A stretch of 64,000 nucleotides of DNA, from positions 2,803-66,802 of the forward strand of contig CADAZC010000002.1 of NCBI GenBank assembly GCA_902792295.1, written 5' to 3'. Position 1 is the first letter of the stretch. The number at the start of each line of letters is the position of its first letter. This stretch comes from an uncultured Eubacteriales bacterium. Its GTDB lineage: Bacteria > Bacillota > Clostridia > Christensenellales > CAG-138. The translations under genes were made by a program, and so were the position numbers. Positions 1 to 64,000 of this stretch are shown in pieces. The notes beneath the pieces were generated by a model, which saw only the letters and a list, made by a program, of their open reading frames with translations, was not told the DNA's origin and did not search any database.

Positions 1-559
1 CCATGCCGAAGATGCGGACCTCGCGCGAATACAGCCGGTGTCCGCTCTTTTCAAGCAGATAGGGGAGGACGAGGTTCTTGAACATCGGACGAAGCTCGCG
101 CGGCGGTCCGGGCATCAGGATCGCGGCTTTGCCGTCCGCTTCCATAATACAGCCCGGCGCGGTGCCGTTCGGATTTTCGAGAATGATCGCGTCGCGCGGG
201 AACATCGCCTGCTTTTTGTTGTTCGGCGCGATCGTTCTGCCCCTGGATGTAAACCAGGCGACGAGCTTCTTCCATTCATCGTCGAACAGCACAAGCTCCT
301 TGCCCATCGCTTTTGCGACGGTCTCCTTGGTGAGATCGTCGTCGGTCGGTCCGAGTCCGCCGGAAAGCAGCACGACGTCCGCGCGGGACAGCGCCGTATC
401 GACGGCTTCGGTGAGCCGTTTCGGATTGTCGCCCACGACAAGCTGATGATACATGTCGATGCCGGACGGCGCAAGCTCCTGCGCGATGAATTGCGCGTTG
501 GTATTCAGGACCTGCCCCATCAGAAGTTCGGTCCCGACGCAGATCAGTTCAGCGATCAT
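1..559 (-). CDS. cinA: CinA-family competence/damage-inducible protein, N-terminal part (runs off left window edge)
   Basis: Hand translation of the minus strand from ATG 559-557 gives MIAELICVGTELLMGQVLNTNAQFIAQEL...LLSGGLGPTDDDLTKETVAKAMG...ENPNGTAPGCIMEA, a CinA/MoCF-type domain. It overlaps the pgsA stop by 11 nt, and pgsA-cinA order matches B. subtilis. It is absent from the ORF track because the frame is open to the edge. Confidence 0.85.
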   Translation of the reverse strand, partial: MIAELICVGTELLMGQVLNTNAQFIAQELAPSGIDMYHQLVVGDNPKRLTEAVDTALSRADVVLLSGGLGPTDDDLTKETVAKAMGKELVLFDDEWKKLVAWFTSRGRTIAPNNKKQAMFPRDAIILENPNGTAPGCIMEADGKAAILMPGPPRELRPMFKNLVLPYLLEKSGHRLYSREVRIFGM

Positions 560-1151
560 TGAGATTCAATACTCCTTTGTTCTTGATTAGGTAATCGACG
601 GCGGAAACGATCGACAGCGCAAGCGCAGCGTACACCAGCGCCTCGATCAGATACCGGAGATACGGATTGAGGTAAAAGAACGGAAATTCATCGTACAGCA
701 GCAGCGCAATGACGATGATGTCCTGAAACGTTGTTTTCCATTTCCCGAGCTTGCCGGCGGCGACCACGACGCCCTTCGACGCAGCGATCTGCCGCATGCC
801 GGAGATCAGAAACTCGCGCGCGATGAACACGATCGTGATGACCGGATGCAGAAGATAGCGCGGATGCGCTTCATCGGTCGTGCAGGAGAGCATGACGAAC
901 GCTGCGACGATCAGGATCTTGTCGGCAATCGGGTCCATCAGCTTGCCGAAATCGGTTACGATATGGTGCTTCCGTGCATAGTTCCCGTCGAGAATATCCG
1001 TGATTGCGGCGCCGAGAAACAGCATTGCCGCGACCCAGTGCGAAAACGGCGCGAACGCCGGCCAGAGGTTCGGCAACAGAAGCGCAAGGATAAACAGCGG
1101 GATCAGCAAAATCCGCAGGATCGTCAGTCGGTTGGCAATATTCATATGCAT
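549..1151 (-). CDS. pgsA: CDP-diacylglycerol--glycerol-3-phosphate 3-phosphatidyltransferase
   Basis: 200-aa ORF with the CDP-alcohol phosphatidyltransferase motif ITDILDGNYARKHHIVTDFGKLMDPIADK and several hydrophobic TM segments. The start is 1151 or 1145; the latter overlaps the rimO stop. Confidence 0.9.
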   Translation of the reverse strand: MHMNIANRLTILRILLIPLFILALLLPNLWPAFAPFSHWVAAMLFLGAAITDILDGNYARKHHIVTDFGKLMDPIADKILIVAAFVMLSCTTDEAHPRYLLHPVITIVFIAREFLISGMRQIAASKGVVVAAGKLGKWKTTFQDIIVIALLLYDEFPFFYLNPYLRYLIEALVYAALALSIVSAVDYLIKNKGVLNLNDR

Positions 1152-2431
1152 TCTCCGATCATATCATAGGAATCCGCGCCGGTGAGCCGGACGGCAAGGT
1201 ATTGTCCCGGTTCGTGCCGGTAGCTCGGCGCAACGCAGACCGTTCCGTCGGCGTCGGGCGCTTCGCGGATCGTTCTGCCGTACGTGCCGTCCATGCCCGT
1301 TTCCTCGACGAGCATCAGAAGCTCGCGTCCGATCCAGCGCTCGTTGCACGCCTTCGAGATCGCCTGCTGCTGCTCCATGAGCGCGGAAAGACGCGCTTCC
1401 TTCACGTCGTCTGCGATCTGATCCGGCATCGTTTCCGCCGCCGTTCCCTCTTCGGGAGAGAATGCGAACGCGCCGACGCGGTCGAACGGGTAGTCGCGCA
1501 GAAACTGCATAAGCTCTTCAAACTGCGCGTCCGTTTCGCCGGGGAAGCCGACCATCATCGTGGTGCGCAGCGTAAAATCCGGATAGTGTTTGCGAATGTG
1601 GTCGAGAACGCCCGTAATATGCGCCTTGGCTCCGCGGCGGTGCATGCGGCGCAGAAGTTCGTCGTTGCAGTGCTGCAGCGGCATATCGAGGTACGGGACG
1701 AGCTTTTCGCCCTCCGCAAGCGTGTCCAGAAGCGCAGGCGTGACCGTATCGGGATAGGTATACAGAAGACGCACCCATTTGAGCCCGTCGATGCGGTCCA
1801 GCTCTTTGAGAAGCGGGATCAGCCGCGGTTCGCCGTAGAGATCTTTTCCGTAGCCGGACGTATCCTGCGCAATGACGGAAAGCTCCGTCACGCCCATGTC
1901 GGCAAGCGCCTTCGCTTCGTCAACAAGCTGTTCCAGAGGCGTGCTTTTAAGATCGCCGCGGATCAGCGGGATCGCGCAGTACGCGCAGCGGTTGTTGCAT
2001 CCATCGCCGATGCGCAGATACGCACGGTACGGCGGCGTCACAAGCAGCCGCTCGGGAATAAGGATCGGGGAGCAGGGCAGGGACAGCTTTTCCGCGATCA
2101 GCCGCGGGAGCTTCTCATATTCGCGTACGCCGAGGAACAGATCGACCTCGGGCATTTCCTCGGTCAGTTCCTTGCGGTAACGCTCGGAAAGGCAGCCGGT
2201 CACGACCAGAAGGCGGCAGTTTCCGGATTCCTTGTACTGCGCCATCTCGAAGATCGCGTCGATCGATTCTTCCTTGGCGGGCGTGATGAACCCGCAGGTG
2301 TTGACGATCAACACGTCCGCTTCGGACGGTTCTCCCGTGAACGTGTGCCCCGCCGCCGCGAGATACCCCAGCATCGTCTGGGTATCGACCTGATTCTTGG
2401 CGCAGCCGAGGGAGATCACGCCGATCTTCAT
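1142..2431 (-). CDS. rimO: Ribosomal protein S12 methylthiotransferase RimO (radical SAM MTTase)
   Basis: 429 aa. It has the MTTase N-domain MKIGVISLGCAKNQVDTQ, the radical-SAM CxxxCxxC motif (GCNNRCAYCAIP) and a C-terminal TRAM-like region. Its ATG overlaps the ftsK stop (ATGA). Confidence 0.9.
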   Translation of the reverse strand: MKIGVISLGCAKNQVDTQTMLGYLAAAGHTFTGEPSEADVLIVNTCGFITPAKEESIDAIFEMAQYKESGNCRLLVVTGCLSERYRKELTEEMPEVDLFLGVREYEKLPRLIAEKLSLPCSPILIPERLLVTPPYRAYLRIGDGCNNRCAYCAIPLIRGDLKSTPLEQLVDEAKALADMGVTELSVIAQDTSGYGKDLYGEPRLIPLLKELDRIDGLKWVRLLYTYPDTVTPALLDTLAEGEKLVPYLDMPLQHCNDELLRRMHRRGAKAHITGVLDHIRKHYPDFTLRTTMMVGFPGETDAQFEELMQFLRDYPFDRVGAFAFSPEEGTAAETMPDQIADDVKEARLSALMEQQQAISKACNERWIGRELLMLVEETGMDGTYGRTIREAPDADGTVCVAPSYRHEPGQYLAVRLTGADSYDMIGECI

Positions 2432-5139
2432 GCGTCGAAATCCTCCTCAAAATCGTTTTCGTCCGGTTCGACCGCATCATCCTCCGGCGCGGGCGCGCCG
2501 CCGCCGAATACACGGTTGAATTCCGCCTGCGTGATCAGAACCTGCCGCGGCTTGCTGCCGTCGAAGGGGGAGACGTACTTTTTCTGTTCCATCATGTCGA
2601 CGAGCCGCGCCGCGCGCGCATAACCGACGCGCAGGCGTCTCTGGATCATGGAGATGGACGCCTGTCCGTTTTCCATGACGACACGGACCGCCTCGCCCAG
2701 AAGCTCGTCCTCCTGCTTGCCTTCGCCGAAGACGCCGCCCTGCGGGCCGCCCTTGGCTTCGTTGTTGATCTCGGAGATCACGTCCTCGGCAAACTTCGTT
2801 TCGGTCTTCTTGAATCCGGACATCACGCGCTCGACCTCTTCGTCGGACACGTACGCGCATTGCAGACGCGTGGGCTTTCCGGCGCCGTTCGGATGGAACA
2901 GCATATCGCCGCGGCCCAGCAGTTTTTCCGCACCGGTCGCGTCGAGAATAATGCGCGAGTCGATCGCGGAACTCACCGCAAACGCGCAGCGCGACGGAAT
3001 GTTCGCCTTGATGAGACCGGTGATGATATCCGCGCTCGGACGCTGCGTTGCAACGATCAGATGAATGCCCGCGGCACGGCCGAGCTGCGCGATGCGGCAG
3101 ATCGAATCTTCGACGTCGTCGGGCGCGACCATCATCAGGTCGGCAAGCTCGTCGATGATGATGACCAGCTTCGGGATCTTCTTTGTCGGATCCTCCGCGA
3201 GCGAATTGTACCGCGCAAGATCGCGCGCGCCGACTTCGGAGAATTTCCTGTAGCGGACCGTCATTTCGTTGACCGCCCAGCGAAGCGCGCTCGCCGCCTT
3301 CTTCGGCTCGGTCACGACCGGGATCAGAAGGTGCGGAAGCGTGCCGAACACGGACAGCTCGACCATCTTCGGATCGACGAGGATCAGCTGCAGATCCTGC
3401 GGCGAGGACTTATAGATCATGGAAATGATCAGGTCGTTGATGCAGACGGATTTGCCGGAACCGGTGGAACCCGCGATCAGCATATGCGGCATTTTGCCGA
3501 GGTCGGCGACGATGATCTTGCCTGCGATGTCCTTGCCGAGCGCCATCGTCACCGGCGATTTTGCGTTTTCAAACTCCGGACTGTCGATGATATCGCGCAA
3601 AAGCACGGTTGCTGCGTCCTTGTTCGGCACCTCGATGCCGACGGCGGCCTTGCCGGGGATCGGCGCTTCGATGCGTACACGCGGCGCCGCCAGAGCAAGC
3701 GCGATGTCGTTGGAGAGCGTTGTGATGCGGTTCACGCGCACGCCCGGCGCGGGCTGCAATTCATAGCGCGTGACGACCGGACCGACGGAGATGTTGATGA
3801 CCTTCGCCGCAATATTGAAGCTCTGCAGCGTTTCCTCCAGAAGATGCGCGATTGCGGTCGGGTTCTCCGCGCTCTTTGCAAATGTTTCACGCGGCTTGTT
3901 GAGGCAATCGATGGACGGCGGCTCATATGCGGGCACGGGCGGCGCGGGCGGAACGACGAGCGGGATTTCCGCACCGTCGTCCTCCTGACCGGACGCCGGC
4001 TTCTTCGCCGGTTTCTCGGGCTCTTTCTTCGGCAGATCGGAAGCGAGTCCTTCCGCAAGATCGGAGAACGAGGACGCCTTTTTCGCCGGTTTCTTGGGGG
4101 ACGGAAGCACAAGCTCGTCCTCTTCGTCGGCGGAAAGCGCATCGTCGCTCTTTCGATTGAGAGGACCGCTTTGCGGCATCAGATCGAAATCAAGCGCGGG
4201 ATTGGACTTTGCGGACTTCTTTTTGACGGAAGTCTGCGGTTCGGGTTCCGGCACGGTAAACAACTCGTCAAACGGAACCGGCTCGGACTTTCTGCGCTCC
4301 GCGGTTTTTTTGCGCACGGGGGCGGGTTCCTCGTCGATCGTGGTGGAAAAGCTCTTCCTCCAGGGCTTATATGCCGTTTCGACGTCCTCGGGATTGTCGT
4401 AGTTGTCGTAATCCTCATAGTCGTCGTCCGCGTATTGTTCGCGTTCCGCAAGCTTTTCACGCACCTTCGAACCGAACGCGTCGGTGTACGCCTTGATGGA
4501 GATGCCGGTGCACAGCAGTACGGAAATGACGAAACCGGCGACGATCACGACCCAGCAAAGCAGCGAGCCGCCGATCACCCACAAAAGCGTGGGGAGAATC
4601 ATGCCGAGCACGCCGCCGCCGATATGGTGCGAAACGCCCTCCGTCCATGCGATGGGGAATTGACCGAAGAACTGGCTCAGATAGTCGGTAAACTTCATTC
4701 CGGCGGTTCCGAACGGCTTCAGCTGATACAGGGATTTGCTGGTCCACATATGCAGCGCGCAGAGAATGAACCAGAACGCCAGAAGCCCGGTAAGCAGCGT
4801 GCCGCGGGCGGGTTTCTTTCGGCCGCCGATGATCAGATAGAATCCGACGATCACAAACAGGACGGGCACGGCATATGCAACGCAGCCGTGCATGCCGAGA
4901 AGATAGCCGGAGATGATTCGTCCGAGCCAGTCGTCCGAACCGCTGTAAAGATAGACGGCGAACAATGCGCCGAGTGCGATCAGCACGATTCCGAATATTT
5001 CGACGGCTGCATGCGGCGCGCGCTTTTCGGGCGCCTTCTTGCCGGACGATCCTTTCGTTGCTTTTTTAGCGGGAGCCGCGGCTTTCTTTGCACCGCTTTT
5101 TGCGGGCGCTTTTCGATTCGCGGTCGACTTATTTGCCAT
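2428..5139 (-). CDS. ftsK: DNA translocase FtsK/SpoIIIE
   Basis: I trimmed ORF 2428..5841 to ATG 5139, which is preceded by GGAGGATTATCC. The protein has a Lys/Ala-rich N-tail, multiple TM segments and an acidic/Pro-rich linker. The motor domain carries Walker A GSTGSGKSV and Walker B LVIIIDELADL. A C-terminal gamma winged helix follows (ISMIQRRLRVGYARAARLVD). Confidence 0.92.
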   Translation of the reverse strand: MANKSTANRKAPAKSGAKKAAAPAKKATKGSSGKKAPEKRAPHAAVEIFGIVLIALGALFAVYLYSGSDDWLGRIISGYLLGMHGCVAYAVPVLFVIVGFYLIIGGRKKPARGTLLTGLLAFWFILCALHMWTSKSLYQLKPFGTAGMKFTDYLSQFFGQFPIAWTEGVSHHIGGGVLGMILPTLLWVIGGSLLCWVVIVAGFVISVLLCTGISIKAYTDAFGSKVREKLAEREQYADDDYEDYDNYDNPEDVETAYKPWRKSFSTTIDEEPAPVRKKTAERRKSEPVPFDELFTVPEPEPQTSVKKKSAKSNPALDFDLMPQSGPLNRKSDDALSADEEDELVLPSPKKPAKKASSFSDLAEGLASDLPKKEPEKPAKKPASGQEDDGAEIPLVVPPAPPVPAYEPPSIDCLNKPRETFAKSAENPTAIAHLLEETLQSFNIAAKVINISVGPVVTRYELQPAPGVRVNRITTLSNDIALALAAPRVRIEAPIPGKAAVGIEVPNKDAATVLLRDIIDSPEFENAKSPVTMALGKDIAGKIIVADLGKMPHMLIAGSTGSGKSVCINDLIISMIYKSSPQDLQLILVDPKMVELSVFGTLPHLLIPVVTEPKKAASALRWAVNEMTVRYRKFSEVGARDLARYNSLAEDPTKKIPKLVIIIDELADLMMVAPDDVEDSICRIAQLGRAAGIHLIVATQRPSADIITGLIKANIPSRCAFAVSSAIDSRIILDATGAEKLLGRGDMLFHPNGAGKPTRLQCAYVSDEEVERVMSGFKKTETKFAEDVISEINNEAKGGPQGGVFGEGKQEDELLGEAVRVVMENGQASISMIQRRLRVGYARAARLVDMMEQKKYVSPFDGSKPRQVLITQAEFNRVFGGGAPAPEDDAVEPDENDFEEDFDA

Positions 5140-5175
5140 GGATAATCCTCCGATAAACCATTTTCTTTCGATTGT

Positions 5176-5204
5176 ATTATACTCCGAAACGCCCGGCGGT
5201 GCAA
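5176..5204 (-). promoter_or_regulatory. Sigma-A-type promoter candidate for ftsK (TTGCAC-17-TATAAT on minus strand)
   Basis: The minus strand reads TTGCAC, then 17 nt, then TATAAT about 35 nt upstream of the ftsK ATG. This is sequence pattern only. Confidence 0.45.
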
Positions 5205-5250
5205 GCACAAAAAATCGGACGGGTTGCGGCAAGGCGGAATCCGTGATAAA

Positions 5251-5922
5251 ATGACGAAAAACGATACGGAGACGCCGAAAATGAATTTGAGACTTTTGAT
5301 CTGGGACTGGAACGGAACGATCATCGAAGACGCCGACCTGTGCCTTGCGATCGAAAACGAGCTGCTGCGCGAACGCAATATGCCGGAGATCACGCGGGCG
5401 TGGTATCTTGCGCATTTCTCTTTTCCGATCCGCAGATATTATGAAATGATGGGGTACACGTTTGAACGGGAGAGCTTCGAAGCGGTCTCCGAGATCTTCA
5501 TGGAGCGCTACCGGAAGCGGTTTATGCATTGTCCGCTTCGCAGCGGCGTGACGGACGTTCTCCGGGAGGCGCGTCGGCGCGGGATCCGGCAGACGCTGCT
5601 TTCCGTGACGCAGCAGGACGACCTCGTCGAACAGGTGCGCGCGCTCGGCGCGGAGGAGTATTTTTCGGAGATCCTCGGACAGGTCGATATCCTCGGAACG
5701 TCCAAGCTCGACCGCGCAAAGGACTATATGGCGCGCATGGGGATCGACCCCGCGGACGCGCTGTTTATCGGCGATACCGATCACGACGCCGAAGCGGCGA
5801 AGGCGGTCGGCTGCCGCTGTGCGCTTCTGGAGGGCGGACACCAGTCCCGCGAAGTGCTGCTGCGGTGCGGCGTGCCCGTGTATGCTTCCGCGGAAGCGCT
5901 CTCGAACGTGTTGTTTGACTGA
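5251..5922 (+). CDS. HAD-superfamily hydrolase (phosphoglycolate-phosphatase-like subfamily IA)
   Basis: HAD motif I appears as LLIWDWNGTIIED, and the acidic motif IV as FIGDTDHDAEAA. ATG 5281 (MNLRLLIWDW) is an equally plausible start. Confidence 0.7.
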   Translation: MTKNDTETPKMNLRLLIWDWNGTIIEDADLCLAIENELLRERNMPEITRAWYLAHFSFPIRRYYEMMGYTFERESFEAVSEIFMERYRKRFMHCPLRSGVTDVLREARRRGIRQTLLSVTQQDDLVEQVRALGAEEYFSEILGQVDILGTSKLDRAKDYMARMGIDPADALFIGDTDHDAEAAKAVGCRCALLEGGHQSREVLLRCGVPVYASAEALSNVLFD

Positions 5923-5923
5923 T

Positions 5924-6235
5924 ATGGCGGGATCGTTTTTTCAAAGCGTATATGCGGTCGTTGCAAGGATTCCCTGCGGAAAGGTTTTAAGCTACGGCGA
6001 CATCGCGAAGCTGATCGGGTATCCGTGCCGTGCGCGGTTTGTGGGATACGCCATGCGCGTCTGCCCGGAGGGGCTTCCGTGGCATCGCGTGGTGAAGGCG
6101 GACGGATCGATCGCGGGCGGCGACTTTGCGCCGGTGCGGGAGATGCTGCTGAGAAGAGAGGGTGTTCCGTTTCTGCCGGACGGCAGGGTGGATATGCAAA
6201 AATGCCGCGCGGTTTTGTTGCCGGAAATTGGTTAG
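5924..6235 (+). CDS. Alkyltransferase-like (ATL) protein, an MGMT DNA-binding domain without the acceptor Cys
   Basis: 103 aa from ATG 5924: SVYAVVARIPCGKVLSYGDIAKLIGYPCRARFVGYAMRVCPEGLPWHRVVKADGSI. It contains the helix-turn-helix and Arg finger of O6-alkylguanine transferases, but the active site reads PWHRV instead of PCHRV, as in E. coli YbaZ/Atl. Confidence 0.8.
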   Translation: MAGSFFQSVYAVVARIPCGKVLSYGDIAKLIGYPCRARFVGYAMRVCPEGLPWHRVVKADGSIAGGDFAPVREMLLRREGVPFLPDGRVDMQKCRAVLLPEIG

Positions 6236-6299
6236 GTCCGTTGCAACGGGATGAAATCCATGTTATAATATTTTAATTAGGAACAAAGGAAGGACAGAT

Positions 6300-7421
6300 A
6301 TGAAACGGACGGATATCGGAGGGCAGGCGGTCATCGAGGGCGTCATGATGCGCTCCGAAAAAGGAACGGCGCTGGTCGTCCGGCGCAGCGACGGCACGCT
6401 TGCAAAGGAATTTCATCATCAAAGGACCCGATATAAAAAGGGCTCGTTTCCGACCTGGCCGGTCGTGCGCGGCGTCTATGCGTTTTTCAAAGCGCTTTCG
6501 GACGGCATGAACATCACAACGCGCGCGGCGGAAATCTTCGGCGAAGAGGAAGAGGAGCCCACGAAATTCGAAAAATGGCTTGCAAAGCGCTTCGGCAAAT
6601 CCGCCATGGACATTATGAAGTGGATTGCGATCGTGCTTGCCGTCGTTTTTGCGATCGGTCTGTTCTTTTTGCTTCCGATCGGCATCATCTCGCTTCTGGA
6701 ACTCGTTTTCGGCAAGATGAGCCCGGTTCTGAGCGCGATCGTGCAGGGATTGGTCCGTCTTGTGATCTTTCTGCTTTACATCTACGCAATCTCCAAGATC
6801 AAAGATATCCGGCGCGTGTTCATGTATCACGGCGCGGAGCATAAAACGATCGCCTGCTACGAGGCGGAACTTCCGATGACGCCGGAAAACGCCCAAAAAT
6901 GCACGCGGCTCCATCCGCGCTGCGGCACGAATTATCTGTTTCTGACGATGGCGGTCTCGATCATCGTGACCACCGTCGTTTCCGCGCTCTGCACGCTGAT
7001 TCCGGGGTTTACCGCTTGGCATGACGCGAGCGGGCTGAACAGCTTTCTGTTCCGCATCGCGCGGATCGTTCTGATCCTTCCGATTGCAGGCATCTCCTAT
7101 GAGGTTTTGAAGGCGGCGGCAAAGCGCGACAACCTTGTCTGCCGCATTGCCCGCGCGCCCGGTCTTGCGCTGCAGCATCTGACGACAAAGGAACCCACCG
7201 AAGACATGCTCGAGGTCGCGATCGCGTCGTTCGAGCTTGCACTGCATCCGCCGAAGGGCGATCTGGAGTTTGACACAAAGGCGAACGCGCCGGAGCCGGA
7301 CAGAAAGATCGAACCCGAAGAGATCCCCGAACCGGAACCGGCGGAGGAACAGCCCGAAGAAGCGGAGACGGCGGCTGACGAAGCGTCGGACGCGGACGCA
7401 GGAGAGGGCGGAGACGAATGA
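6300..7421 (+). CDS. DUF1385 (YqhQ-like) membrane protein
   Basis: 373 aa with N-terminal IGGQAVIEGVMMRS, an HGAEHK motif and about 4 TM segments. A long acidic/Pro C-tail follows (EPEEIPEPEPAEEQPEEAETAADEASDADAGEGGDE). The stop overlaps the prmC start; this family commonly accompanies prmC. Confidence 0.75.
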   Translation: MKRTDIGGQAVIEGVMMRSEKGTALVVRRSDGTLAKEFHHQRTRYKKGSFPTWPVVRGVYAFFKALSDGMNITTRAAEIFGEEEEEPTKFEKWLAKRFGKSAMDIMKWIAIVLAVVFAIGLFFLLPIGIISLLELVFGKMSPVLSAIVQGLVRLVIFLLYIYAISKIKDIRRVFMYHGAEHKTIACYEAELPMTPENAQKCTRLHPRCGTNYLFLTMAVSIIVTTVVSALCTLIPGFTAWHDASGLNSFLFRIARIVLILPIAGISYEVLKAAAKRDNLVCRIARAPGLALQHLTTKEPTEDMLEVAIASFELALHPPKGDLEFDTKANAPEPDRKIEPEEIPEPEPAEEQPEEAETAADEASDADAGEGGDE

Positions 7422-8212
7422 TCGTCCGCAAAGCGGAACAGCAGATTGCAAAGCGGCTTGCGCCGGTTGCAGGGGAGGACGCGCTTCTCGAAGCGACGTT
7501 CCTGCTGCGCGCGAGCGGGTTTCATTCGCCGTATCAGGAACTGTCCGAAACGGACGCAAAAGCGCTGGAGCCGCTGATCGAACGTCGGCTTTCCGGCGAG
7601 CCGCTGCAGTATGTGCTCGGCGAATGGGAGTTTTACGGGCTGCCGTTTTACGTGAACGAGTCGGTGCTGATCCCGCGTCCCGACACGGAGCGGCTGGTCG
7701 AGACGGCGCTGCGCCTGCTCTCAAAGGACCGCAGGGACGTGCTGGATCTTTGCTGCGGCAGCGGATGCATCGGAATCGCGCTTGCGGCGCTGGGCGGCGC
7801 AAACGTGACGGCGGCGGATCTCAGCGCGGATGCGCTGGAGCTCGCCGAACGCAACGCAAGACGCAACGGCGTTTCGCTTACGACCGTGCAAAGCGATCTG
7901 TTTGAAGCCGTGGAGGGGACGTTCGATCTGATCGCATCGAATCCGCCGTATCTGTCCGAAGCGGAGATGGACGCGCGCGACAGGAGTTTGCGCTTCGAGC
8001 CCGCGCTTGCGCTGTACGGCGGTGCGGACGGGTTGGATTTTTATCGCCGGATTGCCGCAGACTATCAAAGATATCTGAAGCCGGGCGGAACGCTGCTTCT
8101 GGAGATCGGCATGACGCAGAAGGACGCGGTCTCGGCGATGTTTGAAAACAGCGAGTGTATAACCGATTACGGCGGACGTCCGCGCGTGATCGCGGTGAAG
8201 AAGCATGATTGA
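7418..8212 (+). CDS. prmC: Release-factor glutamine N5-methyltransferase PrmC/HemK
   Basis: 264 aa with the SAM-binding loop VLDLCCGSGCIG and the catalytic NPPY motif (IASNPPYL). Confidence 0.9.
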   Translation: MIVRKAEQQIAKRLAPVAGEDALLEATFLLRASGFHSPYQELSETDAKALEPLIERRLSGEPLQYVLGEWEFYGLPFYVNESVLIPRPDTERLVETALRLLSKDRRDVLDLCCGSGCIGIALAALGGANVTAADLSADALELAERNARRNGVSLTTVQSDLFEAVEGTFDLIASNPPYLSEAEMDARDRSLRFEPALALYGGADGLDFYRRIAADYQRYLKPGGTLLLEIGMTQKDAVSAMFENSECITDYGGRPRVIAVKKHD

Positions 8213-9281
8213 GAAACTGGAAAAGTGCAAAGAACGGTATAAGGCGCTGACCGAAGCCCTGTCAAAGCCCGACGCGGCAAACGACCGCGAGGCGTTTTCC
8301 GCGCTTTCGCGCGAGCATGCGGAGCTCGGTGAGATCGTCGCTGCGTTCGACCGCTACCGGGAGACCGAGCGCGAACGCGACGACTGCCTTGCGCTGCTTT
8401 CGGAGCATCCGGACGCGGAGATGAAAGCGCTCGCGGAAGAGGAGCTTGCCGCGCTTGAAACGTCCCTTGCAGAACAGGAAAACGAACTCAGGACGCTGCT
8501 GCTGCCGAAGGACGAAAACGACGACCGCGGCGTCATTCTGGAGATCCGGGCGGGCACGGGCGGCGAGGAAGCGTCGCTGTTCGGCGCGGACCTTTTGAGA
8601 ATGTATCTCCGGTATGCGGAGCGTCACGGATTCAAGACCGAAACGCTGTCCGAAAACGTCACGGAGCTCGGCGGCGTCAAGGAGATCATCTTGTCCGTTT
8701 CCGGCAGGCGCGGCGCGTACGCGCGGCTGAAATTCGAGGGCGGCGTGCACCGCGTCCAGCGCGTGCCTGAGACCGAATCGCAGGGGCGTATCCACACGAG
8801 CGCGGCGACGGTTGCCGTCATGCCGGAGGTCAGCGATATCCATATCGACATCAAGGATTCCGACCTGCGCATCGACACCTACCGGTCGAGCGGCGCGGGC
8901 GGGCAGCATGTCAACAAGACCTCGTCCGCGATCCGCATCACACATCTGCCGACCGGCATCGTGGTTGCATGTCAGAACGAACGCAGCCAGCTCCAGAACA
9001 AGGAACAGGCGATGCGGCTTTTGAAAAGCCGTCTTTACGAGCATTTTGCCTCGCAGCAGCATGCGCAGCTTGCGGACCAGAAGAAGAGCATGGTCGGCAG
9101 CGGCGACCGCAGCGAGCGCATCCGGACCTACAATTTTCCGCAGAGCCGCGTGACCGATCACCGCATCGGACTGACGCTCTATAAGCTCGAAGCGTTTCTG
9201 GACGGCGACATGGACGAAATGATCGACGCGCTGACGCTTGCGGAGCGCGCCGCGAAGCTGAGCGGGGAGGCGGACGCATGA
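8205..9281 (+). CDS. prfA: Peptide chain release factor 1
   Basis: 358 aa with the GGQ motif (SSGAGGQHVNKTSSA) and the RF1-type PxT anticodon motif in QRVPETESQGRIHTS. Confidence 0.95.
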   Translation: MIEKLEKCKERYKALTEALSKPDAANDREAFSALSREHAELGEIVAAFDRYRETERERDDCLALLSEHPDAEMKALAEEELAALETSLAEQENELRTLLLPKDENDDRGVILEIRAGTGGEEASLFGADLLRMYLRYAERHGFKTETLSENVTELGGVKEIILSVSGRRGAYARLKFEGGVHRVQRVPETESQGRIHTSAATVAVMPEVSDIHIDIKDSDLRIDTYRSSGAGGQHVNKTSSAIRITHLPTGIVVACQNERSQLQNKEQAMRLLKSRLYEHFASQQHAQLADQKKSMVGSGDRSERIRTYNFPQSRVTDHRIGLTLYKLEAFLDGDMDEMIDALTLAERAAKLSGEADA

Positions 9282-10318
9282 AGACGGAAGTGATCTCAAC
9301 GGTCCGCAAAGAAGACGCCGGAACGCAGCTCGGCGCGGAGCTGATCCAAAACGGCGAGCTTGTCGCGTTTCCCACGGAAACGGTTTACGGACTCGGTGCA
9401 AACGGCATGGACGGAGAGGCGGTCAACCGGATCTTCGAAGCAAAGGGACGTCCGAACGATAATCCGCTGATCCTGCACATTGCGAAAAAAAGCGACGTGA
9501 AGTTTCTGTGGGCGCACGTGCCGAAGCTCGCGAACACGCTGATGGACACGTTCTGGCCCGGTCCCCTCACGTTGATCTTCAACAAGGCGGACGAGGTCCC
9601 GTACGAGGTCACGGCGGGGCTCGAGACCGTCGCGGTGCGTATGCCTTCGGACAAGACCGCGCGGCTTCTGATCCAGAAATCGGGCGTTCCGATCGCCGCC
9701 CCGAGCGCGAACCGCTCCGGCAGACCGAGCCCGACGACGGCGCAGCACGTTCTTGCGGACATGGACGGGCGGATCCCGCTGATTCTGGACGGCGGTCCCT
9801 GCAAATACGGCGTGGAATCCACGGTGCTTTCGCTTGTCGGCGAGCCGACGATCCTGCGTCCGGGCGCGGTGACGCGCGAAATGCTCGAAGCGGTCATCGG
9901 ACCGGTGCGTCTTGCGCCGAGCATTCTGAATCCGCTCGGCGAGCGCGAGGTCGCGGCGTCGCCCGGCATGAAGTACAAGCACTACGCGCCGGACGCCGAG
10001 GTGCATGTGGTGGAGGGCGAACCGAAAGCCGCGGCAAAGCGCATCCGTTCGCTGTATTACGAATACGAAGCGGAGGGGAAGACCGTCGCGATCCTCGGCA
10101 CGGAGCAGACGATCGCATCGTACCGGAACCTGAACGCCTATTCGCTCGGCGACCGGGAGGAACCGGAAACGCTCTGCGCAAATCTGTTCCGGCTGCTGCG
10201 CGACGTCGGCGCGAGCTGCGACGTGATCCTTGCGGAGGGCGTCGATACGGCGAACACCGGGCTTGCGTTTATGAACCGCCTTTTGCGCGCCGCCGGTTTT
10301 TCGCACGAAACGGTGTGA
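9278..10318 (+). CDS. tsaC: L-threonylcarbamoyladenylate synthase, long Sua5/YwlC type
   Basis: 346 aa. The YrdC domain shows VAFPTETVYGLGAN and APSANRSGRPSPT, and a C-terminal Sua5 domain follows. It occupies the same position as B. subtilis ywlC. Confidence 0.9.
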   Translation: MKTEVISTVRKEDAGTQLGAELIQNGELVAFPTETVYGLGANGMDGEAVNRIFEAKGRPNDNPLILHIAKKSDVKFLWAHVPKLANTLMDTFWPGPLTLIFNKADEVPYEVTAGLETVAVRMPSDKTARLLIQKSGVPIAAPSANRSGRPSPTTAQHVLADMDGRIPLILDGGPCKYGVESTVLSLVGEPTILRPGAVTREMLEAVIGPVRLAPSILNPLGEREVAASPGMKYKHYAPDAEVHVVEGEPKAAAKRIRSLYYEYEAEGKTVAILGTEQTIASYRNLNAYSLGDREEPETLCANLFRLLRDVGASCDVILAEGVDTANTGLAFMNRLLRAAGFSHETV

Positions 10319-10354
10319 ACCGGTCCGGGATACGAAAAAAGTTGTTTTCGCCCC

Positions 10355-10383
10355 TATACAAACGGGGGGTGATTTGATATAAT
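10355..10383 (+). promoter_or_regulatory. Sigma-A-type promoter candidate with extended -10 (TATACA-17-TGaTATAAT) upstream of rpiB
   Basis: Sequence pattern about 35 nt upstream of the rpiB ATG, which has the SD GGAGGGGG. Confidence 0.4.
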
Positions 10384-10417
10384 AAATGAAAATGATCGGA
10401 GGGGGTTACGAGCATCT

Positions 10418-10870
10418 ATGAAACTTTCTATCGGATCCGACCACGGCGGATATGCATATAAAGAAGCCGTAAAAGAACATCTCCTATCGCAGGGACATGA
10501 AGTGATCGACTGCGGCTGCTTCGGCACCGAGAGCGTCGACTACCCGGAATTCGGCATTAAAGCGGCAGAACTTGTACGCGACGGAGAAGTCGATCGCGGC
10601 ATCGTCATCTGCACGACCGGCATCGGCATGTCCATCGCCGCGAACAAGGTCCGCGGCATTCGCTGCGCGCTTTGCGGCGATCTGAAGTCTGCGGAAATGA
10701 CAAGAAGACACAACGATTCAAATGTTTTGGCAATGGGAGCGGGAATTATTCCGCTCTCTTTGGCATTGGAAATCACGGACAAGTGGCTTTCGACCGAGTT
10801 TGAAGGCGGAAGACACGCAAGAAGAATCGGAATTATTACCGCTTATGAGGCGGGGAAGGAGCAAGTATGA
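10418..10870 (+). CDS. rpiB: Ribose-5-phosphate isomerase B
   Basis: 150 aa: [16 protein letters not shown]...[24 protein letters not shown], a RpiB/LacAB family signature. Confidence 0.92.
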
Positions 10871-11493
10871 AAGTAACCGTTATTGACCATCCTCTCGTAC
10901 AGCACAAGCTGTCCAGACTGCGCGACAAGAACACGAGCAACAAGGAATTCCGCGAGCTCGTCAGCGAACTTGCAATGCTGATGTGCTACGAGGTCACGCG
11001 CGATCTTCCGCTCGTCGATGCGGAGATTGAAACGCCGATCTGCAAGAGCACGTTCAAAGTGCTTGCGAACGAAAAGATCGCAATCGTGCCGATCCTCAGA
11101 GCAGGTCTCGGCATGGCGGACGGCATGATGAACATGATCCCGAATGCCAAGATGGGACATATCGGCATGTACCGCAATCCCGACACGCTGAAGCCCACCA
11201 GCTACTACTGCAAGCTTCCGTACGACATTGAAGAGCGCGACGCGATCCTGGTCGACCCGATGCTGGCAACCGGCAACTCCGCGATCGAGGGCATCCGCGT
11301 GCTCAAAGAGGGCGGCGCAAAGAGCATCCGTCTCGTGAACCTGCTGGCGGCGCCCGAGGGCATCGAAGCGATCCGCAAGGTCTATGACGACGTTGACATC
11401 TATGTCGCATGCATCGATGAAAAGCTGAACGATCACGGCTACATCGTTCCGGGTCTCGGCGACGCGGGCGACCGTCTGTTCGGCACGAAATAA
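10867..11493 (+). CDS. upp: Uracil phosphoribosyltransferase
   Basis: 208 aa with [14 protein letters not shown] at the N-terminus, the PRPP loop [11 protein letters not shown] and C-terminal [17 protein letters not shown]. Confidence 0.95.
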
Positions 11494-11513
11494 GCATTCA
11501 AACGGAGAAGAGT

Positions 11514-11828
11514 ATGACGAGTATCATGGAACGGATCGCTGAAGCGGAGACCCGTGCCGACGCGATTCTCGAAGAAGCAAACCGCACGGCGAGAGAGCTT
11601 GTCGCAAAGACCAAAACCGAAGCGGAGGACGCGATCGCCGCTGCGGCGGAATCTCAGCGGGCACATACCGTCGAGATTCTTCAGCAGGCACAGACAGACG
11701 GCGAAGCGATCGCCGCCGAAGTGACGGAGCGGGCGAAATCCGAAACCGACAAGCTAATCGGCGAGGCGGAGAAAAATGTTCCCGAAGCGGTTGCATATTT
11801 GATGGAAAGGATTGAAGCAACGGTATGA
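11514..11828 (+). CDS. V-type ATPase small peripheral-stalk subunit (G/H-like; position of E. hirae ntpF)
   Basis: 104-aa Ala/Glu/Lys-rich predicted coiled coil. It is the first gene of the V-ATPase operon and its stop overlaps the subunit I start. It is assigned by position and composition only. Confidence 0.6.
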   Translation: MTSIMERIAEAETRADAILEEANRTARELVAKTKTEAEDAIAAAAESQRAHTVEILQQAQTDGEAIAAEVTERAKSETDKLIGEAEKNVPEAVAYLMERIEATV

Positions 11829-13813
11829 TCGTATCGATGAAGCGCCTGTCTTTGGTCGCGCTGAAATCGGATCAGGACGCAATTCTCAATGCGCTGCAGG
11901 AAGCCGGAACGGTGGAGATCATCAAGCTCGCCGACGGCGACGTGCAGAGCGGGGATGCGGACACGGTCAACGCGCGCATTCAAAGACTTGCCGAATCCAT
12001 CAACGCCGTCAAGCCGTACGCGAAGAAGCCCGGTTTTTTAAGTCCGCAGAAGCGTGAAATGAAGCTTTCGGACATGCGTGAATACGTGCCGAAAGCGGAG
12101 CAGACGACGAACGAGATCGAAGAACTGACGCATACGCAGGCACGCCTTCTGTCGGAACGGGAGAAGGCGGTTTCGACGCGCGAAGCGCTGGAACCGTGGG
12201 AGGCGATGACCGTGCCGATGGATACGGTCAAAAACACGCCGCGCGTGCACTATTTCATCGGACTTCTCGCTTCGAAGGACGTGGAGCGCGTACGTGAGCA
12301 GGAGTATCTGGAAGCGGAGTTTATGAACGAAAGCGCGACCGTTCCGACGATTCTCGCCTGCAAAGAGGATGATACGCGCATTGTGCAGAACTTCCTGAAG
12401 ACGGTCGAATGGCAGGACTACGTATTTCCGAAACTGCCGGGAACGCCGCGGGAAGCGATCGAATCGCTGAACCGGAGGATCGCCGAGATCGACGGGGAAT
12501 ACGACGCAGCGCAGAAGGAACTCGAAGCGCGCGGCGAAACGATCGAGACGCTGCAGAACGCGCTGGATGCGGAAACGATCGACGCGGACCGTCTGTCGGC
12601 AAACAATGACCTTTCCTATACGGCGCATGCATTTGTGCTGGAGGGATGGGTCCGTGACGACGAGGTCGAAAAGACCGAACAGGCGATCAAAAACGTGACG
12701 GAAGCGTACAGCTTTGAAGTACGGGATCCGGTCGAAGGCGAGGAGCCGCCGTCGGTTGTGAAGAACAACCGGTTCGTAAAGCCGTTCGAGGAGGTGCAGA
12801 CGCTGTATTCGCGTCCCACCTACGGCACGATCGACGGAACGCCGTACATGACGCCGTTCTATATCCTGCTGTTCGGACTGATGCTTTCCGATACGGGCTA
12901 CGGCATCCTGCTGATGCTCGGCACGCTGCTCTACATCAAAAAGAAAAAACCGACCGGCATGAGCGCGGGCATTTCCCGCGTGCTGTTCTGGGGCGGGCTC
13001 TCCACGATCGTATGGGGCGTTCTCTGCGGTTCGTTCTTCGGCATCACAAAAACGTCGGCGTCCACGATCGAGGTCGGCGGCGTATTCAGTCAGATCTCCA
13101 TGTTCTTTGAAAAGCTCGGGATCTTCCCGGCGCTGCTCGATCCGATGCAGAATTCCATGGTAATGCTCGGGCTGTGCTTCGGGCTCGGCGTTCTGCATAT
13201 CGTTGCGGGATACATCGTCGGCGCAATCGACAGGTTCTCGAAAGGCGATTGGAAAAGCGCGATCTTCGATCAGATCTCCTGGGTGCTGATTACGCTCGGG
13301 CTGGTCGTCGGCTTCCTTCCGGCGATCGCCGGAATGGCGGGCATGTCGGTTACTCTTCCGAAGTCCGTTACGATGCCCGCGCTGATCGCCGCAGGCGTCG
13401 GCGCTTTGATGGTCGTTCTGTTCAAGGGCAGAGAGAAGAGAAACATTCTGAAACGCATGATGAGCGGGCTCGGCGGACTCTATGACGTCACGAGCGTTCT
13501 GGCGGACATCCTGTCCTATGCGCGTCTGTTCGCGCTCGGAATCGCAACCGGCGTCATCGGGCAGGTCTTCAACATGCTCTGCGGCATGCTGGCGAGCGCA
13601 TCGAACCCCGTGATGAAGATCGTCGGCGCGATCGGCAGCATCGTTCTGCTCGTGCTTCTGCATACGTTCAATGTCGCGATCAACGCGCTCGGCGCGTTCG
13701 TGCACTGCGCAAGACTGCAGTACGTCGAGTTCTACGGCAAGTTCTACGAATCCGGCGGAAAGGAATTCCGTCCGCTTTCATACAACACCAAACACGTTCA
13801 GGTAACAAAGTAA
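11825..13813 (+). CDS. ntpI: V-type ATP synthase subunit I (a-subunit homolog)
   Basis: 662 aa. An N-terminal soluble coiled-coil half is followed by a C-terminal multi-TM half containing the conserved Arg region ILSYARLFALGIATG. Confidence 0.9.
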   Translation: MIVSMKRLSLVALKSDQDAILNALQEAGTVEIIKLADGDVQSGDADTVNARIQRLAESINAVKPYAKKPGFLSPQKREMKLSDMREYVPKAEQTTNEIEELTHTQARLLSEREKAVSTREALEPWEAMTVPMDTVKNTPRVHYFIGLLASKDVERVREQEYLEAEFMNESATVPTILACKEDDTRIVQNFLKTVEWQDYVFPKLPGTPREAIESLNRRIAEIDGEYDAAQKELEARGETIETLQNALDAETIDADRLSANNDLSYTAHAFVLEGWVRDDEVEKTEQAIKNVTEAYSFEVRDPVEGEEPPSVVKNNRFVKPFEEVQTLYSRPTYGTIDGTPYMTPFYILLFGLMLSDTGYGILLMLGTLLYIKKKKPTGMSAGISRVLFWGGLSTIVWGVLCGSFFGITKTSASTIEVGGVFSQISMFFEKLGIFPALLDPMQNSMVMLGLCFGLGVLHIVAGYIVGAIDRFSKGDWKSAIFDQISWVLITLGLVVGFLPAIAGMAGMSVTLPKSVTMPALIAAGVGALMVVLFKGREKRNILKRMMSGLGGLYDVTSVLADILSYARLFALGIATGVIGQVFNMLCGMLASASNPVMKIVGAIGSIVLLVLLHTFNVAINALGAFVHCARLQYVEFYGKFYESGGKEFRPLSYNTKHVQVTK

Positions 13814-13844
13814 AATCTATAATGGAAAAGGAGAAACTAACAAC

Positions 13845-14327
13845 ATGAATTGGGGTGCAATTTGGGCGACCGCCGGTGCGGTCATTGCAGCATTATTGGC
13901 AGGTATCGGTTCCGCGATCGGCGTCGGTATCACGGGTCAGGCGTCCGCGGGCGTCGTTTCCGAGAATCCGGATCTCTCCGGTAAGTGCCTGCTTCTTCAG
14001 CTCCTTCCCGGTACGCAGGGCATCTACGGTCTGCTGATTGCAATCGTCATCATGAGCAACTCCGGCTTGATGGGCGATGCGGCAAAGCTGGCTGCGCTGG
14101 AAGCAAATACGGCGCTCGGCGTCCGTTTCTTCCTGGCGGGTCTTCCCATTGCGTTCGGCGGTCTTCTGTCCGCGCTTTATCAGGGCAAGGTTGCCGTTGC
14201 AGGCATCAACATGGTAGCAAAGAAGCCCACCGAAAGCGGTAAGGGCATGGTCATGGCGATCATGGTCGAGACCTACGCGGTTCTGTCCCTGCTCATTTCC
14301 TTCCTCCTCGTCAACAGCATTTTATAA
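13845..14327 (+). CDS. ntpK: V-type ATP synthase subunit K (16-kDa double-hairpin proteolipid)
   Basis: 160 aa with 4 TM segments. It aligns by eye to E. hirae NtpK: LLQLLPGTQGIYGLLIA, LPIAFGGLLSALYQGKVAVAGI, AIMVETYAVLSLLISFLLV. Confidence 0.92.
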   Translation: MNWGAIWATAGAVIAALLAGIGSAIGVGITGQASAGVVSENPDLSGKCLLLQLLPGTQGIYGLLIAIVIMSNSGLMGDAAKLAALEANTALGVRFFLAGLPIAFGGLLSALYQGKVAVAGINMVAKKPTESGKGMVMAIMVETYAVLSLLISFLLVNSIL

Positions 14328-14342
14328 GAAACGAGGCACGGT

Positions 14343-14915
14343 ATGGGAAACGAGAATGCAGCAAACCTCATCGACAGGATCTTGGCGGACGCAAAAGAAG
14401 CGGCCGCGAAGGTGCTTGCCGACGCAGAGGCCTCCGCAAGCGGCATCCGTAAATCCCGGGACGAAGAGATCGCAAAGAAAGCCGAGCAGGTCGAAAAGGA
14501 ACGCGAGCAGCAGATTTCCGTTATTCTGAACGGCTGCCGCACGCGCGCCGAGCTCGACGGACGCAAGGACACCCTCCGCGCAAAGCGCGCGCTGCTGGAC
14601 GGCGTGTTTGCCGAAACCTACGCAAGAATGCTTGCGCTGGCGACGGACAGACGGGAAGCCCTGTTCCTTTCGGTCCTCGAAAAGGAAGCGAAGGCGAACG
14701 ATACCGTGATGCCGGCGAAAGTGGATCGCGCGGTGATCGAGCATGCGGCGAAGAAACTGCCGTTCCGCGTCAAGGTATCCGATCGGGATGCAGAGGCGGA
14801 GGCGGGCTTTGTTCTGTTCGGCGACGGGTATGAAAAAGACTGCTCCATGAAAGCGATCTTAAGAGAACTTCGCGACGCGGAAGAAACGAATGTCGCAAAG
14901 ATTCTATTTCGGTAA
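14343..14915 (+). CDS. ntpE: V-type ATP synthase subunit E
   Basis: 190 aa. A charged N-terminal coiled coil is followed by a globular C-terminus. The position between K and C matches the ntp operon. Confidence 0.8.
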   Translation: MGNENAANLIDRILADAKEAAAKVLADAEASASGIRKSRDEEIAKKAEQVEKEREQQISVILNGCRTRAELDGRKDTLRAKRALLDGVFAETYARMLALATDRREALFLSVLEKEAKANDTVMPAKVDRAVIEHAAKKLPFRVKVSDRDAEAEAGFVLFGDGYEKDCSMKAILRELRDAEETNVAKILFR

Positions 14916-14929
14916 GAGAGGAGAGGACT

Positions 14930-15919
14930 ATGCCGCAACCGAGTTACGCATACGCATGTGCGAGACTGTCCGCGCTGAATAAACGGCTCATCGAGCCGCA
15001 GACGATCCAGCGCATGCTGGACGGTTCCGCTTCGGATGCGATGCGCGCGCTGTCCGACGTTCGCTACGGCAATCTTTCCGACGCGACGGAAGCGGACATT
15101 GAGCGTATGATTGAGCGGGAAATGAGCGATGCCATGCAGGAGGTCCGGGAGCTTTCTCCGAACCCCGATGTCACCGATCTGTTCCTGCTGCGCGCGGACG
15201 TGCAGAACCTCAAGGTGCTCTTAAAGGCGCGGCTTTTGAATCAAACCGACGTTTCGTTCACGCCGGGCGGATTGTTCGATCGGGAAACGCTGACCGCAAT
15301 GGTCAAGGAGCGCCAGTACGACGCTCTGCCGAAGGAACTTCGGGACGCGCTGGACGCGCTGGAAAAGCGGCTGGAGATCCGCGTGGAACCGCGGGACATC
15401 TCGATTGCGCTCGACCGCGCGTATCTTGCGCACGCGCTGAAACAGTCCGCGAAGCATCCGGTCTTCTCGCAGTATTTCCGCGCCCAGGCGGATTTCGACA
15501 ATGTGCTGACGTTTCTGCGTCTCCGCGCAATGGGCGCGTCGATCGAAACGCTTGACGAGGTCATTCTGCCTGAGGGCGGCGTGCGTTATGAGGACCTGTA
15601 TAACGCTTACGAGTTTTCGTTCGATTCGCTGAACCGCATCCTCGGCAGAAGCGTTTGTCCGAACGCACTGCTTTCCGGGCTGAACGCGATGCAGCGCACG
15701 GGCAGCATTGCCGAAGTCGAAAAAGCGCGGGACAATTATCTGGTGTCGCTGCTTTCGGAGCACAAATACGAAAACGAATCCATCTACCCGATTATCGGCT
15801 ATTATCTTGCGAAGGAGCGCGAGGGCAGGGCGGTGCGCCTTATCGTGACGGGCAAGCGCAACGGTCTTTCCGACAGCGTGATTCGCGAAAGGTTGGTGAA
15901 GCTGTATGGCGAACGGTAA
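14930..15919 (+). CDS. ntpC: V-type ATP synthase subunit C (eukaryotic d homolog)
   Basis: 329 aa, helical. The N-terminus YAYACARLSALNKRLIE is typical of bacterial V-type subunit C, and the operon position agrees. Confidence 0.8.
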   Translation: MPQPSYAYACARLSALNKRLIEPQTIQRMLDGSASDAMRALSDVRYGNLSDATEADIERMIEREMSDAMQEVRELSPNPDVTDLFLLRADVQNLKVLLKARLLNQTDVSFTPGGLFDRETLTAMVKERQYDALPKELRDALDALEKRLEIRVEPRDISIALDRAYLAHALKQSAKHPVFSQYFRAQADFDNVLTFLRLRAMGASIETLDEVILPEGGVRYEDLYNAYEFSFDSLNRILGRSVCPNALLSGLNAMQRTGSIAEVEKARDNYLVSLLSEHKYENESIYPIIGYYLAKEREGRAVRLIVTGKRNGLSDSVIRERLVKLYGER

Positions 15920-16229
15920 ATGCGCGGTCATCGGCGACCGTGATTCCATTCTGCTGTTCAAGGCGGTCGGGATTGAGGTTTATGCCGTTACGGACGGCGA
16001 ACAGGCGAATAAGACGCTGCACCGTCTTGCGCGAACCGGCTACGGCGTCGTGTATGTGACGGAGACGTATTATCCCGCGTGCGAGGAAACGATCCTCGAG
16101 TTTCAGGGCGAGCCGTATCCGGCGATCATTCCGATCCCGGACGTGTCCGGAACGCAGGGGATCGGCATGCGCGCAATAAAGGAAAACGTCGAAAAAGCGG
16201 TCGGCTTGGATATTTTGAGCAATTCATAA
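15906..16229 (+). CDS. ntpG: V-type ATP synthase subunit F (E. hirae NtpG)
   Basis: 107 aa: [24 protein letters not shown]...VVYVTE...YPAIIPIP, the subunit F pattern. It overlaps the subunit C stop. Confidence 0.8.
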
Positions 16230-16242
16230 CAGGAGAAAGAGT

Positions 16243-18006
16243 ATGCAAGGTACTATCGTAAAGGTTTCGGGGCCGTTGATCGTTGCGAGCGGAATGGCGG
16301 ACGTGCAGATGTTCGACGTCGTCCGTGTTTCCGAAAAGCATCTGATCGGCGAAGTCATCGAATTGCGCGAGGATAAGGCATCCATTCAGGTTTATGAGGA
16401 GACCGGCGGCATCGGTCCCGGCGAACCGGTTTATTCGACCGGCGCGCCGCTTTCCGTCGAGCTTGCCCCGGGTCTCATCGAATCCATCTACGACGGGATC
16501 CAGCGTCCGCTGAACAAGATCCGCGAGCAGGCGGGCGACCGCATTACGCGCGGCATCACCGTCGATTCTCTGGATCACGAAAAGCTCTGGCACTTCGTTC
16601 CGGTCGCAAAGGTCGGCGACGAGGTCACGGGCGGCGATGTGCTCGGCACCGTGCAGGAGACCGAGGCGGTCCTCCATAAGATCATGGTTCCGCCGAACGT
16701 GAGCGGGACGCTTTCCTGGATCTTCGAGGGCGATGCGAACATCGTCACGCCGATCGCGAAGGTCGAAAAGGACGGAAAGACCGTCGAGCTTCCGATGCTG
16801 CAGAAATGGCCCGTCCGTAAGGGAAGACCGTATGCGGAAAAGCTCGCGCCGAACGAACCCATGGTCACCGGTCAGCGCGTCATCGATACGCTGTTCCCGG
16901 TCGCAAAGGGCGGCGTTGCGGCGGTTCCCGGTCCGTTCGGAAGCGGCAAAACGGTCGTGCAGCACCAGCTCGCGAAGTGGGCGGACGCGGACATCATCGT
17001 ATACGTCGGCTGCGGCGAACGCGGCAACGAGATGACCGACGTTCTGATGGAGTTCCCGGAACTCAAGGACCCGCGCACAGGGCTGTCGCTGATGAAGCGC
17101 ACCGTTTTGATCGCGAACACGTCCGATATGCCGGTCGCGGCGCGCGAGGCGTCCATTTACACGGGCATTACGATCGCGGAATACTTCCGCGACATGGGAT
17201 ATAAGGTCGCGATCATGGCGGACTCGACAAGCCGCTGGGCGGAGGCGCTCCGCGAAATGTCCGGCCGTCTTGAAGAGATGCCCGGTGAAGAAGGGTATCC
17301 CGCGTATCTTTCCTCCCGCCTTGCAGAGTTCTATGAGCGCGCGGGCAGCGTAAAGACGCTCGGCAGCGAGGGCAGGACCGGTGCGGTCACGGCGATCGGC
17401 GCAGTTTCCCCTCCGGGCGGCGATATTTCCGAACCCGTTTCGCAGGCGACGCTGCGTATCGTCAAGGTTTACTGGGGACTTTCCTCCAAACTGGCGTACG
17501 CGCGTCACTTCCCGGCGATCGACTGGCTGCAGTCGTATTCGCTGTATCAGGATCGCCTGTCTCCGTGGTTCAACCATGAGGTCAACAGCGAATGGTCGAA
17601 CCTCGTTTCCCGCACCATGCATCTTCTGCAGGTCGAGAGCGAGCTCGACGAGATCGTTCGTCTGGTCGGTATCGACGCGCTGTCCTTCAGGGATCGTCTG
17701 ACGCTTGAAGCGGCGCGCAGCATCCGTGAGGACTATCTGCATCAGAACGCGTTCCACGAGGTCGACACGTACACCTCGCCGAAAAAGCAGTTCATGATGC
17801 TGAAAGCGATCATGACCAACTATGAAAAGAATCTGGAAGCGCTCGACAAGGACGCATCCTTCCGCGAGCTCCTGGCGCTGCCGGTTCGTGAGCGCATCGG
17901 CAGACTGAAATACGTGCCCGAAGCGGAAGCGGAGACAGAGTACAACGCGATCATGAAGGATATGACCGAACAGATCACGGCGCTGACGGAAGGAGGACAG
18001 TTCTGA
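16243..18006 (+). CDS. ntpA: V-type ATP synthase catalytic subunit A
   Basis: 587 aa with Walker [13 protein letters not shown], the non-homologous insert typical of A subunits, and [14 protein letters not shown]. Confidence 0.95.
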
Positions 18007-19379
18007 TGCGTAAAGAATACCGTACCATTTCCGAGGTCGTCGGCCCGCTGATGCTGGTAAAGGACGTCGAAGGCGTCAAATACGACGAGCTGGTCGAGAT
18101 TGAACAGGCGGACGGCGCGATCCGCCGCGGCCGTGTTCTGGAAATCAACGGCGATAAAGCGATGGTTCAGCTCTTCGAGGGCTCGCAGGGACTCCGCATT
18201 TCCGACAGCAAAGCGCGGTTTTTGGGTCACTCCATCGAGCTTGACGTCGCGCCCGATATGCTCGGCCGCGTCTTCGACGGCATGGGCAAGCCGAAGGACG
18301 GCGGTCCCGCGCTGATCGCGGAAAAGCATCTCGACATCAACGGCACGGCGATGAATCCCGCCGCGCGCGACTATCCGTCCGAGTTCATTCAGACGGGCAT
18401 CTCCGCGATCGACGGACTGAATACGCTCGTTCGCGGTCAGAAGTTGCCGGTGTTCTCCGGCAGCGGTCTTCCGCATGCGAACCTTGCGGCGCAGATCGCG
18501 CGTCAGGCGCGCGTGCTCGGCAGCGACGAGAAGTTCGCGGTCGTGTTCGCCGCGGTCGGCATCACGTTCGAGGAAGCGGACTTCTTCATCAACGATTTCC
18601 GTCAGACCGGCGCGATCGAGCGTACGGTGACGTTCATCAACCTGGCGAACGACCCGGCGATCGAGCGTATTTCCACGCCGCGTATGGCGATCACCGCCGC
18701 CGAATACCTTGCGTACGACCTCGGCATGCAGGTGCTTGTCATCATCACGGACATCACGAACTACGCGGAAGCGCTGCGTGAGGTCTCCGCTGCGCGTAAG
18801 GAGGTTCCCGGACGCCGCGGCTATCCCGGTTACATGTATACCGACCTTGCGACGATGTACGAGCGCGCGGGACGTATTCGCGGCAACAAGGGCTCGATCA
18901 CGATGATTCCGATCCTGTCCATGCCGGAGGACGACGTTACGCACCCGATTCCCGACCTCACCGGATACATCACCGAGGGGCAGATCATCCTGTCCCGCGA
19001 ACTGTACCGCAAGGGACTGACGCCGCCGATCAACGTTCTGCCGTCGCTGAGCCGTCTGAAGGACAAGGGCATCGGCAAGGGCAAAACACGCGAAGACCAT
19101 GCGGACACGATGAACCAGCTCTTCTCCGCGTATTCGCGCGGCAAGGACGCAAAGGAACTCGCGGTCATCCTGGGTGACGCGGCGCTGTCCGACACGGATA
19201 AGCTCTATGCGAAGTTTGCCGACGAGTTTGAGGCGAGATACGTTTCGCAGGGCTATTACACGAACCGCTCGATCGAGGAAACGCTGAATCTCGGCTGGGA
19301 GCTTCTGCGGATCCTGCCGAAGTCCGAGCTCAAGCGTATCAAGGACGTTTACATCGAAAAATACTACGAGGAGGCGTAA
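18006..19379 (+). CDS. ntpB: V-type ATP synthase subunit B
   Basis: 457 aa: [14 protein letters not shown]...[18 protein letters not shown]...[22 protein letters not shown]. Confidence 0.95.
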
Positions 19380-19382
19380 GCC

Positions 19383-20009
19383 GTGGCTTTGCAGTATAAG
19401 CCCACGCGAATGGAGCTTTCGAACCTGAAGAAGCGCAGGACGGTCGCCATTCGCGGACACAAAATGATGAAGGATAAGCGTGACGAGCTCGTGCGACGCT
19501 TCATCGTTCTTGCGCGAAAGAACAAGGCGCTGCGTCTGGAAACCGAGAAAAAGCTCGGTGAGGCGATGCAGAACTTTGTGCTTGCCCGTGCGATGATGAG
19601 CGGAAACGAGATCGACGAAGCGCTGATGTATCCGGCGCGCGCGATCAAGGTCGATATGGCGAAGCAGAATATTCTGTCCATTCCGGTCCCGAAGCTCTCG
19701 ATGGAAACACAGGACGGTTTCGTTTATCCCTACGGCTTTGCCACGACCGGCGCCGATCTCGACGGCGCGGTGCAGGCGCTTGCGGAGATCCTTCCGCTGA
19801 TGCTGGAGCTGGCGGAGGTCGAAAAGGCAACGAGCCGTCTCGCGGACGAGATCGAAAAGACGCGCCGCCGCGTCAACGCGCTCGAATACGTCATGATCCC
19901 GCAGTTCGACGAAGCGATCCACAACATTCAGATGAAGCTTGAGGAAAACGAGCGCGGAAACACGTCGCGCCTCATGAAAACCAAAGAAATGCTCGCAAAG
20001 GAAGCATGA
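19383..20009 (+). CDS. ntpD: V-type ATP synthase subunit D
   Basis: 208 aa with a GTG start: KPTRMELSNLKKRRTVAIRGHKMMKDKRDEL...RRRVNALEYVMIPQ, the subunit D central-stalk signature. Confidence 0.9.
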   Translation: MALQYKPTRMELSNLKKRRTVAIRGHKMMKDKRDELVRRFIVLARKNKALRLETEKKLGEAMQNFVLARAMMSGNEIDEALMYPARAIKVDMAKQNILSIPVPKLSMETQDGFVYPYGFATTGADLDGAVQALAEILPLMLELAEVEKATSRLADEIEKTRRRVNALEYVMIPQFDEAIHNIQMKLEENERGNTSRLMKTKEMLAKEA

Positions 20010-20926
20010 CGGACTTACAAACGCCGATCAAAGACGCGGGCTTCGCGGAAGGTTTTTTGCTTCCCGTCGCCCCCTATACGGACTGGACACGCCATCGGAA
20101 CGATGGCGTGTTTCATCCGAACACGGCGCCGCTTGCGGATGATCCGAAAGAGACCTATCCGTGGGCAAACGCCGTGCTGATCTGCGTGTATCCGTATACG
20201 CCGTACGAGGACGAAACGCTGGTCGCTTCGTACTATCCGGCAAGCAACCGCGCCTATCATGCAATGAAACGGCTGATGGCGCTTTTGAAGGAGCGGGGGA
20301 TCCGTGCGGAACGCGCCGAAACGCCGTACCGCGAACAGCTTGCCGCCTACGGCATCGGTTCGCGCATGGACAATCAGCTCCTGTATCTTGAACCGTACGG
20401 AACCTATTTCAACCTCCAGGGCGCTATGCTTGCGCTGCCCGAACCGGTCGCATACACGCCGCGGCGGGAAGCAAGGGAGATCTGCGACCATTGCGGGCTG
20501 TGCAAAGCGGTCTGCTTCGGCGCGATCAAGGGCGATTACGCGTTTGACTGGACGCGCTGCGTGCATACCTATATGGAGGGCGACCCGATGCCGGAGACCG
20601 CCATGAAACAGCTACCGTCGCTTCTGGGCTGCATGCGCTGTCAGGCGATCTGTCCGAAGAATCCGAAAGCAACCGTCCCGATCCCGGACGAGGTCCGAAA
20701 AACGCTCGATCCTGTGGCGGTGCTTCGGGGAAACCGAAAAGAGGCGGAGGCGCTGATCGGCAAAAACCTCTCCGCGCCGAAACGCGTGCTGCGGCAGGCG
20801 ATCGTGCTTGCCGCCAACCGCGGAAGGACCGACGCGATCCCGTATCTCATGAAGCTCCGCGAGACTGACGGCGAACGGTTCAAAGCGGAACTGGACTACG
20901 CATTTTCCCTCTTGCAAAATCCGTAG
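20006..20926 (+). CDS. queG: QueG-like epoxyqueuosine reductase family protein (two 4Fe-4S motifs plus C-terminal HEAT-like repeat), short form
   Basis: 306 aa with CDHCGLCKAVC and LLGCMRCQAICPKNP ferredoxin-type motifs. A HEAT-like tail follows (AIVLAANRGRTDAIPYLMKLRE). It is shorter than the B. subtilis QueG as I remember it (~380 aa), so the function is uncertain. Confidence 0.55.
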   Translation: MTDLQTPIKDAGFAEGFLLPVAPYTDWTRHRNDGVFHPNTAPLADDPKETYPWANAVLICVYPYTPYEDETLVASYYPASNRAYHAMKRLMALLKERGIRAERAETPYREQLAAYGIGSRMDNQLLYLEPYGTYFNLQGAMLALPEPVAYTPRREAREICDHCGLCKAVCFGAIKGDYAFDWTRCVHTYMEGDPMPETAMKQLPSLLGCMRCQAICPKNPKATVPIPDEVRKTLDPVAVLRGNRKEAEALIGKNLSAPKRVLRQAIVLAANRGRTDAIPYLMKLRETDGERFKAELDYAFSLLQNP

Positions 20927-20940
20927 GATGCGATTATAAT
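20912..20940 (+). promoter_or_regulatory. Sigma-A-type promoter for SRP RNA (TTGCAA-17-TATAAT)
   Basis: Near-consensus hexamers with 17-nt spacing. The -10 ends about 6 nt before the predicted SRP RNA 5' end, and the -35 lies in the last codons of the upstream CDS. Confidence 0.6.
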
Positions 20941-20944
20941 ATGT

Positions 20945-21175
20945 TTTGCACTAAGCGGGGAGTTAGCGGTGCCCTGTACTCGCAATCCGCTACAGCGAGG
21001 CCGAATCCCCGTCCCGAGGCCGGTTGTTGTGAGGTCGGTCTCAATACGGAACGTTGATGCGCGGGTCCCGTGCAATCGCACGCCGTGAACCGTGTCAGAT
21101 CCTGACGGAAGCAGCACTAAGCGGAATGAGGGTCCACTCGGAGCAAAGGGTCGAAGGACGGGTGTGCAAGTTTTG
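20945..21175 (+). ncRNA. ffs: Signal recognition particle RNA, long Bacillus/Clostridium type with Alu domain
   Basis: The 5' part CACTAAGCGGGGAGTTAGCGGTGCCCTGTACTCGCAATCCGCTACAGCGAGGCCGAATCCCC closely matches the B. subtilis scRNA Alu-domain segment. The domain IV core is GTGTCAGATCCTGACGGAAGCAGCACTAAG. The 5' TTTGCAC pairs with the 3' GTGTGCAAG. A promoter lies upstream and a terminator downstream. The ends are good to +/-5 nt. Confidence 0.88.
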
Positions 21176-21183
21176 ATGAATGA

Positions 21184-21212
21184 AAAAGCCGGGCACATCG
21201 CTCGGCTTTTTT
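21184..21212 (+). terminator. Intrinsic terminator after SRP RNA
   Basis: AAAAAGCCGggcacatcgctCGGCTTTTTT: a GC stem followed by a T6 run. Confidence 0.75.
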
Positions 21213-21233
21213 GTAAAAACGGAAAGGGGCAGT

Positions 21234-21896
21234 ATGGAAGATTTCTCGGTTTTTGACATCATCGGTCCGCGTATGACAGGCCCGTCGTCCAGTCATACGG
21301 CGGGGGCGGTGCGCATTGCTTATATCGCAAGGCGCTTGATCGGCGAAGAAATCAGCCGTGTGCATTTTACGCTCTACGGTTCATTTGCGGAAACGGGGCG
21401 CGGTCACGGAACGGATAAAGCGCTGATCGGCGGAATTTTGGGCTTTACACCGGATGATGAGCGAATCCGCCGCGCCTATGAATACGCGAAGAGTCAGGGC
21501 GTTCAGGTCGGTTTTACCTATTCCGACGAGCCGGTGGACCATCCCAATACGGTGAAAATCGAGGCGACTGACGTCAATGAGCATACGATGGAAGTCGTGG
21601 GGCGTTCGGTCGGCGGAGGGAATATTCTGATTACCGAGATCAATGAGCAGAGCGTCGAACTGTCGGGCGAATATCCAACGCTGATTGTCAGCCACAGAGA
21701 CGAGCCAGGCGTCATTGCGGAAGTATCGCACGTACTTGCGCAGCTTAACATCAATATTGCCTTTATGCGTGTATTTCGTCACGGGCGCGGACGGGATGCC
21801 TATATGTGTATTGAAACCGATACGCCTGTCACAAAGGAGATGCAGAGCATTATTCGCCAGCTCTGCAAAGGCATCTCCGCGTTGTTTGCGGCATAA
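21234..21896 (+). CDS. sdaAB: L-serine dehydratase, iron-sulfur-dependent, beta subunit
   Basis: I trimmed ORF 21180..21896 to ATG 21234 (SD GGAAAGGGG), because the upstream part covers the SRP RNA terminator. The protein reads SVFDIIGPRMTGPSSSHTAGAVRIA and has a C-terminal ACT-like domain. Confidence 0.9.
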   Translation: MEDFSVFDIIGPRMTGPSSSHTAGAVRIAYIARRLIGEEISRVHFTLYGSFAETGRGHGTDKALIGGILGFTPDDERIRRAYEYAKSQGVQVGFTYSDEPVDHPNTVKIEATDVNEHTMEVVGRSVGGGNILITEINEQSVELSGEYPTLIVSHRDEPGVIAEVSHVLAQLNINIAFMRVFRHGRGRDAYMCIETDTPVTKEMQSIIRQLCKGISALFAA

Positions 21897-21908
21897 GGAG
21901 GAACGGCT

Positions 21909-22814
21909 ATGCAGTTGATGGATGCTTTCGGAACTGGAGCAAAGCTTTGTGAATACTGCGCAGGCGAGAACTGTACAATTGCGGAAGCAATGATTCGGCG
22001 TGAGATTTCACGCGGGGAAATGATGCGCGATGCGATCCTTAAAGAGATGCGGGAAAATTTGAACGTCATGCGCGAGTCCGTTCGGATCGGATTGGAAGAG
22101 CATGTGGAAACCGTTTCCCATTTGTCCGGCGGCGAGGCAATGCGTCTGTTCCGCTACGCAAAATACGATCCGTTTTCGGGCGGAAACACCTGCCGCGCTG
22201 CTGCGAGCGCCATGGCGGTTTGTGAAGTCAATTCCGCAATGGGACGAATTGTCGCTGCGCCGACAGCCGGCGCAAGCGGAATTCTTCCGGGGGTATTGAT
22301 CGAATGCGGGATGGAGCGCGGCTGGACCGATGAACAGCTTGTTCAGGGATTGTTCACCGCCGGGGCGGTCGGGTTGCTGTTTGCCACGAATGCGACGATC
22401 TCCGGGGCGGACGGCGGCTGTCAGGCGGAAACCGGCGTTGCAAGCGCGATGGCGGCCGCCGCGATTGTCGAACTATCCGGCGGAACACCTGAGCAGGCGC
22501 TGGACGCGGCCGCGATGACGATTAAAAATATCATGGGACTTGTTTGCGACCCTGTTGCGGGCCTTGTCGAGTGTCCCTGCATTAAGCGCAACGCGCTCGG
22601 CGCAGCCAACGCGCTGCTGTGCGCCGATATGACGCTTTGCGGCATTACCAGTCTGATCCCGTTTGACGAGGTCGTTTCCGCCATGTATCAGGTCGGAAAG
22701 GATATTCGCCGCGAATACCGCGAAACGGCAAAAGGCGGGCTTGCAGCGACGCCTACCGGCAAAGCGGTTGCCGAAAAAGTCAAGCGATTCCAGGAATATT
22801 CCGGAGAATACTGA
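21909..22814 (+). CDS. sdaAA: L-serine dehydratase, iron-sulfur-dependent, alpha subunit
   Basis: 301 aa with SD GGAGG: AAPTAGASGILPGVL...GGCQAETGVASAMAAAA...GLVCDPVAGLVECPCIKRN. Confidence 0.9.
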   Translation: MQLMDAFGTGAKLCEYCAGENCTIAEAMIRREISRGEMMRDAILKEMRENLNVMRESVRIGLEEHVETVSHLSGGEAMRLFRYAKYDPFSGGNTCRAAASAMAVCEVNSAMGRIVAAPTAGASGILPGVLIECGMERGWTDEQLVQGLFTAGAVGLLFATNATISGADGGCQAETGVASAMAAAAIVELSGGTPEQALDAAAMTIKNIMGLVCDPVAGLVECPCIKRNALGAANALLCADMTLCGITSLIPFDEVVSAMYQVGKDIRREYRETAKGGLAATPTGKAVAEKVKRFQEYSGEY

Positions 22815-22825
22815 GCCGACGCATC

Positions 22826-22860
22826 AAAAATGGCTGTTCCTTTACGGGACAGCCATTTCG
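22826..22860. terminator. Bidirectional intrinsic terminator between sdaAA and the convergent kinase gene
   Basis: AAAAATGGCTGTTCCtttacGGGACAGCCATTT: an 11-bp stem with an A-run on one side and a T-run on the other. Confidence 0.65.
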
Positions 22861-22873
22861 CATCTTTCAAAAC

Positions 22874-23542
22874 TCAGAACCCGAACATCGGCAGAACGAC
22901 CGCTTCGATGCGCTTTGCGATCTCTTCGATCGGCAGCAGCACGCCGTTTTCCGTGCACAGGATCAGTTTGACGTTCGGGATGCGCTGTGCGTATTCGGCG
23001 TATTTTTTCCGCGCACGGGTCTGGATCGAGTCAATGCTCTCGTAAACGTCGCGCGCGTTGCCGATGTACTCTCGGAATCCCTTTTTATCCACGTTGCCGG
23101 CAGCGCTTTCGGTGTCCATATCCAACACCAGATGCAGGTCCGGCACGGGGATTCCGAAATGCCTGTGCTCCAGTTCAAGACAGAAATCGAGGATGTCCGG
23201 TTTGCCGAGGTCGATATCGCGAATGCTCTGGTAGACGGCGTTGGAGAGAACGTAGCGGTTGATCAGCAGCACGTCGCAGTCGGAATAATCGAGCGAACGG
23301 AACGCCTCAAACCGGTCCAGCGCGAACCACAGCGCCATGCTCTTTCCGTCCACGGTGTTCGCGGCGATCCCGTCCTTTGCGGAAAGATACCGTCCGACCA
23401 TTTCTCCGAAAAACGTGTCGTACATGGGGAAGGAGATTTCCTTCACCTTGAGTCCGCGCTTTTTCAGCGTTTCGGACAGGCATGCCATCTGCACGCTCTT
23501 ACCGGTTCCGTCGATGCCCTCGAAAGCAATGATTTTCGCCAT
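22874..23542 (-). CDS. Thymidylate kinase family protein (dTMP kinase-like)
   Basis: I trimmed ORF 22874..23926 to ATG 23542 (SD GGAGGAAAACGC). The protein is 222 aa, starting MAKIIAFEGIDGTGKSVQ (P-loop), with DRF..S and LID-like regions. It is monocistronic and not in the usual tmk-holB context, so it could be a paralog. Confidence 0.7.
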   Translation of the reverse strand: MAKIIAFEGIDGTGKSVQMACLSETLKKRGLKVKEISFPMYDTFFGEMVGRYLSAKDGIAANTVDGKSMALWFALDRFEAFRSLDYSDCDVLLINRYVLSNAVYQSIRDIDLGKPDILDFCLELEHRHFGIPVPDLHLVLDMDTESAAGNVDKKGFREYIGNARDVYESIDSIQTRARKKYAEYAQRIPNVKLILCTENGVLLPIEEIAKRIEAVVLPMFGF

Positions 23543-23793
23543 GCGTTTTCCTCCCGGATGCGCTTTGTGCGCGGATCGCGTTTTCTTCGACGGCAAACGG
23601 AATGCCGCCGAAAACACACATGGTATTATAGCATATCCGACAGAATCGGGCAAGATGATTCTGACATATTGCGGCGAACCGGCACGACGGATACGGCAGC
23701 CGTTCGAACCGGGTCGTTTCGGGACGATGGAAAGGCGAACCGGACCGCGCCGATCGCCGGACACGCACCGGTATGTTTTTGTATAATGCGGAT

Positions 23794-26043
23794 ATGCGGA
23801 AGGACAGACAGGCAACAGAGTATGGACGGGAAACACTGACCGGCACGCTCGTCGTGATCGGCGGGTTCTTCTGCGCGCTGCTCTTGTCACGCGTGCGGAT
23901 CCACGACCTGCATACGCCGCTGGCACTCGGACTTTTGCTCGGCAGTCAGCTTGCGGGGTTCGATCCGGCGCCGATCGTCGGCGGCGTCATCCTCGGCGCG
24001 TTCTCCGAATCGCGCCCGTACTGGCAGGGCGTTGCCGTCGCTCTGCTGTATTGGGGTATCACGCGGATCGTTCTTCTGTTTCGCAAAAAGTGCCGTCCCA
24101 CGTTTCGCTTTCTGATCTATATCGCCTGCGTGCTGATCACGCTTCCCGTTTCGGCGGTCCACGGCACGGAGGAACTGCTGTACGGGATGATATCCCTGTC
24201 CGTTTCCGTGCTGTCCGCCGTATGCTTCCGACGCGTCTGCCAAACCGTCAAAACAATGCACGGTTCGCGTATGCTGACCGAAACCGAGCAGGGTGCGATT
24301 GTGCTGGGGATCGGCACGCTGCTGCTTGCCGTCTCGGACGCAAAACTGCTTCTTTGGTCGCTGCCCGTCACGCTGATCCTGCTGCTTACAGCGACGGCTG
24401 TTTCGGCGCGGGGCGTCTTCGGCGCGGCGGCGGGAACGCTCTGGTCCGTCATGCTCGTGCTGTACGCAAAGACCGATCCGGTGCTGATCGGAAGCGTCGC
24501 GCTGGGTGCGCTCGGCGCGGCGGCGGTGCGTGAAAAAGGCAAGCTGTTTATCATCGGCGCGTTTGTGCTGTCCGGCGTGCTGTTCCAATCGTTTCTGAAA
24601 CAGCAGGCGTACGGAATGAGTGTTCCGAACCTTTTGAGCGCCATGCTGATCTTTTTGATCATTCCGAAGGACTGGCTCGAATACCTGCGCGCGTACACGG
24701 ATCCGCGGCTGTATGCGGATCGACTGGCAGCGGATTCCGTTCGGCGAACCGAAAGACGCGCGTCGCATGAACTGGAACGCATGGGAAAGCTTCTCGGCGG
24801 ACTTTCCGGCATGTTCTGTACCGCGTCCGAGGAAACGGAATCCGTCGAGCTTTGGACCGTACAGGGCGCGCTTTCCGTTTGCCGCGGATGCGGGCGGCGC
24901 AGCGCGTGCTGGAACGATGCGGACGTCATGCGGGAAGCGGTCATGTCGCTTGCAAAGGAAACGGAGACGGAGAACCGGTCGGAGCCGATCGGACCGATCG
25001 ATGAAAACTGCCGGCGCTTTGACGATCTGTGTTCATCCGTCCGGTTGGCGTATCGGCAGGCGGAAAGCCGGGAGGCAGTCAGCCGTCGGGCGAAAAGCCA
25101 GTCCTGTTTTGCCGAACGGCAGTTGTCCGGCGCGGGAGCGGCGCTTTGTACGTATGCCAGACGAATGCGGAACCGCGCGCGGAGTACGGGACACAGGGAA
25201 CGAAAAATCAGAGATCGCCTGATCGAGGCGGGGTATCGTGTGGAGCAGACGGACGTGTATGTATCGGAAGGATCGGAAACGATCTCGGTACAGCTTCGCC
25301 GCCCGCTGAAAACCGCGCATTCCGCCGTGCAATGGGAAATCGAGCAGGCGTGCGGATATAAGCTGCGCTGTATCCGGGTCGCGCAAAACAAAGACCGCGT
25401 GTCGTTTGAATTTGAGCAGGACGCGGAACTGCATGCGGCGGCGCAGGTTTACAGAACGACCGGGGACGACACCGTCAGCGGGGATGCGACAGGGGAATGC
25501 CGTTTCCCGGACGGCAGGATTTGCTTCGCCTTATCGGACGGAATGGGAAGCGGCAAGACCGCGCGGCAGGAAAGCGAAGCGGCGATCCGTCTGTTGTTCC
25601 GGCTGTATCATGCGGGCGTACGGAAGGAACTCGTCTATGAAAATGTCAATCGCATGCTGATGGCGCAGAACGAAACGGAGATGTACGCTACGCTCGATGC
25701 GGTTTCGATCGACCTGAATTCGGGCGAGGCGGAGCTTTTGAAATACGGCGCGCCGCCGAGCTTCCTTCTGCGGGACGGTCAGGTCAGCGCAATCACGGGG
25801 GAAGCGCTTCCGTGCGGGATTCTCGCAGAAGCGAAGCCGAGCGTCATTCGCATCCGGCTGAAACGGAACGACCGCATCGTGCTTTGCTCCGACGGCGTGC
25901 AGGACGTTTTGCCGGAGGGGATGGAGGCGGCGATCCGTGCGGTCGCGGACGATCCGAAAAAAACGGGAGATGCGCTTCTGCGGCTTGCACAGTCGCGCGG
26001 GGGATCGGATGACATGACGGTAATGGTCATCCATGTGGCATGA
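23794..26043 (+). CDS. spoIIE: Stage II sporulation protein E (membrane PP2C phosphatase)
   Basis: About 10 N-terminal TM segments are followed by a central regulatory region. The C-terminal PP2C domain reads FALSDGMGSG...LCSDGVQD...GGSDDMTVMVIHV. The start is uncertain between ATG 23794 and 23773, and neither has an SD. The stop overlaps the spoIIGA ATG. Confidence 0.88.
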   Translation: MRKDRQATEYGRETLTGTLVVIGGFFCALLLSRVRIHDLHTPLALGLLLGSQLAGFDPAPIVGGVILGAFSESRPYWQGVAVALLYWGITRIVLLFRKKCRPTFRFLIYIACVLITLPVSAVHGTEELLYGMISLSVSVLSAVCFRRVCQTVKTMHGSRMLTETEQGAIVLGIGTLLLAVSDAKLLLWSLPVTLILLLTATAVSARGVFGAAAGTLWSVMLVLYAKTDPVLIGSVALGALGAAAVREKGKLFIIGAFVLSGVLFQSFLKQQAYGMSVPNLLSAMLIFLIIPKDWLEYLRAYTDPRLYADRLAADSVRRTERRASHELERMGKLLGGLSGMFCTASEETESVELWTVQGALSVCRGCGRRSACWNDADVMREAVMSLAKETETENRSEPIGPIDENCRRFDDLCSSVRLAYRQAESREAVSRRAKSQSCFAERQLSGAGAALCTYARRMRNRARSTGHRERKIRDRLIEAGYRVEQTDVYVSEGSETISVQLRRPLKTAHSAVQWEIEQACGYKLRCIRVAQNKDRVSFEFEQDAELHAAAQVYRTTGDDTVSGDATGECRFPDGRICFALSDGMGSGKTARQESEAAIRLLFRLYHAGVRKELVYENVNRMLMAQNETEMYATLDAVSIDLNSGEAELLKYGAPPSFLLRDGQVSAITGEALPCGILAEAKPSVIRIRLKRNDRIVLCSDGVQDVLPEGMEAAIRAVADDPKKTGDALLRLAQSRGGSDDMTVMVIHVA

Positions 26044-26984
26044 AGCTTGCGATCGAGCCGTTCCTTTTGGACAACACGCTGATGAACTGCTGCGTATATC
26101 TGCTCGCGGCGGCATGGATGGGCGTGCGGCTGCGTATTCTGCCCGCGCTCGGCGTTTCGCTGCTCGGCGCCGTGTATGCGCTGCTTTCGCTGTTTTATGT
26201 TCCGCTGCTCCGGACGCCGCTCGTTAAGATCGGCTCCTTTCTGCTGCTTTCGCTGCCGCTGTTCCGGCGTTCGGGGGCATGGAAATGTATTCCGTTTCTG
26301 CTGCTGTCCGCCGCGCTTACGGGCGGCACGGCGATGTTTCTGACGCTTTGGCTCGGCGGTACCGTTTATGCGGACGGAACAATGATCGGCACCGTCCCGC
26401 TGCGTGCGGCGCTGTTTTCGACGTTTGCTGCGCTCTGCCTGCCGCGACTGATCCGCGGACTGCTGACGGTGCGCAAACGGCGCGCCCTGCATACCCGCGT
26501 CATTGTGCGGCTCAAAGAGCATACCCATTGCCTTGACGCGCTGATCGATAGCGGGAATCTTTTGAAGGAACCGATTTCCGGGCTTCCCGTAATTCTGATT
26601 GCATGCGAGATCGACCGTCCCGAACGCCCGATCCCGTTCGAGAAGCTTTCCGGGGGCGGCGTTCTGTACGGGGAACGCCCGATATCCGTTTCGCTGCCGG
26701 AGTACGGAAACGCCTCGGTCGACTGCGTCTGCGCAACGGCGCCGGAGCCGATCGGAACAGCGCAGGCGATTCTGCCGGAATGTCTCTTACCGTATGATTG
26801 GAGGTCAGGAAATGATCACATGGTTTTACCGTATTTTGGCACGCCTGTTCGTGCGGCTTCGCATTGGCAGACGCAATACCTTATGGTACATTCATTCAAA
26901 CGAAAGTCTGCCGCCGCCGCTGGATCCCGAGGAGGAAGCGCGATGCATCGCGCTTGCGCCGACCGACAAGGAAGCGAAGGATAA
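26040..26984 (+). CDS. spoIIGA: Sigma-E processing peptidase SpoIIGA
   Basis: An N-terminal 5-TM domain is followed by the aspartic-protease motif [14 protein letters not shown]. The gene lies immediately upstream of sigE. The frame has no stop until 26984, which is 173 nt inside sigE, so the last ~57 aa may be a non-functional read-on. Confidence 0.85.
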
Positions 26985-27525
26985 GCTGATCGTACACAAC
27001 CTTCGTCTGGTCGTATACCTTGCGCGCAAGTTCGAGAATACGGGCGTGCAGACGGAAGATCTGATCAGCATCGGCACGATCGGCCTGATCAAAGCGGTCG
27101 AAACGTTCAAAGCCGACAAAAAGATCAAGCTTGCGACCTACGCCTCGCGCTGCATCGAAAACGAGATCCTGATGCATCTTCGTCGCACGACCAAACTGAA
27201 GCTCGAGGTCAGCTTCGACGAGCCGTTGAACGTCGACTGGGACGGCAACGAACTGCTGCTTTCCGATGTGCTCGGAACCGATCCGGACGTCGTCAGCAAG
27301 GACATGGAGGACGAGGTCGAACGCGAGCTGCTGAAAAAAGCGCTTTCCAAGCTCTCGGAGCGGGAAAGGGACATCATCGACCTGCGCTTCGGGCTCAAAA
27401 ACGGCGAGGTGCAGACACAGAAGCAGGTCGCGGACGCCATGGGCATCTCACAGAGCTATATCAGCCGCCTCGAAAAACGGATCATGAAGCGACTGAAACG
27501 CGAGATCGTGCGTCTGCAGTCATGA
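26812..27525 (+). CDS. sigE: RNA polymerase sporulation sigma factor E (pro-sigma-E)
   Basis: ATG 26812 has the SD GGAGGTCAGGA. The pro-sequence is [19 protein letters not shown]. Region 2 reads [16 protein letters not shown] and [12 protein letters not shown]. Region 4 reads [22 protein letters not shown]. Confidence 0.92.
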
Positions 27526-28362
27526 CCTGACGTATTTTTCAAGCTGTTTCAGCGCATTCTTCTCAAGCCGGGAGACCTGTGCCTGCGAGATGCCGATCTC
27601 TTTGGAAACCTCCACCTGGGTACGGCAGGCGAAATACCGGAGATTCAGAATCTTCCGGTCGCGTTCTCCGAGGTGCGAGATGCCTTCCCGGAGGGCAATC
27701 GCGTCGATGCGTTTCGCTTCGCTGTCCTTCGGATCGCAGATCTGGTCGAGCACGCATAGCGTATCGTCGTCCGTGTTGAACACTGGATCGTACAGGGAAA
27801 CGGGGTCGGAGATCGCATCGAGCGCAAACACCACGTCCGCTTCCGGAATGCCGAGTTCCTTCGCAATCTCACCGACGGTCGGTTCGCGTGAGAGGGCGTC
27901 GGTCAGCCGCAGCTTTGCCTGCATGGCGCGGTACGCGGTATCGCGCATGGAGCGCGGAACGCGGACGGCGCTGTAATCGCGCAGATGCCTTCGGATCTCG
28001 CCCGCAATCATCGGCACCGCATAGGTGGAGAAGCGGACATTCTGCTTGAGGTCGAATCCATCGACCGATTTGATAAGACCGATGCAGCCGACCTGAAACA
28101 GATCGTCTGCAAGCTCGCCGCGACCGGCGAAACGCTGCACAACCGAAAGAACGAGGCGCAGATTGGAGTAGATAAACCGCTCGCGCGCCTCCGAATCGCC
28201 CGATTTCGCCTTTATCAGAAGCGCACGCATCTCTTCCGGCTTCAGACGCGGCAGACGGGACGTGTCGATATTTGTGATCTCAACTTTTTGCAGGGAAATC
28301 ACCTCCGGAAAATAGTCTGTCCTTCCTGCCGCGCGTTCAAACAGCACGGACGGATTTGACAT
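27520..28362 (-). CDS. sigG: RNA polymerase sporulation sigma factor G
   Basis: It aligns by eye along its whole length with B. subtilis Sig[84 protein letters not shown]. The start is uncertain: ATG 28362, or a non-ATG start near 28305 just after GGAGGTGA. Confidence 0.85.
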
Positions 28363-28412
28363 ACTTTTCCAATCGTGATACGATACAGCAAAGATCACGC
28401 GGAGGAAGCGCC

Positions 28413-29561
28413 GTGAAACGGTTTCAAAGGTTTTTTATAGGGGCGATATGCCTTTTGATGCTCATCAGCTGCGCAGGCAAAAAAGAAGCGCAGCCGCCCG
28501 AAAGCGCTGCGCCGGAAGTTGCGGCGGAGGAGATCGTTCTGCTGCCGACCGAAGAAACCGCAGAGGCGACGGCGAACGCTGCGATGCCGCCGGTTTCCGA
28601 GGGAACGCCTGAGCCGACCGCGGAACCGACGCCCGAGCCGACGGCGGAACCAACTGCCGCACCGCGATATATCGTGGCGGACGGCGTTTATACGATCGCA
28701 TGGATGAGCGATCCGCAGCATTACTCCAAGAAATTTCCCGAATACTATTATGCGATGACGTCGTTTTTGCGGGATCACCGGGACGAGATGCAGCTTTCCT
28801 ACATCATCAACACGGGCGATCTTGTGCACAATACCGACCTCGATTCGGAATGGGACGTTGCCGACCGGGCACAGGCAATGATCGACGATATCCCGAACGG
28901 CGTGCTTGCCGGAAATCACGATGTGCTGGACCCGATCGGTTACAAAACGTTCTGCGCGCGTTTCGGCGAAAAACGGTACAGGGACAAGCCGTGGTACGGC
29001 GGGAGCTTTGAAAACAACCGCGGGCACTACGATCTCATCACGATCGGACAGACCGATTACCTGTTTGTTTATATGGGATTCGGACCGACCAAAAAGGCGA
29101 TCCAATGGGTGTATGACGTGTTCAGAAATTATCCGGACCGCGTCGGCGTGCTGTGCCTGCACGATTACTATACCAAGACGCAGACGCTTTCCGAGGACGG
29201 CAAAAGATGGCACGATCAGGTTGTGAAGAAGACGCCGAATCTCTATATGGTGCTATGCGGACACAAGTACGGCTCATACTGCTTCCCGGAATCGTTTGAC
29301 GACGACAGGGACGGCAGGGAGGACCGTACCGTTTATCAGATGCTGTTCAACTATCAGGCGTCTCTGTTCGACGGGGGAGGCGGGTATCTGCGGCTGCTGC
29401 AGATCAATGAAACGGAAGGAACGATGCATGCGCTGACCTATTCGCCGGTCTTTGACGATTTCAACCGGTTCGACGATCCGAACAACCGGGAGGAGTATTA
29501 TCCGTTCGATGAGAAGAACGAGGAGTATACGCTCCCGCTGCCGTGGACGCTGCATTCATAA
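28413..29561 (+). CDS. Secreted lipoprotein, calcineurin-like metallophosphoesterase
   Basis: GTG 28413 follows GGAGGAAGCGCC. The signal peptide has the lipobox LLMLISCAG, followed by a Pro/Glu/Thr/Ala linker (PEPTAEPTPEPTAEPTAAP). Phosphoesterase motifs are MSDPQH, NTGDLVHN, GNHD and LCGHKY. Confidence 0.75.
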   Translation: MKRFQRFFIGAICLLMLISCAGKKEAQPPESAAPEVAAEEIVLLPTEETAEATANAAMPPVSEGTPEPTAEPTPEPTAEPTAAPRYIVADGVYTIAWMSDPQHYSKKFPEYYYAMTSFLRDHRDEMQLSYIINTGDLVHNTDLDSEWDVADRAQAMIDDIPNGVLAGNHDVLDPIGYKTFCARFGEKRYRDKPWYGGSFENNRGHYDLITIGQTDYLFVYMGFGPTKKAIQWVYDVFRNYPDRVGVLCLHDYYTKTQTLSEDGKRWHDQVVKKTPNLYMVLCGHKYGSYCFPESFDDDRDGREDRTVYQMLFNYQASLFDGGGGYLRLLQINETEGTMHALTYSPVFDDFNRFDDPNNREEYYPFDEKNEEYTLPLPWTLHS

Positions 29562-29576
29562 GATCGTAAGGAAACG

Positions 29577-29607
29577 AAAAGAAGCGGAAATAACCGCTTC
29601 TTTTTTG
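29577..29607. terminator. Bidirectional intrinsic terminator
   Basis: AAAAGAAGCGGaaataaCCGCTTCTTTTTT: a perfect stem flanked by A- and T-runs. Confidence 0.8.
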
Positions 29608-29702
29608 TTTGCAGAATGGGTTGCGGAATCAAGGCCGCAAAAACAGCGACACGGCACCGGCACGCAGGAGGGAATACCGGTCCCGCGGATCAGCGTCGCC
29701 GA

Positions 29703-29813
29703 TCAAAATAAATTCAAAAGCAGCGAGCTCAGCTTTCTGTAAAAGACATGCGTACGGAGGCGGGACGCCCGTTCGATCCGGCGATACAATCTCTTCATTT
29801 CTAACTTGCTCAT
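29703..29813 (-). CDS. Candidate unannotated 36-aa small protein (MSKLEMKRLYRRIERASRLRTHVFYRKLSSLLLNLF)
   Basis: It falls below the ORF-track size cutoff. The ATG is preceded by AAAGGAGA at 7-nt spacing, and the bidirectional terminator lies downstream on that strand. I recognised no homology, so it could be a chance ORF. Confidence 0.25.
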   Translation of the reverse strand: MSKLEMKRLYRRIERASRLRTHVFYRKLSSLLLNLF

Positions 29814-30154
29814 CACAAAATCTCCTTTCCTGTATCTCGATTTAGAGTATAAAGGAGAATTATGTCAAAATTGTCGGAAAAATATGAAGGAAACGACAAA
29901 AAACGGCGATAAAAATATGAATAACTCTTGAACAAACTATGAACATGGTGTAAAGTATAATGGGGAATTTTATGAACAAAGAACGGAAAAGGGAAAACTT
30001 CGATGAACAGGCACGATATTTCGTTTATATGCTGCGCGGAGGAGAGGAATGCATCCGATCGTACGCCGGATCAGACGAAAGTGCAGCCGGAAACGGAAAG
30101 GGAGGAAATGCAGTTAACCGGAAAATGATATATGGAAAAGTTCGAAAAATATGC

Positions 30155-30183
30155 TTGACAGATTTGTTGCCTATGCCTATAAT
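30155..30183 (+). promoter_or_regulatory. Consensus sigma-A promoter for the tRNA pair (TTGACA-17-TATAAT)
   Basis: Both hexamers are perfect with 17-nt spacing, and the -10 ends 11 nt before the tRNA-Thr 5' end. Confidence 0.75.
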
Positions 30184-30194
30184 AGTAAAGGTCC

Positions 30195-30270
30195 GCCAAA
30201 GTAGCTCAGTCGGTAGAGCGACGCACTCGTAATGCGTAGGTCAGGGGTCCGAGTCCCCTCTTTGGCTCCA
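30195..30270 (+). tRNA. tRNA-Thr (anticodon CGU), CCA encoded
   Basis: Cloverleaf folded by hand. The acceptor stem is GCCAAAG/CTTTGGC and the D arm is GCTC-AGTCGGTA-GAGC. The anticodon arm is ACGCA-CTCGTAA-TGCGT and the T arm is AGGGG-TCCGAGT-CCCCT. Discriminator T and CCA follow. Confidence 0.93.
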
Positions 30271-30274
30271 ATGT

Positions 30275-30351
30275 CGAGGCGTAGCGCAGTTTGGTAGCGC
30301 GTTTGGTTCGGGACCAAAAGGCCGCTGGTTCAAATCCAGTCGCCTCGACCA
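30275..30351 (+). tRNA. tRNA-Pro (anticodon CGG), CCA encoded
   Basis: The acceptor stem is CGAGGCG/CGCCTCG and the D arm is GCGC-AGTTTGGTA-GCGC. The anticodon arm is TTTGG-TTCGGGA-CCAAA and the T arm is GCTGG-TTCAAAT-CCAGT. Discriminator A and CCA follow. Confidence 0.93.
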
Positions 30352-30411
30352 TATCGCCGCAAACGTCGAATCGTTCGCGGCGATTTTTTTTGTTTTGAAA
30401 AAGGAGGGGCT

Positions 30412-30879
30412 ATGTCGGTACGGCTTGCAAAAGAGAACGAATTGGAACGCGTGAACGAATTGCGCAGGCAGGTCAATGATCTGCATGTGAAGGGACGTTC
30501 GGACATTTTCAAGCCCGGCTTTCCGAAGGAGCTTTCCGATCATGTTTATACGATATGGAGCGATCCGAGGCAGAGGATCGTCGTCTGTGAGCGCGACGGC
30601 GTGATCAGCGGATATGCGGTGCTGAACCATATCACAAGACCGGAAACGCCGTTTATGACGGAACGGGATTATCTTGATATCGACGAGTTCTGCGTGGATG
30701 AAGCATATCGCAGGACAGGCGTCGGCACGGAGCTGATGCAGTTTATCCGGTCGTATGCGGAGGAGCTCGGCTTCTCCCGGATTGAGCTCAATATGTGGGA
30801 ATTCAACGCCGATGCGCTGGCGTTTTACGAGGAGATCGGGTTTACGACCTACCGAAGGTATATGGAATGGATTTTCTGA
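30412..30879 (+). CDS. GNAT family N-acetyltransferase
   Basis: 155 aa with SD AAGGAGGGG. The acetyl-CoA binding motif A region reads VDEAYRRTGVGTELMQFIRSYAEELG, followed by NADALAFYEEIGF. Confidence 0.8.
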   Translation: MSVRLAKENELERVNELRRQVNDLHVKGRSDIFKPGFPKELSDHVYTIWSDPRQRIVVCERDGVISGYAVLNHITRPETPFMTERDYLDIDEFCVDEAYRRTGVGTELMQFIRSYAEELGFSRIELNMWEFNADALAFYEEIGFTTYRRYMEWIF

Positions 30880-30885
30880 CAAATG

Positions 30886-30919
30886 AAAACGGCGGTTCCG
30901 ATCGGAGCCGCCGTTTTTT
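30886..30919. terminator. Bidirectional intrinsic terminator between the GNAT gene and the convergent lipoprotein gene
   Basis: AAAACGGCGGTTCCGATCGGAGCCGCCGTTTTTT. Confidence 0.75.
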
Positions 30920-30923
30920 GTAT

Positions 30924-31979
30924 TCAGGAATTCGGTTCGGGATCGCCGTCGACCAGATAGACGATATCCGCCATGAATCGCCCGCCGTTGCAGGGCTTGC
31001 TGTAGATGTCGCCGTTCCAGTAGAGCGAGGCGGATTCGCCGCCGTCGAGGTTGTAGGCGATCTTGCAGCCGAGCATTTCCATCAGCTTGGAAAGTTCAAA
31101 GAGCTCCAGACCGCGTGAATGGCTTTGCCGTCCGTCAACGGTCACGAAGCAGTAATGTCCCGGCTCATAATATCCGATCGCGCAGCGCGGATTCAGGGGT
31201 TTTACCTGCGAGGTGGGGAACTTCGTAAGCGCGTGACCGTCCTTGTCGAGAAGCGACGGACCGAATTGCCATGCCTGCCAGATATCGTCGCGCAGCGTCG
31301 CGGATTTGTATTCCTCCGCGGTCATCGTTTCCATTGTTCCGTCCAGATACAGGAAGCAGACTTCCCAGTTGCTGTAAAGCTTCGAGTCGTAAACGACGCC
31401 GTTCCGGATGACAAGCTGATGCGAATGCGCGTTATACATGTCGCCCGAAATCGCCAGGAGCGCGTTGCTGCGCTGGGCGATATTCGCTACGGTATCGCGG
31501 TCGCGATCACGGTTCTTGGATTTAAAGCTGTTCGCCGCAGCCGTGCGCAGACTGTGAATATCGCGCAGATAGATGTCCGTCACGTAGTAGGTCAGCCGAT
31601 GCCCGAACAGTTCATTGTCGACCACCGTTGTGACCGTAAAATGCAGGTTTTCGCCGATGTATTCCGTTTCGCCGACGACCGTTTCTTCCTTCGGAACAAA
31701 TCCGCCCTCGGTCCAGCCGATCAATCCGTCGGGTTCCGGCGTAGGTTCCGGCGTCGGGGAAGGCGTAGGTTCCGGCGTGGGCGTGGGTTCGGGCGTAGGC
31801 GTCGGCGGCTCGGGCGTGGGCGTCGGCTCCGGGGTCACAAAAACAAGCTCGTCCTCGCCGACTGCGGTCGGAACGGGTTCCGGCACGGCAGAGGGCGTAA
31901 TCTCCGCTTCTTTTTGTCCGATGCACGCGCAAAGCAGCAGAAGAACCGTTATACAAATCAGGGTAAGCAAACGTTTCAT
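30924..31979 (-). CDS. Lipoprotein, phosphodiester glycosidase family (DUF2233/NAGPA-like), paralog 1
   Basis: 351 aa with the lipobox LLLLCACIG and a (PEPTPT)n linker. The C-terminal domain reads ALLAISGDMYNA...CAIGYYEPGHYCFVTVDGRQ..SRGL.L.EL...LGC..AYNLDGGESA. Confidence 0.7.
   Translation of the reverse strand: MKRLLTLICITVLLLLCACIGQKEAEITPSAVPEPVPTAVGEDELVFVTPEPTPTPEPPTPTPEPTPTPEPTPSPTPEPTPEPDGLIGWTEGGFVPKEETVVGETEYIGENLHFTVTTVVDNELFGHRLTYYVTDIYLRDIHSLRTAAANSFKSKNRDRDRDTVANIAQRSNALLAISGDMYNAHSHQLVIRNGVVYDSKLYSNWEVCFLYLDGTMETMTAEEYKSATLRDDIWQAWQFGPSLLDKDGHALTKFPTSQVKPLNPRCAIGYYEPGHYCFVTVDGRQSHSRGLELFELSKLMEMLGCKIAYNLDGGESASLYWNGDIYSKPCNGGRFMADIVYLVDGDPEPNS
31731..31833 (-). repeat. Imperfect short tandem repeats encoding a Pro/Thr/Glu linker
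   Basis: Iterated GGCGTRGGTTCCGGC-like units on the plus strand translate on the minus strand to PEPTPTPEPPTPTPEPTPTPEPTPSPTPEPTPEP. Confidence 0.6.
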
Positions 31980-33040
31980 TTGTCGGCCCCGTCCTTTCCG
32001 TAATAGAATCGTGCGGAGGGGCAGTCCTCCTTTGCAACATAGATAATGTCGGATATCTTGCGTCCGCCGCCGCTCGGATGATTGAAGACGCGATCCTTCC
32101 AGTACATATGCGCGGATGCGCCGCCGTCGAGGTTATACGCCTTCTTGCATCCCAGCGATTCCATCAAAACGGCGAGTTCCTTGAGCGAGAGCCCGCGGGA
32201 CGCTTTCTGCCGTCCGTCCACCAGAACAAAACAGTAATGACCGGGTTCGTAGTACCCGATGCAGCTGCGCGGGTTTCCGGGCGAGATCGAAGTGTTCGGG
32301 AAAGAAGTTCGCGCCCTTCCGCCTTCCGTAAGCAGGGACGGACCGAATTGCCATGCCTGCCAGGGATCGCGCTCCAGAACGTCGTTCAGGGTGGTTTCGG
32401 AACCGGAAATGGTTTCCATCTCGCCGGTGCGCAGAAGAAGGCAGATATCGGCGGAGCTGATCGATTTCCGGTAAACCTCGCCGTTGCGGATGACGATCGC
32501 TTTTTTCTGCACGCTGTAGTAGTCTCCGGAAATCGCGACAAGCGCGTTTTCTCTCTTCGAAACTGCCTGCATCTTGCCGCTCCCGCCCTTCGAGAAGGTT
32601 CCGCTTGCGGCAGCGGTGCGGATCTGGGTCACATCGGACACGTAAATGTCCGCAACATAATAAACGAGCGCTTTCGAAAACATCTTGGAATCGACATGCG
32701 TCGTAACGGTGACCGAAAGCGTCGGGCTCTTGTATCCGTTTTCAAAGAAAATGCCGCCCTCCGACCAGAACGGCGCCATCACCGTTCGTTCGGTGCGCGG
32801 ATCGTCCGTCGGATCGGCGGGGATCGGCGCAAGCGTAGGCGCGGGGGAAGGCGTTTCCGGCACGGCGGTGCGAAGCGCTTTCGCCTCTTCCGGGGCAAAG
32901 GATTGCGGTGCAGCGGAAGGAACGGTCGTTTCGTTCCGGCTTCTGAGAGACAAAGCATAGGTCGTTACCGCCGCAAGCGCGGCAAGCACGACAAACAGAA
33001 GCACAACCGGTACGATTGTTTTTGCAGAAGCTTTTCTCAT
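31976..33040 (-). CDS. Membrane-anchored phosphodiester glycosidase family protein, paralog 2
   Basis: 354 aa with an N-terminal signal anchor. It shares the C-terminal pattern of its neighbour: ALVAISGDYYS...CIGYYEPGHYCFVLVDGRQ..SRGLSLKELA..MESLGCKKAYNLDGGASA. ATGA overlaps occur at both ends. Confidence 0.7.
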   Translation of the reverse strand: MRKASAKTIVPVVLLFVVLAALAAVTTYALSLRSRNETTVPSAAPQSFAPEEAKALRTAVPETPSPAPTLAPIPADPTDDPRTERTVMAPFWSEGGIFFENGYKSPTLSVTVTTHVDSKMFSKALVYYVADIYVSDVTQIRTAAASGTFSKGGSGKMQAVSKRENALVAISGDYYSVQKKAIVIRNGEVYRKSISSADICLLLRTGEMETISGSETTLNDVLERDPWQAWQFGPSLLTEGGRARTSFPNTSISPGNPRSCIGYYEPGHYCFVLVDGRQKASRGLSLKELAVLMESLGCKKAYNLDGGASAHMYWKDRVFNHPSGGGRKISDIIYVAKEDCPSARFYYGKDGADK

Positions 33041-33678
33041 ACGTTAAGGATATGCAGAACGATTGCGGCAGATACTGCATCGCATCGCAAAAAATCCGGA
33101 AGAATGCCAAGCGCTTCCAGCAGGATTTTAATGCCGATCGCAATCAGAACGCATCCGCCGAAAATCGTGGCGGCACGATGATATTTCAAGCCGAACCGGT
33201 TGCCGATCCAGACGCCGATCAGCGACAGGATAAACGTTGTCAGACCGATTGCGGAGACCGCAAGAAAGATGCTGGTTCCCTGTCCGAACCAAACGATGCC
33301 TTCCTGCATCGAAAACGAAACGCCGACGGCGAATGCGTCGATGCTCGTAGCGATCGCGAGAACAAACAGCCGTCCGATCGTGCCGATGTCCGAAGGTTCG
33401 TCGTCCTTATCGCGAATCCCGTCGATCAGCATTTTGATGCCGATGATCAGAAGCAGGGCGCAGGCGATCCACGGACCGATCGTAACGGCGGAGGCGAACG
33501 TTGAGCCGAGCGCGAATCCGATCAGCGGCATCAGCGCCTGAAACCCGCCGAAAAAGAGCGCAATCAGCGCTGCGCGGCGAAGGTCCAGCTTCTTCATGGA
33601 TACGCCCTGACACATGGATACCGCAAATGCATCCATGGACAGGCCTACGCCGATCAGAAGAATATCCGTAAAGTTCAT
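33037..33678 (-). CDS. mntP: Manganese efflux pump MntP
   Basis: 213 aa: ILLIGVGLSMDAFAVSMCQG, with an internal repeat AIATSIDAFAVGVSF. It has six TM segments and the SD GGGAGG. Confidence 0.85.
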   Translation of the reverse strand: MNFTDILLIGVGLSMDAFAVSMCQGVSMKKLDLRRAALIALFFGGFQALMPLIGFALGSTFASAVTIGPWIACALLLIIGIKMLIDGIRDKDDEPSDIGTIGRLFVLAIATSIDAFAVGVSFSMQEGIVWFGQGTSIFLAVSAIGLTTFILSLIGVWIGNRFGLKYHRAATIFGGCVLIAIGIKILLEALGILPDFLRCDAVSAAIVLHILNV

Positions 33679-33703
33679 GTGCGCCTCCCGAATGATCGGC
33701 TAC

Positions 33704-33732
33704 AGTATAACAAAGAAAAAAAGCATTCGCAA
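33704..33732 (-). promoter_or_regulatory. Sigma-A-type promoter candidate for mntP operon (TTGCGA-17-TATACT)
   Basis: Pattern on the minus strand about 25 nt upstream of the mntP ATG. Confidence 0.5.
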
Positions 33733-33785
33733 TCTTTCTGCAGGAATTTCATTCTAACTTTACATTTATAACGCATCATTCTTTC

Positions 33786-33814
33786 TTTACACCGTGCACG
33801 TCCTGCGTTATACT
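33786..33814 (+). promoter_or_regulatory. Sigma-A-type promoter candidate for the PP-loop ATPase gene (TTTACA-17-TATACT)
   Basis: Pattern about 20 nt upstream of ATG 33836. Confidence 0.5.
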
Positions 33815-33835
33815 TAACCCGAAGAGGACACGAAT

Positions 33836-34594
33836 ATGAAACGGATTTTAGGCAGCATCCGCAGGGCGGATGAAAAATTCAAGATGATCGAGGACGGGGA
33901 CAGGATCTGCGTCGGCGTATCCGGCGGGAAGGATTCCCTGCTTCTGATGCAGGCGATGAAGCTGTATCAGCGATTCTCCTATACGAAGTTCGACGTGATC
34001 GCGATCATGCTGGACCTCGGACTGAAGTATCAGAACACGGCGCCGATCAAAGAATACGCGGAACGCATCGGTATTCCGTTTGAAGTACTCCCGACCGAAA
34101 TCGGCAAGGTCGTGTTCGAATACCGCGCGGAACGTTCGCCGTGCGCGCTCTGTGCAAAGCTCCGGCGCGGCGCTTTGAATACTGCGGCGAAACAGCGCGG
34201 CTGCAACAAGGTCGCGCTCGGGCACAACCGCGAGGACGTGCTGGAGACGTTTTTGATGTCGCTGCTCTATGAAGGGCGAATGAATACGTTTGCCCCGATT
34301 ACATATCTGTCCAGAAAGGACATCACGGTCATCCGTCCGATGATCTATGTGCCCGAAAAATACTGCCTTTCCGTAGCGAAGCAGCTGGATCTGCCGGTGC
34401 TTCCGCCGAATTGCGAGATTGCGGGAAAAACGAAGCGGGAAGAGGCAAAGGAACTCATCAAATACCTTTGCACGATCGTGCCGGACGCCGACGTCAAAAT
34501 GATGCATGCCATCACCAACACCGAAAAATACGGTCTGTGGGATCGCATGCGTCTGAAGCAGTCAATGGGGAAACCCCTTGACGATGAAGAATAG
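33836..34594 (+). CDS. ttcA: TtcA-family PP-loop ATPase (tRNA 2-thiocytidine synthetase-like)
   Basis: 252 aa with the PP-loop VGVSGGKDSLLL, the CxxC motif in SPCALCAKLRRGAL and LGHNREDVLETFLMSL. Confidence 0.8.
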   Translation: MKRILGSIRRADEKFKMIEDGDRICVGVSGGKDSLLLMQAMKLYQRFSYTKFDVIAIMLDLGLKYQNTAPIKEYAERIGIPFEVLPTEIGKVVFEYRAERSPCALCAKLRRGALNTAAKQRGCNKVALGHNREDVLETFLMSLLYEGRMNTFAPITYLSRKDITVIRPMIYVPEKYCLSVAKQLDLPVLPPNCEIAGKTKREEAKELIKYLCTIVPDADVKMMHAITNTEKYGLWDRMRLKQSMGKPLDDEE

Positions 34595-34596
34595 AA

Positions 34597-35121
34597 TCAG
34601 CGGAACAGGTCCGGAAGAAGCAGGGGAAGATCGGTCAAAAGCGTTTCGCGCAGCGCATCGCGGTTCTGTTCGTCAATCCGGAAAACGCGTGCGCGCGGAT
34701 GCGAACGAACGGCATCCAGAAACGGCGTCTGCTTGTCGCGTACGGCGGCAATGACGACCGGCGCTTCATCCAGCGTGCGCATCACCGCTTCGGTAAACCG
34801 CTGGGCTTCATTTTCCAGGAATCCGAGCTCGTCGAGCACGATCACGCCGTTATGCGGATAATTCATTGTTCCGGCAAACCGGTCGAACGCGTCCGGAAAT
34901 GCAATGCTCTTTCCTTCACGGCAGAGTCCGACGCGGTTACGGTCGTCAAAGTGTTTCGGTTCTCCGTAGGTATGGATATAAACAGGACAGAAGCCGTCCG
35001 GTCCGGCGGCTTCTTTTTTTGTGATCATACCGCAGACCGGAACGGGGATTTCACGAAGCAGTGAACGGATCAATGTGGATTTGCCGACGCCGACGCGTCC
35101 GGTAATCAGAATATGCCGCAT
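34597..35121 (-). CDS. P-loop nucleoside-triphosphatase, THEP1-like
   Basis: I trimmed the ORF to ATG 35121 (SD ACGGAGGCG). The protein is 174 aa: MRHILITGRVGVGKSTLIRSLL (Walker A) and VIVLDELGFLE (Walker B). Confidence 0.65.
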   Translation of the reverse strand: MRHILITGRVGVGKSTLIRSLLREIPVPVCGMITKKEAAGPDGFCPVYIHTYGEPKHFDDRNRVGLCREGKSIAFPDAFDRFAGTMNYPHNGVIVLDELGFLENEAQRFTEAVMRTLDEAPVVIAAVRDKQTPFLDAVRSHPRARVFRIDEQNRDALRETLLTDLPLLLPDLFR

Positions 35122-35132
35122 AAACGCCTCCG

Positions 35133-35762
35133 TTACGGATCCCGCACAAACAGGATCATAACCGTTTGCGGAACGACCGAAGGGTCGGAACTGATGCGAA
35201 CGGAGTACTTGCCGAAATGCTTTGAATACGGCTCGCCGGTTTCCGCGACCTTCCGGCATTGTTTGACGATCGTATCGCTGTCCGCGATTGTGCGGCGAAA
35301 GACGGGCATAACGGAATCGAGCAGCGCGCGCAAAGCGGCGACCGTCTGCCGGTTTTTCTCCCTGATCACGTTTGCGGTCTCCGTTCCGTCATCTAAATCC
35401 GCGCACAAAAGCGTTTCAAACGACAGCCGGACAAGTCCTTTGTCGTCGGATTCCATGCGCATGTCGAAGGCAACGCCGTCGGGCAACTTCACGTCGTAGC
35501 GATCCGTGTGATAAACGGTTTCGAAGCCGGCGCGATCCAGCGCATCCAGAATGTTCATGCCGCGGATCGACGGGTCGTCGGTCGGAACGGGCGAGGGGGA
35601 CGCTTCCGCATCGGTTGCGGCGCGGTCTGTCTTTTTCCCGCCGTAGAAGATCGCCAGCCCCAAAAACAGCAAAATCACGAGTCCGATGCATACGTACTCG
35701 ATGATTTTGATGCGGTCGACGCGGGGAAACCCGCGTTTCTTTTTCGTTCGGTCAGTCGACAT
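35133..35762 (-). CDS. Hypothetical single-pass membrane protein
   Basis: I trimmed the ORF to ATG 35762, which overlaps the stop of the upstream gene by 11 nt. The protein is 209 aa with a basic N-tail, one TM segment (IIEYVCIGLVILLFLGLAIFYGG) and an extracytoplasmic domain with no motif I recognise. Confidence 0.55.
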   Translation of the reverse strand: MSTDRTKKKRGFPRVDRIKIIEYVCIGLVILLFLGLAIFYGGKKTDRAATDAEASPSPVPTDDPSIRGMNILDALDRAGFETVYHTDRYDVKLPDGVAFDMRMESDDKGLVRLSFETLLCADLDDGTETANVIREKNRQTVAALRALLDSVMPVFRRTIADSDTIVKQCRKVAETGEPYSKHFGKYSVRISSDPSVVPQTVMILFVRDP

Positions 35763-36690
35763 CGTGAGCGACCGTCGTCGGCTTTTCGTCAAGGATGTGC
35801 GGATTGCGGAAGTACGTCTTGAACAGCTTGAACGAGGAGGCAAGGTAGAAGCCGTCGCAGATGCGCTCGTCGCATACGATGTTGTAGTCGATGTATTTCT
35901 TCTGCACCGGCGTGCCGTCCGGCTTCAGCTCGGTCTTCTTGTATTTTGCGCCGAACGAAAGGAACACCGGAATGTTGCCGAAGTCATAAAGGTGATGGAA
36001 GACAGGCGGAACGCCGAGGGAGCCCATCGAGGTGATGAACATCGAACCGTGGAACGGGCTGACCTCGATCAGCTTTTTCGGCAGCAGACCGAAATAGTCG
36101 AGCAGCTTCAAAAACCAGATTGCAAATTTCAGAACGAGACCGGGGATGTAGTTGAAGATCTTTGCCGTATTGTCGAAATTGCTGTCCGGGTTGACTTCCT
36201 TGTTTTCCTCGATCAGTTTTTGCAGTTTATAATAGATATCATCCGCCGTGTCGGTGGGCGTGAAGTGCATTTTGACGATGGTTTCCTCCGCCTCGAGCGT
36301 CATTTCCCGCTTGATGGTCAGATTCACAACGATATCGTCCCCGTGCGAGTAGACGCGCTGACCGGATAAAAACCGGTTCGCCTGCGGGCGCTGCGAAATC
36401 ACGCGGACGTACGCGGCAAGCAAAAGATGCATGAAACCGAAGTTCTTGAGCCCCTGATTCCTCTTTTTGCGGATGTAGTTTTCCGCTTCGGTGATTTCGA
36501 TCGACTCATGAAAATACACGCTTGCGCCCGAACGGTTGGGCATGATGTACGGCGAGACCTTGGACATCGGCTGCAGGGAACGAAGCCGATACCCGTCGGG
36601 ACGGTCGCCGAAACGGCGTTTTCTTTTCTTGGTTTGCGCAGGAACGGTTTCCGGCGTCGTTTCCGGAGTCTGCATGTTGTTTTCTTCCAT
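35752..36690 (-). CDS. Stand-alone 2-oxoacid dehydrogenase E2/CAT-like acyltransferase catalytic-domain protein
   Basis: I trimmed the ORF to ATG 36690 (SD GGGGGTACTT). The protein is 312 aa. The C-terminal signature is NIVCDERICDGFYLASSFKLFKTYF (compare DHRxxDG in E2 and HHAVCDGFH in CAT). It also has SMFITSMGSLGVPPVFHHL. There is no lipoyl or subunit-binding domain. Confidence 0.65.
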   Translation of the reverse strand: MEENNMQTPETTPETVPAQTKKRKRRFGDRPDGYRLRSLQPMSKVSPYIMPNRSGASVYFHESIEITEAENYIRKKRNQGLKNFGFMHLLLAAYVRVISQRPQANRFLSGQRVYSHGDDIVVNLTIKREMTLEAEETIVKMHFTPTDTADDIYYKLQKLIEENKEVNPDSNFDNTAKIFNYIPGLVLKFAIWFLKLLDYFGLLPKKLIEVSPFHGSMFITSMGSLGVPPVFHHLYDFGNIPVFLSFGAKYKKTELKPDGTPVQKKYIDYNIVCDERICDGFYLASSFKLFKTYFRNPHILDEKPTTVAHDVD

Positions 36691-36715
36691 AAGTACCCCC
36701 AATATGCCTTTTTGT

Positions 36716-36744
36716 ATTTTACCAAAAACGTTTCGGGTTGGCAA
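36716..36744 (-). promoter_or_regulatory. Sigma-A-type promoter candidate with extended -10 (TTGCCA-17-TAAAAT, TGg upstream) for the acyltransferase-like operon
   Basis: Minus-strand pattern about 25 nt upstream of ATG 36690. Confidence 0.5.
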
Positions 36745-36757
36745 GAGAAAAATGCGG

Positions 36758-36786
36758 TTGCAAAACGCCGTTCCGACCGGTATAAT
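36758..36786 (+). promoter_or_regulatory. Sigma-A-type promoter (TTGCAA-17-TATAAT) abutting the U32 peptidase start codon
   Basis: Near-consensus hexamers. The -10 ends 8 nt before ATG 36795, and there is no SD in between. Confidence 0.55.
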
Positions 36787-36794
36787 AAGTGCTG

Positions 36795-38840
36795 ATGAAC
36801 GGAAGAAACCCTGAAAATCCAGAAATACTTGCGCCTGTCGGCGCCGAGGGCTCGCTTGAAGCCGCCGTATACGCGGGGGCCGACGCGGTCTATTTCGGCG
36901 CGGGCGCATGCAACGCGCGCCGAAACGCCGGGCAGTTCACGGGCGAGCGCCTTATCGAGGCGGTTCGCTTCTGTCACGCGCACGGCGTTGCCGTGCATGT
37001 CACGGTCAATACGCTTGTGCGGGACGAGGAGCGCAGGGAAGTCGCCGACACGCTGAAAGAGATCGCCGCTTCCGGTGCGGATGCGATCATCGTGCAGGAT
37101 ATGACGGTCGCGCGGCTGGCACGGAAGATTTGTCCGGAACTGCAGCTGCACGGGTCTACGCAGATGGCGGTGCACAATGCTTCCGGCGTCAAAATGCTGG
37201 AGGAGCTCGGGTTTACACGCGCGGTCCTTGCGCGCGAGCTTTCGATCGACGAGATCCGTACAATTCGTGAGCAGACGAACATTGAGCTGGAATGCTTTAT
37301 TCACGGCGCGCTTTGCATGAGCGCGTCTGGCATCTGCTACCTTTCCGCCATGCTCGGGGAACGGAGCGGGAATCGCGGCATGTGCGCACAGCCATGCCGT
37401 CTGCCGTTTGTCTGCAACGGGTCGTCATACGCGCTTTCTCTGAAGGATATGTCGCACATTGCGCACTATCCCGTTTACCGCGAGATCGGCGTCTCCTCGC
37501 TGAAGATCGAGGGACGTCTGAAATCGCCGGAGTACGTTGCCGCGGCGGTCGACGCGGTGCGCCGCGTGCGCGACGGAGAGCCGTATTCCGAGCAGATGCT
37601 GCGCGACGTCTTTTCCCGCGGCGGGTTCACGGAGGGGTACTATACCGGCAAGCGCAACCACACGATGTTCGGCGTTCGCACGCAGGAGGACGCAAAGCGT
37701 TCGCAGGCGGTTCTCTCGGGAATTCGCGAACTGTATCGCGGCCCGAAGAGCACCGTTCCGGTCTCGATGCGGATCCGGATCGCTGCGGATCGGCCGGCGG
37801 CGCTGACGGTGACCGACGGAACGCATACGGTTTCCGTCACCGGCGAAACGCCGGAAATCGCGCTGCACACCGCGCTGAACGTTTCCTCCGTCGAAAAGAA
37901 CCTCAAAAAAACGGGCGGAACGCCGTTCTTCTGCGAATCCGTCTCCTGCGAACTGGACGACGGACTGATGCTTCCCGCATCCGCGCTGAATGCGCTGCGG
38001 CGAAATGCGCTGGACGCGCTGTACGAGGCGCGTGCGGCAATTCCGGATCGACGGGTCAAAGAACCCGATCTTTCGATCGCGGCCGAACCCAGAAAAGCGG
38101 AACCGAAACTTTGCGTGCGGTTTGCGTCGTTCGGGCAGTTCTCGCCGGATCCGAAGATCGCATGGTTTTCGCTTCCGATCGATGCGCTCCTTGCACATCC
38201 GGAATGTATTACCGACCGCACGGTCGGCGAGATCCCGATCCTCGTTTATCCGGACGAGGAGCCGCGCGTGGCGAAAACGCTCCGCGCATTGAAAGAAAAC
38301 GGACTTCAATACGCCCTTGCCGAGAACATCGGCGCGATCCGCATGGCAAGAGAGGCGGGGCTCGTTCCGGTCGGCGGGTACGGACTGAATGTGACCAACA
38401 GCGATGCGATCGAAGCGTATCATCAGATGGGCGTCGCCGCGCTGTTTGCGTCGTTCGAGCTTTCCGCGCCGAAGCTGCGCGATCTCGGAAGCGACATTCC
38501 GCTCGGCATGATCGTCGCGGGACGGCTGCCGCTGATGCAGCTGCGCTCGTGCCCCGCGCGAACCGACAAGGGGTGCGCGGCTTGCGACGGACGTCCCGTC
38601 GTGACCGACCGCAAGGGCGCGAGCTTTCCGCTGTATTGCAGGGAGCGCCGCTATTCCACGCTTCTGAACAGCGTGCCGCTGTATCTCTGCGACAAACAGC
38701 TTCCGCCGCTGGACTTTTATGCGGTCTATCTCACGACCGAAACGCAGGAGGAGGCGGTTTCGCTGATTCGCGCCGCGTTCGCCGGCGATCCGCCGCAGTC
38801 GCCGCATACCACGGGACTTGCATTCCGAAAGCTGTTGTAA
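36795..38840 (+). CDS. Peptidase U32 family protein (long, two-module form)
   Basis: About 681 aa. The N-terminus PEILAPVGAEGSLEAAVYAGADAVYFG is typical of U32. The Cys-rich segment reads ECFIHGALCMSASGICYLS...GNRGMCAQPCR, followed by a second U32-like half. GTG 36789 is an alternative start. Confidence 0.85.
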   Translation: MNGRNPENPEILAPVGAEGSLEAAVYAGADAVYFGAGACNARRNAGQFTGERLIEAVRFCHAHGVAVHVTVNTLVRDEERREVADTLKEIAASGADAIIVQDMTVARLARKICPELQLHGSTQMAVHNASGVKMLEELGFTRAVLARELSIDEIRTIREQTNIELECFIHGALCMSASGICYLSAMLGERSGNRGMCAQPCRLPFVCNGSSYALSLKDMSHIAHYPVYREIGVSSLKIEGRLKSPEYVAAAVDAVRRVRDGEPYSEQMLRDVFSRGGFTEGYYTGKRNHTMFGVRTQEDAKRSQAVLSGIRELYRGPKSTVPVSMRIRIAADRPAALTVTDGTHTVSVTGETPEIALHTALNVSSVEKNLKKTGGTPFFCESVSCELDDGLMLPASALNALRRNALDALYEARAAIPDRRVKEPDLSIAAEPRKAEPKLCVRFASFGQFSPDPKIAWFSLPIDALLAHPECITDRTVGEIPILVYPDEEPRVAKTLRALKENGLQYALAENIGAIRMAREAGLVPVGGYGLNVTNSDAIEAYHQMGVAALFASFELSAPKLRDLGSDIPLGMIVAGRLPLMQLRSCPARTDKGCAACDGRPVVTDRKGASFPLYCRERRYSTLLNSVPLYLCDKQLPPLDFYAVYLTTETQEEAVSLIRAAFAGDPPQSPHTTGLAFRKLL

Positions 38841-38854
38841 AACCGAAACCAATT

Positions 38855-38888
38855 ACGCCGTTCGACGGAACTCGTCGGGCGGCGTTTT
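38855..38888 (+). terminator. Intrinsic terminator after the U32 gene
   Basis: ACGCCGTTCGACggaactGTCGGGCGGCGTTTT: a 12-bp stem including two G-U pairs, followed by a T-run. Confidence 0.65.
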
Positions 38889-38915
38889 CATATCCGCGTG
38901 ATTCCATGCATAGAG
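38888..38915 (+). promoter_or_regulatory. Candidate sigma-E-type promoter for the spoIIIA operon
   Basis: TCATATC, then 14 nt, then CATAGAGA. This resembles the B. subtilis sigma-E consensus as I recall it (ATAtt-type -35, CATAcA-T -10). spoIIIA is sigma-E dependent in B. subtilis. This is a pattern match only. Confidence 0.35.
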
Positions 38916-38936
38916 ATGAAACCGGGAGGGACGAGC

Positions 38937-39860
38937 ATGGAACACTGGAAAAAACAATGGATGCCGATGCTGCCGAAAAGCGTTGCCGAGGTATTGGAAC
39001 GTCTGGACGACGACGCGCCGCTTCTGGAGATCCGTCTCAGACGCGACATGCCGCTGGAGCTTGTGTTCGACGGTTCCGACCGGATCGTGTTTGGCAACAA
39101 CGGGGCGCCGATGATCACGGCGGAGGAGCTGCGCTCGCTGACCGTGCGGCTCACGGAGTTCTCGGCGTATGCGTGGGAGAACGAGCGGAGGGACGGATTC
39201 ATCACGGTCGGCGGCTGCCGCGTCGGTCTGTCCGGCAGAATGGTGCGAACGGAGGGAAACGTGCTCGGCTTTTCGACGGTTTCCGGCGTCTGCATCCGCA
39301 TCGTGCGCGAGGTGAAAGACTGCGCGAAGCCGCTGCTGAAGTATCTTACGGAGGGCGGGCGCTTTCTTTCCGCGCTGCTCATTTCTCCGCCGGGATGCGG
39401 CAAGACGACGATGCTGAGGGATCTGATCCGCATCAATTCCGACGGACTGTACGGCGTGCGTGCATCCCGCGTCGGCGTCGCGGACGAGCGCTTTGAGCTT
39501 TCCGGCGACGCATCCGGCTGCATCGCGTTCGATCTCGGGATGCGTACGGACGTCATTTCCGGCATTACGAAGGCGGACGCAATGGTCCGGATTGTTTCCA
39601 CGCTTTCCCCGGATATCCTTGCGATGGATGAGCTGAACGACGAAAAGGACGCCGCGGCGCTGCTCGATTCGCGCGGGAAAGGCGTTACGGTCCTCGCAAC
39701 CGCGCACGGCGCATCCGTTCGGGAGCTTCGTATGCGTCCGGCGATCCGTATGCTGCTCTCGGAAGGCGTATTCAAACGAATCGTGATCCTGCACGGCATC
39801 GGACGGTGCCGCGCGGTCTGCGATGAGAAGGAAAACCGTCTTGACGGTTCGGAAACGTGA
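38937..39860 (+). CDS. spoIIIAA: Stage III sporulation protein AA (secretion-type ATPase)
   Basis: ATG 38937 has the SD GGGAGGG. Walker A is LISPPGCGKTTMLRD and Walker B is ILAMDEL. It is the first gene of an eight-gene spoIIIA-ordered cluster. Confidence 0.88.
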   Translation: MEHWKKQWMPMLPKSVAEVLERLDDDAPLLEIRLRRDMPLELVFDGSDRIVFGNNGAPMITAEELRSLTVRLTEFSAYAWENERRDGFITVGGCRVGLSGRMVRTEGNVLGFSTVSGVCIRIVREVKDCAKPLLKYLTEGGRFLSALLISPPGCGKTTMLRDLIRINSDGLYGVRASRVGVADERFELSGDASGCIAFDLGMRTDVISGITKADAMVRIVSTLSPDILAMDELNDEKDAAALLDSRGKGVTVLATAHGASVRELRMRPAIRMLLSEGVFKRIVILHGIGRCRAVCDEKENRLDGSET

Positions 39861-40339
39861 AGACCGTCGGGATCGCCCTGCTCTTCGGGCTGTGCGCGCT
39901 GATCGGCGTCCGTCTCGGCGCAAAGAAAACGGCGCGTCTGAAAACCGTTCGGTCGCTTCGGAGCGATCTGCAGCTGTTTTCGGAACGGATCGCCGCCGGT
40001 TCGAGCTCGCTTCCGACGCTTGCGGCGGAGCGGGATGGCTTGTTTTCCGAACTGCTGCAAAGCTACCTCGACGCGCTGTCGCAGGGGTATACGGAGGTCG
40101 ACGCGGCGGAACAGGCATGCGAACGCCTGCAAGGGCAGGAAACGGTGCGCGCGGGGCTGCGGCAGTTTCTTTCGGGATTGTCCTCCGCGGCGCGGAGCGA
40201 CCTTGTCAGACGGACGCAGCTTTTGTCGTCCGTACTCGACCGCGCCGAAACCGAAGCGGAGGCGGAAGCAAGACAGGCGCGGGTAATAAAGGTCTCCGGT
40301 GTGCTTGCGGGCACGGGGCTGGCGATCCTTTTGTGGTAG
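39857..40339 (+). CDS. spoIIIAB: Stage III sporulation protein AB
   Basis: 160 aa with an N-terminal TM segment (VGIALLFGLCALIGVRLG), a helical body and a C-terminal TM segment. Position and size match SpoIIIAB. Confidence 0.8.
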   Translation: MKTVGIALLFGLCALIGVRLGAKKTARLKTVRSLRSDLQLFSERIAAGSSSLPTLAAERDGLFSELLQSYLDALSQGYTEVDAAEQACERLQGQETVRAGLRQFLSGLSSAARSDLVRRTQLLSSVLDRAETEAEAEARQARVIKVSGVLAGTGLAILLW

Positions 40340-40346
40340 AAACGAT

Positions 40347-40544
40347 ATGGATGTGAATCTTCTTTTCAAAATCGCCGGTATCGGCATTCTGGTGGCGGTG
40401 ATCGTTCAGCTGCTCCGGCAGAACGGCAGGGAGGAGCTTGCGACGGTCGCCGCGATCGCGGGGCTGGTGCTTGCCATGATGCTCGTTCTCTCTATGATCG
40501 GCTCGCTGCTGGAAACCGTGCGGCACACGTTCTCCCTGTACTGA
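40347..40544 (+). CDS. spoIIIAC: Stage III sporulation protein AC
   Basis: 65 aa with two TM segments: MDVNLLFKIAGIGILVAVIVQLLRQNGREE. Confidence 0.85.
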   Translation: MDVNLLFKIAGIGILVAVIVQLLRQNGREELATVAAIAGLVLAMMLVLSMIGSLLETVRHTFSLY

Positions 40545-40545
40545 A

Positions 40546-40938
40546 ATGGAAAAGCTGGTTCTGATCGCCTTGATCGGCGCCGTTACGGCGTATGAAATGC
40601 GTACCGTGCGGCAGGAATACGCGGTTCTGATCGGCGGCGCGACGGCAGTTCTGCTTCTTGCGGAATGCATCGTCCGCTTTACGGGCGTTGCGGAAGCGTT
40701 CGGCGGCATCTGCGCGGAGTATCGGATCCCGACCGCCATGCTCGGCTCGGTGGTAAAGATCCTCGGCATCGCATATCTTACGGAGTTCGGCGTGAACATT
40801 TCAAGGGATGCGGGGCAGAACGCCGTTGCAGGCACGCTTGAGATCGGCGGCAGGATCCTGATCCTCTCCTGCGCGCTGCCTGCGGCCGTGACGCTGCTTG
40901 AAACCGGCGCGTCTCTGATCCGGGAGGCGGCGCCGTGA
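40546..40938 (+). CDS. spoIIIAD: Stage III sporulation protein AD
   Basis: 130 aa with four TM segments: KILGIAYLTEFGVNISRDAGQNAVAGTLEIGGRILIL. Confidence 0.85.
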   Translation: MEKLVLIALIGAVTAYEMRTVRQEYAVLIGGATAVLLLAECIVRFTGVAEAFGGICAEYRIPTAMLGSVVKILGIAYLTEFGVNISRDAGQNAVAGTLEIGGRILILSCALPAAVTLLETGASLIREAAP

Positions 40939-42050
40939 GAAAAGCCGTTATTGCAATTCTTATTCTGCTGACGCCGATGATCCTGTACGCGGAGACGGAC
41001 GAAATGCAGGACGGAGTCGACGCGCTGCTGGAAACGATCGACCTGAAGGAATGGGACGCTTGGTTTCGGCAGAACGGCGGGGACGGTGCACTTTTGCCGT
41101 CCGAACTGTTGAAACAGCTCGCCGAAACGCAGTCGTCCGTGACCGATGTGAAGCCGGACCGGATTCTTTCGCGCATGCTTCCCTCCCTGAAATCCGCGCT
41201 TGCAAAGGCGGCGCTTCTTTTGGGGCTTGCCGTTCTCGGCGCTTCGGTGCGGGGCGTTTCCGAAGCGTCGCCCGTTGCGCAGACGGCGCAGACCGCGTTC
41301 AAAATCTGCGCCGCGGCAGCGGTTCTGATCCTTGCGCTGGCGGAAATTCACGGCGCGGTCCGCTCGGTTTCGAATACGGAGCGCACGGCGGAACTGTTTT
41401 TGCCTGCGATCGTCGGCTTTCTGTCGCTTTGCGGACTGGAAAATACGGCGCTTTTGCTGCCCGCGTCCTATACGCTGCTTTCGGACATTGTGCTGAAGCT
41501 GACGGAAACGTGCGTCATGCCGACGGCGATCGTCGGAGGCGTGCTGCTCGCGCTGGACGCAGGCGGCGCCGGACGGCTTGCGTCGATCGGAAAACTGCTG
41601 CAAAGAGCCGCCAAATGGATTCTCGCGACATCCTGCTCGTTTTATCTGGTCGTTACGGCGTTACGGTCGGTCGCTGCGGGCAGTGCGGACGGACTGCTGC
41701 TGAAGACGACAAAGTTCGCGGCGGGCAGCATACCGTCGATCGGCTCGCTTCTCTCCGAATCGGTCGACACGGCGTTCCGGTGCATGCACTTTGTCCGGAA
41801 CGCTTTGGGACTCACCGGATGCGTCGTTCTGCTTATGCTTGCGCTGAAACCGGTGGTGTCGATCGCACTGACGCGCGGCTGTCTGCGCGCGTCGTCGCTG
41901 CTGTCCGAGCCGTTGTCCGGCAAGCCGTATGCGGACCTTTTGCGGGGTATGGGGGACACCCTGCATATCCTGATGCTGTGCGAACTTGCCGCGCTTGCCA
42001 TGTCGCTCGTCATGCTTGCGCCGGTCTTTTATGCGGGAGGGACGATGTGA
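40935..42050 (+). CDS. spoIIIAE: Stage III sporulation protein AE
   Basis: 371 aa with a signal sequence and about 7 TM segments, in the expected operon position. Confidence 0.85.
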   Translation: MRKAVIAILILLTPMILYAETDEMQDGVDALLETIDLKEWDAWFRQNGGDGALLPSELLKQLAETQSSVTDVKPDRILSRMLPSLKSALAKAALLLGLAVLGASVRGVSEASPVAQTAQTAFKICAAAAVLILALAEIHGAVRSVSNTERTAELFLPAIVGFLSLCGLENTALLLPASYTLLSDIVLKLTETCVMPTAIVGGVLLALDAGGAGRLASIGKLLQRAAKWILATSCSFYLVVTALRSVAAGSADGLLLKTTKFAAGSIPSIGSLLSESVDTAFRCMHFVRNALGLTGCVVLLMLALKPVVSIALTRGCLRASSLLSEPLSGKPYADLLRGMGDTLHILMLCELAALAMSLVMLAPVFYAGGTM

Positions 42051-42214
42051 ACGGGATCGTCAGGGCGGCGCTGACGCTCGCTTCGTTCGGGCTGATCCTT
42101 GCGCTGTGCGAACTGATCCTGCCGCGATCCGGGGTAAAAAAGGCGGCGGAAGCGGCGATCGGACTGCTGTTTCTGGAACTGCTTGCGGAACAGATCACAG
42201 GCATATTGCAATGA
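42047..42214 (+). CDS. spoIIIAF: Stage III sporulation protein AF, minimal 55-aa membrane form
   Basis: GTG 42047 follows GGGAGGGACGAT and overlaps the spoIIIAE stop. VNGIVRAALTLASFGLILALCELILPRSGVKKAAEAAIGLLFLELLAEQ aligns with the two N-terminal TM helices of B. subtilis SpoIIIAF (..IVIDMLLPSSSMQKYAKMVVSLLLI..). There is no soluble domain. The ORF is below the track cutoff. Confidence 0.6.
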   Translation: MNGIVRAALTLASFGLILALCELILPRSGVKKAAEAAIGLLFLELLAEQITGILQ

Positions 42215-42227
42215 AAGGGGGACTATA

Positions 42228-42824
42228 ATGCACAAGAAGGACGGCGGGACCGTGGCTTCATGGTGGAAGGCACAGGTAAAAAAGAACCCCGTACTCACAT
42301 ATGTGCTCTATGCGGCCGTCGGGCTTCTTGCCGTCCTTTTCTATCTGTTCGGAAGCGGGATCCGTTGCGGCGGAACGACCGCGAATGTGCCGAAGGAGAC
42401 CGATACGACGGGGGAGCGGACAGGTGAGCGCGACGCTTTGGAGCAGCGGCTGATCAACGTGCTTTCAAAGATTCGCGGAGCGGGCAGGGTGGATGTGCTC
42501 GTAACGTACGAGACGAACGGGGAGATCGTCACCGCGACCGTGCGGCAGACCGATGAGGACGTGCGAAACGCGGACGGTACGGGCGGAAGCGAGACCTCGC
42601 GTTCGGTGCGCGAGGTCACCGAGCCCGCGACGATCGAAACAGAGAAAGGACATGCGCCGATCGTGCTGTACGAAAAGGAGCCCGTGATCCGCGGCGTGAT
42701 CGTCGTTGCGGAAGGCGCGTCGGACTTTTCGGTGCGGCAGAAGCTTCAGGCGGCGGTCCACGTTGCCACGGGGATTCCGATCGACCGGATCGAAGTGCTG
42801 GAAATGTCCTATACGGAACCGTAA
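42228..42824 (+). CDS. spoIIIAG: Stage III sporulation protein AG
   Basis: ATG 42228 has the SD AAAGGGGGA. An N-terminal TM segment is followed by a ring-building domain with VDVLVTYE and PVIRGVIVVAEGA. Confidence 0.85.
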   Translation: MHKKDGGTVASWWKAQVKKNPVLTYVLYAAVGLLAVLFYLFGSGIRCGGTTANVPKETDTTGERTGERDALEQRLINVLSKIRGAGRVDVLVTYETNGEIVTATVRQTDEDVRNADGTGGSETSRSVREVTEPATIETEKGHAPIVLYEKEPVIRGVIVVAEGASDFSVRQKLQAAVHVATGIPIDRIEVLEMSYTEP

Positions 42825-42851
42825 TTCAACACATCAAGCAGGAGGAAAACA

Positions 42852-43391
42852 ATGAAAGACTTCATGAAACGCTACGGGAAATGGCTGAACAAACGCGTAC
42901 TGACGGCGGTCGGACTGTGTCTGCTGCTTGTCGCGGCGGTGGTAACGAACATTCTGGTCAATCGCGGCAAAGAAACGGCGAAGGAATCCGGCGCGCAGAA
43001 GCCGTCCGAGGTCACGCAGGTATCTGCGCAGGGCGTTGCGCAGGGCGCAGGGTTCTTTGCATCCTATCGCGAGGAACGCGACGTTACCCGCACACAGGAG
43101 CTTGCGTATCTGGATGCGATCGTTGCGCAGGGCGCGGACACGGAAACGCTTTCCGACGCGCAGCGGCAGAAGCTGGAACTTGTGAACGCGATGGAAACCG
43201 AGCTTACGGTGGAAAACCTGATCCGCGCGAAGGGGTTTGCGGACGTCATCGTGTCGATCCATAAGGGAAACGTCAACGTTGTGGTCGGCGCGGATGCGCT
43301 GAATGATGAACAGGTTGCGCAGATTCTGGATATTGTCCTGAGGGAAACGGGGAAGAGTGCGGAGAATGTGAAGATCAGCACGACGCTTTGA
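42852..43391 (+). CDS. spoIIIAH: Stage III sporulation protein AH
   Basis: 179 aa with an N-terminal TM segment. The YscJ/FliF-like C-terminal domain reads ENLIRAKGFADVIVSIHKGNVNVVV. It is the last gene of the cluster. Confidence 0.85.
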   Translation: MKDFMKRYGKWLNKRVLTAVGLCLLLVAAVVTNILVNRGKETAKESGAQKPSEVTQVSAQGVAQGAGFFASYREERDVTRTQELAYLDAIVAQGADTETLSDAQRQKLELVNAMETELTVENLIRAKGFADVIVSIHKGNVNVVVGADALNDEQVAQILDIVLRETGKSAENVKISTTL

Positions 43392-43413
43392 CGGCGAAAT
43401 CGCTTTCATGGGT

Positions 43414-43442
43414 TTACTTTTTGTGAGAAAGATGGTATACTA
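43414..43442 (+). promoter_or_regulatory. Sigma-A-type promoter candidate (TTTACT-17-TATACT, TGg extended) upstream of asp23
   Basis: Sequence pattern about 40 nt upstream of ATG 43482. Confidence 0.45.
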
Positions 43443-43481
43443 CCTCCGTATATAGTAATTGAAAGCTCAGGAGGAACTTTT

Positions 43482-43895
43482 ATGAGCGAATATAAGAACA
43501 TTACCATCGAATCCGAAGAAAACGACGGAAAGATCGTATTTGCAGAGGACGTCGTTGCAACGATCGCAACGCTGGCAGCCGCAGAGGTGGACGGCGTTTA
43601 CGGGATGAGTGGTTCCGCATTTGAAGGAATCGGCGAAAAACTCGGCAAGAAGAACTATACGAAGGGCATTAAGGTTGAGATCGGCGCGGTGGAATGCGCG
43701 GTCGATATGAGCATCATCGTTCGTTACGGATTCCGCATTCAGGAAGTCTGCAAGAACGTACAGGAAGCTGTCAGGAACGCAATCGAAACCATGACGGGGC
43801 TCAAGGTCGTTCAGGTCAACATCGCGGTCAATTCGATCGTCTTTGCCAAAGAGACGCCTGTGGAACTTCCGAAACCGGAGAACCGCGTAAAGTGA
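43482..43895 (+). CDS. Asp23/Gls24 family envelope stress (alkaline shock) protein
   Basis: 137 aa: GKIVFAEDVVATIATLAAAEVDGVYGM...GIKVEIG..ECAVDMSIIVRYG. It occupies the same position as B. subtilis yqhY, upstream of nusB. Confidence 0.88.
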   Translation: MSEYKNITIESEENDGKIVFAEDVVATIATLAAAEVDGVYGMSGSAFEGIGEKLGKKNYTKGIKVEIGAVECAVDMSIIVRYGFRIQEVCKNVQEAVRNAIETMTGLKVVQVNIAVNSIVFAKETPVELPKPENRVK

Positions 43896-43963
43896 TTCCG
43901 CTGCCGGAGGCGACTCCGGTGCTATGCGGACAAGCCCGACAGAACGGCAAGATCGGAGAACGT

Positions 43964-44284
43964 ATGAGTTTCAGAAAATCCGCTTTGCTTGAAAGAACCG
44001 CGCTCGGCGAAACGCATGTATCGTTTTCGACGCTTGCGCAGATCGCGGAGTGTACCGCAAAGAGCAGAAGCGAAGTCAAAAGCTGTAAAACAAAAGTCCG
44101 AGCAGTCGGAAACGACGTTAAAATCGAAGTGCGCGTCGTGACCGCGCCGACGGTCTCTCTGCTGGAGATGACGCACACGCTTCAGGATGAAATCGACGCC
44201 GCGATCCTTTCGTTTTGCGGAACGAAAGTCGGTCGCGTTGACGTAACCGTCGATCAGGCGGAGATTCCGCCGAAGAGAACGTAA
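43964..44284 (+). CDS. Asp23-family related small protein
   Basis: I trimmed ORF 43694..44284 to ATG 43964. The protein is 106 aa: HVSFSTLAQIAECTAKSRSEVKSCKTKV...VKIEVRVV....SLLEMTHTLQDEI, with the Asp23-like beta/alpha pattern. Confidence 0.6.
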   Translation: MSFRKSALLERTALGETHVSFSTLAQIAECTAKSRSEVKSCKTKVRAVGNDVKIEVRVVTAPTVSLLEMTHTLQDEIDAAILSFCGTKVGRVDVTVDQAEIPPKRT

Positions 44285-44310
44285 ACGAACGGGACGGAGG
44301 TTGGATCGAT

Positions 44311-44523
44311 ATGAAAGACTTTTTCCAGGAGCATAAATGGGCGGTGATCCTGAGCGTTCTGGCGCTGATCATTGTGCTGTTGATCTATCTGATCGGCTGG
44401 TGGACGCTGCTGGCGGTCATTCTGGTTGCCGTCGCCGTTTTCTTCGGCCGTATGATCGATCGCGGCGGATTCGACGCGGTCAAAGACTTCTTCCGGAATC
44501 TGTTCAAAGGAAAACACGCATGA
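44311..44523 (+). CDS. DUF2273 small integral membrane protein
   Basis: 70 aa with two TM segments: HKWAVILSVLALIIVLLIYLIGWWTLLAVILVAVAVFFG. This family usually accompanies Asp23 genes. Confidence 0.75.
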   Translation: MKDFFQEHKWAVILSVLALIIVLLIYLIGWWTLLAVILVAVAVFFGRMIDRGGFDAVKDFFRNLFKGKHA

Positions 44524-44936
44524 GCCATACACTGTCAAGAGAAATCGCCATGAAGCGTCTCTATGCGGAGACGGTCGGCGGCGTCGATTCGATGGAGGAT
44601 GCGCTGGAGCAGTCCGAGCGGGGCATGCTCACGGAGGAGGACATGCTCTTCTCCGATCGCCTCTATGAGGGCGTTCGCGCGCATCTTTCCGAGATTGATG
44701 CGGAAATCGAACAATATGCAAAAGACTGGTCGATCGGCAGAATCGCAAAGGTTGACCTGTCGATCCTTCGCGTTGCGGTCTACGAGATCCTGTATGAATC
44801 CGGAATCCCGGTCGGCGCAACCGTGAACGAAGCGGTCGAGATCGCCAAAGAATTCGGCGGCGAGAAATCGGCGGGATTCATCAACGGCGTTCTGGGCGCC
44901 GTGGCAAAGTCACACGAAGCATGCACAAACCGTTGA
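44520..44936 (+). CDS. nusB: Transcription antitermination factor NusB
   Basis: I trimmed the ORF to ATG 44520, which overlaps the DUF2273 stop. The protein is 138 aa: REIAMKRLYA...W.IGRIAKVDLSILRVAVYEILY...P..ATVNEAVEIAKEFGGEKSAGFINGVLG. Confidence 0.9.
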   Translation: MSHTLSREIAMKRLYAETVGGVDSMEDALEQSERGMLTEEDMLFSDRLYEGVRAHLSEIDAEIEQYAKDWSIGRIAKVDLSILRVAVYEILYESGIPVGATVNEAVEIAKEFGGEKSAGFINGVLGAVAKSHEACTNR

Positions 44937-45874
44937 GTCTCGGAATCGACACGAGCTGTTACACCACCTCGGTCGCATGTACGGATGGAAAGAGCATCGT
45001 CTTTTCAAAGGGGACGATGCTTTCCGTGGCTTTTGGAGAACGCGGTTTACGGCAGTCCGAAGGGCTGTTTCAGCATGTCAAACAGCTTTCTCCGCTGCTT
45101 TGCGACCTGTTCGCGGCGATCGACAGAAGCGATATCGCCTGCATTTCCGTGAGCGCGGCGCCGACAGCGGAGCCCGAAAGCTACATGCCCGTATTTCTGG
45201 CGGGGCTGCATCAGGCGGAGACGCTTGCGGCGGCGCTCGGGGTGCCGCTTGTCCGCACGAACCATCAGAGCGGACACATTCGCGCTGCGCTGTTCGGAAA
45301 CGAAACGCTGCTGAACCGAGACCGGTTTTATGCCGTTCACATCAGCGGCGGAACGACGGATCTGATGATCGTCGAGCCGCATATTTCGGAGCCGTACCGC
45401 ATCGAAACGATCGGACGTTCCACAGACCTGCACGCGGGGCAGTTTGTCGACCGCGTCGGCGTGGCGCTGTCGCTTCCGTTCCCGGCGGGAAAGCATCTCG
45501 AAGCGCTTGCCGTGCGGGCGGAGCAGAGGGACGTCAAACTGACAAGCGCCGTCAAGGGCACGGATTGCTCCTTCTCCGGCGCGGAGACCGCAGCGCAGCG
45601 GCTTTTGCATACCGTTCCCGACGCGGAACTTGCATACGGCGTCTATGACTGTCTTGCAAGAACGCTGTCCAAGATGTTCAAAAACGCCGTGCAGGCATAC
45701 GGCGACATGCCGTTTCTGGTTTGCGGCGGCGTTGCGTCGTCTGCGCTTTTGCGGGAACTCCTCAAAAAGCGCTTTGCCGGCGATCTGTATTTCGGCAGAC
45801 CGGAGCTGTCCTCCGACAATGCGGTCGGGGTCGCGGCGATCGGCGCGGATCGGAGCGGACTATGGAAACAATGA
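44921..45874 (+). CDS. TsaD/Kae1 (peptidase M22, ASKHA fold) family paralog
   Basis: 317 aa with LSLGIDTSCYTTSVA (compare GIETSCDET) and the metal site NHQSGHIRAA (HxxxH). It also has HISGGTTD and FLVCGGVASSALLRELL. It overlaps both the nusB end and the xseA start. Confidence 0.7.
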   Translation: MHKPLSLGIDTSCYTTSVACTDGKSIVFSKGTMLSVAFGERGLRQSEGLFQHVKQLSPLLCDLFAAIDRSDIACISVSAAPTAEPESYMPVFLAGLHQAETLAAALGVPLVRTNHQSGHIRAALFGNETLLNRDRFYAVHISGGTTDLMIVEPHISEPYRIETIGRSTDLHAGQFVDRVGVALSLPFPAGKHLEALAVRAEQRDVKLTSAVKGTDCSFSGAETAAQRLLHTVPDAELAYGVYDCLARTLSKMFKNAVQAYGDMPFLVCGGVASSALLRELLKKRFAGDLYFGRPELSSDNAVGVAAIGADRSGLWKQ

Positions 45875-47073
45875 AACCCGTTTTTTCGGTGCATGAGCTG
45901 ACCGAATACGTCGATCTGATGCTCGGCTTCGATCCGAATCTCAAGGAGCTTGCCGTGGAAGGCGAGCTCGAAGGCGTCAAACGTCATGCCTCCGGGCATC
46001 TGTATTTCACGCTGAAGGACGAGCTTGCTTCGGTCAACTGCGTGATGTTTCGCCAGTATGTGCAGGGGCTTCGGTTCCTTCCGAAGGACGGACAGCGTGT
46101 CCGGCTGGCGGGCAGGGCGTCGCTGTACCAGAAGGACGGACGGTTCCAACTGATGGCGACCGGACTTATCGCAAAGGGCGACGGCTCGCTGTACGCCGCG
46201 TTCGCCGCCTATAAGGAGCAGCTGAAAACGCTCGGCTGGTTCGATGAATCGCAGAAAAAGCCGGTCCCGTTTCTGCCGAGGGCGGTCGGTCTGGTAACAA
46301 GCGCAAGCGGCGCGGCACGGCACGACGTCGAAACGGTCATCGGACGCCGGTTTCCGTCCATGCCGATCGTGTTCTATCCGGCGTCGGTGCAGGGCACGGG
46401 CGCGGCAAAGGAGATCGCCGACGCGATCGATCTTGCGGACGCCGAAAAACGCTGCGACGTACTGATCGTCGGACGCGGCGGCGGAAGCATGGAGGACCTT
46501 TGGCCGTTCAACGAGCCGCCCGTGGCGGAAGCGATTCATCGCTGCACGATTCCCGTGATTTCCGCCGTCGGACATGAAACCGATTTTTCGATCAGCGACT
46601 ACGTCGCGGATCTGCGCGCGCCGACGCCTTCCGCCGCGGCGGAGCTTGCCGTTCCGGAACGTGACGCGCTGCATGCGACGCTGTCGGCGCTCGGCGACCG
46701 TCTCGGCAATGTGCTGCAGCACGGGATCCGCGCAAAATCCGACCGGCTGAAGCTTTTATGGGGCGACGCTGTGCACATGCGCGTTCACCGCGCGATCGAA
46801 CAGCGGCGGCAGACTGCGGACGAAAACCGCGCTGCGATCACTCTGCGGTGCGAACGGATCCTGGAATCGCAGAATCACCGGCTGGAACGCGAAAAAGAAC
46901 GGCTGTATGCGTACAGCCCGCAGCGCACTCTTGAACGCGGTTTTGCGCTGATCGACGACGGAAAAGGGACCATTCTCACTTCGGTCCGGCAGACGGAACC
47001 GGGCGATTCCGTTTCGATCCGGTTTGCGGACGGAACGGCACATGCGGAGATCACCGGAAAGGAAACAGTATGA
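45862..47073 (+). CDS. xseA: Exodeoxyribonuclease VII large subunit
   Basis: I trimmed the ORF to ATG 45862. The N-terminal OB fold reads VFSVHELTEYVDLML...VEGELEGVKRHASGHLYFTLKD. The catalytic region reads VGLVTSASGAARHDV and LIVGRGGGSMEDLWPFN. Confidence 0.92.
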   Translation: METMKPVFSVHELTEYVDLMLGFDPNLKELAVEGELEGVKRHASGHLYFTLKDELASVNCVMFRQYVQGLRFLPKDGQRVRLAGRASLYQKDGRFQLMATGLIAKGDGSLYAAFAAYKEQLKTLGWFDESQKKPVPFLPRAVGLVTSASGAARHDVETVIGRRFPSMPIVFYPASVQGTGAAKEIADAIDLADAEKRCDVLIVGRGGGSMEDLWPFNEPPVAEAIHRCTIPVISAVGHETDFSISDYVADLRAPTPSAAAELAVPERDALHATLSALGDRLGNVLQHGIRAKSDRLKLLWGDAVHMRVHRAIEQRRQTADENRAAITLRCERILESQNHRLEREKERLYAYSPQRTLERGFALIDDGKGTILTSVRQTEPGDSVSIRFADGTAHAEITGKETV

Positions 47074-47261
47074 AAGAACAAACCTTTGAGGAAAAACAGG
47101 AACAACTGGAAGCGATCGTTGCACAGCTCGAGACCGGCAACGTTCCCCTTGCGGAAATGATCTCGCTGTTCGAGCAGGGAGAAGCGCTTTATCGCGAATG
47201 CGTACAGACGCTCGACGCCTATGAAAAGCGCCTGAACGAATCGGAAAAGGAGAAGGAATGA
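47070..47261 (+). CDS. xseB: Exodeoxyribonuclease VII small subunit
   Basis: 63 aa: TFEEKQEQLEAIVAQLETGNVPLAEMISLFEQGEALYRECVQTL. Confidence 0.9.
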   Translation: MKEQTFEEKQEQLEAIVAQLETGNVPLAEMISLFEQGEALYRECVQTLDAYEKRLNESEKEKE

Positions 47262-48055
47262 TGCAGAGAACGGAGCGTATTGAGCACGCCCTGCGCACCT
47301 ATATGGCGGAAGATACATCCGTACCGCTTTTGAACGAAAGCATGGCGTACAGTCTTTTGGACGGCGGGAAACGCATTCGGCCACAGCTTTTGCTGCTTGT
47401 CAATTCCATGCTCGGCGGGAGTGAGGAACAGGCAATGCCGTTCGCGTGCGCGCTGGAAATGGTGCATTGCTATTCCCTGATCCACGACGATCTTCCGGCG
47501 ATGGACAACGATGCGATCCGGCGCGGCAAGCCGAGCAATCATGTGCGGTTCGGTGAAGCGAACGCCATTCTTGCAGGCGACGCGCTGCTGACCAAAGCGG
47601 CGCTCGTGCTGTTCTCACAGCGAGGGAACGATGAGGCGAAGCAGGCGATCTTCGAGGGCGCGTACGCCATGGGCAGCGGGCAAAGCGACGATCTGAACCT
47701 CACGGAACGCAGCGCGGAGGTGCTGGAACGCATCCACCTCAACAAGACCGGCGCGTTGTTCCGTGCGGCATGCGTCGCAGGCGCGTACCTGTCCGATCCC
47801 CGCAAGGCGGAGTCGATGCGCATCTTCGGCGATACGCTCGGTCTGTTGTTTCAGATGACGGACGATCTTCTGGACGAGGAGAAGGACCGGGAGGAAGGCA
47901 AGCTGACCTATGTGACCTTCTACGGAAGGGAAAAGACCGTGGGCTATATTGAGGAAGCGGCGCACCGTGCAGAGGCGATCCTTGCGCCGTACACGGGCGA
48001 GGCGGCGGAGACGCTGCGTGAACTGATACATACATTACGGAGCAGAACGATTTAA
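47258..48055 (+). CDS. ispA: (2E,6E)-farnesyl diphosphate synthase / polyprenyl synthetase
   Basis: 265 aa with the first Asp-rich motif LIHDDLPAMDND and the second FQMTDDLLD. Confidence 0.88.
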   Translation: MMQRTERIEHALRTYMAEDTSVPLLNESMAYSLLDGGKRIRPQLLLLVNSMLGGSEEQAMPFACALEMVHCYSLIHDDLPAMDNDAIRRGKPSNHVRFGEANAILAGDALLTKAALVLFSQRGNDEAKQAIFEGAYAMGSGQSDDLNLTERSAEVLERIHLNKTGALFRAACVAGAYLSDPRKAESMRIFGDTLGLLFQMTDDLLDEEKDREEGKLTYVTFYGREKTVGYIEEAAHRAEAILAPYTGEAAETLRELIHTLRSRTI

Positions 48056-48056
48056 A

Positions 48057-49886
48057 ATGAGCTATCCGATCCTGGATACAATCAACGGAATACAGGACCT
48101 CAAAGCGCTGGATGAAAAACAGCTTCCCGCGCTTTGTGAAGAGCTGCGCGCGTTTTTGATCGAGCACGTGTCCAAAACGGGCGGGCATCTTGCGTCAAGT
48201 CTCGGTGCGGTCGATCTGATCGTTGCAATGCATTACGTGTTTGACAGTCCGAACGACAAGATGATCTTCGACGTCGGGCATCAGGCGTACGCACACAAGA
48301 TCCTCACGGGCAGAAAGGACGCGTTTGACACGCTTCGGCAGGAAAACGGCATTTCCGGTTTTCCGAAGTTCTCCGAAAGCGAGCATGACGTGTTCAATAC
48401 CGGGCATGCAAGCACCGCGATCTCGGCGGCGCTCGGGCTTGCGCGTGCAATGCGGCTGAACGGAGACAAACACATGGCGGTCGCGCTGGTCGGCGACGGA
48501 GCCATGACCGGCGGACTCTCGTTCGAAGCGCTCGACGACGCCGGGCAGGACAAGCTGCCGCTTCTGATCATCTTAAACGACAATCAGATGTCGATCTCGA
48601 AGAACGTCGGCGGACTCAAAAACTCGCTGACGCTGATGCGAACGAACCGGACGTACAACACGTTCAAACGCTGGCTGACCGGCGTGCTGGAAACAAGCCG
48701 TTTCGGGAAGTTCCTGAGCCGGCACATGGAACACTTCAAGAACCGTGCGAAGCGCTTTTTCGCACCGAATCTGCCGTTTGAGGAGTTCGGAATCCTGTAT
48801 CTCGGGCCGATCGACGGTCACGATGTCAGGAAGATTGTCAAATATCTGCGTCGATGCAAAGAACTGAACAAGCCGATGATCCTGCATGCGATCACCACAA
48901 AGGGAAAGGGGTATCCGTTCGCCGTCGACAATCCGGAGAAGTTCCACGGCATCGCGCCGTTTGACGTGATGACCGGAAAGGTCAGTCCGGAACGGCAGAA
49001 AACCTGCTCCGAACTCTTCGGCGAAACAATGGTCCGGCTGGCAAAGGAGAATGAAAAGCTCGTGGCGATCACCGCGGCGATGCCGACCGGCACGGGGCTG
49101 ACGGAGTTCGCGGAGAAATATCCCGACCGGTTTTTCGACGTCGGCATTGCGGAAGCGCATGCCGTCACGATGGCGGCGGGACTCGCGCGCGGCGGGCTCA
49201 GACCTGTTGTTGCGGTCTATTCGTCATTTTTGCAGCGTGCTTACGATTCGCTGCTGCACGATGTTTGTCTGCAGAATCTTCCGGTCGTGATTGCGCTGGA
49301 TCGTTCGGGGCTTGTCGGCGCCGACGGAGAGACGCATCAGGGCGTATTCGACCCGGCGTTCCTTTCGACAATGCCGAATCTTGCCGTGTACGCGCCTTCG
49401 TCGCAGAAGGAGCTTGTCGCCATGCTGGAGATGGCGATATCCCGGACGGAACCGAGCGTGGTGCGCTATCCGCGCGGGTCGCTTCCGGATGTTCCGATGA
49501 AAACCAGACTGTATTTCGGCGAATGGGAAATCGTCGAACCGCTGCAAAAGACCGTGATCGTCACGCACGGAACGCTGCTTGCGCTTGCGAGATGGATCGC
49601 CAAAAAGCACGGTATCGGTCTTGTGAACGCACGGTTTTTGCAGCCGATGGATGAGGAGATCCTCACATATTTCAGGGACAATGATATCCGCGTTCTGGTA
49701 CTGGAGGAGAACACCGTTTCGCTCGGTGAAAAAATCGCGCTCGCGGTCAGTCCCTGCCGCGTTCGTTCGATCGCGCTCCCGACCGAGCCGATCACGCATG
49801 CGTCGGTTGCAAGACAGCGCGAACGCTATGGGTTCACCGAGGAATCGGTTACAAAGGCGCTTACGGAGCTGATGGAGGAAGCATGA
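48057..49886 (+). CDS. dxs: 1-deoxy-D-xylulose-5-phosphate synthase
   Basis: 609 aa: GGHLASSLGAVDLIVAMHYVF, DVGHQAYAHKILTGR, the TPP motif GDGAMTGG and DVGIAEAHAVT. Confidence 0.95.
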   Translation: MSYPILDTINGIQDLKALDEKQLPALCEELRAFLIEHVSKTGGHLASSLGAVDLIVAMHYVFDSPNDKMIFDVGHQAYAHKILTGRKDAFDTLRQENGISGFPKFSESEHDVFNTGHASTAISAALGLARAMRLNGDKHMAVALVGDGAMTGGLSFEALDDAGQDKLPLLIILNDNQMSISKNVGGLKNSLTLMRTNRTYNTFKRWLTGVLETSRFGKFLSRHMEHFKNRAKRFFAPNLPFEEFGILYLGPIDGHDVRKIVKYLRRCKELNKPMILHAITTKGKGYPFAVDNPEKFHGIAPFDVMTGKVSPERQKTCSELFGETMVRLAKENEKLVAITAAMPTGTGLTEFAEKYPDRFFDVGIAEAHAVTMAAGLARGGLRPVVAVYSSFLQRAYDSLLHDVCLQNLPVVIALDRSGLVGADGETHQGVFDPAFLSTMPNLAVYAPSSQKELVAMLEMAISRTEPSVVRYPRGSLPDVPMKTRLYFGEWEIVEPLQKTVIVTHGTLLALARWIAKKHGIGLVNARFLQPMDEEILTYFRDNDIRVLVLEENTVSLGEKIALAVSPCRVRSIALPTEPITHASVARQRERYGFTEESVTKALTELMEEA

Positions 49887-50704
49887 CAAAGGTTCGGCTG
49901 GATGTGGAAATGACCGCGAGAGGGCTTTGCCCCTCCCGCGAGAAGGCACGCGCGCTGATCCTTGCTGGTGTGGTCCGTGTCAACGGCGTGCGCGCCGAGA
50001 AGGCGGGGCAGGAGATTCCGGCGGATGCGGAGGTTACCGTGGTCGAGGATGCGATCCCGTTCGTCAGCCGCGGCGGACTGAAACTCGACAAAGCGGTCAG
50101 AGTGTTTCCGATTGATCTGAACGGCCGCGTCTGCGCGGATATCGGCGCATCGACCGGCGGGTTCACGGACGTCATGCTGAAAAACGGAGCAAAACGCGTC
50201 TATTCGATCGACGTCGGCTATGGTCAGCTGGACTGGTCGCTGCGCAACGATCCGCGGGTTACGGTCATGGAGCGTACCAATGCGCGCTTTATGACGCCGG
50301 AATGGTTCCCGGAGCCGATCACATTCGCGTCGATTGACGTTTCGTTCATTTCTCTCCGGCTGATTCTGCCGCCGCTGTATGCAAGTCTTCAAGAGACGGG
50401 CGAAGTTGTTGCGCTGATCAAACCGCAGTTTGAGGCGGGGCGTGCGGAGATCGGAAAGAACGGCGTGGTGCGTGATGCGGCGGTGCATGAGCGTGTGATC
50501 CGTGAGATGCTTGCCTTTGCGGAGCAGACCGGATACAGCGTCAGGGGACTGTCGTTTTCACCCATTACAGGTCCGAAAGGCAATATCGAGTTTCTTTTAT
50601 ACATGGCGAAAGGCGGTCCCAAAAACGACGCATCCCTGCATAAAATCTCGGACTCCATCCCGGAAATTGTAGAAAATGCGCACTTTTTGGGCAAAAACAG
50701 TTAA
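49883..50704 (+). CDS. tlyA: TlyA family rRNA (cytidine-2'-O)-methyltransferase
   Basis: 273 aa. An N-terminal S4 domain (RLDVEMTARGLCPSREKARALI) is followed by FVSRGGLKLDKA and the SAM motif CADIGASTGGFTD. Confidence 0.88.
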   Translation: MTKVRLDVEMTARGLCPSREKARALILAGVVRVNGVRAEKAGQEIPADAEVTVVEDAIPFVSRGGLKLDKAVRVFPIDLNGRVCADIGASTGGFTDVMLKNGAKRVYSIDVGYGQLDWSLRNDPRVTVMERTNARFMTPEWFPEPITFASIDVSFISLRLILPPLYASLQETGEVVALIKPQFEAGRAEIGKNGVVRDAAVHERVIREMLAFAEQTGYSVRGLSFSPITGPKGNIEFLLYMAKGGPKNDASLHKISDSIPEIVENAHFLGKNS

Positions 50705-50722
50705 AGATTATTCATAATTTCC

Positions 50723-50751
50723 TTGCCATTTTCATTTTTCGATTGTATAAT
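50723..50751 (+). promoter_or_regulatory. Sigma-A-type promoter candidate (TTGCCA-17-TATAAT) upstream of nadK
   Basis: Near-consensus pattern about 35 nt upstream of ATG 50786. Confidence 0.55.
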
Positions 50752-50785
50752 GAATGAGTAATATTCACAGGTGGGAGGTTGCGCT

Positions 50786-51571
50786 ATGCACCTTATTTTT
50801 GCGGTGCATACCGGAAAAGCATCGCTTGTGACCGTAGCCGGACGGCTTATCGACATGGCGGAGGCAGAGGGATTTACCTGCTCGATGCTTGATCCGAACG
50901 GCGTGGTGAAGCCGAGTGAAGACGCGGCGATCGTCGCTGTCGGCGGAGACGGAAACTTCATTCGCACCGCGCAGATCGCATGCCGCAACGGTCTTCCGCT
51001 GTTCGGCGTCAACTGCGGACGGATCGGTTTTCTGACCGAGTGGACGGAGGACCGTTTCCCGGAAGTGCTGAAGCTGCTGCGCGACGGCGCGTACACGATC
51101 GAAAAACGATCCATGCTTGCCGTCGATGTGAACGGGGAACACCTTCGGGACTGCTTCAACGATCTTCTGATCTACAAGCACTCGTTTTCCGGCGTGATGG
51201 AGATCTCGCTTGAAATCAACGGGCTGGAAGCGGGCAGTCTGTTCGGGGACGGACTGATCGTCGCCACGTCGACCGGTTCAACGGGATATTCGCTTTCCGC
51301 GGGCGGTCCGATCGTTGCGGACGGACTGGAAACAATGGTCGTCACGCCGATCTGCGCGCATACGCTGCATTTTCGCCCGGTGGTCTGTTCGATGGATTCG
51401 TCCGTCACGATCACCATGGACGCAAAAGGGGTATTGGCCGCCGACGGAGACCGGTTCCGTTCCGTTTCGAAAGGCGACCGCATCACGGTCACCCGTTCGG
51501 AGCAGGTCACAAAGCTGATGACATTCCGGAATCGCAATCTGTTCCGTCTGATTTCGGAAAAACTGATTTAA
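50786..51571 (+). CDS. nadK: NAD kinase
   Basis: ATG 50786 follows the SD GGGAGG. The protein is 261 aa with GGDGNFIR, NCGRIGFLTE and STGSTGYSLSAGGPIV. Confidence 0.9.
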   Translation: MHLIFAVHTGKASLVTVAGRLIDMAEAEGFTCSMLDPNGVVKPSEDAAIVAVGGDGNFIRTAQIACRNGLPLFGVNCGRIGFLTEWTEDRFPEVLKLLRDGAYTIEKRSMLAVDVNGEHLRDCFNDLLIYKHSFSGVMEISLEINGLEAGSLFGDGLIVATSTGSTGYSLSAGGPIVADGLETMVVTPICAHTLHFRPVVCSMDSSVTITMDAKGVLAADGDRFRSVSKGDRITVTRSEQVTKLMTFRNRNLFRLISEKLI

Positions 51572-51587
51572 TTTGAGGTATGGAGTA

Positions 51588-52037
51588 ATGAAACCGAAAA
51601 GACATGCAATGATTTTGAAGCTGATCGCAGCAGAAAACATTGAAACGCAGGAGGAACTTGCGGCGCTTTTGAGCGCGCAGGGGTTCCATGTGACGCAGGC
51701 AACCGTCTCGCGTGACATCAAGGAACTGCGTCTGATCAAGGTTCTTACGGGAGAGGGACGTTATAAATATGCAACGGTCGAGAAGGCGGAATCCGATTTG
51801 CAGGAGCGCTTTATTCGCCTGTTCGGAAACTGCGTCGTTTCCATCACGTCCGCGGGCAACCTGATCGTCGTCAAAACGATGGCGGGCAGCGCGGCCGTTG
51901 CGGCGGAAGCGATCGATTCCATGAAATGGCCGGAGATCGCAGGTTCCATCGCGGGCGACAATACCGTGTTCGTCGCCGTGCGTGAGGGAAAGAACGTTTC
52001 CGAAATCATCAAGAAGTTCCAGAAAATGATGAAATAA
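51588..52037 (+). CDS. argR: Arginine repressor
   Basis: ATG 51588 has the SD GAGG. The protein is 149 aa. The N-terminal winged helix reads RHAMILKLIAAENIETQEELAALLSAQGFHVTQATVSRDIKEL. The C-terminal motif reads GSIAGDNTVFV. Confidence 0.9.
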   Translation: MKPKRHAMILKLIAAENIETQEELAALLSAQGFHVTQATVSRDIKELRLIKVLTGEGRYKYATVEKAESDLQERFIRLFGNCVVSITSAGNLIVVKTMAGSAAVAAEAIDSMKWPEIAGSIAGDNTVFVAVREGKNVSEIIKKFQKMMK

Positions 52038-52048
52038 CGGAGGGCGTT

Positions 52049-53722
52049 GTGCTCACTCGTTTACAAGTTACGAATATTGCTTTGATAGATAAGTCCGACA
52101 TTGCTTTCGATGCGGGCTTTTCTGTATTGACCGGCGAAACGGGCGCAGGCAAATCGATCCTCATCGAGTCGGTCAGCTTTGTGCTCGGCGAGCGCGCAAG
52201 CCGCGAAAGCATTCGCACCGGCGCCGACAAAGCCGCAGTCGAAGCGACGTTCCTGCTTGCAAAGGATTCGCCTGTGAAAGCATATCTTGCCGAACATCAG
52301 CTTGACAACGGCGACGAACTCGTGCTGTACCGCGAGCTGTCTGTAAGCGGCAGAAACGTCTGCCGTGTAAACGGCGTTCTGGTCAGCACCGCGGAGCTCA
52401 AAGCGGTCGGAGACCTGCTGGTCGACCTGCACGGACAGCACGCGCACCAGTCGCTTCTGAATCCGGAAACGCACCTCGAGCTCATCGACGCATACGCCAA
52501 GAGCGATTCGGACGGTTTGAAATCACGCGTCGAGCAGGCAAGACAGGACGCCTTGCAGGCGGAGCGTGATCTGAATATTTTGAAAAACGGTCTGCAGGAG
52601 CGCGCAAGGCGGCTCGATGCGATCGCCTATCAGCTGAAGGAAATCGACGCGGTATCGCCCGTCGACGGCGAGGAGGAGCAGCTGGAAGCCGACCGGCTCC
52701 GCATGCGGAATGCGGAAACGATCGTGGAAGGTCTGAACGCAGCGTACGACGCGCTGTTCGCCGAAGGCGGCGCGCTGTCGACGCTTTCCGACGCGCGCGA
52801 CGCGCTGAACCGCATCGGCGAATACGACGAGTCCTACCGGAAGCTTTCGGAGCGGACCGACGAAGCGTATTATTCCCTTGAGGACGTTGCGTATGAACTG
52901 CGCGACGGACGCGACGCGTTCCGGTTCGATCCCGATCTTCTCGAACAGACGGAAAGCCGTCTCGCGGCGATCCAGAACCTGAAGCGCAAGTACGGCGCAA
53001 CGATTGCCGAAATCCTGGCGTATCGCGAAAAGATCGAAAACGAATACCGCGTTCTGAACGACGGCGAAAACCGCATCGACGCGCTTGAAAAGGCATACCG
53101 GACTGCCGTCGAATCCTTCGGAACACTTGCAAAGGCGCTCTCCGACCGCCGCAAGGCGGCTTCAAAGGAATTGATGAAGGAAACTGTTGCGGAACTGAAC
53201 GACATGGGCATGCCGCACGCCGCAATGGAAACGGAATTCAGGGAGATCCCGAAGGAGCAGCTTTCGGAAACCGGCATCGACACCGTATCGTTCCTGCTTT
53301 CCGCAAACCGCGGCGAGCCGGTGAAGCCGCTCGTCAAGGTTGCAAGCGGCGGCGAAATGTCGCGCATTATGCTGGCGATGAAGGCGGCGCTGTCTGATGC
53401 GGACCGGATCGAAACGCTTATCTTCGACGAGATCGACACGGGCATTTCCGGCATGGTCGCAAACGCCGTTGCCGAAAAGATGCGTGCGCTCGGACGGAAG
53501 CATCAGGTGCTCTGCGTGACGCATCTTCCGCAGATCGCCGCGCATGCCGACGCGCAGTACGTCGCATACAAGTATTCCGATGCGGAAAAAACGCACAGCA
53601 TCACGCGCCGGCTGACCGAAGCGGAACGTCCGAAGGAAATCGCCCGTATCATGGGCAGCGGCGAGAACGACGCGGCGGCAATGGAACACGCGAAGCAGCT
53701 TCTGGAATCTGCAAAGGCATAA
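52049..53722 (+). CDS. recN: DNA repair protein RecN
   Basis: 557 aa with a GTG start after GGAGGG. Walker A is LTGETGAGKSILIES. A long coiled coil follows, then the signature ASGGEMSRIMLA and Walker B TLIFDEIDTG. Confidence 0.93.
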   Translation: MLTRLQVTNIALIDKSDIAFDAGFSVLTGETGAGKSILIESVSFVLGERASRESIRTGADKAAVEATFLLAKDSPVKAYLAEHQLDNGDELVLYRELSVSGRNVCRVNGVLVSTAELKAVGDLLVDLHGQHAHQSLLNPETHLELIDAYAKSDSDGLKSRVEQARQDALQAERDLNILKNGLQERARRLDAIAYQLKEIDAVSPVDGEEEQLEADRLRMRNAETIVEGLNAAYDALFAEGGALSTLSDARDALNRIGEYDESYRKLSERTDEAYYSLEDVAYELRDGRDAFRFDPDLLEQTESRLAAIQNLKRKYGATIAEILAYREKIENEYRVLNDGENRIDALEKAYRTAVESFGTLAKALSDRRKAASKELMKETVAELNDMGMPHAAMETEFREIPKEQLSETGIDTVSFLLSANRGEPVKPLVKVASGGEMSRIMLAMKAALSDADRIETLIFDEIDTGISGMVANAVAEKMRALGRKHQVLCVTHLPQIAAHADAQYVAYKYSDAEKTHSITRRLTEAERPKEIARIMGSGENDAAAMEHAKQLLESAKA

Positions 53723-53735
53723 CGATATCTTACGA

Positions 53736-53759
53736 AGACCTCTCCGGAGGTCTTTTTTT
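53736..53759 (+). terminator. Intrinsic terminator after recN
   Basis: AGACCTCtccgGAGGTCTTTTTTT. Confidence 0.75.
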
Positions 53760-53809
53760 GTATGCTTTTTCAAACGGTTCATATTCTAATCGAAAAGGAG
53801 TTGAACCGT

Positions 53810-55009
53810 ATGAAACGATTGCTGCGCATATGCAGCGCGCTGTGTGTTGTGTTGGTGCTCGGATGGTACTGCCTGCCGGGCGTATATCGGGTCCTGCATC
53901 TTCCGGACTGCGTGGACGCGGAGACCGATCTTGCCGCGCCGGCGATTGCCGCACGGACAAAGGATGCGCGTTTTGTCCGCGGAAGCGGCGACGAGCGTCT
54001 TTCATCCGTCACGGGTCCCGAAACGGAGATCCGACTGTTCGGATTTCTGCCGCTGAAAACCGTGCGCTCGGCGTTGCACGGGAGGACCGTCGTTCTCGGC
54101 GGCGACGTGGTCGGCGTCGTACTGCAAACGGAAGGCGTCCAGATCGTCGGCTTCGACCGGATTGACACGGCAAACGGCGCGCGTTCGCCCGCCGTATCGG
54201 CGGGACTTCGCGAAGGCGATATGATCTGCGCGGTCAACGGACAGAAGGTTGCCGATTCCGAATCCTTTGCAGCCCTTTGCGCCGCTGCGGGCGAAACCTG
54301 CGAACTGTCCTGCCTGCGGGACGGAAAGGCGTTTACCGTGCAGGTAAGCCCCGTATCGGATCGCGGCGGGGAAAAACGGATCGGCGCATGGGTGCGCGAC
54401 AGCACCTCCGGAATCGGCACGCTTTCTTTTTATGACGACGAAAGCGGCGCATATGCCGCATTGGGACACGGCGTGACGGACGTGGACACGCAGAAGCTGA
54501 TTTCTCCGGCAAAGGGGTTTCTGACGGAAGCGTCGATCGTGCAGATCCGAAAGAGCGGCGGCAGCGCGGCGGGAGAGTTGATCGGACGGTTTTCGACGAG
54601 CAGCAAGGACGCTGTTGCATCGGTCGAACGGAATACGCCGTTCGGCATTGCGGGAACGCTGACGAAGTTTTCCGACGCCGATAAACGTTCGATGGAGATT
54701 GCGCCCGCAGGCGCGGTGCACAGGGGAGAGGCGGTCATTCTTTCGGCGGCAAACGGGACGGTCACGGAATACACGGCAAACGTCATTCGCGTCGACGTGC
54801 AATCCTCCCCGGAAACGCAGGGAATCATGATCGAGATCACGGATCCCGCGCTTCTCCGGCAGACGGGCGGAATCGTGCAGGGAATGAGCGGCAGTCCTCT
54901 CATTCAGGACGGGCGGCTGATCGGCATCGTGACGCACGTCTTTATCAGCCATCCGACGCGCGGGTACTGCCTGTATGCCGAATGGATGGAAGAAGAACTG
55001 CTCGGATAG
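53810..55009 (+). CDS. spoIVB: SpoIVB peptidase (S55 signalling serine protease)
   Basis: ATG 53810 has the SD AAAAGGAG. The protein is 399 aa with a signal anchor. The PDZ region reads GLREGDMICAVNGQKV. The S55 domain shows GTLSFYD....YAALGH and the catalytic Ser in GIVQGMSGSPLI. Confidence 0.9.
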   Translation: MKRLLRICSALCVVLVLGWYCLPGVYRVLHLPDCVDAETDLAAPAIAARTKDARFVRGSGDERLSSVTGPETEIRLFGFLPLKTVRSALHGRTVVLGGDVVGVVLQTEGVQIVGFDRIDTANGARSPAVSAGLREGDMICAVNGQKVADSESFAALCAAAGETCELSCLRDGKAFTVQVSPVSDRGGEKRIGAWVRDSTSGIGTLSFYDDESGAYAALGHGVTDVDTQKLISPAKGFLTEASIVQIRKSGGSAAGELIGRFSTSSKDAVASVERNTPFGIAGTLTKFSDADKRSMEIAPAGAVHRGEAVILSAANGTVTEYTANVIRVDVQSSPETQGIMIEITDPALLRQTGGIVQGMSGSPLIQDGRLIGIVTHVFISHPTRGYCLYAEWMEEELLG

Positions 55010-55106
55010 ACGTTATTTCATCGTTCTACCGAAATCCGACATAAAATACCGGTAGATTTTTCCAACATCGCGACGCACAATAAGAGCGGACGGGAGGAAA
55101 AAATCA

Positions 55107-55814
55107 ATGCGGATTATGCTTTTGTCGGGCGATCGGAAAACGGCGCGCGCGTTTGCGGATGCGGCGGAGGAAACGGGCAAGGTGCGGCTTTGCGTGCTGA
55201 AAAACACGGCGCAGGTTCTGGAACGGTTCTTTCGCGATCCGTTCGACGCGCTGCTTTCCGATGATCCGTCCGTTCTTTTGCCGCGTGTTCAAAAATGCTC
55301 GGTTCTGTGGCCGAATCACATCTTTTTACTTCTTTCGGAGTCCGTCGGCAATGTCAGACTGCCCGAAATGCTGACGTTCTGCTTTTCGAAGGACGACGAT
55401 CCGAAGGATATCCTTTTCCGCATATCGCAGTTTCCCGAAGGACACAGAAACAGGAACAATCCGGAGGTCGAGATTTCACGCTTTTTGCAGCAGATCGGCA
55501 TTCCGGTTTCACTGAGCGGATTCGAATACCTGCGCGAGGCAATTCGTCTGATTCTTGCGCAGGAATCGGCGATCGACGTCCGATCCGTAAACGATCTTTA
55601 CGGGATTCTTTCGATGGAAACGGGGGTGAGCGCCGGCGTCACGGAGCACGCCATGCGGCACGCGATCGACACGGCGTGGATACGGGCGGATACGGCGCTG
55701 CTTGAAAACCTGTTCGGATACACGGTCCGATCGGATCGCGGCGCGCCGTCCAACGCGGCGTTCCTGTTCCGTGCGGCAGATCATATCAGATTAAACAGAG
55801 GGGGGATCGTTTGA
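55107..55814 (+). CDS. spo0A: Spo0A-like regulator: degenerate N-terminal receiver plus Spo0A C-terminal DNA-binding domain, in the syntenic spo0A position
   Basis: 235 aa with the SD GGGAGG. The C-terminal half aligns by eye with B. subtilis Spo0A: IGIPVSLSGFEYLREAI, HAMRHAIDTAW, LFGYTV, APSNAAFLFRAADHIRL. The N-terminal ~105 aa is only weakly receiver-like (LLSGDR, ALLSDDP, LLLSES, FSKDDDP). The symbol is given on synteny and the C-domain only. Confidence 0.7.
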   Translation: MRIMLLSGDRKTARAFADAAEETGKVRLCVLKNTAQVLERFFRDPFDALLSDDPSVLLPRVQKCSVLWPNHIFLLLSESVGNVRLPEMLTFCFSKDDDPKDILFRISQFPEGHRNRNNPEVEISRFLQQIGIPVSLSGFEYLREAIRLILAQESAIDVRSVNDLYGILSMETGVSAGVTEHAMRHAIDTAWIRADTALLENLFGYTVRSDRGAPSNAAFLFRAADHIRLNRGGIV

Positions 55815-56296
55815 TGACAATGGAAGAAATGCAGGAGATGGAGGATATGCTGCGGTCAAGGTACAGCGATCCGGACGCACTTCTGGACGCAACGATCAAC
55901 GCGGTCATGCGCGCGCTGTGTGTGCCGGCAAAGCTGCTCGGCTACCGGTATATCTTTCTTGCGGCGCGGTTCATCCGTACCCGTCCGCCGGAGCTTCGGT
56001 CGACCGCAAAGAAGGAACTGTATCCGTATATTGAGCAGAGCATGCATACCTCGATTCCGATGATCCGCCGGACGATGCATTATGCGATCGAAAAAGCGTG
56101 GAAACGCGCGGATCCCGCCGTTCTGTACTCATATCTGGGACTTCGGGGAAAGCGGCTCAACGATCCGCCCGGAAACATCGAGTTCGTGTATCTCGTCGCC
56201 GAGCGCGTGCGTCTGATCATCGGCGATCCGGTGTGGGAGGAATACTATCAGCGCATTGCAGCCGAAATCAAAAAGCAGTACGGATGGCTAAACTGA
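55814..56296 (+). CDS. Receiver-less Spo0A_C-domain protein (stand-alone paralog of the Spo0A effector domain)
   Basis: 160 aa. The ATG overlaps the upstream stop (TGATG) and is preceded by GAGGGGGG. The sequence reads VPAKLLGYRYIFLAARFI...ELYPYIEQSMHTSIPMIRRTMHYAIEKAW...YLGL...PPGNIEFVYLVAERVRLI. This aligns with the Spo0A helix-turn-helix and flanking helices. There is no N-terminal receiver, only an acidic Met/Glu-rich leader. Confidence 0.65.
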   Translation: MTMEEMQEMEDMLRSRYSDPDALLDATINAVMRALCVPAKLLGYRYIFLAARFIRTRPPELRSTAKKELYPYIEQSMHTSIPMIRRTMHYAIEKAWKRADPAVLYSYLGLRGKRLNDPPGNIEFVYLVAERVRLIIGDPVWEEYYQRIAAEIKKQYGWLN

Positions 56297-56325
56297 TTGA
56301 CGAAGCGCACCGCATATGATAAAAT
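56297..56325 (+). promoter_or_regulatory. Sigma-A-type promoter candidate (TTGACG-17-TAAAAT) upstream of deoB
   Basis: Pattern about 28 nt upstream of ATG 56354. Confidence 0.45.
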
Positions 56326-56353
56326 TATATAAAATCATCATAGGGGTGCTGAA

Positions 56354-57529
56354 ATGAAGAAAAGGGCGTTTCTGATTGTTCTGGACAGCGCCGGCATCGG
56401 CGCGCTTCCGGACGCCGCCGACTTCGGCGACGTCGGAGCAAATACCATCTGCAACATCTTTGCAAAGCGCGGATATCTGAACGTGCCGAACATGCGAAAG
56501 CTCGGGCTTGCGCATATCGACGGCTGCCTTCTTCCGAAAACGGACGACGAATTGATCGGAAGCTTCTGCAAATGCGCCGAGCAGACGCATGCGAAGGATA
56601 CGACCTGCGGACATTGGGAAATGGCGGGGCTTGCGCTGGATGAAGCGTTCAAGACCTACCCGAACGGTTTTCCGAAAGAGTTTATGGACGCGTTTGAACA
56701 GCGCATCGGTCGCGGGACGCTCGGCAACGTTGTCGCAAGCGGAACGCAGATCATTGAGGAGCTCGGCGATGAGCACGTGAAAACCGGCAAACCGATCGTC
56801 TATACCAGCGCGGACAGCGTTTTTCAGATCGCTGCGCATGAAGAGGTCATTCCGCTCAAAGAACTCTATCGCATCTGCGAGATCGCCCGTGAAATGCTGA
56901 CCGGCGAATACCTCGTCGGGCGCGTGATCGCGCGTCCGTTCCTCGGTGCGAACGGTGCATACAAGCGCACGGAAAACCGCAAGGATTACGCGGTCGCGCC
57001 GTTTAAGGACACCATTCTCGACGGGCTTGCGGGAAAAGGGCTGGACGTCGTGGGCATCGGCAAGATCGAGGACATCTTCTGCAACCGCGGCATCACGACC
57101 GTCGATCATACGAAGAACAATCCGGACGGCATTCGCGCCACACAGCGGTTTCTGGACAGCGGGACGGGGGATTTCATTTTCACGAACCTCGTCGATACCG
57201 ATATGCTGTACGGACACCGGAACGACTGGGAGGGCTATGCGAAAGCGCTGGAATACTTCGACGCGCATCTTCCCGAAATGTTCCTGTCCATGCAGGAGGG
57301 CGATATCCTGATGGTGACTGCGGACCACGGATGCGATCCGACGTTCCCCGGAACGGATCACACGCGCGAGTATATCCCGCTTCTGATCTGCGGAAAGCAT
57401 ATCAGGCACGGCGTCAATCTCGGCGTCCGCAGACAGTTCTCGGACATCGGCGCAACGATCTATGAATACCTGACCGGCGAGCAGTGGCGCGAAGGTCAGT
57501 CGTTCCTGAAAGAAATCTGGGAGGCGTAA
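56354..57529 (+). CDS. deoB: Phosphopentomutase
   Basis: 391 aa: RAFLIVLDSAGIGALPDAADFGD.GANT, GHWEMAG, TADHGCDPT. Confidence 0.93.
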   Translation: MKKRAFLIVLDSAGIGALPDAADFGDVGANTICNIFAKRGYLNVPNMRKLGLAHIDGCLLPKTDDELIGSFCKCAEQTHAKDTTCGHWEMAGLALDEAFKTYPNGFPKEFMDAFEQRIGRGTLGNVVASGTQIIEELGDEHVKTGKPIVYTSADSVFQIAAHEEVIPLKELYRICEIAREMLTGEYLVGRVIARPFLGANGAYKRTENRKDYAVAPFKDTILDGLAGKGLDVVGIGKIEDIFCNRGITTVDHTKNNPDGIRATQRFLDSGTGDFIFTNLVDTDMLYGHRNDWEGYAKALEYFDAHLPEMFLSMQEGDILMVTADHGCDPTFPGTDHTREYIPLLICGKHIRHGVNLGVRRQFSDIGATIYEYLTGEQWREGQSFLKEIWEA

Positions 57530-57530
57530 T

Positions 57531-58355
57531 ATGGAAGACATCATGAAGATCATCAACAGTGCCGTCGCGCTTTTGAAGGAGAAGGGCGCGGACAAAGCGT
57601 CCGTCGGTCTGATTCTCGGCAGCGGACTCGGCGACTATGCGGAAACGCTTGAAAACAAACGCTTCGTCGATTATGCGGACATCGAGGGGTATCCCGTATC
57701 CGGCGTTATCGGGCATAAGAATCGCTTTGTCGTCGGCGAGAAGTTCGGCAAGACGGTCATCGCCATGCAGGGACGGTTCCACTATTACGAGGGCTATCCG
57801 CAATGGATGCTTTCGCTCGGCGTTCGCACAATGAAAAAGCTCGGCGTCGAAAAGCTGCTGGTAACCAATGCGGCGGGCGGCGTGAACATGAACTATCATG
57901 CCGGCGACCTGATGCTGATTTCCGATCATATCAATCTCTCCGGCAGCAATCCGCTGATCGGGAAGAACCTCGACGAGTTCGGGCCGCGTTTCCCGGATCA
58001 GAGCAATGTATACGACAGGGACCTTCGCGCAAAGCTGATGGATCTCTCCCTGAAGAACGGCATTCAGATGCAGGAAGGCGTCTATCTGATGATGTCCGGT
58101 CCGTGCTACGAAACACCGGCGGAGATCCGCATGGCGCGCATCATCGGCGCGGACGCGGTCGGCATGTCCACGATTCCGGAGACCATGTGCGCGGCGCACT
58201 GCGGCATGAAGGTCATCGGCATCAGCTTGATCACCAACATGGCGGCGGGCGTGCTGGATCAGCCGCTTTCCCATGCGGAGGTCACCGAAACAGCTGCGAA
58301 GGCGGCGGTAAAGTTCACGCATCTGGTCGATCTGATCCTCAAAGAACTGTTTTAA
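57531..58355 (+). CDS. punA: Purine nucleoside phosphorylase (trimeric PunA/PNP-I type)
   Basis: 274 aa that aligns along its length with B. subtilis PunA: GLILGSGLG, IAMQGRFHYYEGY, LVTNAAGGVN, GPCYETPAEIRMARIIGADAVGMSTIPE, LDQPLSHAEV. Confidence 0.92.
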   Translation: MEDIMKIINSAVALLKEKGADKASVGLILGSGLGDYAETLENKRFVDYADIEGYPVSGVIGHKNRFVVGEKFGKTVIAMQGRFHYYEGYPQWMLSLGVRTMKKLGVEKLLVTNAAGGVNMNYHAGDLMLISDHINLSGSNPLIGKNLDEFGPRFPDQSNVYDRDLRAKLMDLSLKNGIQMQEGVYLMMSGPCYETPAEIRMARIIGADAVGMSTIPETMCAAHCGMKVIGISLITNMAAGVLDQPLSHAEVTETAAKAAVKFTHLVDLILKELF

Positions 58356-58365
58356 GCATAAAAAG

Positions 58366-58398
58366 AACGGCTGTCGGAAACCCGGCAGCCGTTTTATT
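58366..58398. terminator. Bidirectional intrinsic terminator between punA and the convergent membrane-protein gene
   Basis: AACGGCTGTCGGaaacCCGGCAGCCGTTTTATT, with an A-rich run upstream. Confidence 0.75.
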
Positions 58399-58405
58399 AT
58401 GTATT

Positions 58406-59293
58406 TTATGCTTTCGAATCGTCTTTTTCTTCGGACTCGTCGAAATTGAATGCGCTCGAAGGCATCGACGGACCGGAGACCTGCTGCGTTCTCGCTTTCT
58501 CCATCTTTTCCTTATCCGTGAAGATGCGGGTCACAACGAACAGCAGCACAACGCCGACGACCGCAAGACCGATGAACACGTAATTCAGAACGTTCAGAAG
58601 CGTCGGGCTCACAGCGCCGTACAGCTTGGAGAGGAAGGAACCGTCGTCGACGTCGGAACGCGCATTGCCCAAAGAAGAGAGATAGACGGCATGCCCTTTT
58701 GCCTTGTCGGCTTCGGTTTCGGCATAGACCGGGTTTTCCGCGTCATCGATCAGGTCGGTCTGACGATAGTATTTCGAATAATCGACCGAGCCGCCGGTGC
58801 AGCTCAGAAGTCCGCCGCTCTGCATCGGGAATTTCTCCCTGTCGCTTCCATACTGTGCATATGCCTTGTTGATAAATGCGGAGATCTCCGTTACATCCAT
58901 CTTTTCATCATCGACGGAATACGGTCCGTAGGTTTTTTCAACCGTTGCGCCGCCGCCGCCGAAGCAGGACATGCCGCTTCCGGTGCTTTCCTGCGCGGTA
59001 TAGGTCAGCTGACCGTTCTCCAAAAGATCGGAGAAGGTCTCTTTATACGCGTCCGTGACCTTATAGTAGGTCAGCTTATTGGAATACAGAACGGCCTGCA
59101 GTCCGTTTACGACCGCCATAAGAAGCATGATTGCGGCAAGGGCAAAATACAGAAGACGCATCAGCTTCTTCGCCTTGTCCTTGGACTCGTCCTTGAAATT
59201 CTCCATTGAGAATAATCTGCCGCTTCCCTTGATCGCGCCGACCAAAACATAGGCGCCCATGGCAAGCAGAAGGATCGGAAACAGTAAACCCAT
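58406..59293 (-). CDS. Hypothetical membrane protein (two N-terminal TM, an extracytoplasmic Gly/Cys-motif domain, a C-terminal TM, an acidic tail)
   Basis: 295 aa. TM segments are LLFPILLLAMGAYVLVGAI, LLYFALAAIMLLMAVVNGL and VFIGLAVVGVVLLFVV. I recognise no family. Confidence 0.55.
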   Translation of the reverse strand: MGLLFPILLLAMGAYVLVGAIKGSGRLFSMENFKDESKDKAKKLMRLLYFALAAIMLLMAVVNGLQAVLYSNKLTYYKVTDAYKETFSDLLENGQLTYTAQESTGSGMSCFGGGGATVEKTYGPYSVDDEKMDVTEISAFINKAYAQYGSDREKFPMQSGGLLSCTGGSVDYSKYYRQTDLIDDAENPVYAETEADKAKGHAVYLSSLGNARSDVDDGSFLSKLYGAVSPTLLNVLNYVFIGLAVVGVVLLFVVTRIFTDKEKMEKARTQQVSGPSMPSSAFNFDESEEKDDSKA

Positions 59294-59332
59294 AAGTGTT
59301 CTCCTTTGTTGTGTTTGTTGATATCGAAAAGC

Positions 59333-60718
59333 TTAAAGCTTTTTCAGCTTCGCGCCGTCCTTGGTGTCTTCCACGGCAAAGCCCATCGCCTTGAGCTCGT
59401 CGCGGATCGCGTCCGCCTTTGCCCAGTCCTTTGCCTTCTTCGCTTCCTTACGCGCCTCCAGGAGCTTCAGCGCGTCCTCGGGGAAGTCTTCCTTCTTTTC
59501 TTTCACAACAAGCCCCAGCACGCCGTTCAGCTCGGCATAACGCGCCTTGACCGCGTCGATCGCGGCGGTTGTATGCGCGCCCGTTGCAAAGATGTTGATC
59601 CAGCGCGCGAAGTCAAACAGCACGCCGAGCGCGTCTGCGGTGTTGAGGTCGTCGTCCATCGCGTCGTTGAACCGGTTGCGGAATTCATCGAGCTTTGCGG
59701 TGACTTCGGAATCGTCGGCTGTTTCGTCGATCGCCGTGTCAAACAACCGGTCGCGCGCCGTATAGAGACGGTTCAGACTCGCAACGGTCTGTTCCATCAG
59801 CTCGCGCGAGAAATTGACCGGGTTGCGGTAGTTTGCGGTCAGCAGGAACATACGGACCGCTTCAAGGTCATATTCCTTTGCAATGTCGCGCACGGTAAAG
59901 AAGTTGCCGAGGGACTTACTCATCTTTTGATTATTGATGTTGATATAGCCGTTGTGCATCCAGTAGTGGACGAACGGCTTTCCCGTCGCGCCCTCGCTCT
60001 GCGCGATCTCGTTCTCATGGTGCGGGAAAATAAGGTCCATTCCGCCGCCGTGAATATCGAAGGTCTCGCCGAGGTACTTCATGCTCATGGCTGAGCACTC
60101 GACGTGCCAGCCGGGACGGCCTTTGCCCCACGGGGAAGGCCAGCTCGGCTCGCCGGGCTTTTCGCCCTTCCAGAGCGCAAAGTCCAGAGGATCGCGCTTC
60201 TGTTCGGTGGGGGAGATGCGCGCACCGTTTTCCATATCGTCGATGTCCTGTCCCTTCAGCTTGCCGTAGCCGGGAAAGCTGCGAACCGAAAAGTACACGT
60301 CGCCGTTTTCCGTCGCGTACGCGTGCCCTTTCTCGATCAGCTTTTTGACGAGCTTGATGATATCGCCGATGTGTTCCGTGGCACGCGGATTGACCGTTGC
60401 GCGTTCGATGCCGAGCGCGTCGGCGTCCTGATAGTATTCCTTGATAAAGCGGTCGCCGAGCTCCTTGACGGTCGTGCCCTCGCGGTTTGCGCGGTTGATC
60501 ATCTTGTCGTCGATATCGGTGAAGTTCTGGACGTACTTGACCTTATAACCGCGGTATTCAAGGTAGCGGCGCATCGTATCGAACACGACGAACGGCCGCG
60601 CGTTGCCGATGTGAAAGAAATCGTAGACGGTCGGACCGCACACGTACATGGAGATTTCGCCCTCTTTCATCGGGATCAGGGGCTCCTTGCGGCGTGTCAT
60701 TGTATTGTAAATCTGCAT
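59333..60718 (-). CDS. cysS: Cysteine--tRNA ligase
   Basis: I trimmed the ORF to ATG 60718 (SD GGGAGGAAACCA). The protein is 461 aa. The HIGH-type motif is FHIGNARP. Zinc ligands are seen in YVCGPTVYD and WHVECS. The KMSKS motif is KMSKSLGN. Confidence 0.95.
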   Translation of the reverse strand: MQIYNTMTRRKEPLIPMKEGEISMYVCGPTVYDFFHIGNARPFVVFDTMRRYLEYRGYKVKYVQNFTDIDDKMINRANREGTTVKELGDRFIKEYYQDADALGIERATVNPRATEHIGDIIKLVKKLIEKGHAYATENGDVYFSVRSFPGYGKLKGQDIDDMENGARISPTEQKRDPLDFALWKGEKPGEPSWPSPWGKGRPGWHVECSAMSMKYLGETFDIHGGGMDLIFPHHENEIAQSEGATGKPFVHYWMHNGYININNQKMSKSLGNFFTVRDIAKEYDLEAVRMFLLTANYRNPVNFSRELMEQTVASLNRLYTARDRLFDTAIDETADDSEVTAKLDEFRNRFNDAMDDDLNTADALGVLFDFARWINIFATGAHTTAAIDAVKARYAELNGVLGLVVKEKKEDFPEDALKLLEARKEAKKAKDWAKADAIRDELKAMGFAVEDTKDGAKLKKL

Positions 60719-60789
60719 TGGTTTCCTCCCCAAAACAGCGTGCGTTGTCGGTATCAATCACGCGCACGCGCACATGGTATTTCTTATCT

Positions 60790-60818
60790 ATCATATGGAA
60801 ATTCCTGTGTTTTGTCAA
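60790..60818 (-). promoter_or_regulatory. Sigma-A-type promoter for cysS (TTGACA-17-TATGAT)
   Basis: The minus-strand pattern has a perfect -35 and lies about 70 nt upstream of the cysS ATG. Confidence 0.6.
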
Positions 60819-60825
60819 TAAGGAT

Positions 60826-60854
60826 TTGACGAACAGGTGCTTTTATACTATAAT
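60826..60854 (+). promoter_or_regulatory. Sigma-A-type promoter (TTGACG-17-TATAAT) for the cohesin-like surface protein gene
   Basis: Pattern about 47 nt upstream of ATG 60902 and back-to-back with the cysS promoter. Confidence 0.6.
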
Positions 60855-60901
60855 TACATAAAAGATCAGATAAGCGGCAACCGTTTTAAAGAGGGATACA
60901 T

Positions 60902-61927
60902 ATGAAACGCATCATTGCTTTGATTATCATATCGGCATTGCTCCTGCTTCCGGTCCTGTCGACCGATGCGGCGGAAAGCGGCGAGCTTTTGATCTCGTCC
61001 GAAAAGGTTTCCGGCGCCGTCGGCGATCTTGTTAAGGTTCATTTCTATCTGTATCCGAACCTGCCGGAAGGGAAAAAACTGGGATCGCTGCAGGGATACA
61101 TGAAATACGATGCATCGTTCGTAACGCTCGGATCCGTCAGCCAGATCGATGAAAGTGCGAACCTCACATCCTGGATGAAGGGCAGGGCAAGCAAGTTTGA
61201 ATACAACAATGAACCCGGCTGCCTGAAATTCGGCTTTTTCGACGGTTACGGCATCGAAGAAGGCGGCTTCTGGTTCCAGGCGGAATTCCGGATCGAGAAG
61301 GAAGGCGCGACGGACTTTGTCTTCAACGGAATCGAATATACCGGTATCGATGCACAATACAATGCCGTCGTATATCGGATCGATCCCGTTTCCGCAGGCG
61401 GCATCTATACCGAAGGGCAAACCGTGCCTGCAGACGGAGCAGCAGGGGAAACCTTCTTCCCGCTGCTTCCCGATATGCCGACGCCGACCGTAAAGCCGAC
61501 GGAAACGGTCAAACCGACTGCGACCGCGAAGGCGACGGCAAACCCGACTGCGACCGCGAAGGCGACATCAAAAGCAACCGCCACGGCCAAAGCAACGCCC
61601 AAGACGACCGCGACCGCAAAGCCGACCGTCAAGCCCACGGTGTCGCCGACAGTCACGACCGCTCCCGCGACGGAGACGGCTTCTCCCGCCCCGGATACGA
61701 CGCCGGTCGACACCGCAAAAACACCGTCCGAAACCCCGGAGATCCCCGCATCGGAGACGCCTGTTCAGCCGGTCGAACCTGTGAAGGAAACGCCGATCGA
61801 GGAAAAGGAAGAGAATCCGAACATGCTGTTTTTTACCGGCATGGCGATCGGCGGTGTCGCGCTGATCGGGCTCATTTCGCTTCTGATCGTCCTGATCCTG
61901 AAACGTCGCCGCAACAACGAACAATAA
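60902..61927 (+). CDS. Cell-surface protein: signal peptide, cohesin-like beta-sandwich domain, Thr/Pro/Ala/Lys repeat stalk, C-terminal TM anchor
   Basis: 341 aa with the signal ALIIISALLLLPVLSTDAA. The domain pattern GAVGDLVKVHFYL....L.SLQGYMKYDASFVTLGSV....GCLKFGFFD...GFWFQAEFRIEKEGATDF resembles type-I cohesins. The stalk reads KPTATAKATANPTATAKATSKATATAKATPKTTATAKPTVKPTV. The C-terminus is MLFFTGMAIGGVALIGLISLLIVLILKRRR. The cohesin assignment is by eye only. Confidence 0.55.
   Translation: MKRIIALIIISALLLLPVLSTDAAESGELLISSEKVSGAVGDLVKVHFYLYPNLPEGKKLGSLQGYMKYDASFVTLGSVSQIDESANLTSWMKGRASKFEYNNEPGCLKFGFFDGYGIEEGGFWFQAEFRIEKEGATDFVFNGIEYTGIDAQYNAVVYRIDPVSAGGIYTEGQTVPADGAAGETFFPLLPDMPTPTVKPTETVKPTATAKATANPTATAKATSKATATAKATPKTTATAKPTVKPTVSPTVTTAPATETASPAPDTTPVDTAKTPSETPEIPASETPVQPVEPVKETPIEEKEENPNMLFFTGMAIGGVALIGLISLLIVLILKRRRNNEQ
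61514..61566 (+). repeat. 30-nt-period tandem direct repeat inside the stalk-coding region
   Basis: CCGACTGCGACCGCGAAGGCGAC occurs identically at 61514-61536 and 61544-61566. More degenerate copies continue to about 61655. Confidence 0.8.
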
Positions 61928-61973
61928 CCCCTTTCAACAATAAAAAAGAGAGCTCTCTATTTTGAGAGCTTTC

Positions 61974-62002
61974 TTGCGTTTTGGAAAGGAGTGTTGTATA
62001 AT
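61974..62002 (+). promoter_or_regulatory. Sigma-A-type promoter candidate (TTGCGT-17-TATAAT) upstream of folT
   Basis: Pattern about 30 nt upstream of ATG 62033. The leader is too short for a riboswitch. Confidence 0.5.
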
Positions 62003-62032
62003 GATTTGGTTTGAGAAAGTGAGGTGGAGGAG

Positions 62033-62575
62033 ATGCGTCGAATCACGACACGACAGCTGACGTTTGCGGCAATGTTTACAGCGCTTGCGGCTTTGTTATC
62101 GATCTATCCGTTTACGTTCTATCTGCCGGATTCCAGCCGCATCACTTTCCGCGAGGTCCCGATTTATCTCTGTTCCTTTGCGCTCGGTCCCGTATGGGGC
62201 GGGCTTTGCGCATTCGTTTCCGATGTGATCGGAACGTTCATCTCAAACTCCGGAAATGCGTGGAATCCCATGTTCTCGCTTTCCGCCGTCCTGACCGGGG
62301 TGCTTCCGGGACTTCTGTTCCGCTATGTGTTCAAAAAAGAAAACCTGACGCTTGCCACAACGCTTTCGATTGTGCCGGTCAATATTGCCGTTGCGCTGTT
62401 TCTGACCACGCTGTGGTTCCAGATTCTCGGATACACGGGCGGAATGCCGTTCTGGGCATACCTGCTGATCCGGCGCTTGTGGCTGGTTGCTGTTATGACG
62501 GTGGTACAGATCACGGTGATCCGTATTCTGTATCCGGTCGTTCTGAAGGGCATTCAAGGAGGAAAAGGATCATGA
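62033..62575 (+). CDS. folT: ECF transporter S component, folate family (by context with folC)
   Basis: 180 aa from ATG 62033 (SD GGTGGAGG), with 5-6 TM segments: TRQLTFAAMFTALAALLS...FREVPIYLCSFALGPVWGGLCAFVSDVIGT. The stop overlaps the folC ATG. Confidence 0.7.
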   Translation: MRRITTRQLTFAAMFTALAALLSIYPFTFYLPDSSRITFREVPIYLCSFALGPVWGGLCAFVSDVIGTFISNSGNAWNPMFSLSAVLTGVLPGLLFRYVFKKENLTLATTLSIVPVNIAVALFLTTLWFQILGYTGGMPFWAYLLIRRLWLVAVMTVVQITVIRILYPVVLKGIQGGKGS

Positions 62576-63855
62576 CTTACGAAGAAGCGATCGCATATAT
62601 CCACGGCATGTACTGGAGAGGTTCGAAGCTGGGGCTTACCCGCACGATCGAGCTTTGCCGTCTGCTGGGCGATCCGCAGAAGAAACTGAAGTATATTCAT
62701 GTCGCCGGCACGAACGGAAAGGGCTCCACCTGCGCGATGCTGTCGAGGATTCTCTGCGCGCAGGGATACAAGACCGGCTTGTTTGTTTCGCCGTATGTCG
62801 ATCGGTTCAATGAGCGTATTCAGCTGAACAACACGCCGATTTCCGACGACGATCTCGCCGCGCTGGTCACGGAGATCGCGCCGGTCGTCGATTCGATGGA
62901 GAATCCCGCCACCGAGTTTGAAGTGATCGCGGCGGCGGCGTTCCTGTATTATGCGCGTCAGGAATGTGATTATGTTGTGCTGGAGGTCGGTCTCGGCGGC
63001 GAGCTCGATGCGACCAATGTCATCGACACGCCGCTTCTGGCGATCATCACGGCGATTGACTACGACCATATGCACATTCTCGGCAACACCATCGAAGAGA
63101 TCGCGTCCGCGAAAGCCGGAATCATCAAGGATGGCGGTACGGTTTTGTTCTACGGTCAGCATAAGGACGCGCTTCCCGTAATCAAGGCGGCATGCAAAAA
63201 GCATCATGCGCAGCTCCGTACGGTCGACCGTTCATCGCTCAAAGAAGGAAGCTACGACCTCCACGGACAGTCGTTCGACTATCGTGATTATAAGGACCTT
63301 CGGCTCGGGCTGCTCGGCAAATATCAGATGAACAACGCGGCAACAGTCATCGACGCAGTCGAACTGCTGCGCGAAAAGGGCGTTGAGATTTCCGACGAAG
63401 CGCTGCGGACCGGCTTGAAAGAAACGGTCTGGCCCGCGCGGTTTGAACTTCTGCGCGAAGATCCGCCGTTTTTTGTGGACGGCGGGCACAATCCGCACGG
63501 CGTACGCGGCACGGTCGACACGTATCAGCGGCTGTTTCCGAACCAAAAGGCAAAGATCATCATGGGGATGATGCGCGACAAGGACGTTTCGCAGTCCGTT
63601 GGATTGCTGATGCCGATCGCCAGGGAGTTCTATACGGTGACGCCGAACAATGACCGCGCCATGCCGAGCGAAGAGCTTGCGGAGCTGATCCGTTCCTGCG
63701 GCGCCGTTGCCACGCCGTTCTCCTGTGTGGCGGACGCCATCGAAACCGCGGCGCGCGGGAACGATCCGTCGCTTGCGGTCGGGTCTCTGTATATGGCGGG
63801 CGAGGTGCATGAAGCGTTCCGCACGCTGATGAAGATGGGGAGAATCGAGGAATGA
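62572..63855 (+). CDS. folC: Bifunctional folylpolyglutamate synthase / dihydrofolate synthase
   Basis: I trimmed ORF 62194..63855 to ATG 62572. The protein is 427 aa: MTYEEAIAYIH, the P-loop HVAGTNGKGST, LEVGLGGELDATNV and VDGGHNPHG. Confidence 0.92.
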   Translation: MTYEEAIAYIHGMYWRGSKLGLTRTIELCRLLGDPQKKLKYIHVAGTNGKGSTCAMLSRILCAQGYKTGLFVSPYVDRFNERIQLNNTPISDDDLAALVTEIAPVVDSMENPATEFEVIAAAAFLYYARQECDYVVLEVGLGGELDATNVIDTPLLAIITAIDYDHMHILGNTIEEIASAKAGIIKDGGTVLFYGQHKDALPVIKAACKKHHAQLRTVDRSSLKEGSYDLHGQSFDYRDYKDLRLGLLGKYQMNNAATVIDAVELLREKGVEISDEALRTGLKETVWPARFELLREDPPFFVDGGHNPHGVRGTVDTYQRLFPNQKAKIIMGMMRDKDVSQSVGLLMPIAREFYTVTPNNDRAMPSEELAELIRSCGAVATPFSCVADAIETAARGNDPSLAVGSLYMAGEVHEAFRTLMKMGRIEE

Positions 63856-64000
63856 AACTCCTCGCGCTTGACATTGACGACACCCTGGTATCGACCGGAA
63901 AACTTCCTAGCGAACGTCTGAAGCATGCGATCCGTCTTGCGGAGAAAAACGGCGTAACCGTGGTTCTCGCGACGGGCAGAGGATTCCTCGGCTCAAAGAA
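63852..64000 (+). CDS. Cof-type HAD-IIB hydrolase, N-terminal part (runs off the right edge)
   Basis: MKLLALDIDDTLVSTGKLPSERLKHAIRLAEKNGVTVVLATGRGF contains HAD motif I (DxD) and the TGR motif. The ATG overlaps the folC stop. Confidence 0.75.
   Translation, partial: MKLLALDIDDTLVSTGKLPSERLKHAIRLAEKNGVTVVLATGRGFLGSK

Follow-up and report, generated by a model that had tools for sequence, protein, structure and literature searches.

Tandem genes for a pseudo-receiver Spo0A and a receiver-less Spo0A_C paralogue at the spo0A position of uncultured rumen Clostridia

The window analysed here is a stretch of 64,000 nucleotides from an uncultured Eubacteriales bacterium (contig CADAZC010000002.1 of assembly GCA_902792295.1). 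Directly after its spoIVB gene lie two overlapping genes that each encode a Spo0A-type effector domain. The features of the locus are these:

52049-53722, upstream of spoIVB: recN, identified by a profile match.
53762-55009, + strand: spoIVB, with Peptidase_S55 and PDZ domains (Pfam, 236.9 bits), which marks the spo0A slot.
55107-55814, + strand: gene 1, 235 aa, pseudo-receiver plus Spo0A_C.
55107-55442, + strand: pseudo-receiver of gene 1, aa 1-112, assigned from an AlphaFold2 model, Foldseek and pocket statistics of orthologues.
55473-55787, + strand: Spo0A_C domain of gene 1, aa 123-227 (PF08769, 74.3 bits), with the motif LFGYTV and the recognition helix EHAMRHAIDTAW.
55797-55816, + strand: coupling junction, read from the letters of the sequence.
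55814-56296, + strand: gene 2, 160 aa, receiver-less Spo0A_C paralogue.
aa 1-27 of gene 2: acidic N-terminal lead.
55895-56206, + strand: Spo0A_C domain of gene 2, aa 28-131 (PF08769, 64.0 bits).
aa 137-160 of gene 2: conserved C-terminal extension beginning GDPxxEE.
56297-56325, + strand: predicted sigma-70-like promoter of the phosphopentomutase gene (TTGACG-17-TAAAAT, with TG before the second hexamer), from a consensus scan.

The order recN-spoIVB-gene 1-gene 2-deoB is maintained in every complete close locus, which bears out the proposal of the initial annotation that gene 1 is the positional spo0A. All related loci retrieved have the pair flanked by spoIVB and deoB, and spoIVB adjoins it wherever the contig extends that far. 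Locus comparison places the canonical spo0A genes of Sporosarcina and Paenibacillus in the same slot just 3' of spoIVB. The two genes are also joined as had been described. The TGA stop of gene 1 (55812-55814) and the ATG start of gene 2 (55814-55816) share one A within TGATG, and an SD-like sequence, AGAGGGGGG (55797-55805), lies 8 nt ahead of the gene 2 ATG. Judged from these letters, gene 2 is translationally coupled to gene 1. In most close loci with unfused genes the open reading frames likewise overlap or abut, and the predicted promoter at 56297-56325 delimits the two-gene unit on its 3' side.

Both proteins exceed the PF08769 gathering threshold of 25 bits, with alignments that span model positions 1-104 (gene 1) and 1-103 (gene 2) of 104. 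Sequence searches match gene 1 to PDB entries 1lq1/1fc3 (E=6e-17) and gene 2 to 1lq1 (E=2e-12), and the Spo0A_C domain of gene 1 resembles known structures with target-normalised TM scores of 0.84-0.89 in Foldseek. The NCBIfam model TIGR02875 (spore_0_A) scores gene 1 at 79 bits and gene 2 at 63 bits, below its cut-off of 200, and its alignment is restricted to the C-terminal part, about 115 model positions. The recognition helix of gene 1 had been described as altered, but this description appears overstated. Its sequence EHAMRHAIDTAW is close to EHAIRHAIEVAW of genuine Sporosarcina and Paenibacillus Spo0A, the helix core E-[RH]-A-x-R-H-A-I...W...R is common to all sequences compared (canonical Spo0A included), and a 0A-like box is conserved upstream in many orthologous loci.

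The N-terminal half of gene 1 is recognised as a receiver by no profile. PF00072 (Response_reg) matches neither gene 1 nor gene 2 in Pfam searches, even at E<=1. Response_reg is absent from all 52 of the gene 1 orthologues, every one of which has a Spo0A_C match, and PF00072 plus the minor pseudo-receiver Pfam families give zero matches at E<=1 across these members. Searches of the PDB with the gene 1 sequence and with the family profile return Spo0A_C matches only and no receivers. Against 1.84 billion representative proteins, the N-domain query finds 17 matches at E<=0.001, none of which is a full receiver-length match. The 11 best (98-393 aa) align from residue 1, as expected of family members or fragments, and the six weakest are fragmentary multi-stretch alignments to proteins of unrelated length. 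An AlphaFold2 model of gene 1 (mean pLDDT 86) nevertheless has the element order beta1-alpha1-beta2-alpha2-beta3-short alpha3-beta4-loop-beta5-alpha5, in which a loop replaces alpha4. Foldseek relates this domain to the receivers of KdpE, MicA, PmrA and VicR with target-normalised TM scores of 0.63-0.72 (about 0.72, with 13-15% identity, for KdpE and MicA). According to the model, the N-terminal half of gene 1 is therefore a CheY-like fold without alpha4. The receiver that had been called degenerate is so in its sequence and in its unconserved pocket, and its predicted fold remains CheY-like apart from the missing alpha4.

In the window protein, S7-G8 stands in place of the DD pair, as had been noted, and the equivalents of the phosphorylated Asp, the Thr and the Lys are D52, S77 and K95. 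The implied absence of these three equivalents is incorrect for this protein, in which only the DD pair and the Pro after the Lys are lost. The beta3-alpha3 loop has lost six residues. The degeneracy of the pocket becomes evident only when orthologues are compared, not from the window protein alone. At position 7, the first of the DD pair, all 52 orthologues have T, S or C and none has an acidic residue. Position 52 carries D in 40/52, E in 9/52 and T in 3/52; position 77 is Ser in 5/52 and Thr in 0/52; and position 95 is K in 22/52. If D9 is instead taken as the second DD position, then the first is lost all the same. By definition, a receiver that lacks any one of five pocket residues is a pseudo-receiver (PMC12632262), so the loss of the first DD position in every orthologue suffices to classify gene 1 as one. 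The domain aligns collinearly with Response_reg-positive relatives and represents a pseudo-receiver family outside present Pfam models.

Gene 1 might still be phosphorylated if it used a noncanonical pocket composed of D52, D53 and D9 as acidic ligands, S77 and K95, with gene 2 serving as an accessory modulator. D52, S77 and K95 are all present in the window protein, and the additional ligands are frequently Asp among orthologues (39/52 for D9 and 46/52 for D53). The Pfam alignment of relatives also allows an Asp after S-A as the second DD position, and D and K-P are kept in the broader clade. We consider this arrangement unlikely, however, because no orthologue has an acidic residue at the first of the DD positions, 12/52 have E or T at position 52, and the residues at positions 77 and 95 are kept in few or fewer than half of them. 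The shortened beta3-alpha3 loop, the absence of alpha4 and the failure of every profile to recognise the domain also argue against it. In C. difficile Spo0A, D10, D11, D56 and K108 are required for function and dimerisation, and the D10A, D11A and K108A substitutions each cripple the canonical protein (bioRxiv 10.1101/2022.02.07.479450).

Gene 2 is the receiver-less Spo0A_C paralogue that the initial annotation took it to be, as it matches PF08769 alone and not PF00072. Its homologues (n=49) are nearly all about 160 aa, and each comes from a metagenome or a MAG. Over its whole length, gene 2 can be aligned with the second gene of the tandem in distant relatives, a gene that encodes an N-domain of about 125 aa that contains YVFYKPL and is unrecognised by Pfam. 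A phage origin of gene 2 was rejected because phage copies are 26-33% identical to it and no closer by score than the B. subtilis effector domain, and also because of this end-to-end alignment. Gene 2 had further been called the more divergent of the two. This is correct relative to canonical Spo0A, but within the lineage gene 2 is the more constrained gene, with dN/dS values of 0.02-0.07 for its domain versus 0.13-0.47 for gene 1. Purifying selection acts on both genes and is stronger on gene 2. On the basis of these values and of conservation in more than 50 orthologues, we rejected the reading that the pair consists of decaying pseudogenes.

The carriers of the pair belong to an uncultured rumen Clostridia group, some MAGs of which are labelled Christensenellales. 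All cluster members are MAG or metagenome sequences and none is cultured, and databases label the genes only as "Spo0A C-terminal domain-containing protein". In distant relatives the corresponding locus has two full-length tandem genes, the first of which combines Response_reg (26-48 bits) with Spo0A_C, and alignments show that these genes are collinear with gene 1 and gene 2, respectively. Since these relatives keep both genes at full length, the pair derives from an old tandem duplication of spo0A. It grades via intermediate forms into a Response_reg-positive Spo0A in the same slot. In several clades the two genes are fused into a single open reading frame in which the end of gene 1 is joined directly to Met1 of gene 2. 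The fused proteins have about 385-397 aa, and a neighbour-joining tree distributes them over no fewer than four distinct clades. An AlphaFold model of one natural fusion (P0046) has a pTM of 0.42 and low confidence at the joining segment, which leaves the domain arrangement undefined. A MAFFT alignment that mixed fusions with both gene families was discarded because it placed the Spo0A_C domain of gene 1 on the second domain.

Alternatively, the pair might be a set of accessory paralogues, with a canonical, phosphorylatable spo0A elsewhere in the genome that runs sporulation and that the pair modulates or competes with at 0A boxes. Additional copies do occur in Clostridia: two or three spo0A paralogues were found in 11/118 Spo0A-positive genomes (bioRxiv 10.1101/2022.02.25.481979), C. 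thermocellum has a second spo0A (PMC4890492), and gut phages carry receiver-less spo0A homologues that could disturb the host switch (PMC10294663). We give this explanation little credence, since the pair fills the ancestral slot adjacent to spoIVB and its intermediates lead to a Response_reg-positive Spo0A at that same position. A genome scan also found no second independent locus in any pair-carrying MAG, which counts only weakly because the scan patterns would miss helices of the ERAIRHAI type. The one MAG that was matched twice (L040 and L057) proved to have a single locus split across two contigs.

The region between spoIVB and gene 1 contains several conserved noncoding blocks:

55010-55106, + strand: spoIVB-gene 1 intergenic region with conserved noncoding blocks, from an alignment of the window and 17 orthologous loci.
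55016-55021, + strand: TTTCAT block.
55028-55031, + strand: ACCG block, kept in 18/18 loci.
55035-55041, + strand: putative 0A-like box, TCCGACA.
55051-55061, + strand: GGTAGATTTTT block.
55076-55084, + strand: CACAATAAG block, GAAT-type and -10-like in relatives.
55092-55097, + strand: SD of gene 1, GGGAGG.

The first three blocks are spaced by about 10-11 bp. A 0A-like box with the form T(T/C)CG(A/T)CA is kept 5' of gene 1 in many orthologous loci, and at two of them (L007 and L011) it matches the reverse complement of a 0A box perfectly (TTCGACA). Sequence conservation suggests that these blocks may have a regulatory function, and the presence of a 0A-like box within a conserved promoter suggests autoregulation. 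Within the window, neither TGTCGAA (5 observed versus 14 expected) nor TTCGWCA (18 versus 28) is enriched, and the same applies to the composite ACCG-N5-CGWCA (2 versus 1.8). No regulon could be inferred from these window counts.

In a rumen cDNA metatranscriptome (X27), contigs extend over 55127-55621 and over 55624-56283, the latter crossing the gene junction. Judged from these RNA-derived contigs, both genes are transcribed in the rumen. Contig depth rises from about 4 to 43.5 at 56357, in line with the predicted promoter at 56297-56325. Metatranscriptome contigs may include DNA, however, and the depth given by an assembler reflects expression poorly.

Transcription in ordinary rumen samples would also be compatible with a non-sporulating lineage in which the pair is a repurposed remnant that acts as a constitutive transcription factor for a vegetative or stress programme. 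Spo0A is present in many non-spore-formers (PMC6136694), and two sporulation genes of the window are divergent by NCBIfam scores, spoIIE with 258 bits (cut-off 491) and spoIIGA with 53 bits (cut-off 210). However, sigE and sigG are above their equivalog cut-offs, and spoIIIAA/AB/AE/AG, spoIVB and spoIIE are intact open reading frames, which makes such repurposing improbable in our estimation. The earlier statement that the other sporulation genes look intact is correct in that spoIIE, spoIIGA, sigE, sigG, spoIIIAA/AB/AE/AG and spoIVB are present, with spoIIE and spoIIGA far below their cut-offs. Purifying selection and synteny with spoIVB fit both a repurposed remnant and a functional two-subunit Spo0A and do not discriminate between them.

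With slightly better than even confidence, we favour the interpretation that the pair is a two-subunit, phosphorylation-independent Spo0A that derives from an old tandem duplication and is controlled mainly by the amount made. Gene 1 and gene 2 would have arisen when spo0A was duplicated in tandem in its ancestral slot just 3' of spoIVB. In gene 1 the receiver would have become a pseudo-receiver while the effector domain stayed near canonical. Gene 2 would be the second copy after loss of its receiver, of which it keeps only a stretch corresponding in alignment to alpha5 and the linker in the second gene of the relatives, and it would have retained Spo0A_C and a lineage-specific C-terminal extension. 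If one transcript and coupled translation cause both proteins to be produced together, then they may act as one two-subunit regulator. The two Spo0A_C domains of this putative heterocomplex would constitute a built-in pair in place of the phosphorylation-driven Spo0A~P homodimer, and in the fused clades the regulator would literally be one polypeptide. Its activity would be set mainly by expression level, via the conserved promoter with the 0A-like box, and extra input could come from a partner bound to the pseudo-receiver at its conserved alpha2/beta3 surface. Phosphorylation of Asp would not be the input. The pair would probably recognise 0A-type DNA targets and have a role in starting sporulation, and the Spo0A switch of this group may not need the phosphorylation signal on which it usually depends.

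A more far-reaching proposal is that this rumen lineage, which has sigE, sigG, spoIIE, spoIIIA and spoIVB, dropped Asp phosphorylation altogether and depends on an obligate two-chain or fused Spo0A_C regulator. Transcription and partner binding, instead of kinases or a phosphorelay, would then control entry into sporulation, and these genomes would lack a canonical spo0A. We regard this extension as tentative and somewhat doubtful.

According to published descriptions, every endospore former has Spo0A, and its control is via phosphorylation of a conserved Asp (PMC6136694; bioRxiv 10.1101/2022.02.07.479450). If the only Spo0A of the lineage in this slot has a pseudo-receiver and is bound to a receiver-less partner, then it would offer a natural test of a developmental switch without phosphorylation input, and it would be a natural counterpart of the constitutive, receiver-deleted Spo0A made in the laboratory. 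MAG surveys judge sporulation potential by whether spo0A is present (PMC11536998), and such surveys would count or miss the genes of the pair inconsistently, depending on the rule applied. To the tandem arrangement already noted, the present analysis adds an old duplication with full-length tandem relatives, repeated fusion, and transcription in the rumen. A literature search for tandem, receiver-less or pseudo-receiver Spo0A found general statements about paralogues only.

The pair shares with the canonical Spo0A of B. subtilis and C. difficile its slot after spoIVB, the Spo0A_C fold, the helix core and a 0A-like box 5' of the gene, and gene 1 also has the LFGYTV motif. In contrast to canonical Spo0A, the receiver of gene 1 is unrecognisable by sequence, with the DD pair lost, alpha4 absent and the pocket unconserved, and a receiver-less second copy is always attached, fused in several clades. 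The Clostridia with spo0A paralogues likewise have more than one Spo0A_C-bearing gene per genome. The survey of these genomes counts paralogous spo0A genes (ten genomes with two copies and Anaerostipes hadrus with three) but describes no tandem overlapping pair (bioRxiv 10.1101/2022.02.25.481979), and the C. thermocellum copies Clo1313_1409 and Clo1313_0637 are far apart, judged from their locus tags. The papers found on Clostridia spo0A paralogues mention no pseudo-receiver, receiver loss or fusion.

Receiver-less Spo0A_C proteins comparable to gene 2 are the gut-phage homologues (PMC10294663) and the isolated Spo0A DNA-binding domain, which binds genuine targets when unphosphorylated (PMC3485338). 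By analogy, a receiver-less Spo0A_C is expected to bind DNA without phosphorylation. Gene 2 differs from the phage copies in that it is chromosomal and vertically inherited in the spo0A slot, is only about 30% identical to them, carries an N-terminal lead and a C-terminal extension that are both conserved, and always accompanies gene 1. A review of pseudo-receivers makes no mention of Spo0A (PMC12632262). The output domain of BldM-WhiI of Streptomyces, atypical response regulators with pseudo-receivers that act as a heterodimer, is of the NarL/LuxR type rather than Spo0A_C, the two genes are neither adjacent nor fused, unlike gene 1 and gene 2, and their heterodimer is demonstrated whereas that of gene 1 and gene 2 is predicted. 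The pair can still be likened to BldM-WhiI, which are phosphorylation-independent developmental regulators whose output needs co-expressed partners (PMC4125116; PMC12632262).

The spo0A position downstream of recN and spoIVB holds two overlapping genes, arranged head to tail on the + strand, as the initial annotation proposed:

52049-53722, recN, upstream of the pair
53762-55009, spoIVB, upstream of the pair
55107-55814, + strand, gene 1, ORF of 235 aa
55812-55814, + strand, gene 1 TGA stop, its final base shared with the gene 2 ATG (55814-55816)
+ strand, Shine-Dalgarno-like run AGAGGGGGG, ending 8 nt ahead of the gene 2 ATG
55814-56296, + strand, gene 2, ORF of 160 aa
56297-56325, sigma-70-like promoter, immediately 3' of gene 2

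Pfam scoring agrees with that proposal. The single domain found in each product is PF08769 (Spo0A_C; 74.3 bits, aa 123-227 in gene 1 and 64.0 bits, aa 28-131 in gene 2), with no other match, hence no Response_reg, at E<=1. The Spo0A equivalog model TIGR02875 of NCBIfam (cut-off 200) scores 79 bits for gene 1 and 63 bits for gene 2, aligning through its C-terminal part only. A phosphopentomutase-like gene and then a purine nucleoside phosphorylase-family gene lie 3' of the pair.

The gene 1 structure modelled by AlphaFold2 from 52 orthologues (mean pLDDT 86) has a predicted N-terminal half of beta1 (2-6), alpha1 (10-23), beta2 (27-31), alpha2 (34-43), beta3 (48-51), a broken short alpha3 (54-62), beta4 (71-76), beta5 (89-94) and alpha5 (99-107), followed by the Spo0A_C helices, with a predicted loop (77-88) at the alpha4 site. 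In Foldseek comparisons with the PDB, the C-terminal half resembles 1fc3 and 1lq1, both structures of the Spo0A effector domain (target-normalised TM 0.84-0.89), and the N-terminal half resembles the ordinary receivers KdpE, MicA, PmrA and VicR (TM 0.63-0.72, rmsd 3-4.5 Å, 13-15% identity). Searches of the PDB with the gene 1 protein (phmmer, E<=10) and with the 52-member family profile (hmmsearch) returned Spo0A_C only and no receiver, and neither PF00072 nor any other receiver-type Pfam model matches any of the 52 orthologues (E<=1). Residues 1-115 have 17 matches (E<=0.001) among 1.84 billion representative proteins. The top 11 (98-393 aa) align from residue 1, as expected of family members or fragments, and the weakest six are fragmentary, multi-stretch alignments to proteins of unrelated lengths. 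Read from the predicted strand ends, the phosphorylation pocket of the window protein and its variation across the 52 orthologues are as follows:

S7, first DD position: T, S or C, never acidic
G8, second DD position: G 16, D 9, N 9, E 7, others 11
D52, phospho-Asp position: D 40, E 9, T 3
S77, T position: Ser in 5, Thr in 0
K95, K position: K 22, R 5

The receiver had been called degenerate from sequence. This holds for the DD pair, which S7-G8 replaces, and for the pocket, which is not conserved across the orthologues; it overlooked D52, S77 and K95, which the window protein keeps. A one-residue register shift could put D9 (Asp in 39 of 52) at the second DD position, and the first is lost either way. 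Relative to canonical Spo0A, the beta3-alpha3 loop (the IIMPHLDG region) has lost six residues. There is no selection on the gene 1 pocket taken as a whole. Since the absence of any one of the five pocket residues suffices to define a pseudo-receiver (PMC12632262), the N-terminal half of gene 1 is one. Its invariant or near-invariant residues (E39, R43, F46-D47-A48-L49, W68-P69, F93 and P99) and a dN/dS of 0.13-0.47, in either half of the gene, argue that it has some function. The three retained residues bear on the alternative that this receiver is still phosphorylated, in a non-canonical way; D10, D11, D56 and K108 are required for canonical Spo0A function and dimerisation (bioRxiv 10.1101/2022.02.07.479450). 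Phosphotransfer is probably not the function of the gene 1 pseudo-receiver.

A collection of 5.8 billion proteins contains 76 gene 1 homologues, with identities down to 38%, all from metagenomes or MAGs and all with PF08769 only. A scan of species-representative genomes placed such homologues in rumen or gut MAGs labelled Clostridia, Clostridiales or Christensenellales. The tandem pair recurs among relatives. Close loci with sufficient contig reach (L001-L023, L034) have the order recN-spoIVB-gene1-gene2-deoB, and the same slot in distant loci (L025-L033, L035, L038 and L040/L057, the last being two contigs of one MAG) contains two longer genes. The first of these (~260 aa) combines Spo0A_C with a Response_reg match of 26-48 bits, the gathering threshold being 30.2 and the L035 gene falling under it. 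The second (265-282 aa) has Spo0A_C and an N-domain unseen by Pfam that carries a YVFYKPL beta5-like motif. Over residues 3-234, gene 1 is collinear with the distant first genes (hhalign probability 100%; phmmer E ~1e-30, residues 4-230), which have S-A at the DD site, yet retain the Asp, K-P and the "P..DG" loop. The alignment of gene 2 is with the distant second genes, including a shared extension after Spo0A_C, and its first ~25 residues match the final helix-like stretch and linker of their N-domain. Gene 1 is the positional descendant of Spo0A, and the pair arose by an old tandem duplication. The graded forms therefore run in a series from canonical Spo0A, through a tandem with weakened and degenerate receivers, to a pseudo-receiver with a receiver-less partner.

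A third form of the pair occurs in a MAG labelled Christensenella sp. (L024:5941-7104), with a 256-aa first gene that has no Response_reg match and a 129-aa second gene without the C-terminal extension. One cluster at 90% identity (P0041) mixes 235-aa gene 1, 160-aa gene 2 and 395-aa fusion proteins, the fusion probably bridging the two genes, so member counts for the two families are unreliable.

Most close loci without a fusion have overlapping or abutting ORFs. In L016, L017, L021 and protein clusters P0042, P0044, P0046, P0058 and P0067-P0070 the two genes form a single ORF of 385-397 aa, in which the end of gene 1 continues directly into Met1 of gene 2. When the gene 1 part is placed on a neighbour-joining tree, fused forms are scattered over at least four separate clades, each next to unfused relatives, which argues for repeated fusion or fission. 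This is a classic sign of proteins acting as one unit, and we conclude that gene 1 and gene 2 work together. Both genes are under purifying selection, much stronger on gene 2 (dN/dS 0.02-0.07 in Spo0A_C and 0.02-0.17 in the N-terminal lead). Gene 2 is thus the more divergent copy, as first described, when compared with Bacillus Spo0A, but within the lineage it is the more constrained. Contigs from a bovine rumen cDNA metatranscriptome (X27) cover 55127-55621 and 55624-56283, the second crossing the gene 1-gene 2 junction, and pieces of the pair occur in three further RNA runs. Assembler depth, a rough measure, is 4-7 over the pair versus 66 over recN and 43.5 over downstream genes, an unevenness that fits RNA better than contaminating DNA. 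The pair seems to be a separate bicistronic unit, since the sigma-70-like promoter lies directly 3' of gene 2.

The gene 1 recognition helix, initially considered altered, proves to be largely ordinary at its core: EHAMRHAIDTAW has E, A, R, H, A, I, A and W in common with B. subtilis ERAIRHAIEVAW, and its R-to-H change also occurs in genuine Spo0A of Sporosarcina and Paenibacillus. Gene 1 keeps LFGYTV, a segment that in B. subtilis Spo0A belongs to the sigma-A-activating region (residues ~227-240). The gene 2 helix is RRTMHYAIEKAW, with M83, R86, Y90, A95 and W96 invariant in the family and A91 and I92 nearly so, and YLGLRG stands at the LFGYTV site. Because of these differences, the two halves could make different contacts with DNA and RNA polymerase. 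Comparison of the 97-bp region 5' of gene 1 (55010-55106) over 18 loci (the window and 17 orthologous ones) reveals five conserved blocks, which recur in the matching region of L007-L023 and L034:

55016-55021, TTTCAT
55028-55031, ACCG, invariant, ~10 bp upstream of the 0A-like box
55035-55041, T(T/C)CG(A/T)CA, 0A-like box
55051-55061, GGTAGATTTTT
55076-55084, CA(G/C)AATAA

The 0A-like box is a perfect TTCGACA (0A box reverse complement) in L007 and L011. The first three blocks are spaced ~10-11 bp apart, which resembles the tandem 0A boxes that two Spo0A_C domains occupy in 1lq1. Perfect 0A boxes also precede canonical spo0A, one in a Sporosarcina locus and three in a Paenibacillus locus. From these sites we infer that autoregulation through the 0A-like box is probable and that ACCG is a candidate second, different half-site. 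These motifs are not enriched in the rest of the window.

The upstream block CAGAATAA resembles a GAAT-type (sigma-H-like) -10 element. Four loci with a Response_reg-positive first gene (L025, L027, L031, L032) have no 0A box upstream. They carry paired TATTCAT direct repeats (e.g. ATATTCATAAATTATTCATAC), ~11 bp apart and ~60-190 bp 5' of the first gene, and another CATATTTATTCA closer to the start codon; the repeats may form a distinct operator.

Until canonical Spo0A is phosphorylated and thereby made to dimerise, its receiver holds the effector domain in an inactive state. When isolated, this domain needs no phosphorylation to bind genuine targets (PMC3485338). With the pocket unmaintained in gene 1, no receiver in gene 2 and the products made in fixed proportion or as one chain, the simplest model would be that a constitutive Spo0A_C pair (heterodimer or fusion) stands in for the phosphorylation-induced homodimer. 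Promoter output would determine how active this pair is, possibly with added input from a partner docking on the conserved alpha2/beta3 face of the pseudo-receiver. We lean slightly towards this overall model, and hold the pseudo-receiver, tandem origin and coupling much more firmly. The pair could instead be an accessory module, with a canonical spo0A elsewhere in the genome. The genome scan found no pair-carrying MAG with a second independent locus (the only one matched twice, L040 and L057, has one locus over two contigs), which argues weakly against this, as the patterns used (EHA[MI]RHAI and R[GA][AT]PSNAAF) would not pick up a typical ERAIRHAI helix. The lineage might also have lost sporulation and kept the pair as a repurposed remnant; spoIIE, spoIIGA, sigE, sigG and spoIIIAA/AB/AE/AG are all found within the window.

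The genes sigE (26599-27525, +; 367 bits, above cut-off) and sigG (27520-28398, -; 380 bits) are convergent; the usual order is spoIIGA-sigE-sigG, all in the same direction. Intact ORFs encode spoIIE (23773-26043; 258 bits versus an NCBIfam cut-off of 491) and spoIIGA (26040-26984; 53 bits versus 210), whose divergence far exceeds that of sigE and sigG. The lineage's early sporulation machinery is unusual beyond Spo0A. The window also contains a V-type ATPase operon (10418-15919; subunit I 11825-13813, subunit C 14930-15919) and an FtsK/SpoIIIE-type translocase (2428-5841, minus strand).

The pair should surprise sporulation specialists and opens a testable question, with its reach limited by uncultured hosts and a possible canonical spo0A copy. 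Pseudo-receivers are common. Spo0A goes unmentioned in a 2025 review of them, and our literature search found no description of a Spo0A orthologue with a pseudo-receiver, of a conserved receiver-less tandem partner or of their fusion. For both genes, public annotation reads "Spo0A C-terminal domain-containing protein" or "hypothetical protein". Many Lachnospiraceae (in L041-L070) encode stand-alone proteins of ~150-180 aa that match the Spo0A_C part of gene 1 only, for example L070:5848-6369 in the cultured Eisenbergiella tayi DSM 26961. An ORF scan beside them gave no match to recN, spoIVB or deoB, and they may be related to the truncated, receiver-less spo0A homologues carried by gut phages (PMC10294663). 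Two or three spo0A paralogues occur in 11 of 118 Spo0A-positive genomes (bioRxiv 10.1101/2022.02.25.481979). C. thermocellum also carries a second copy (PMC4890492). The spo0A copies in the phage collection share only 26-33% identity with gene 2. As modelled here, the pair comes closest in function to BldM-WhiI, a heterodimer formed by two atypical response regulators in Streptomyces sporulation (PMC4125116; PMC12632262).
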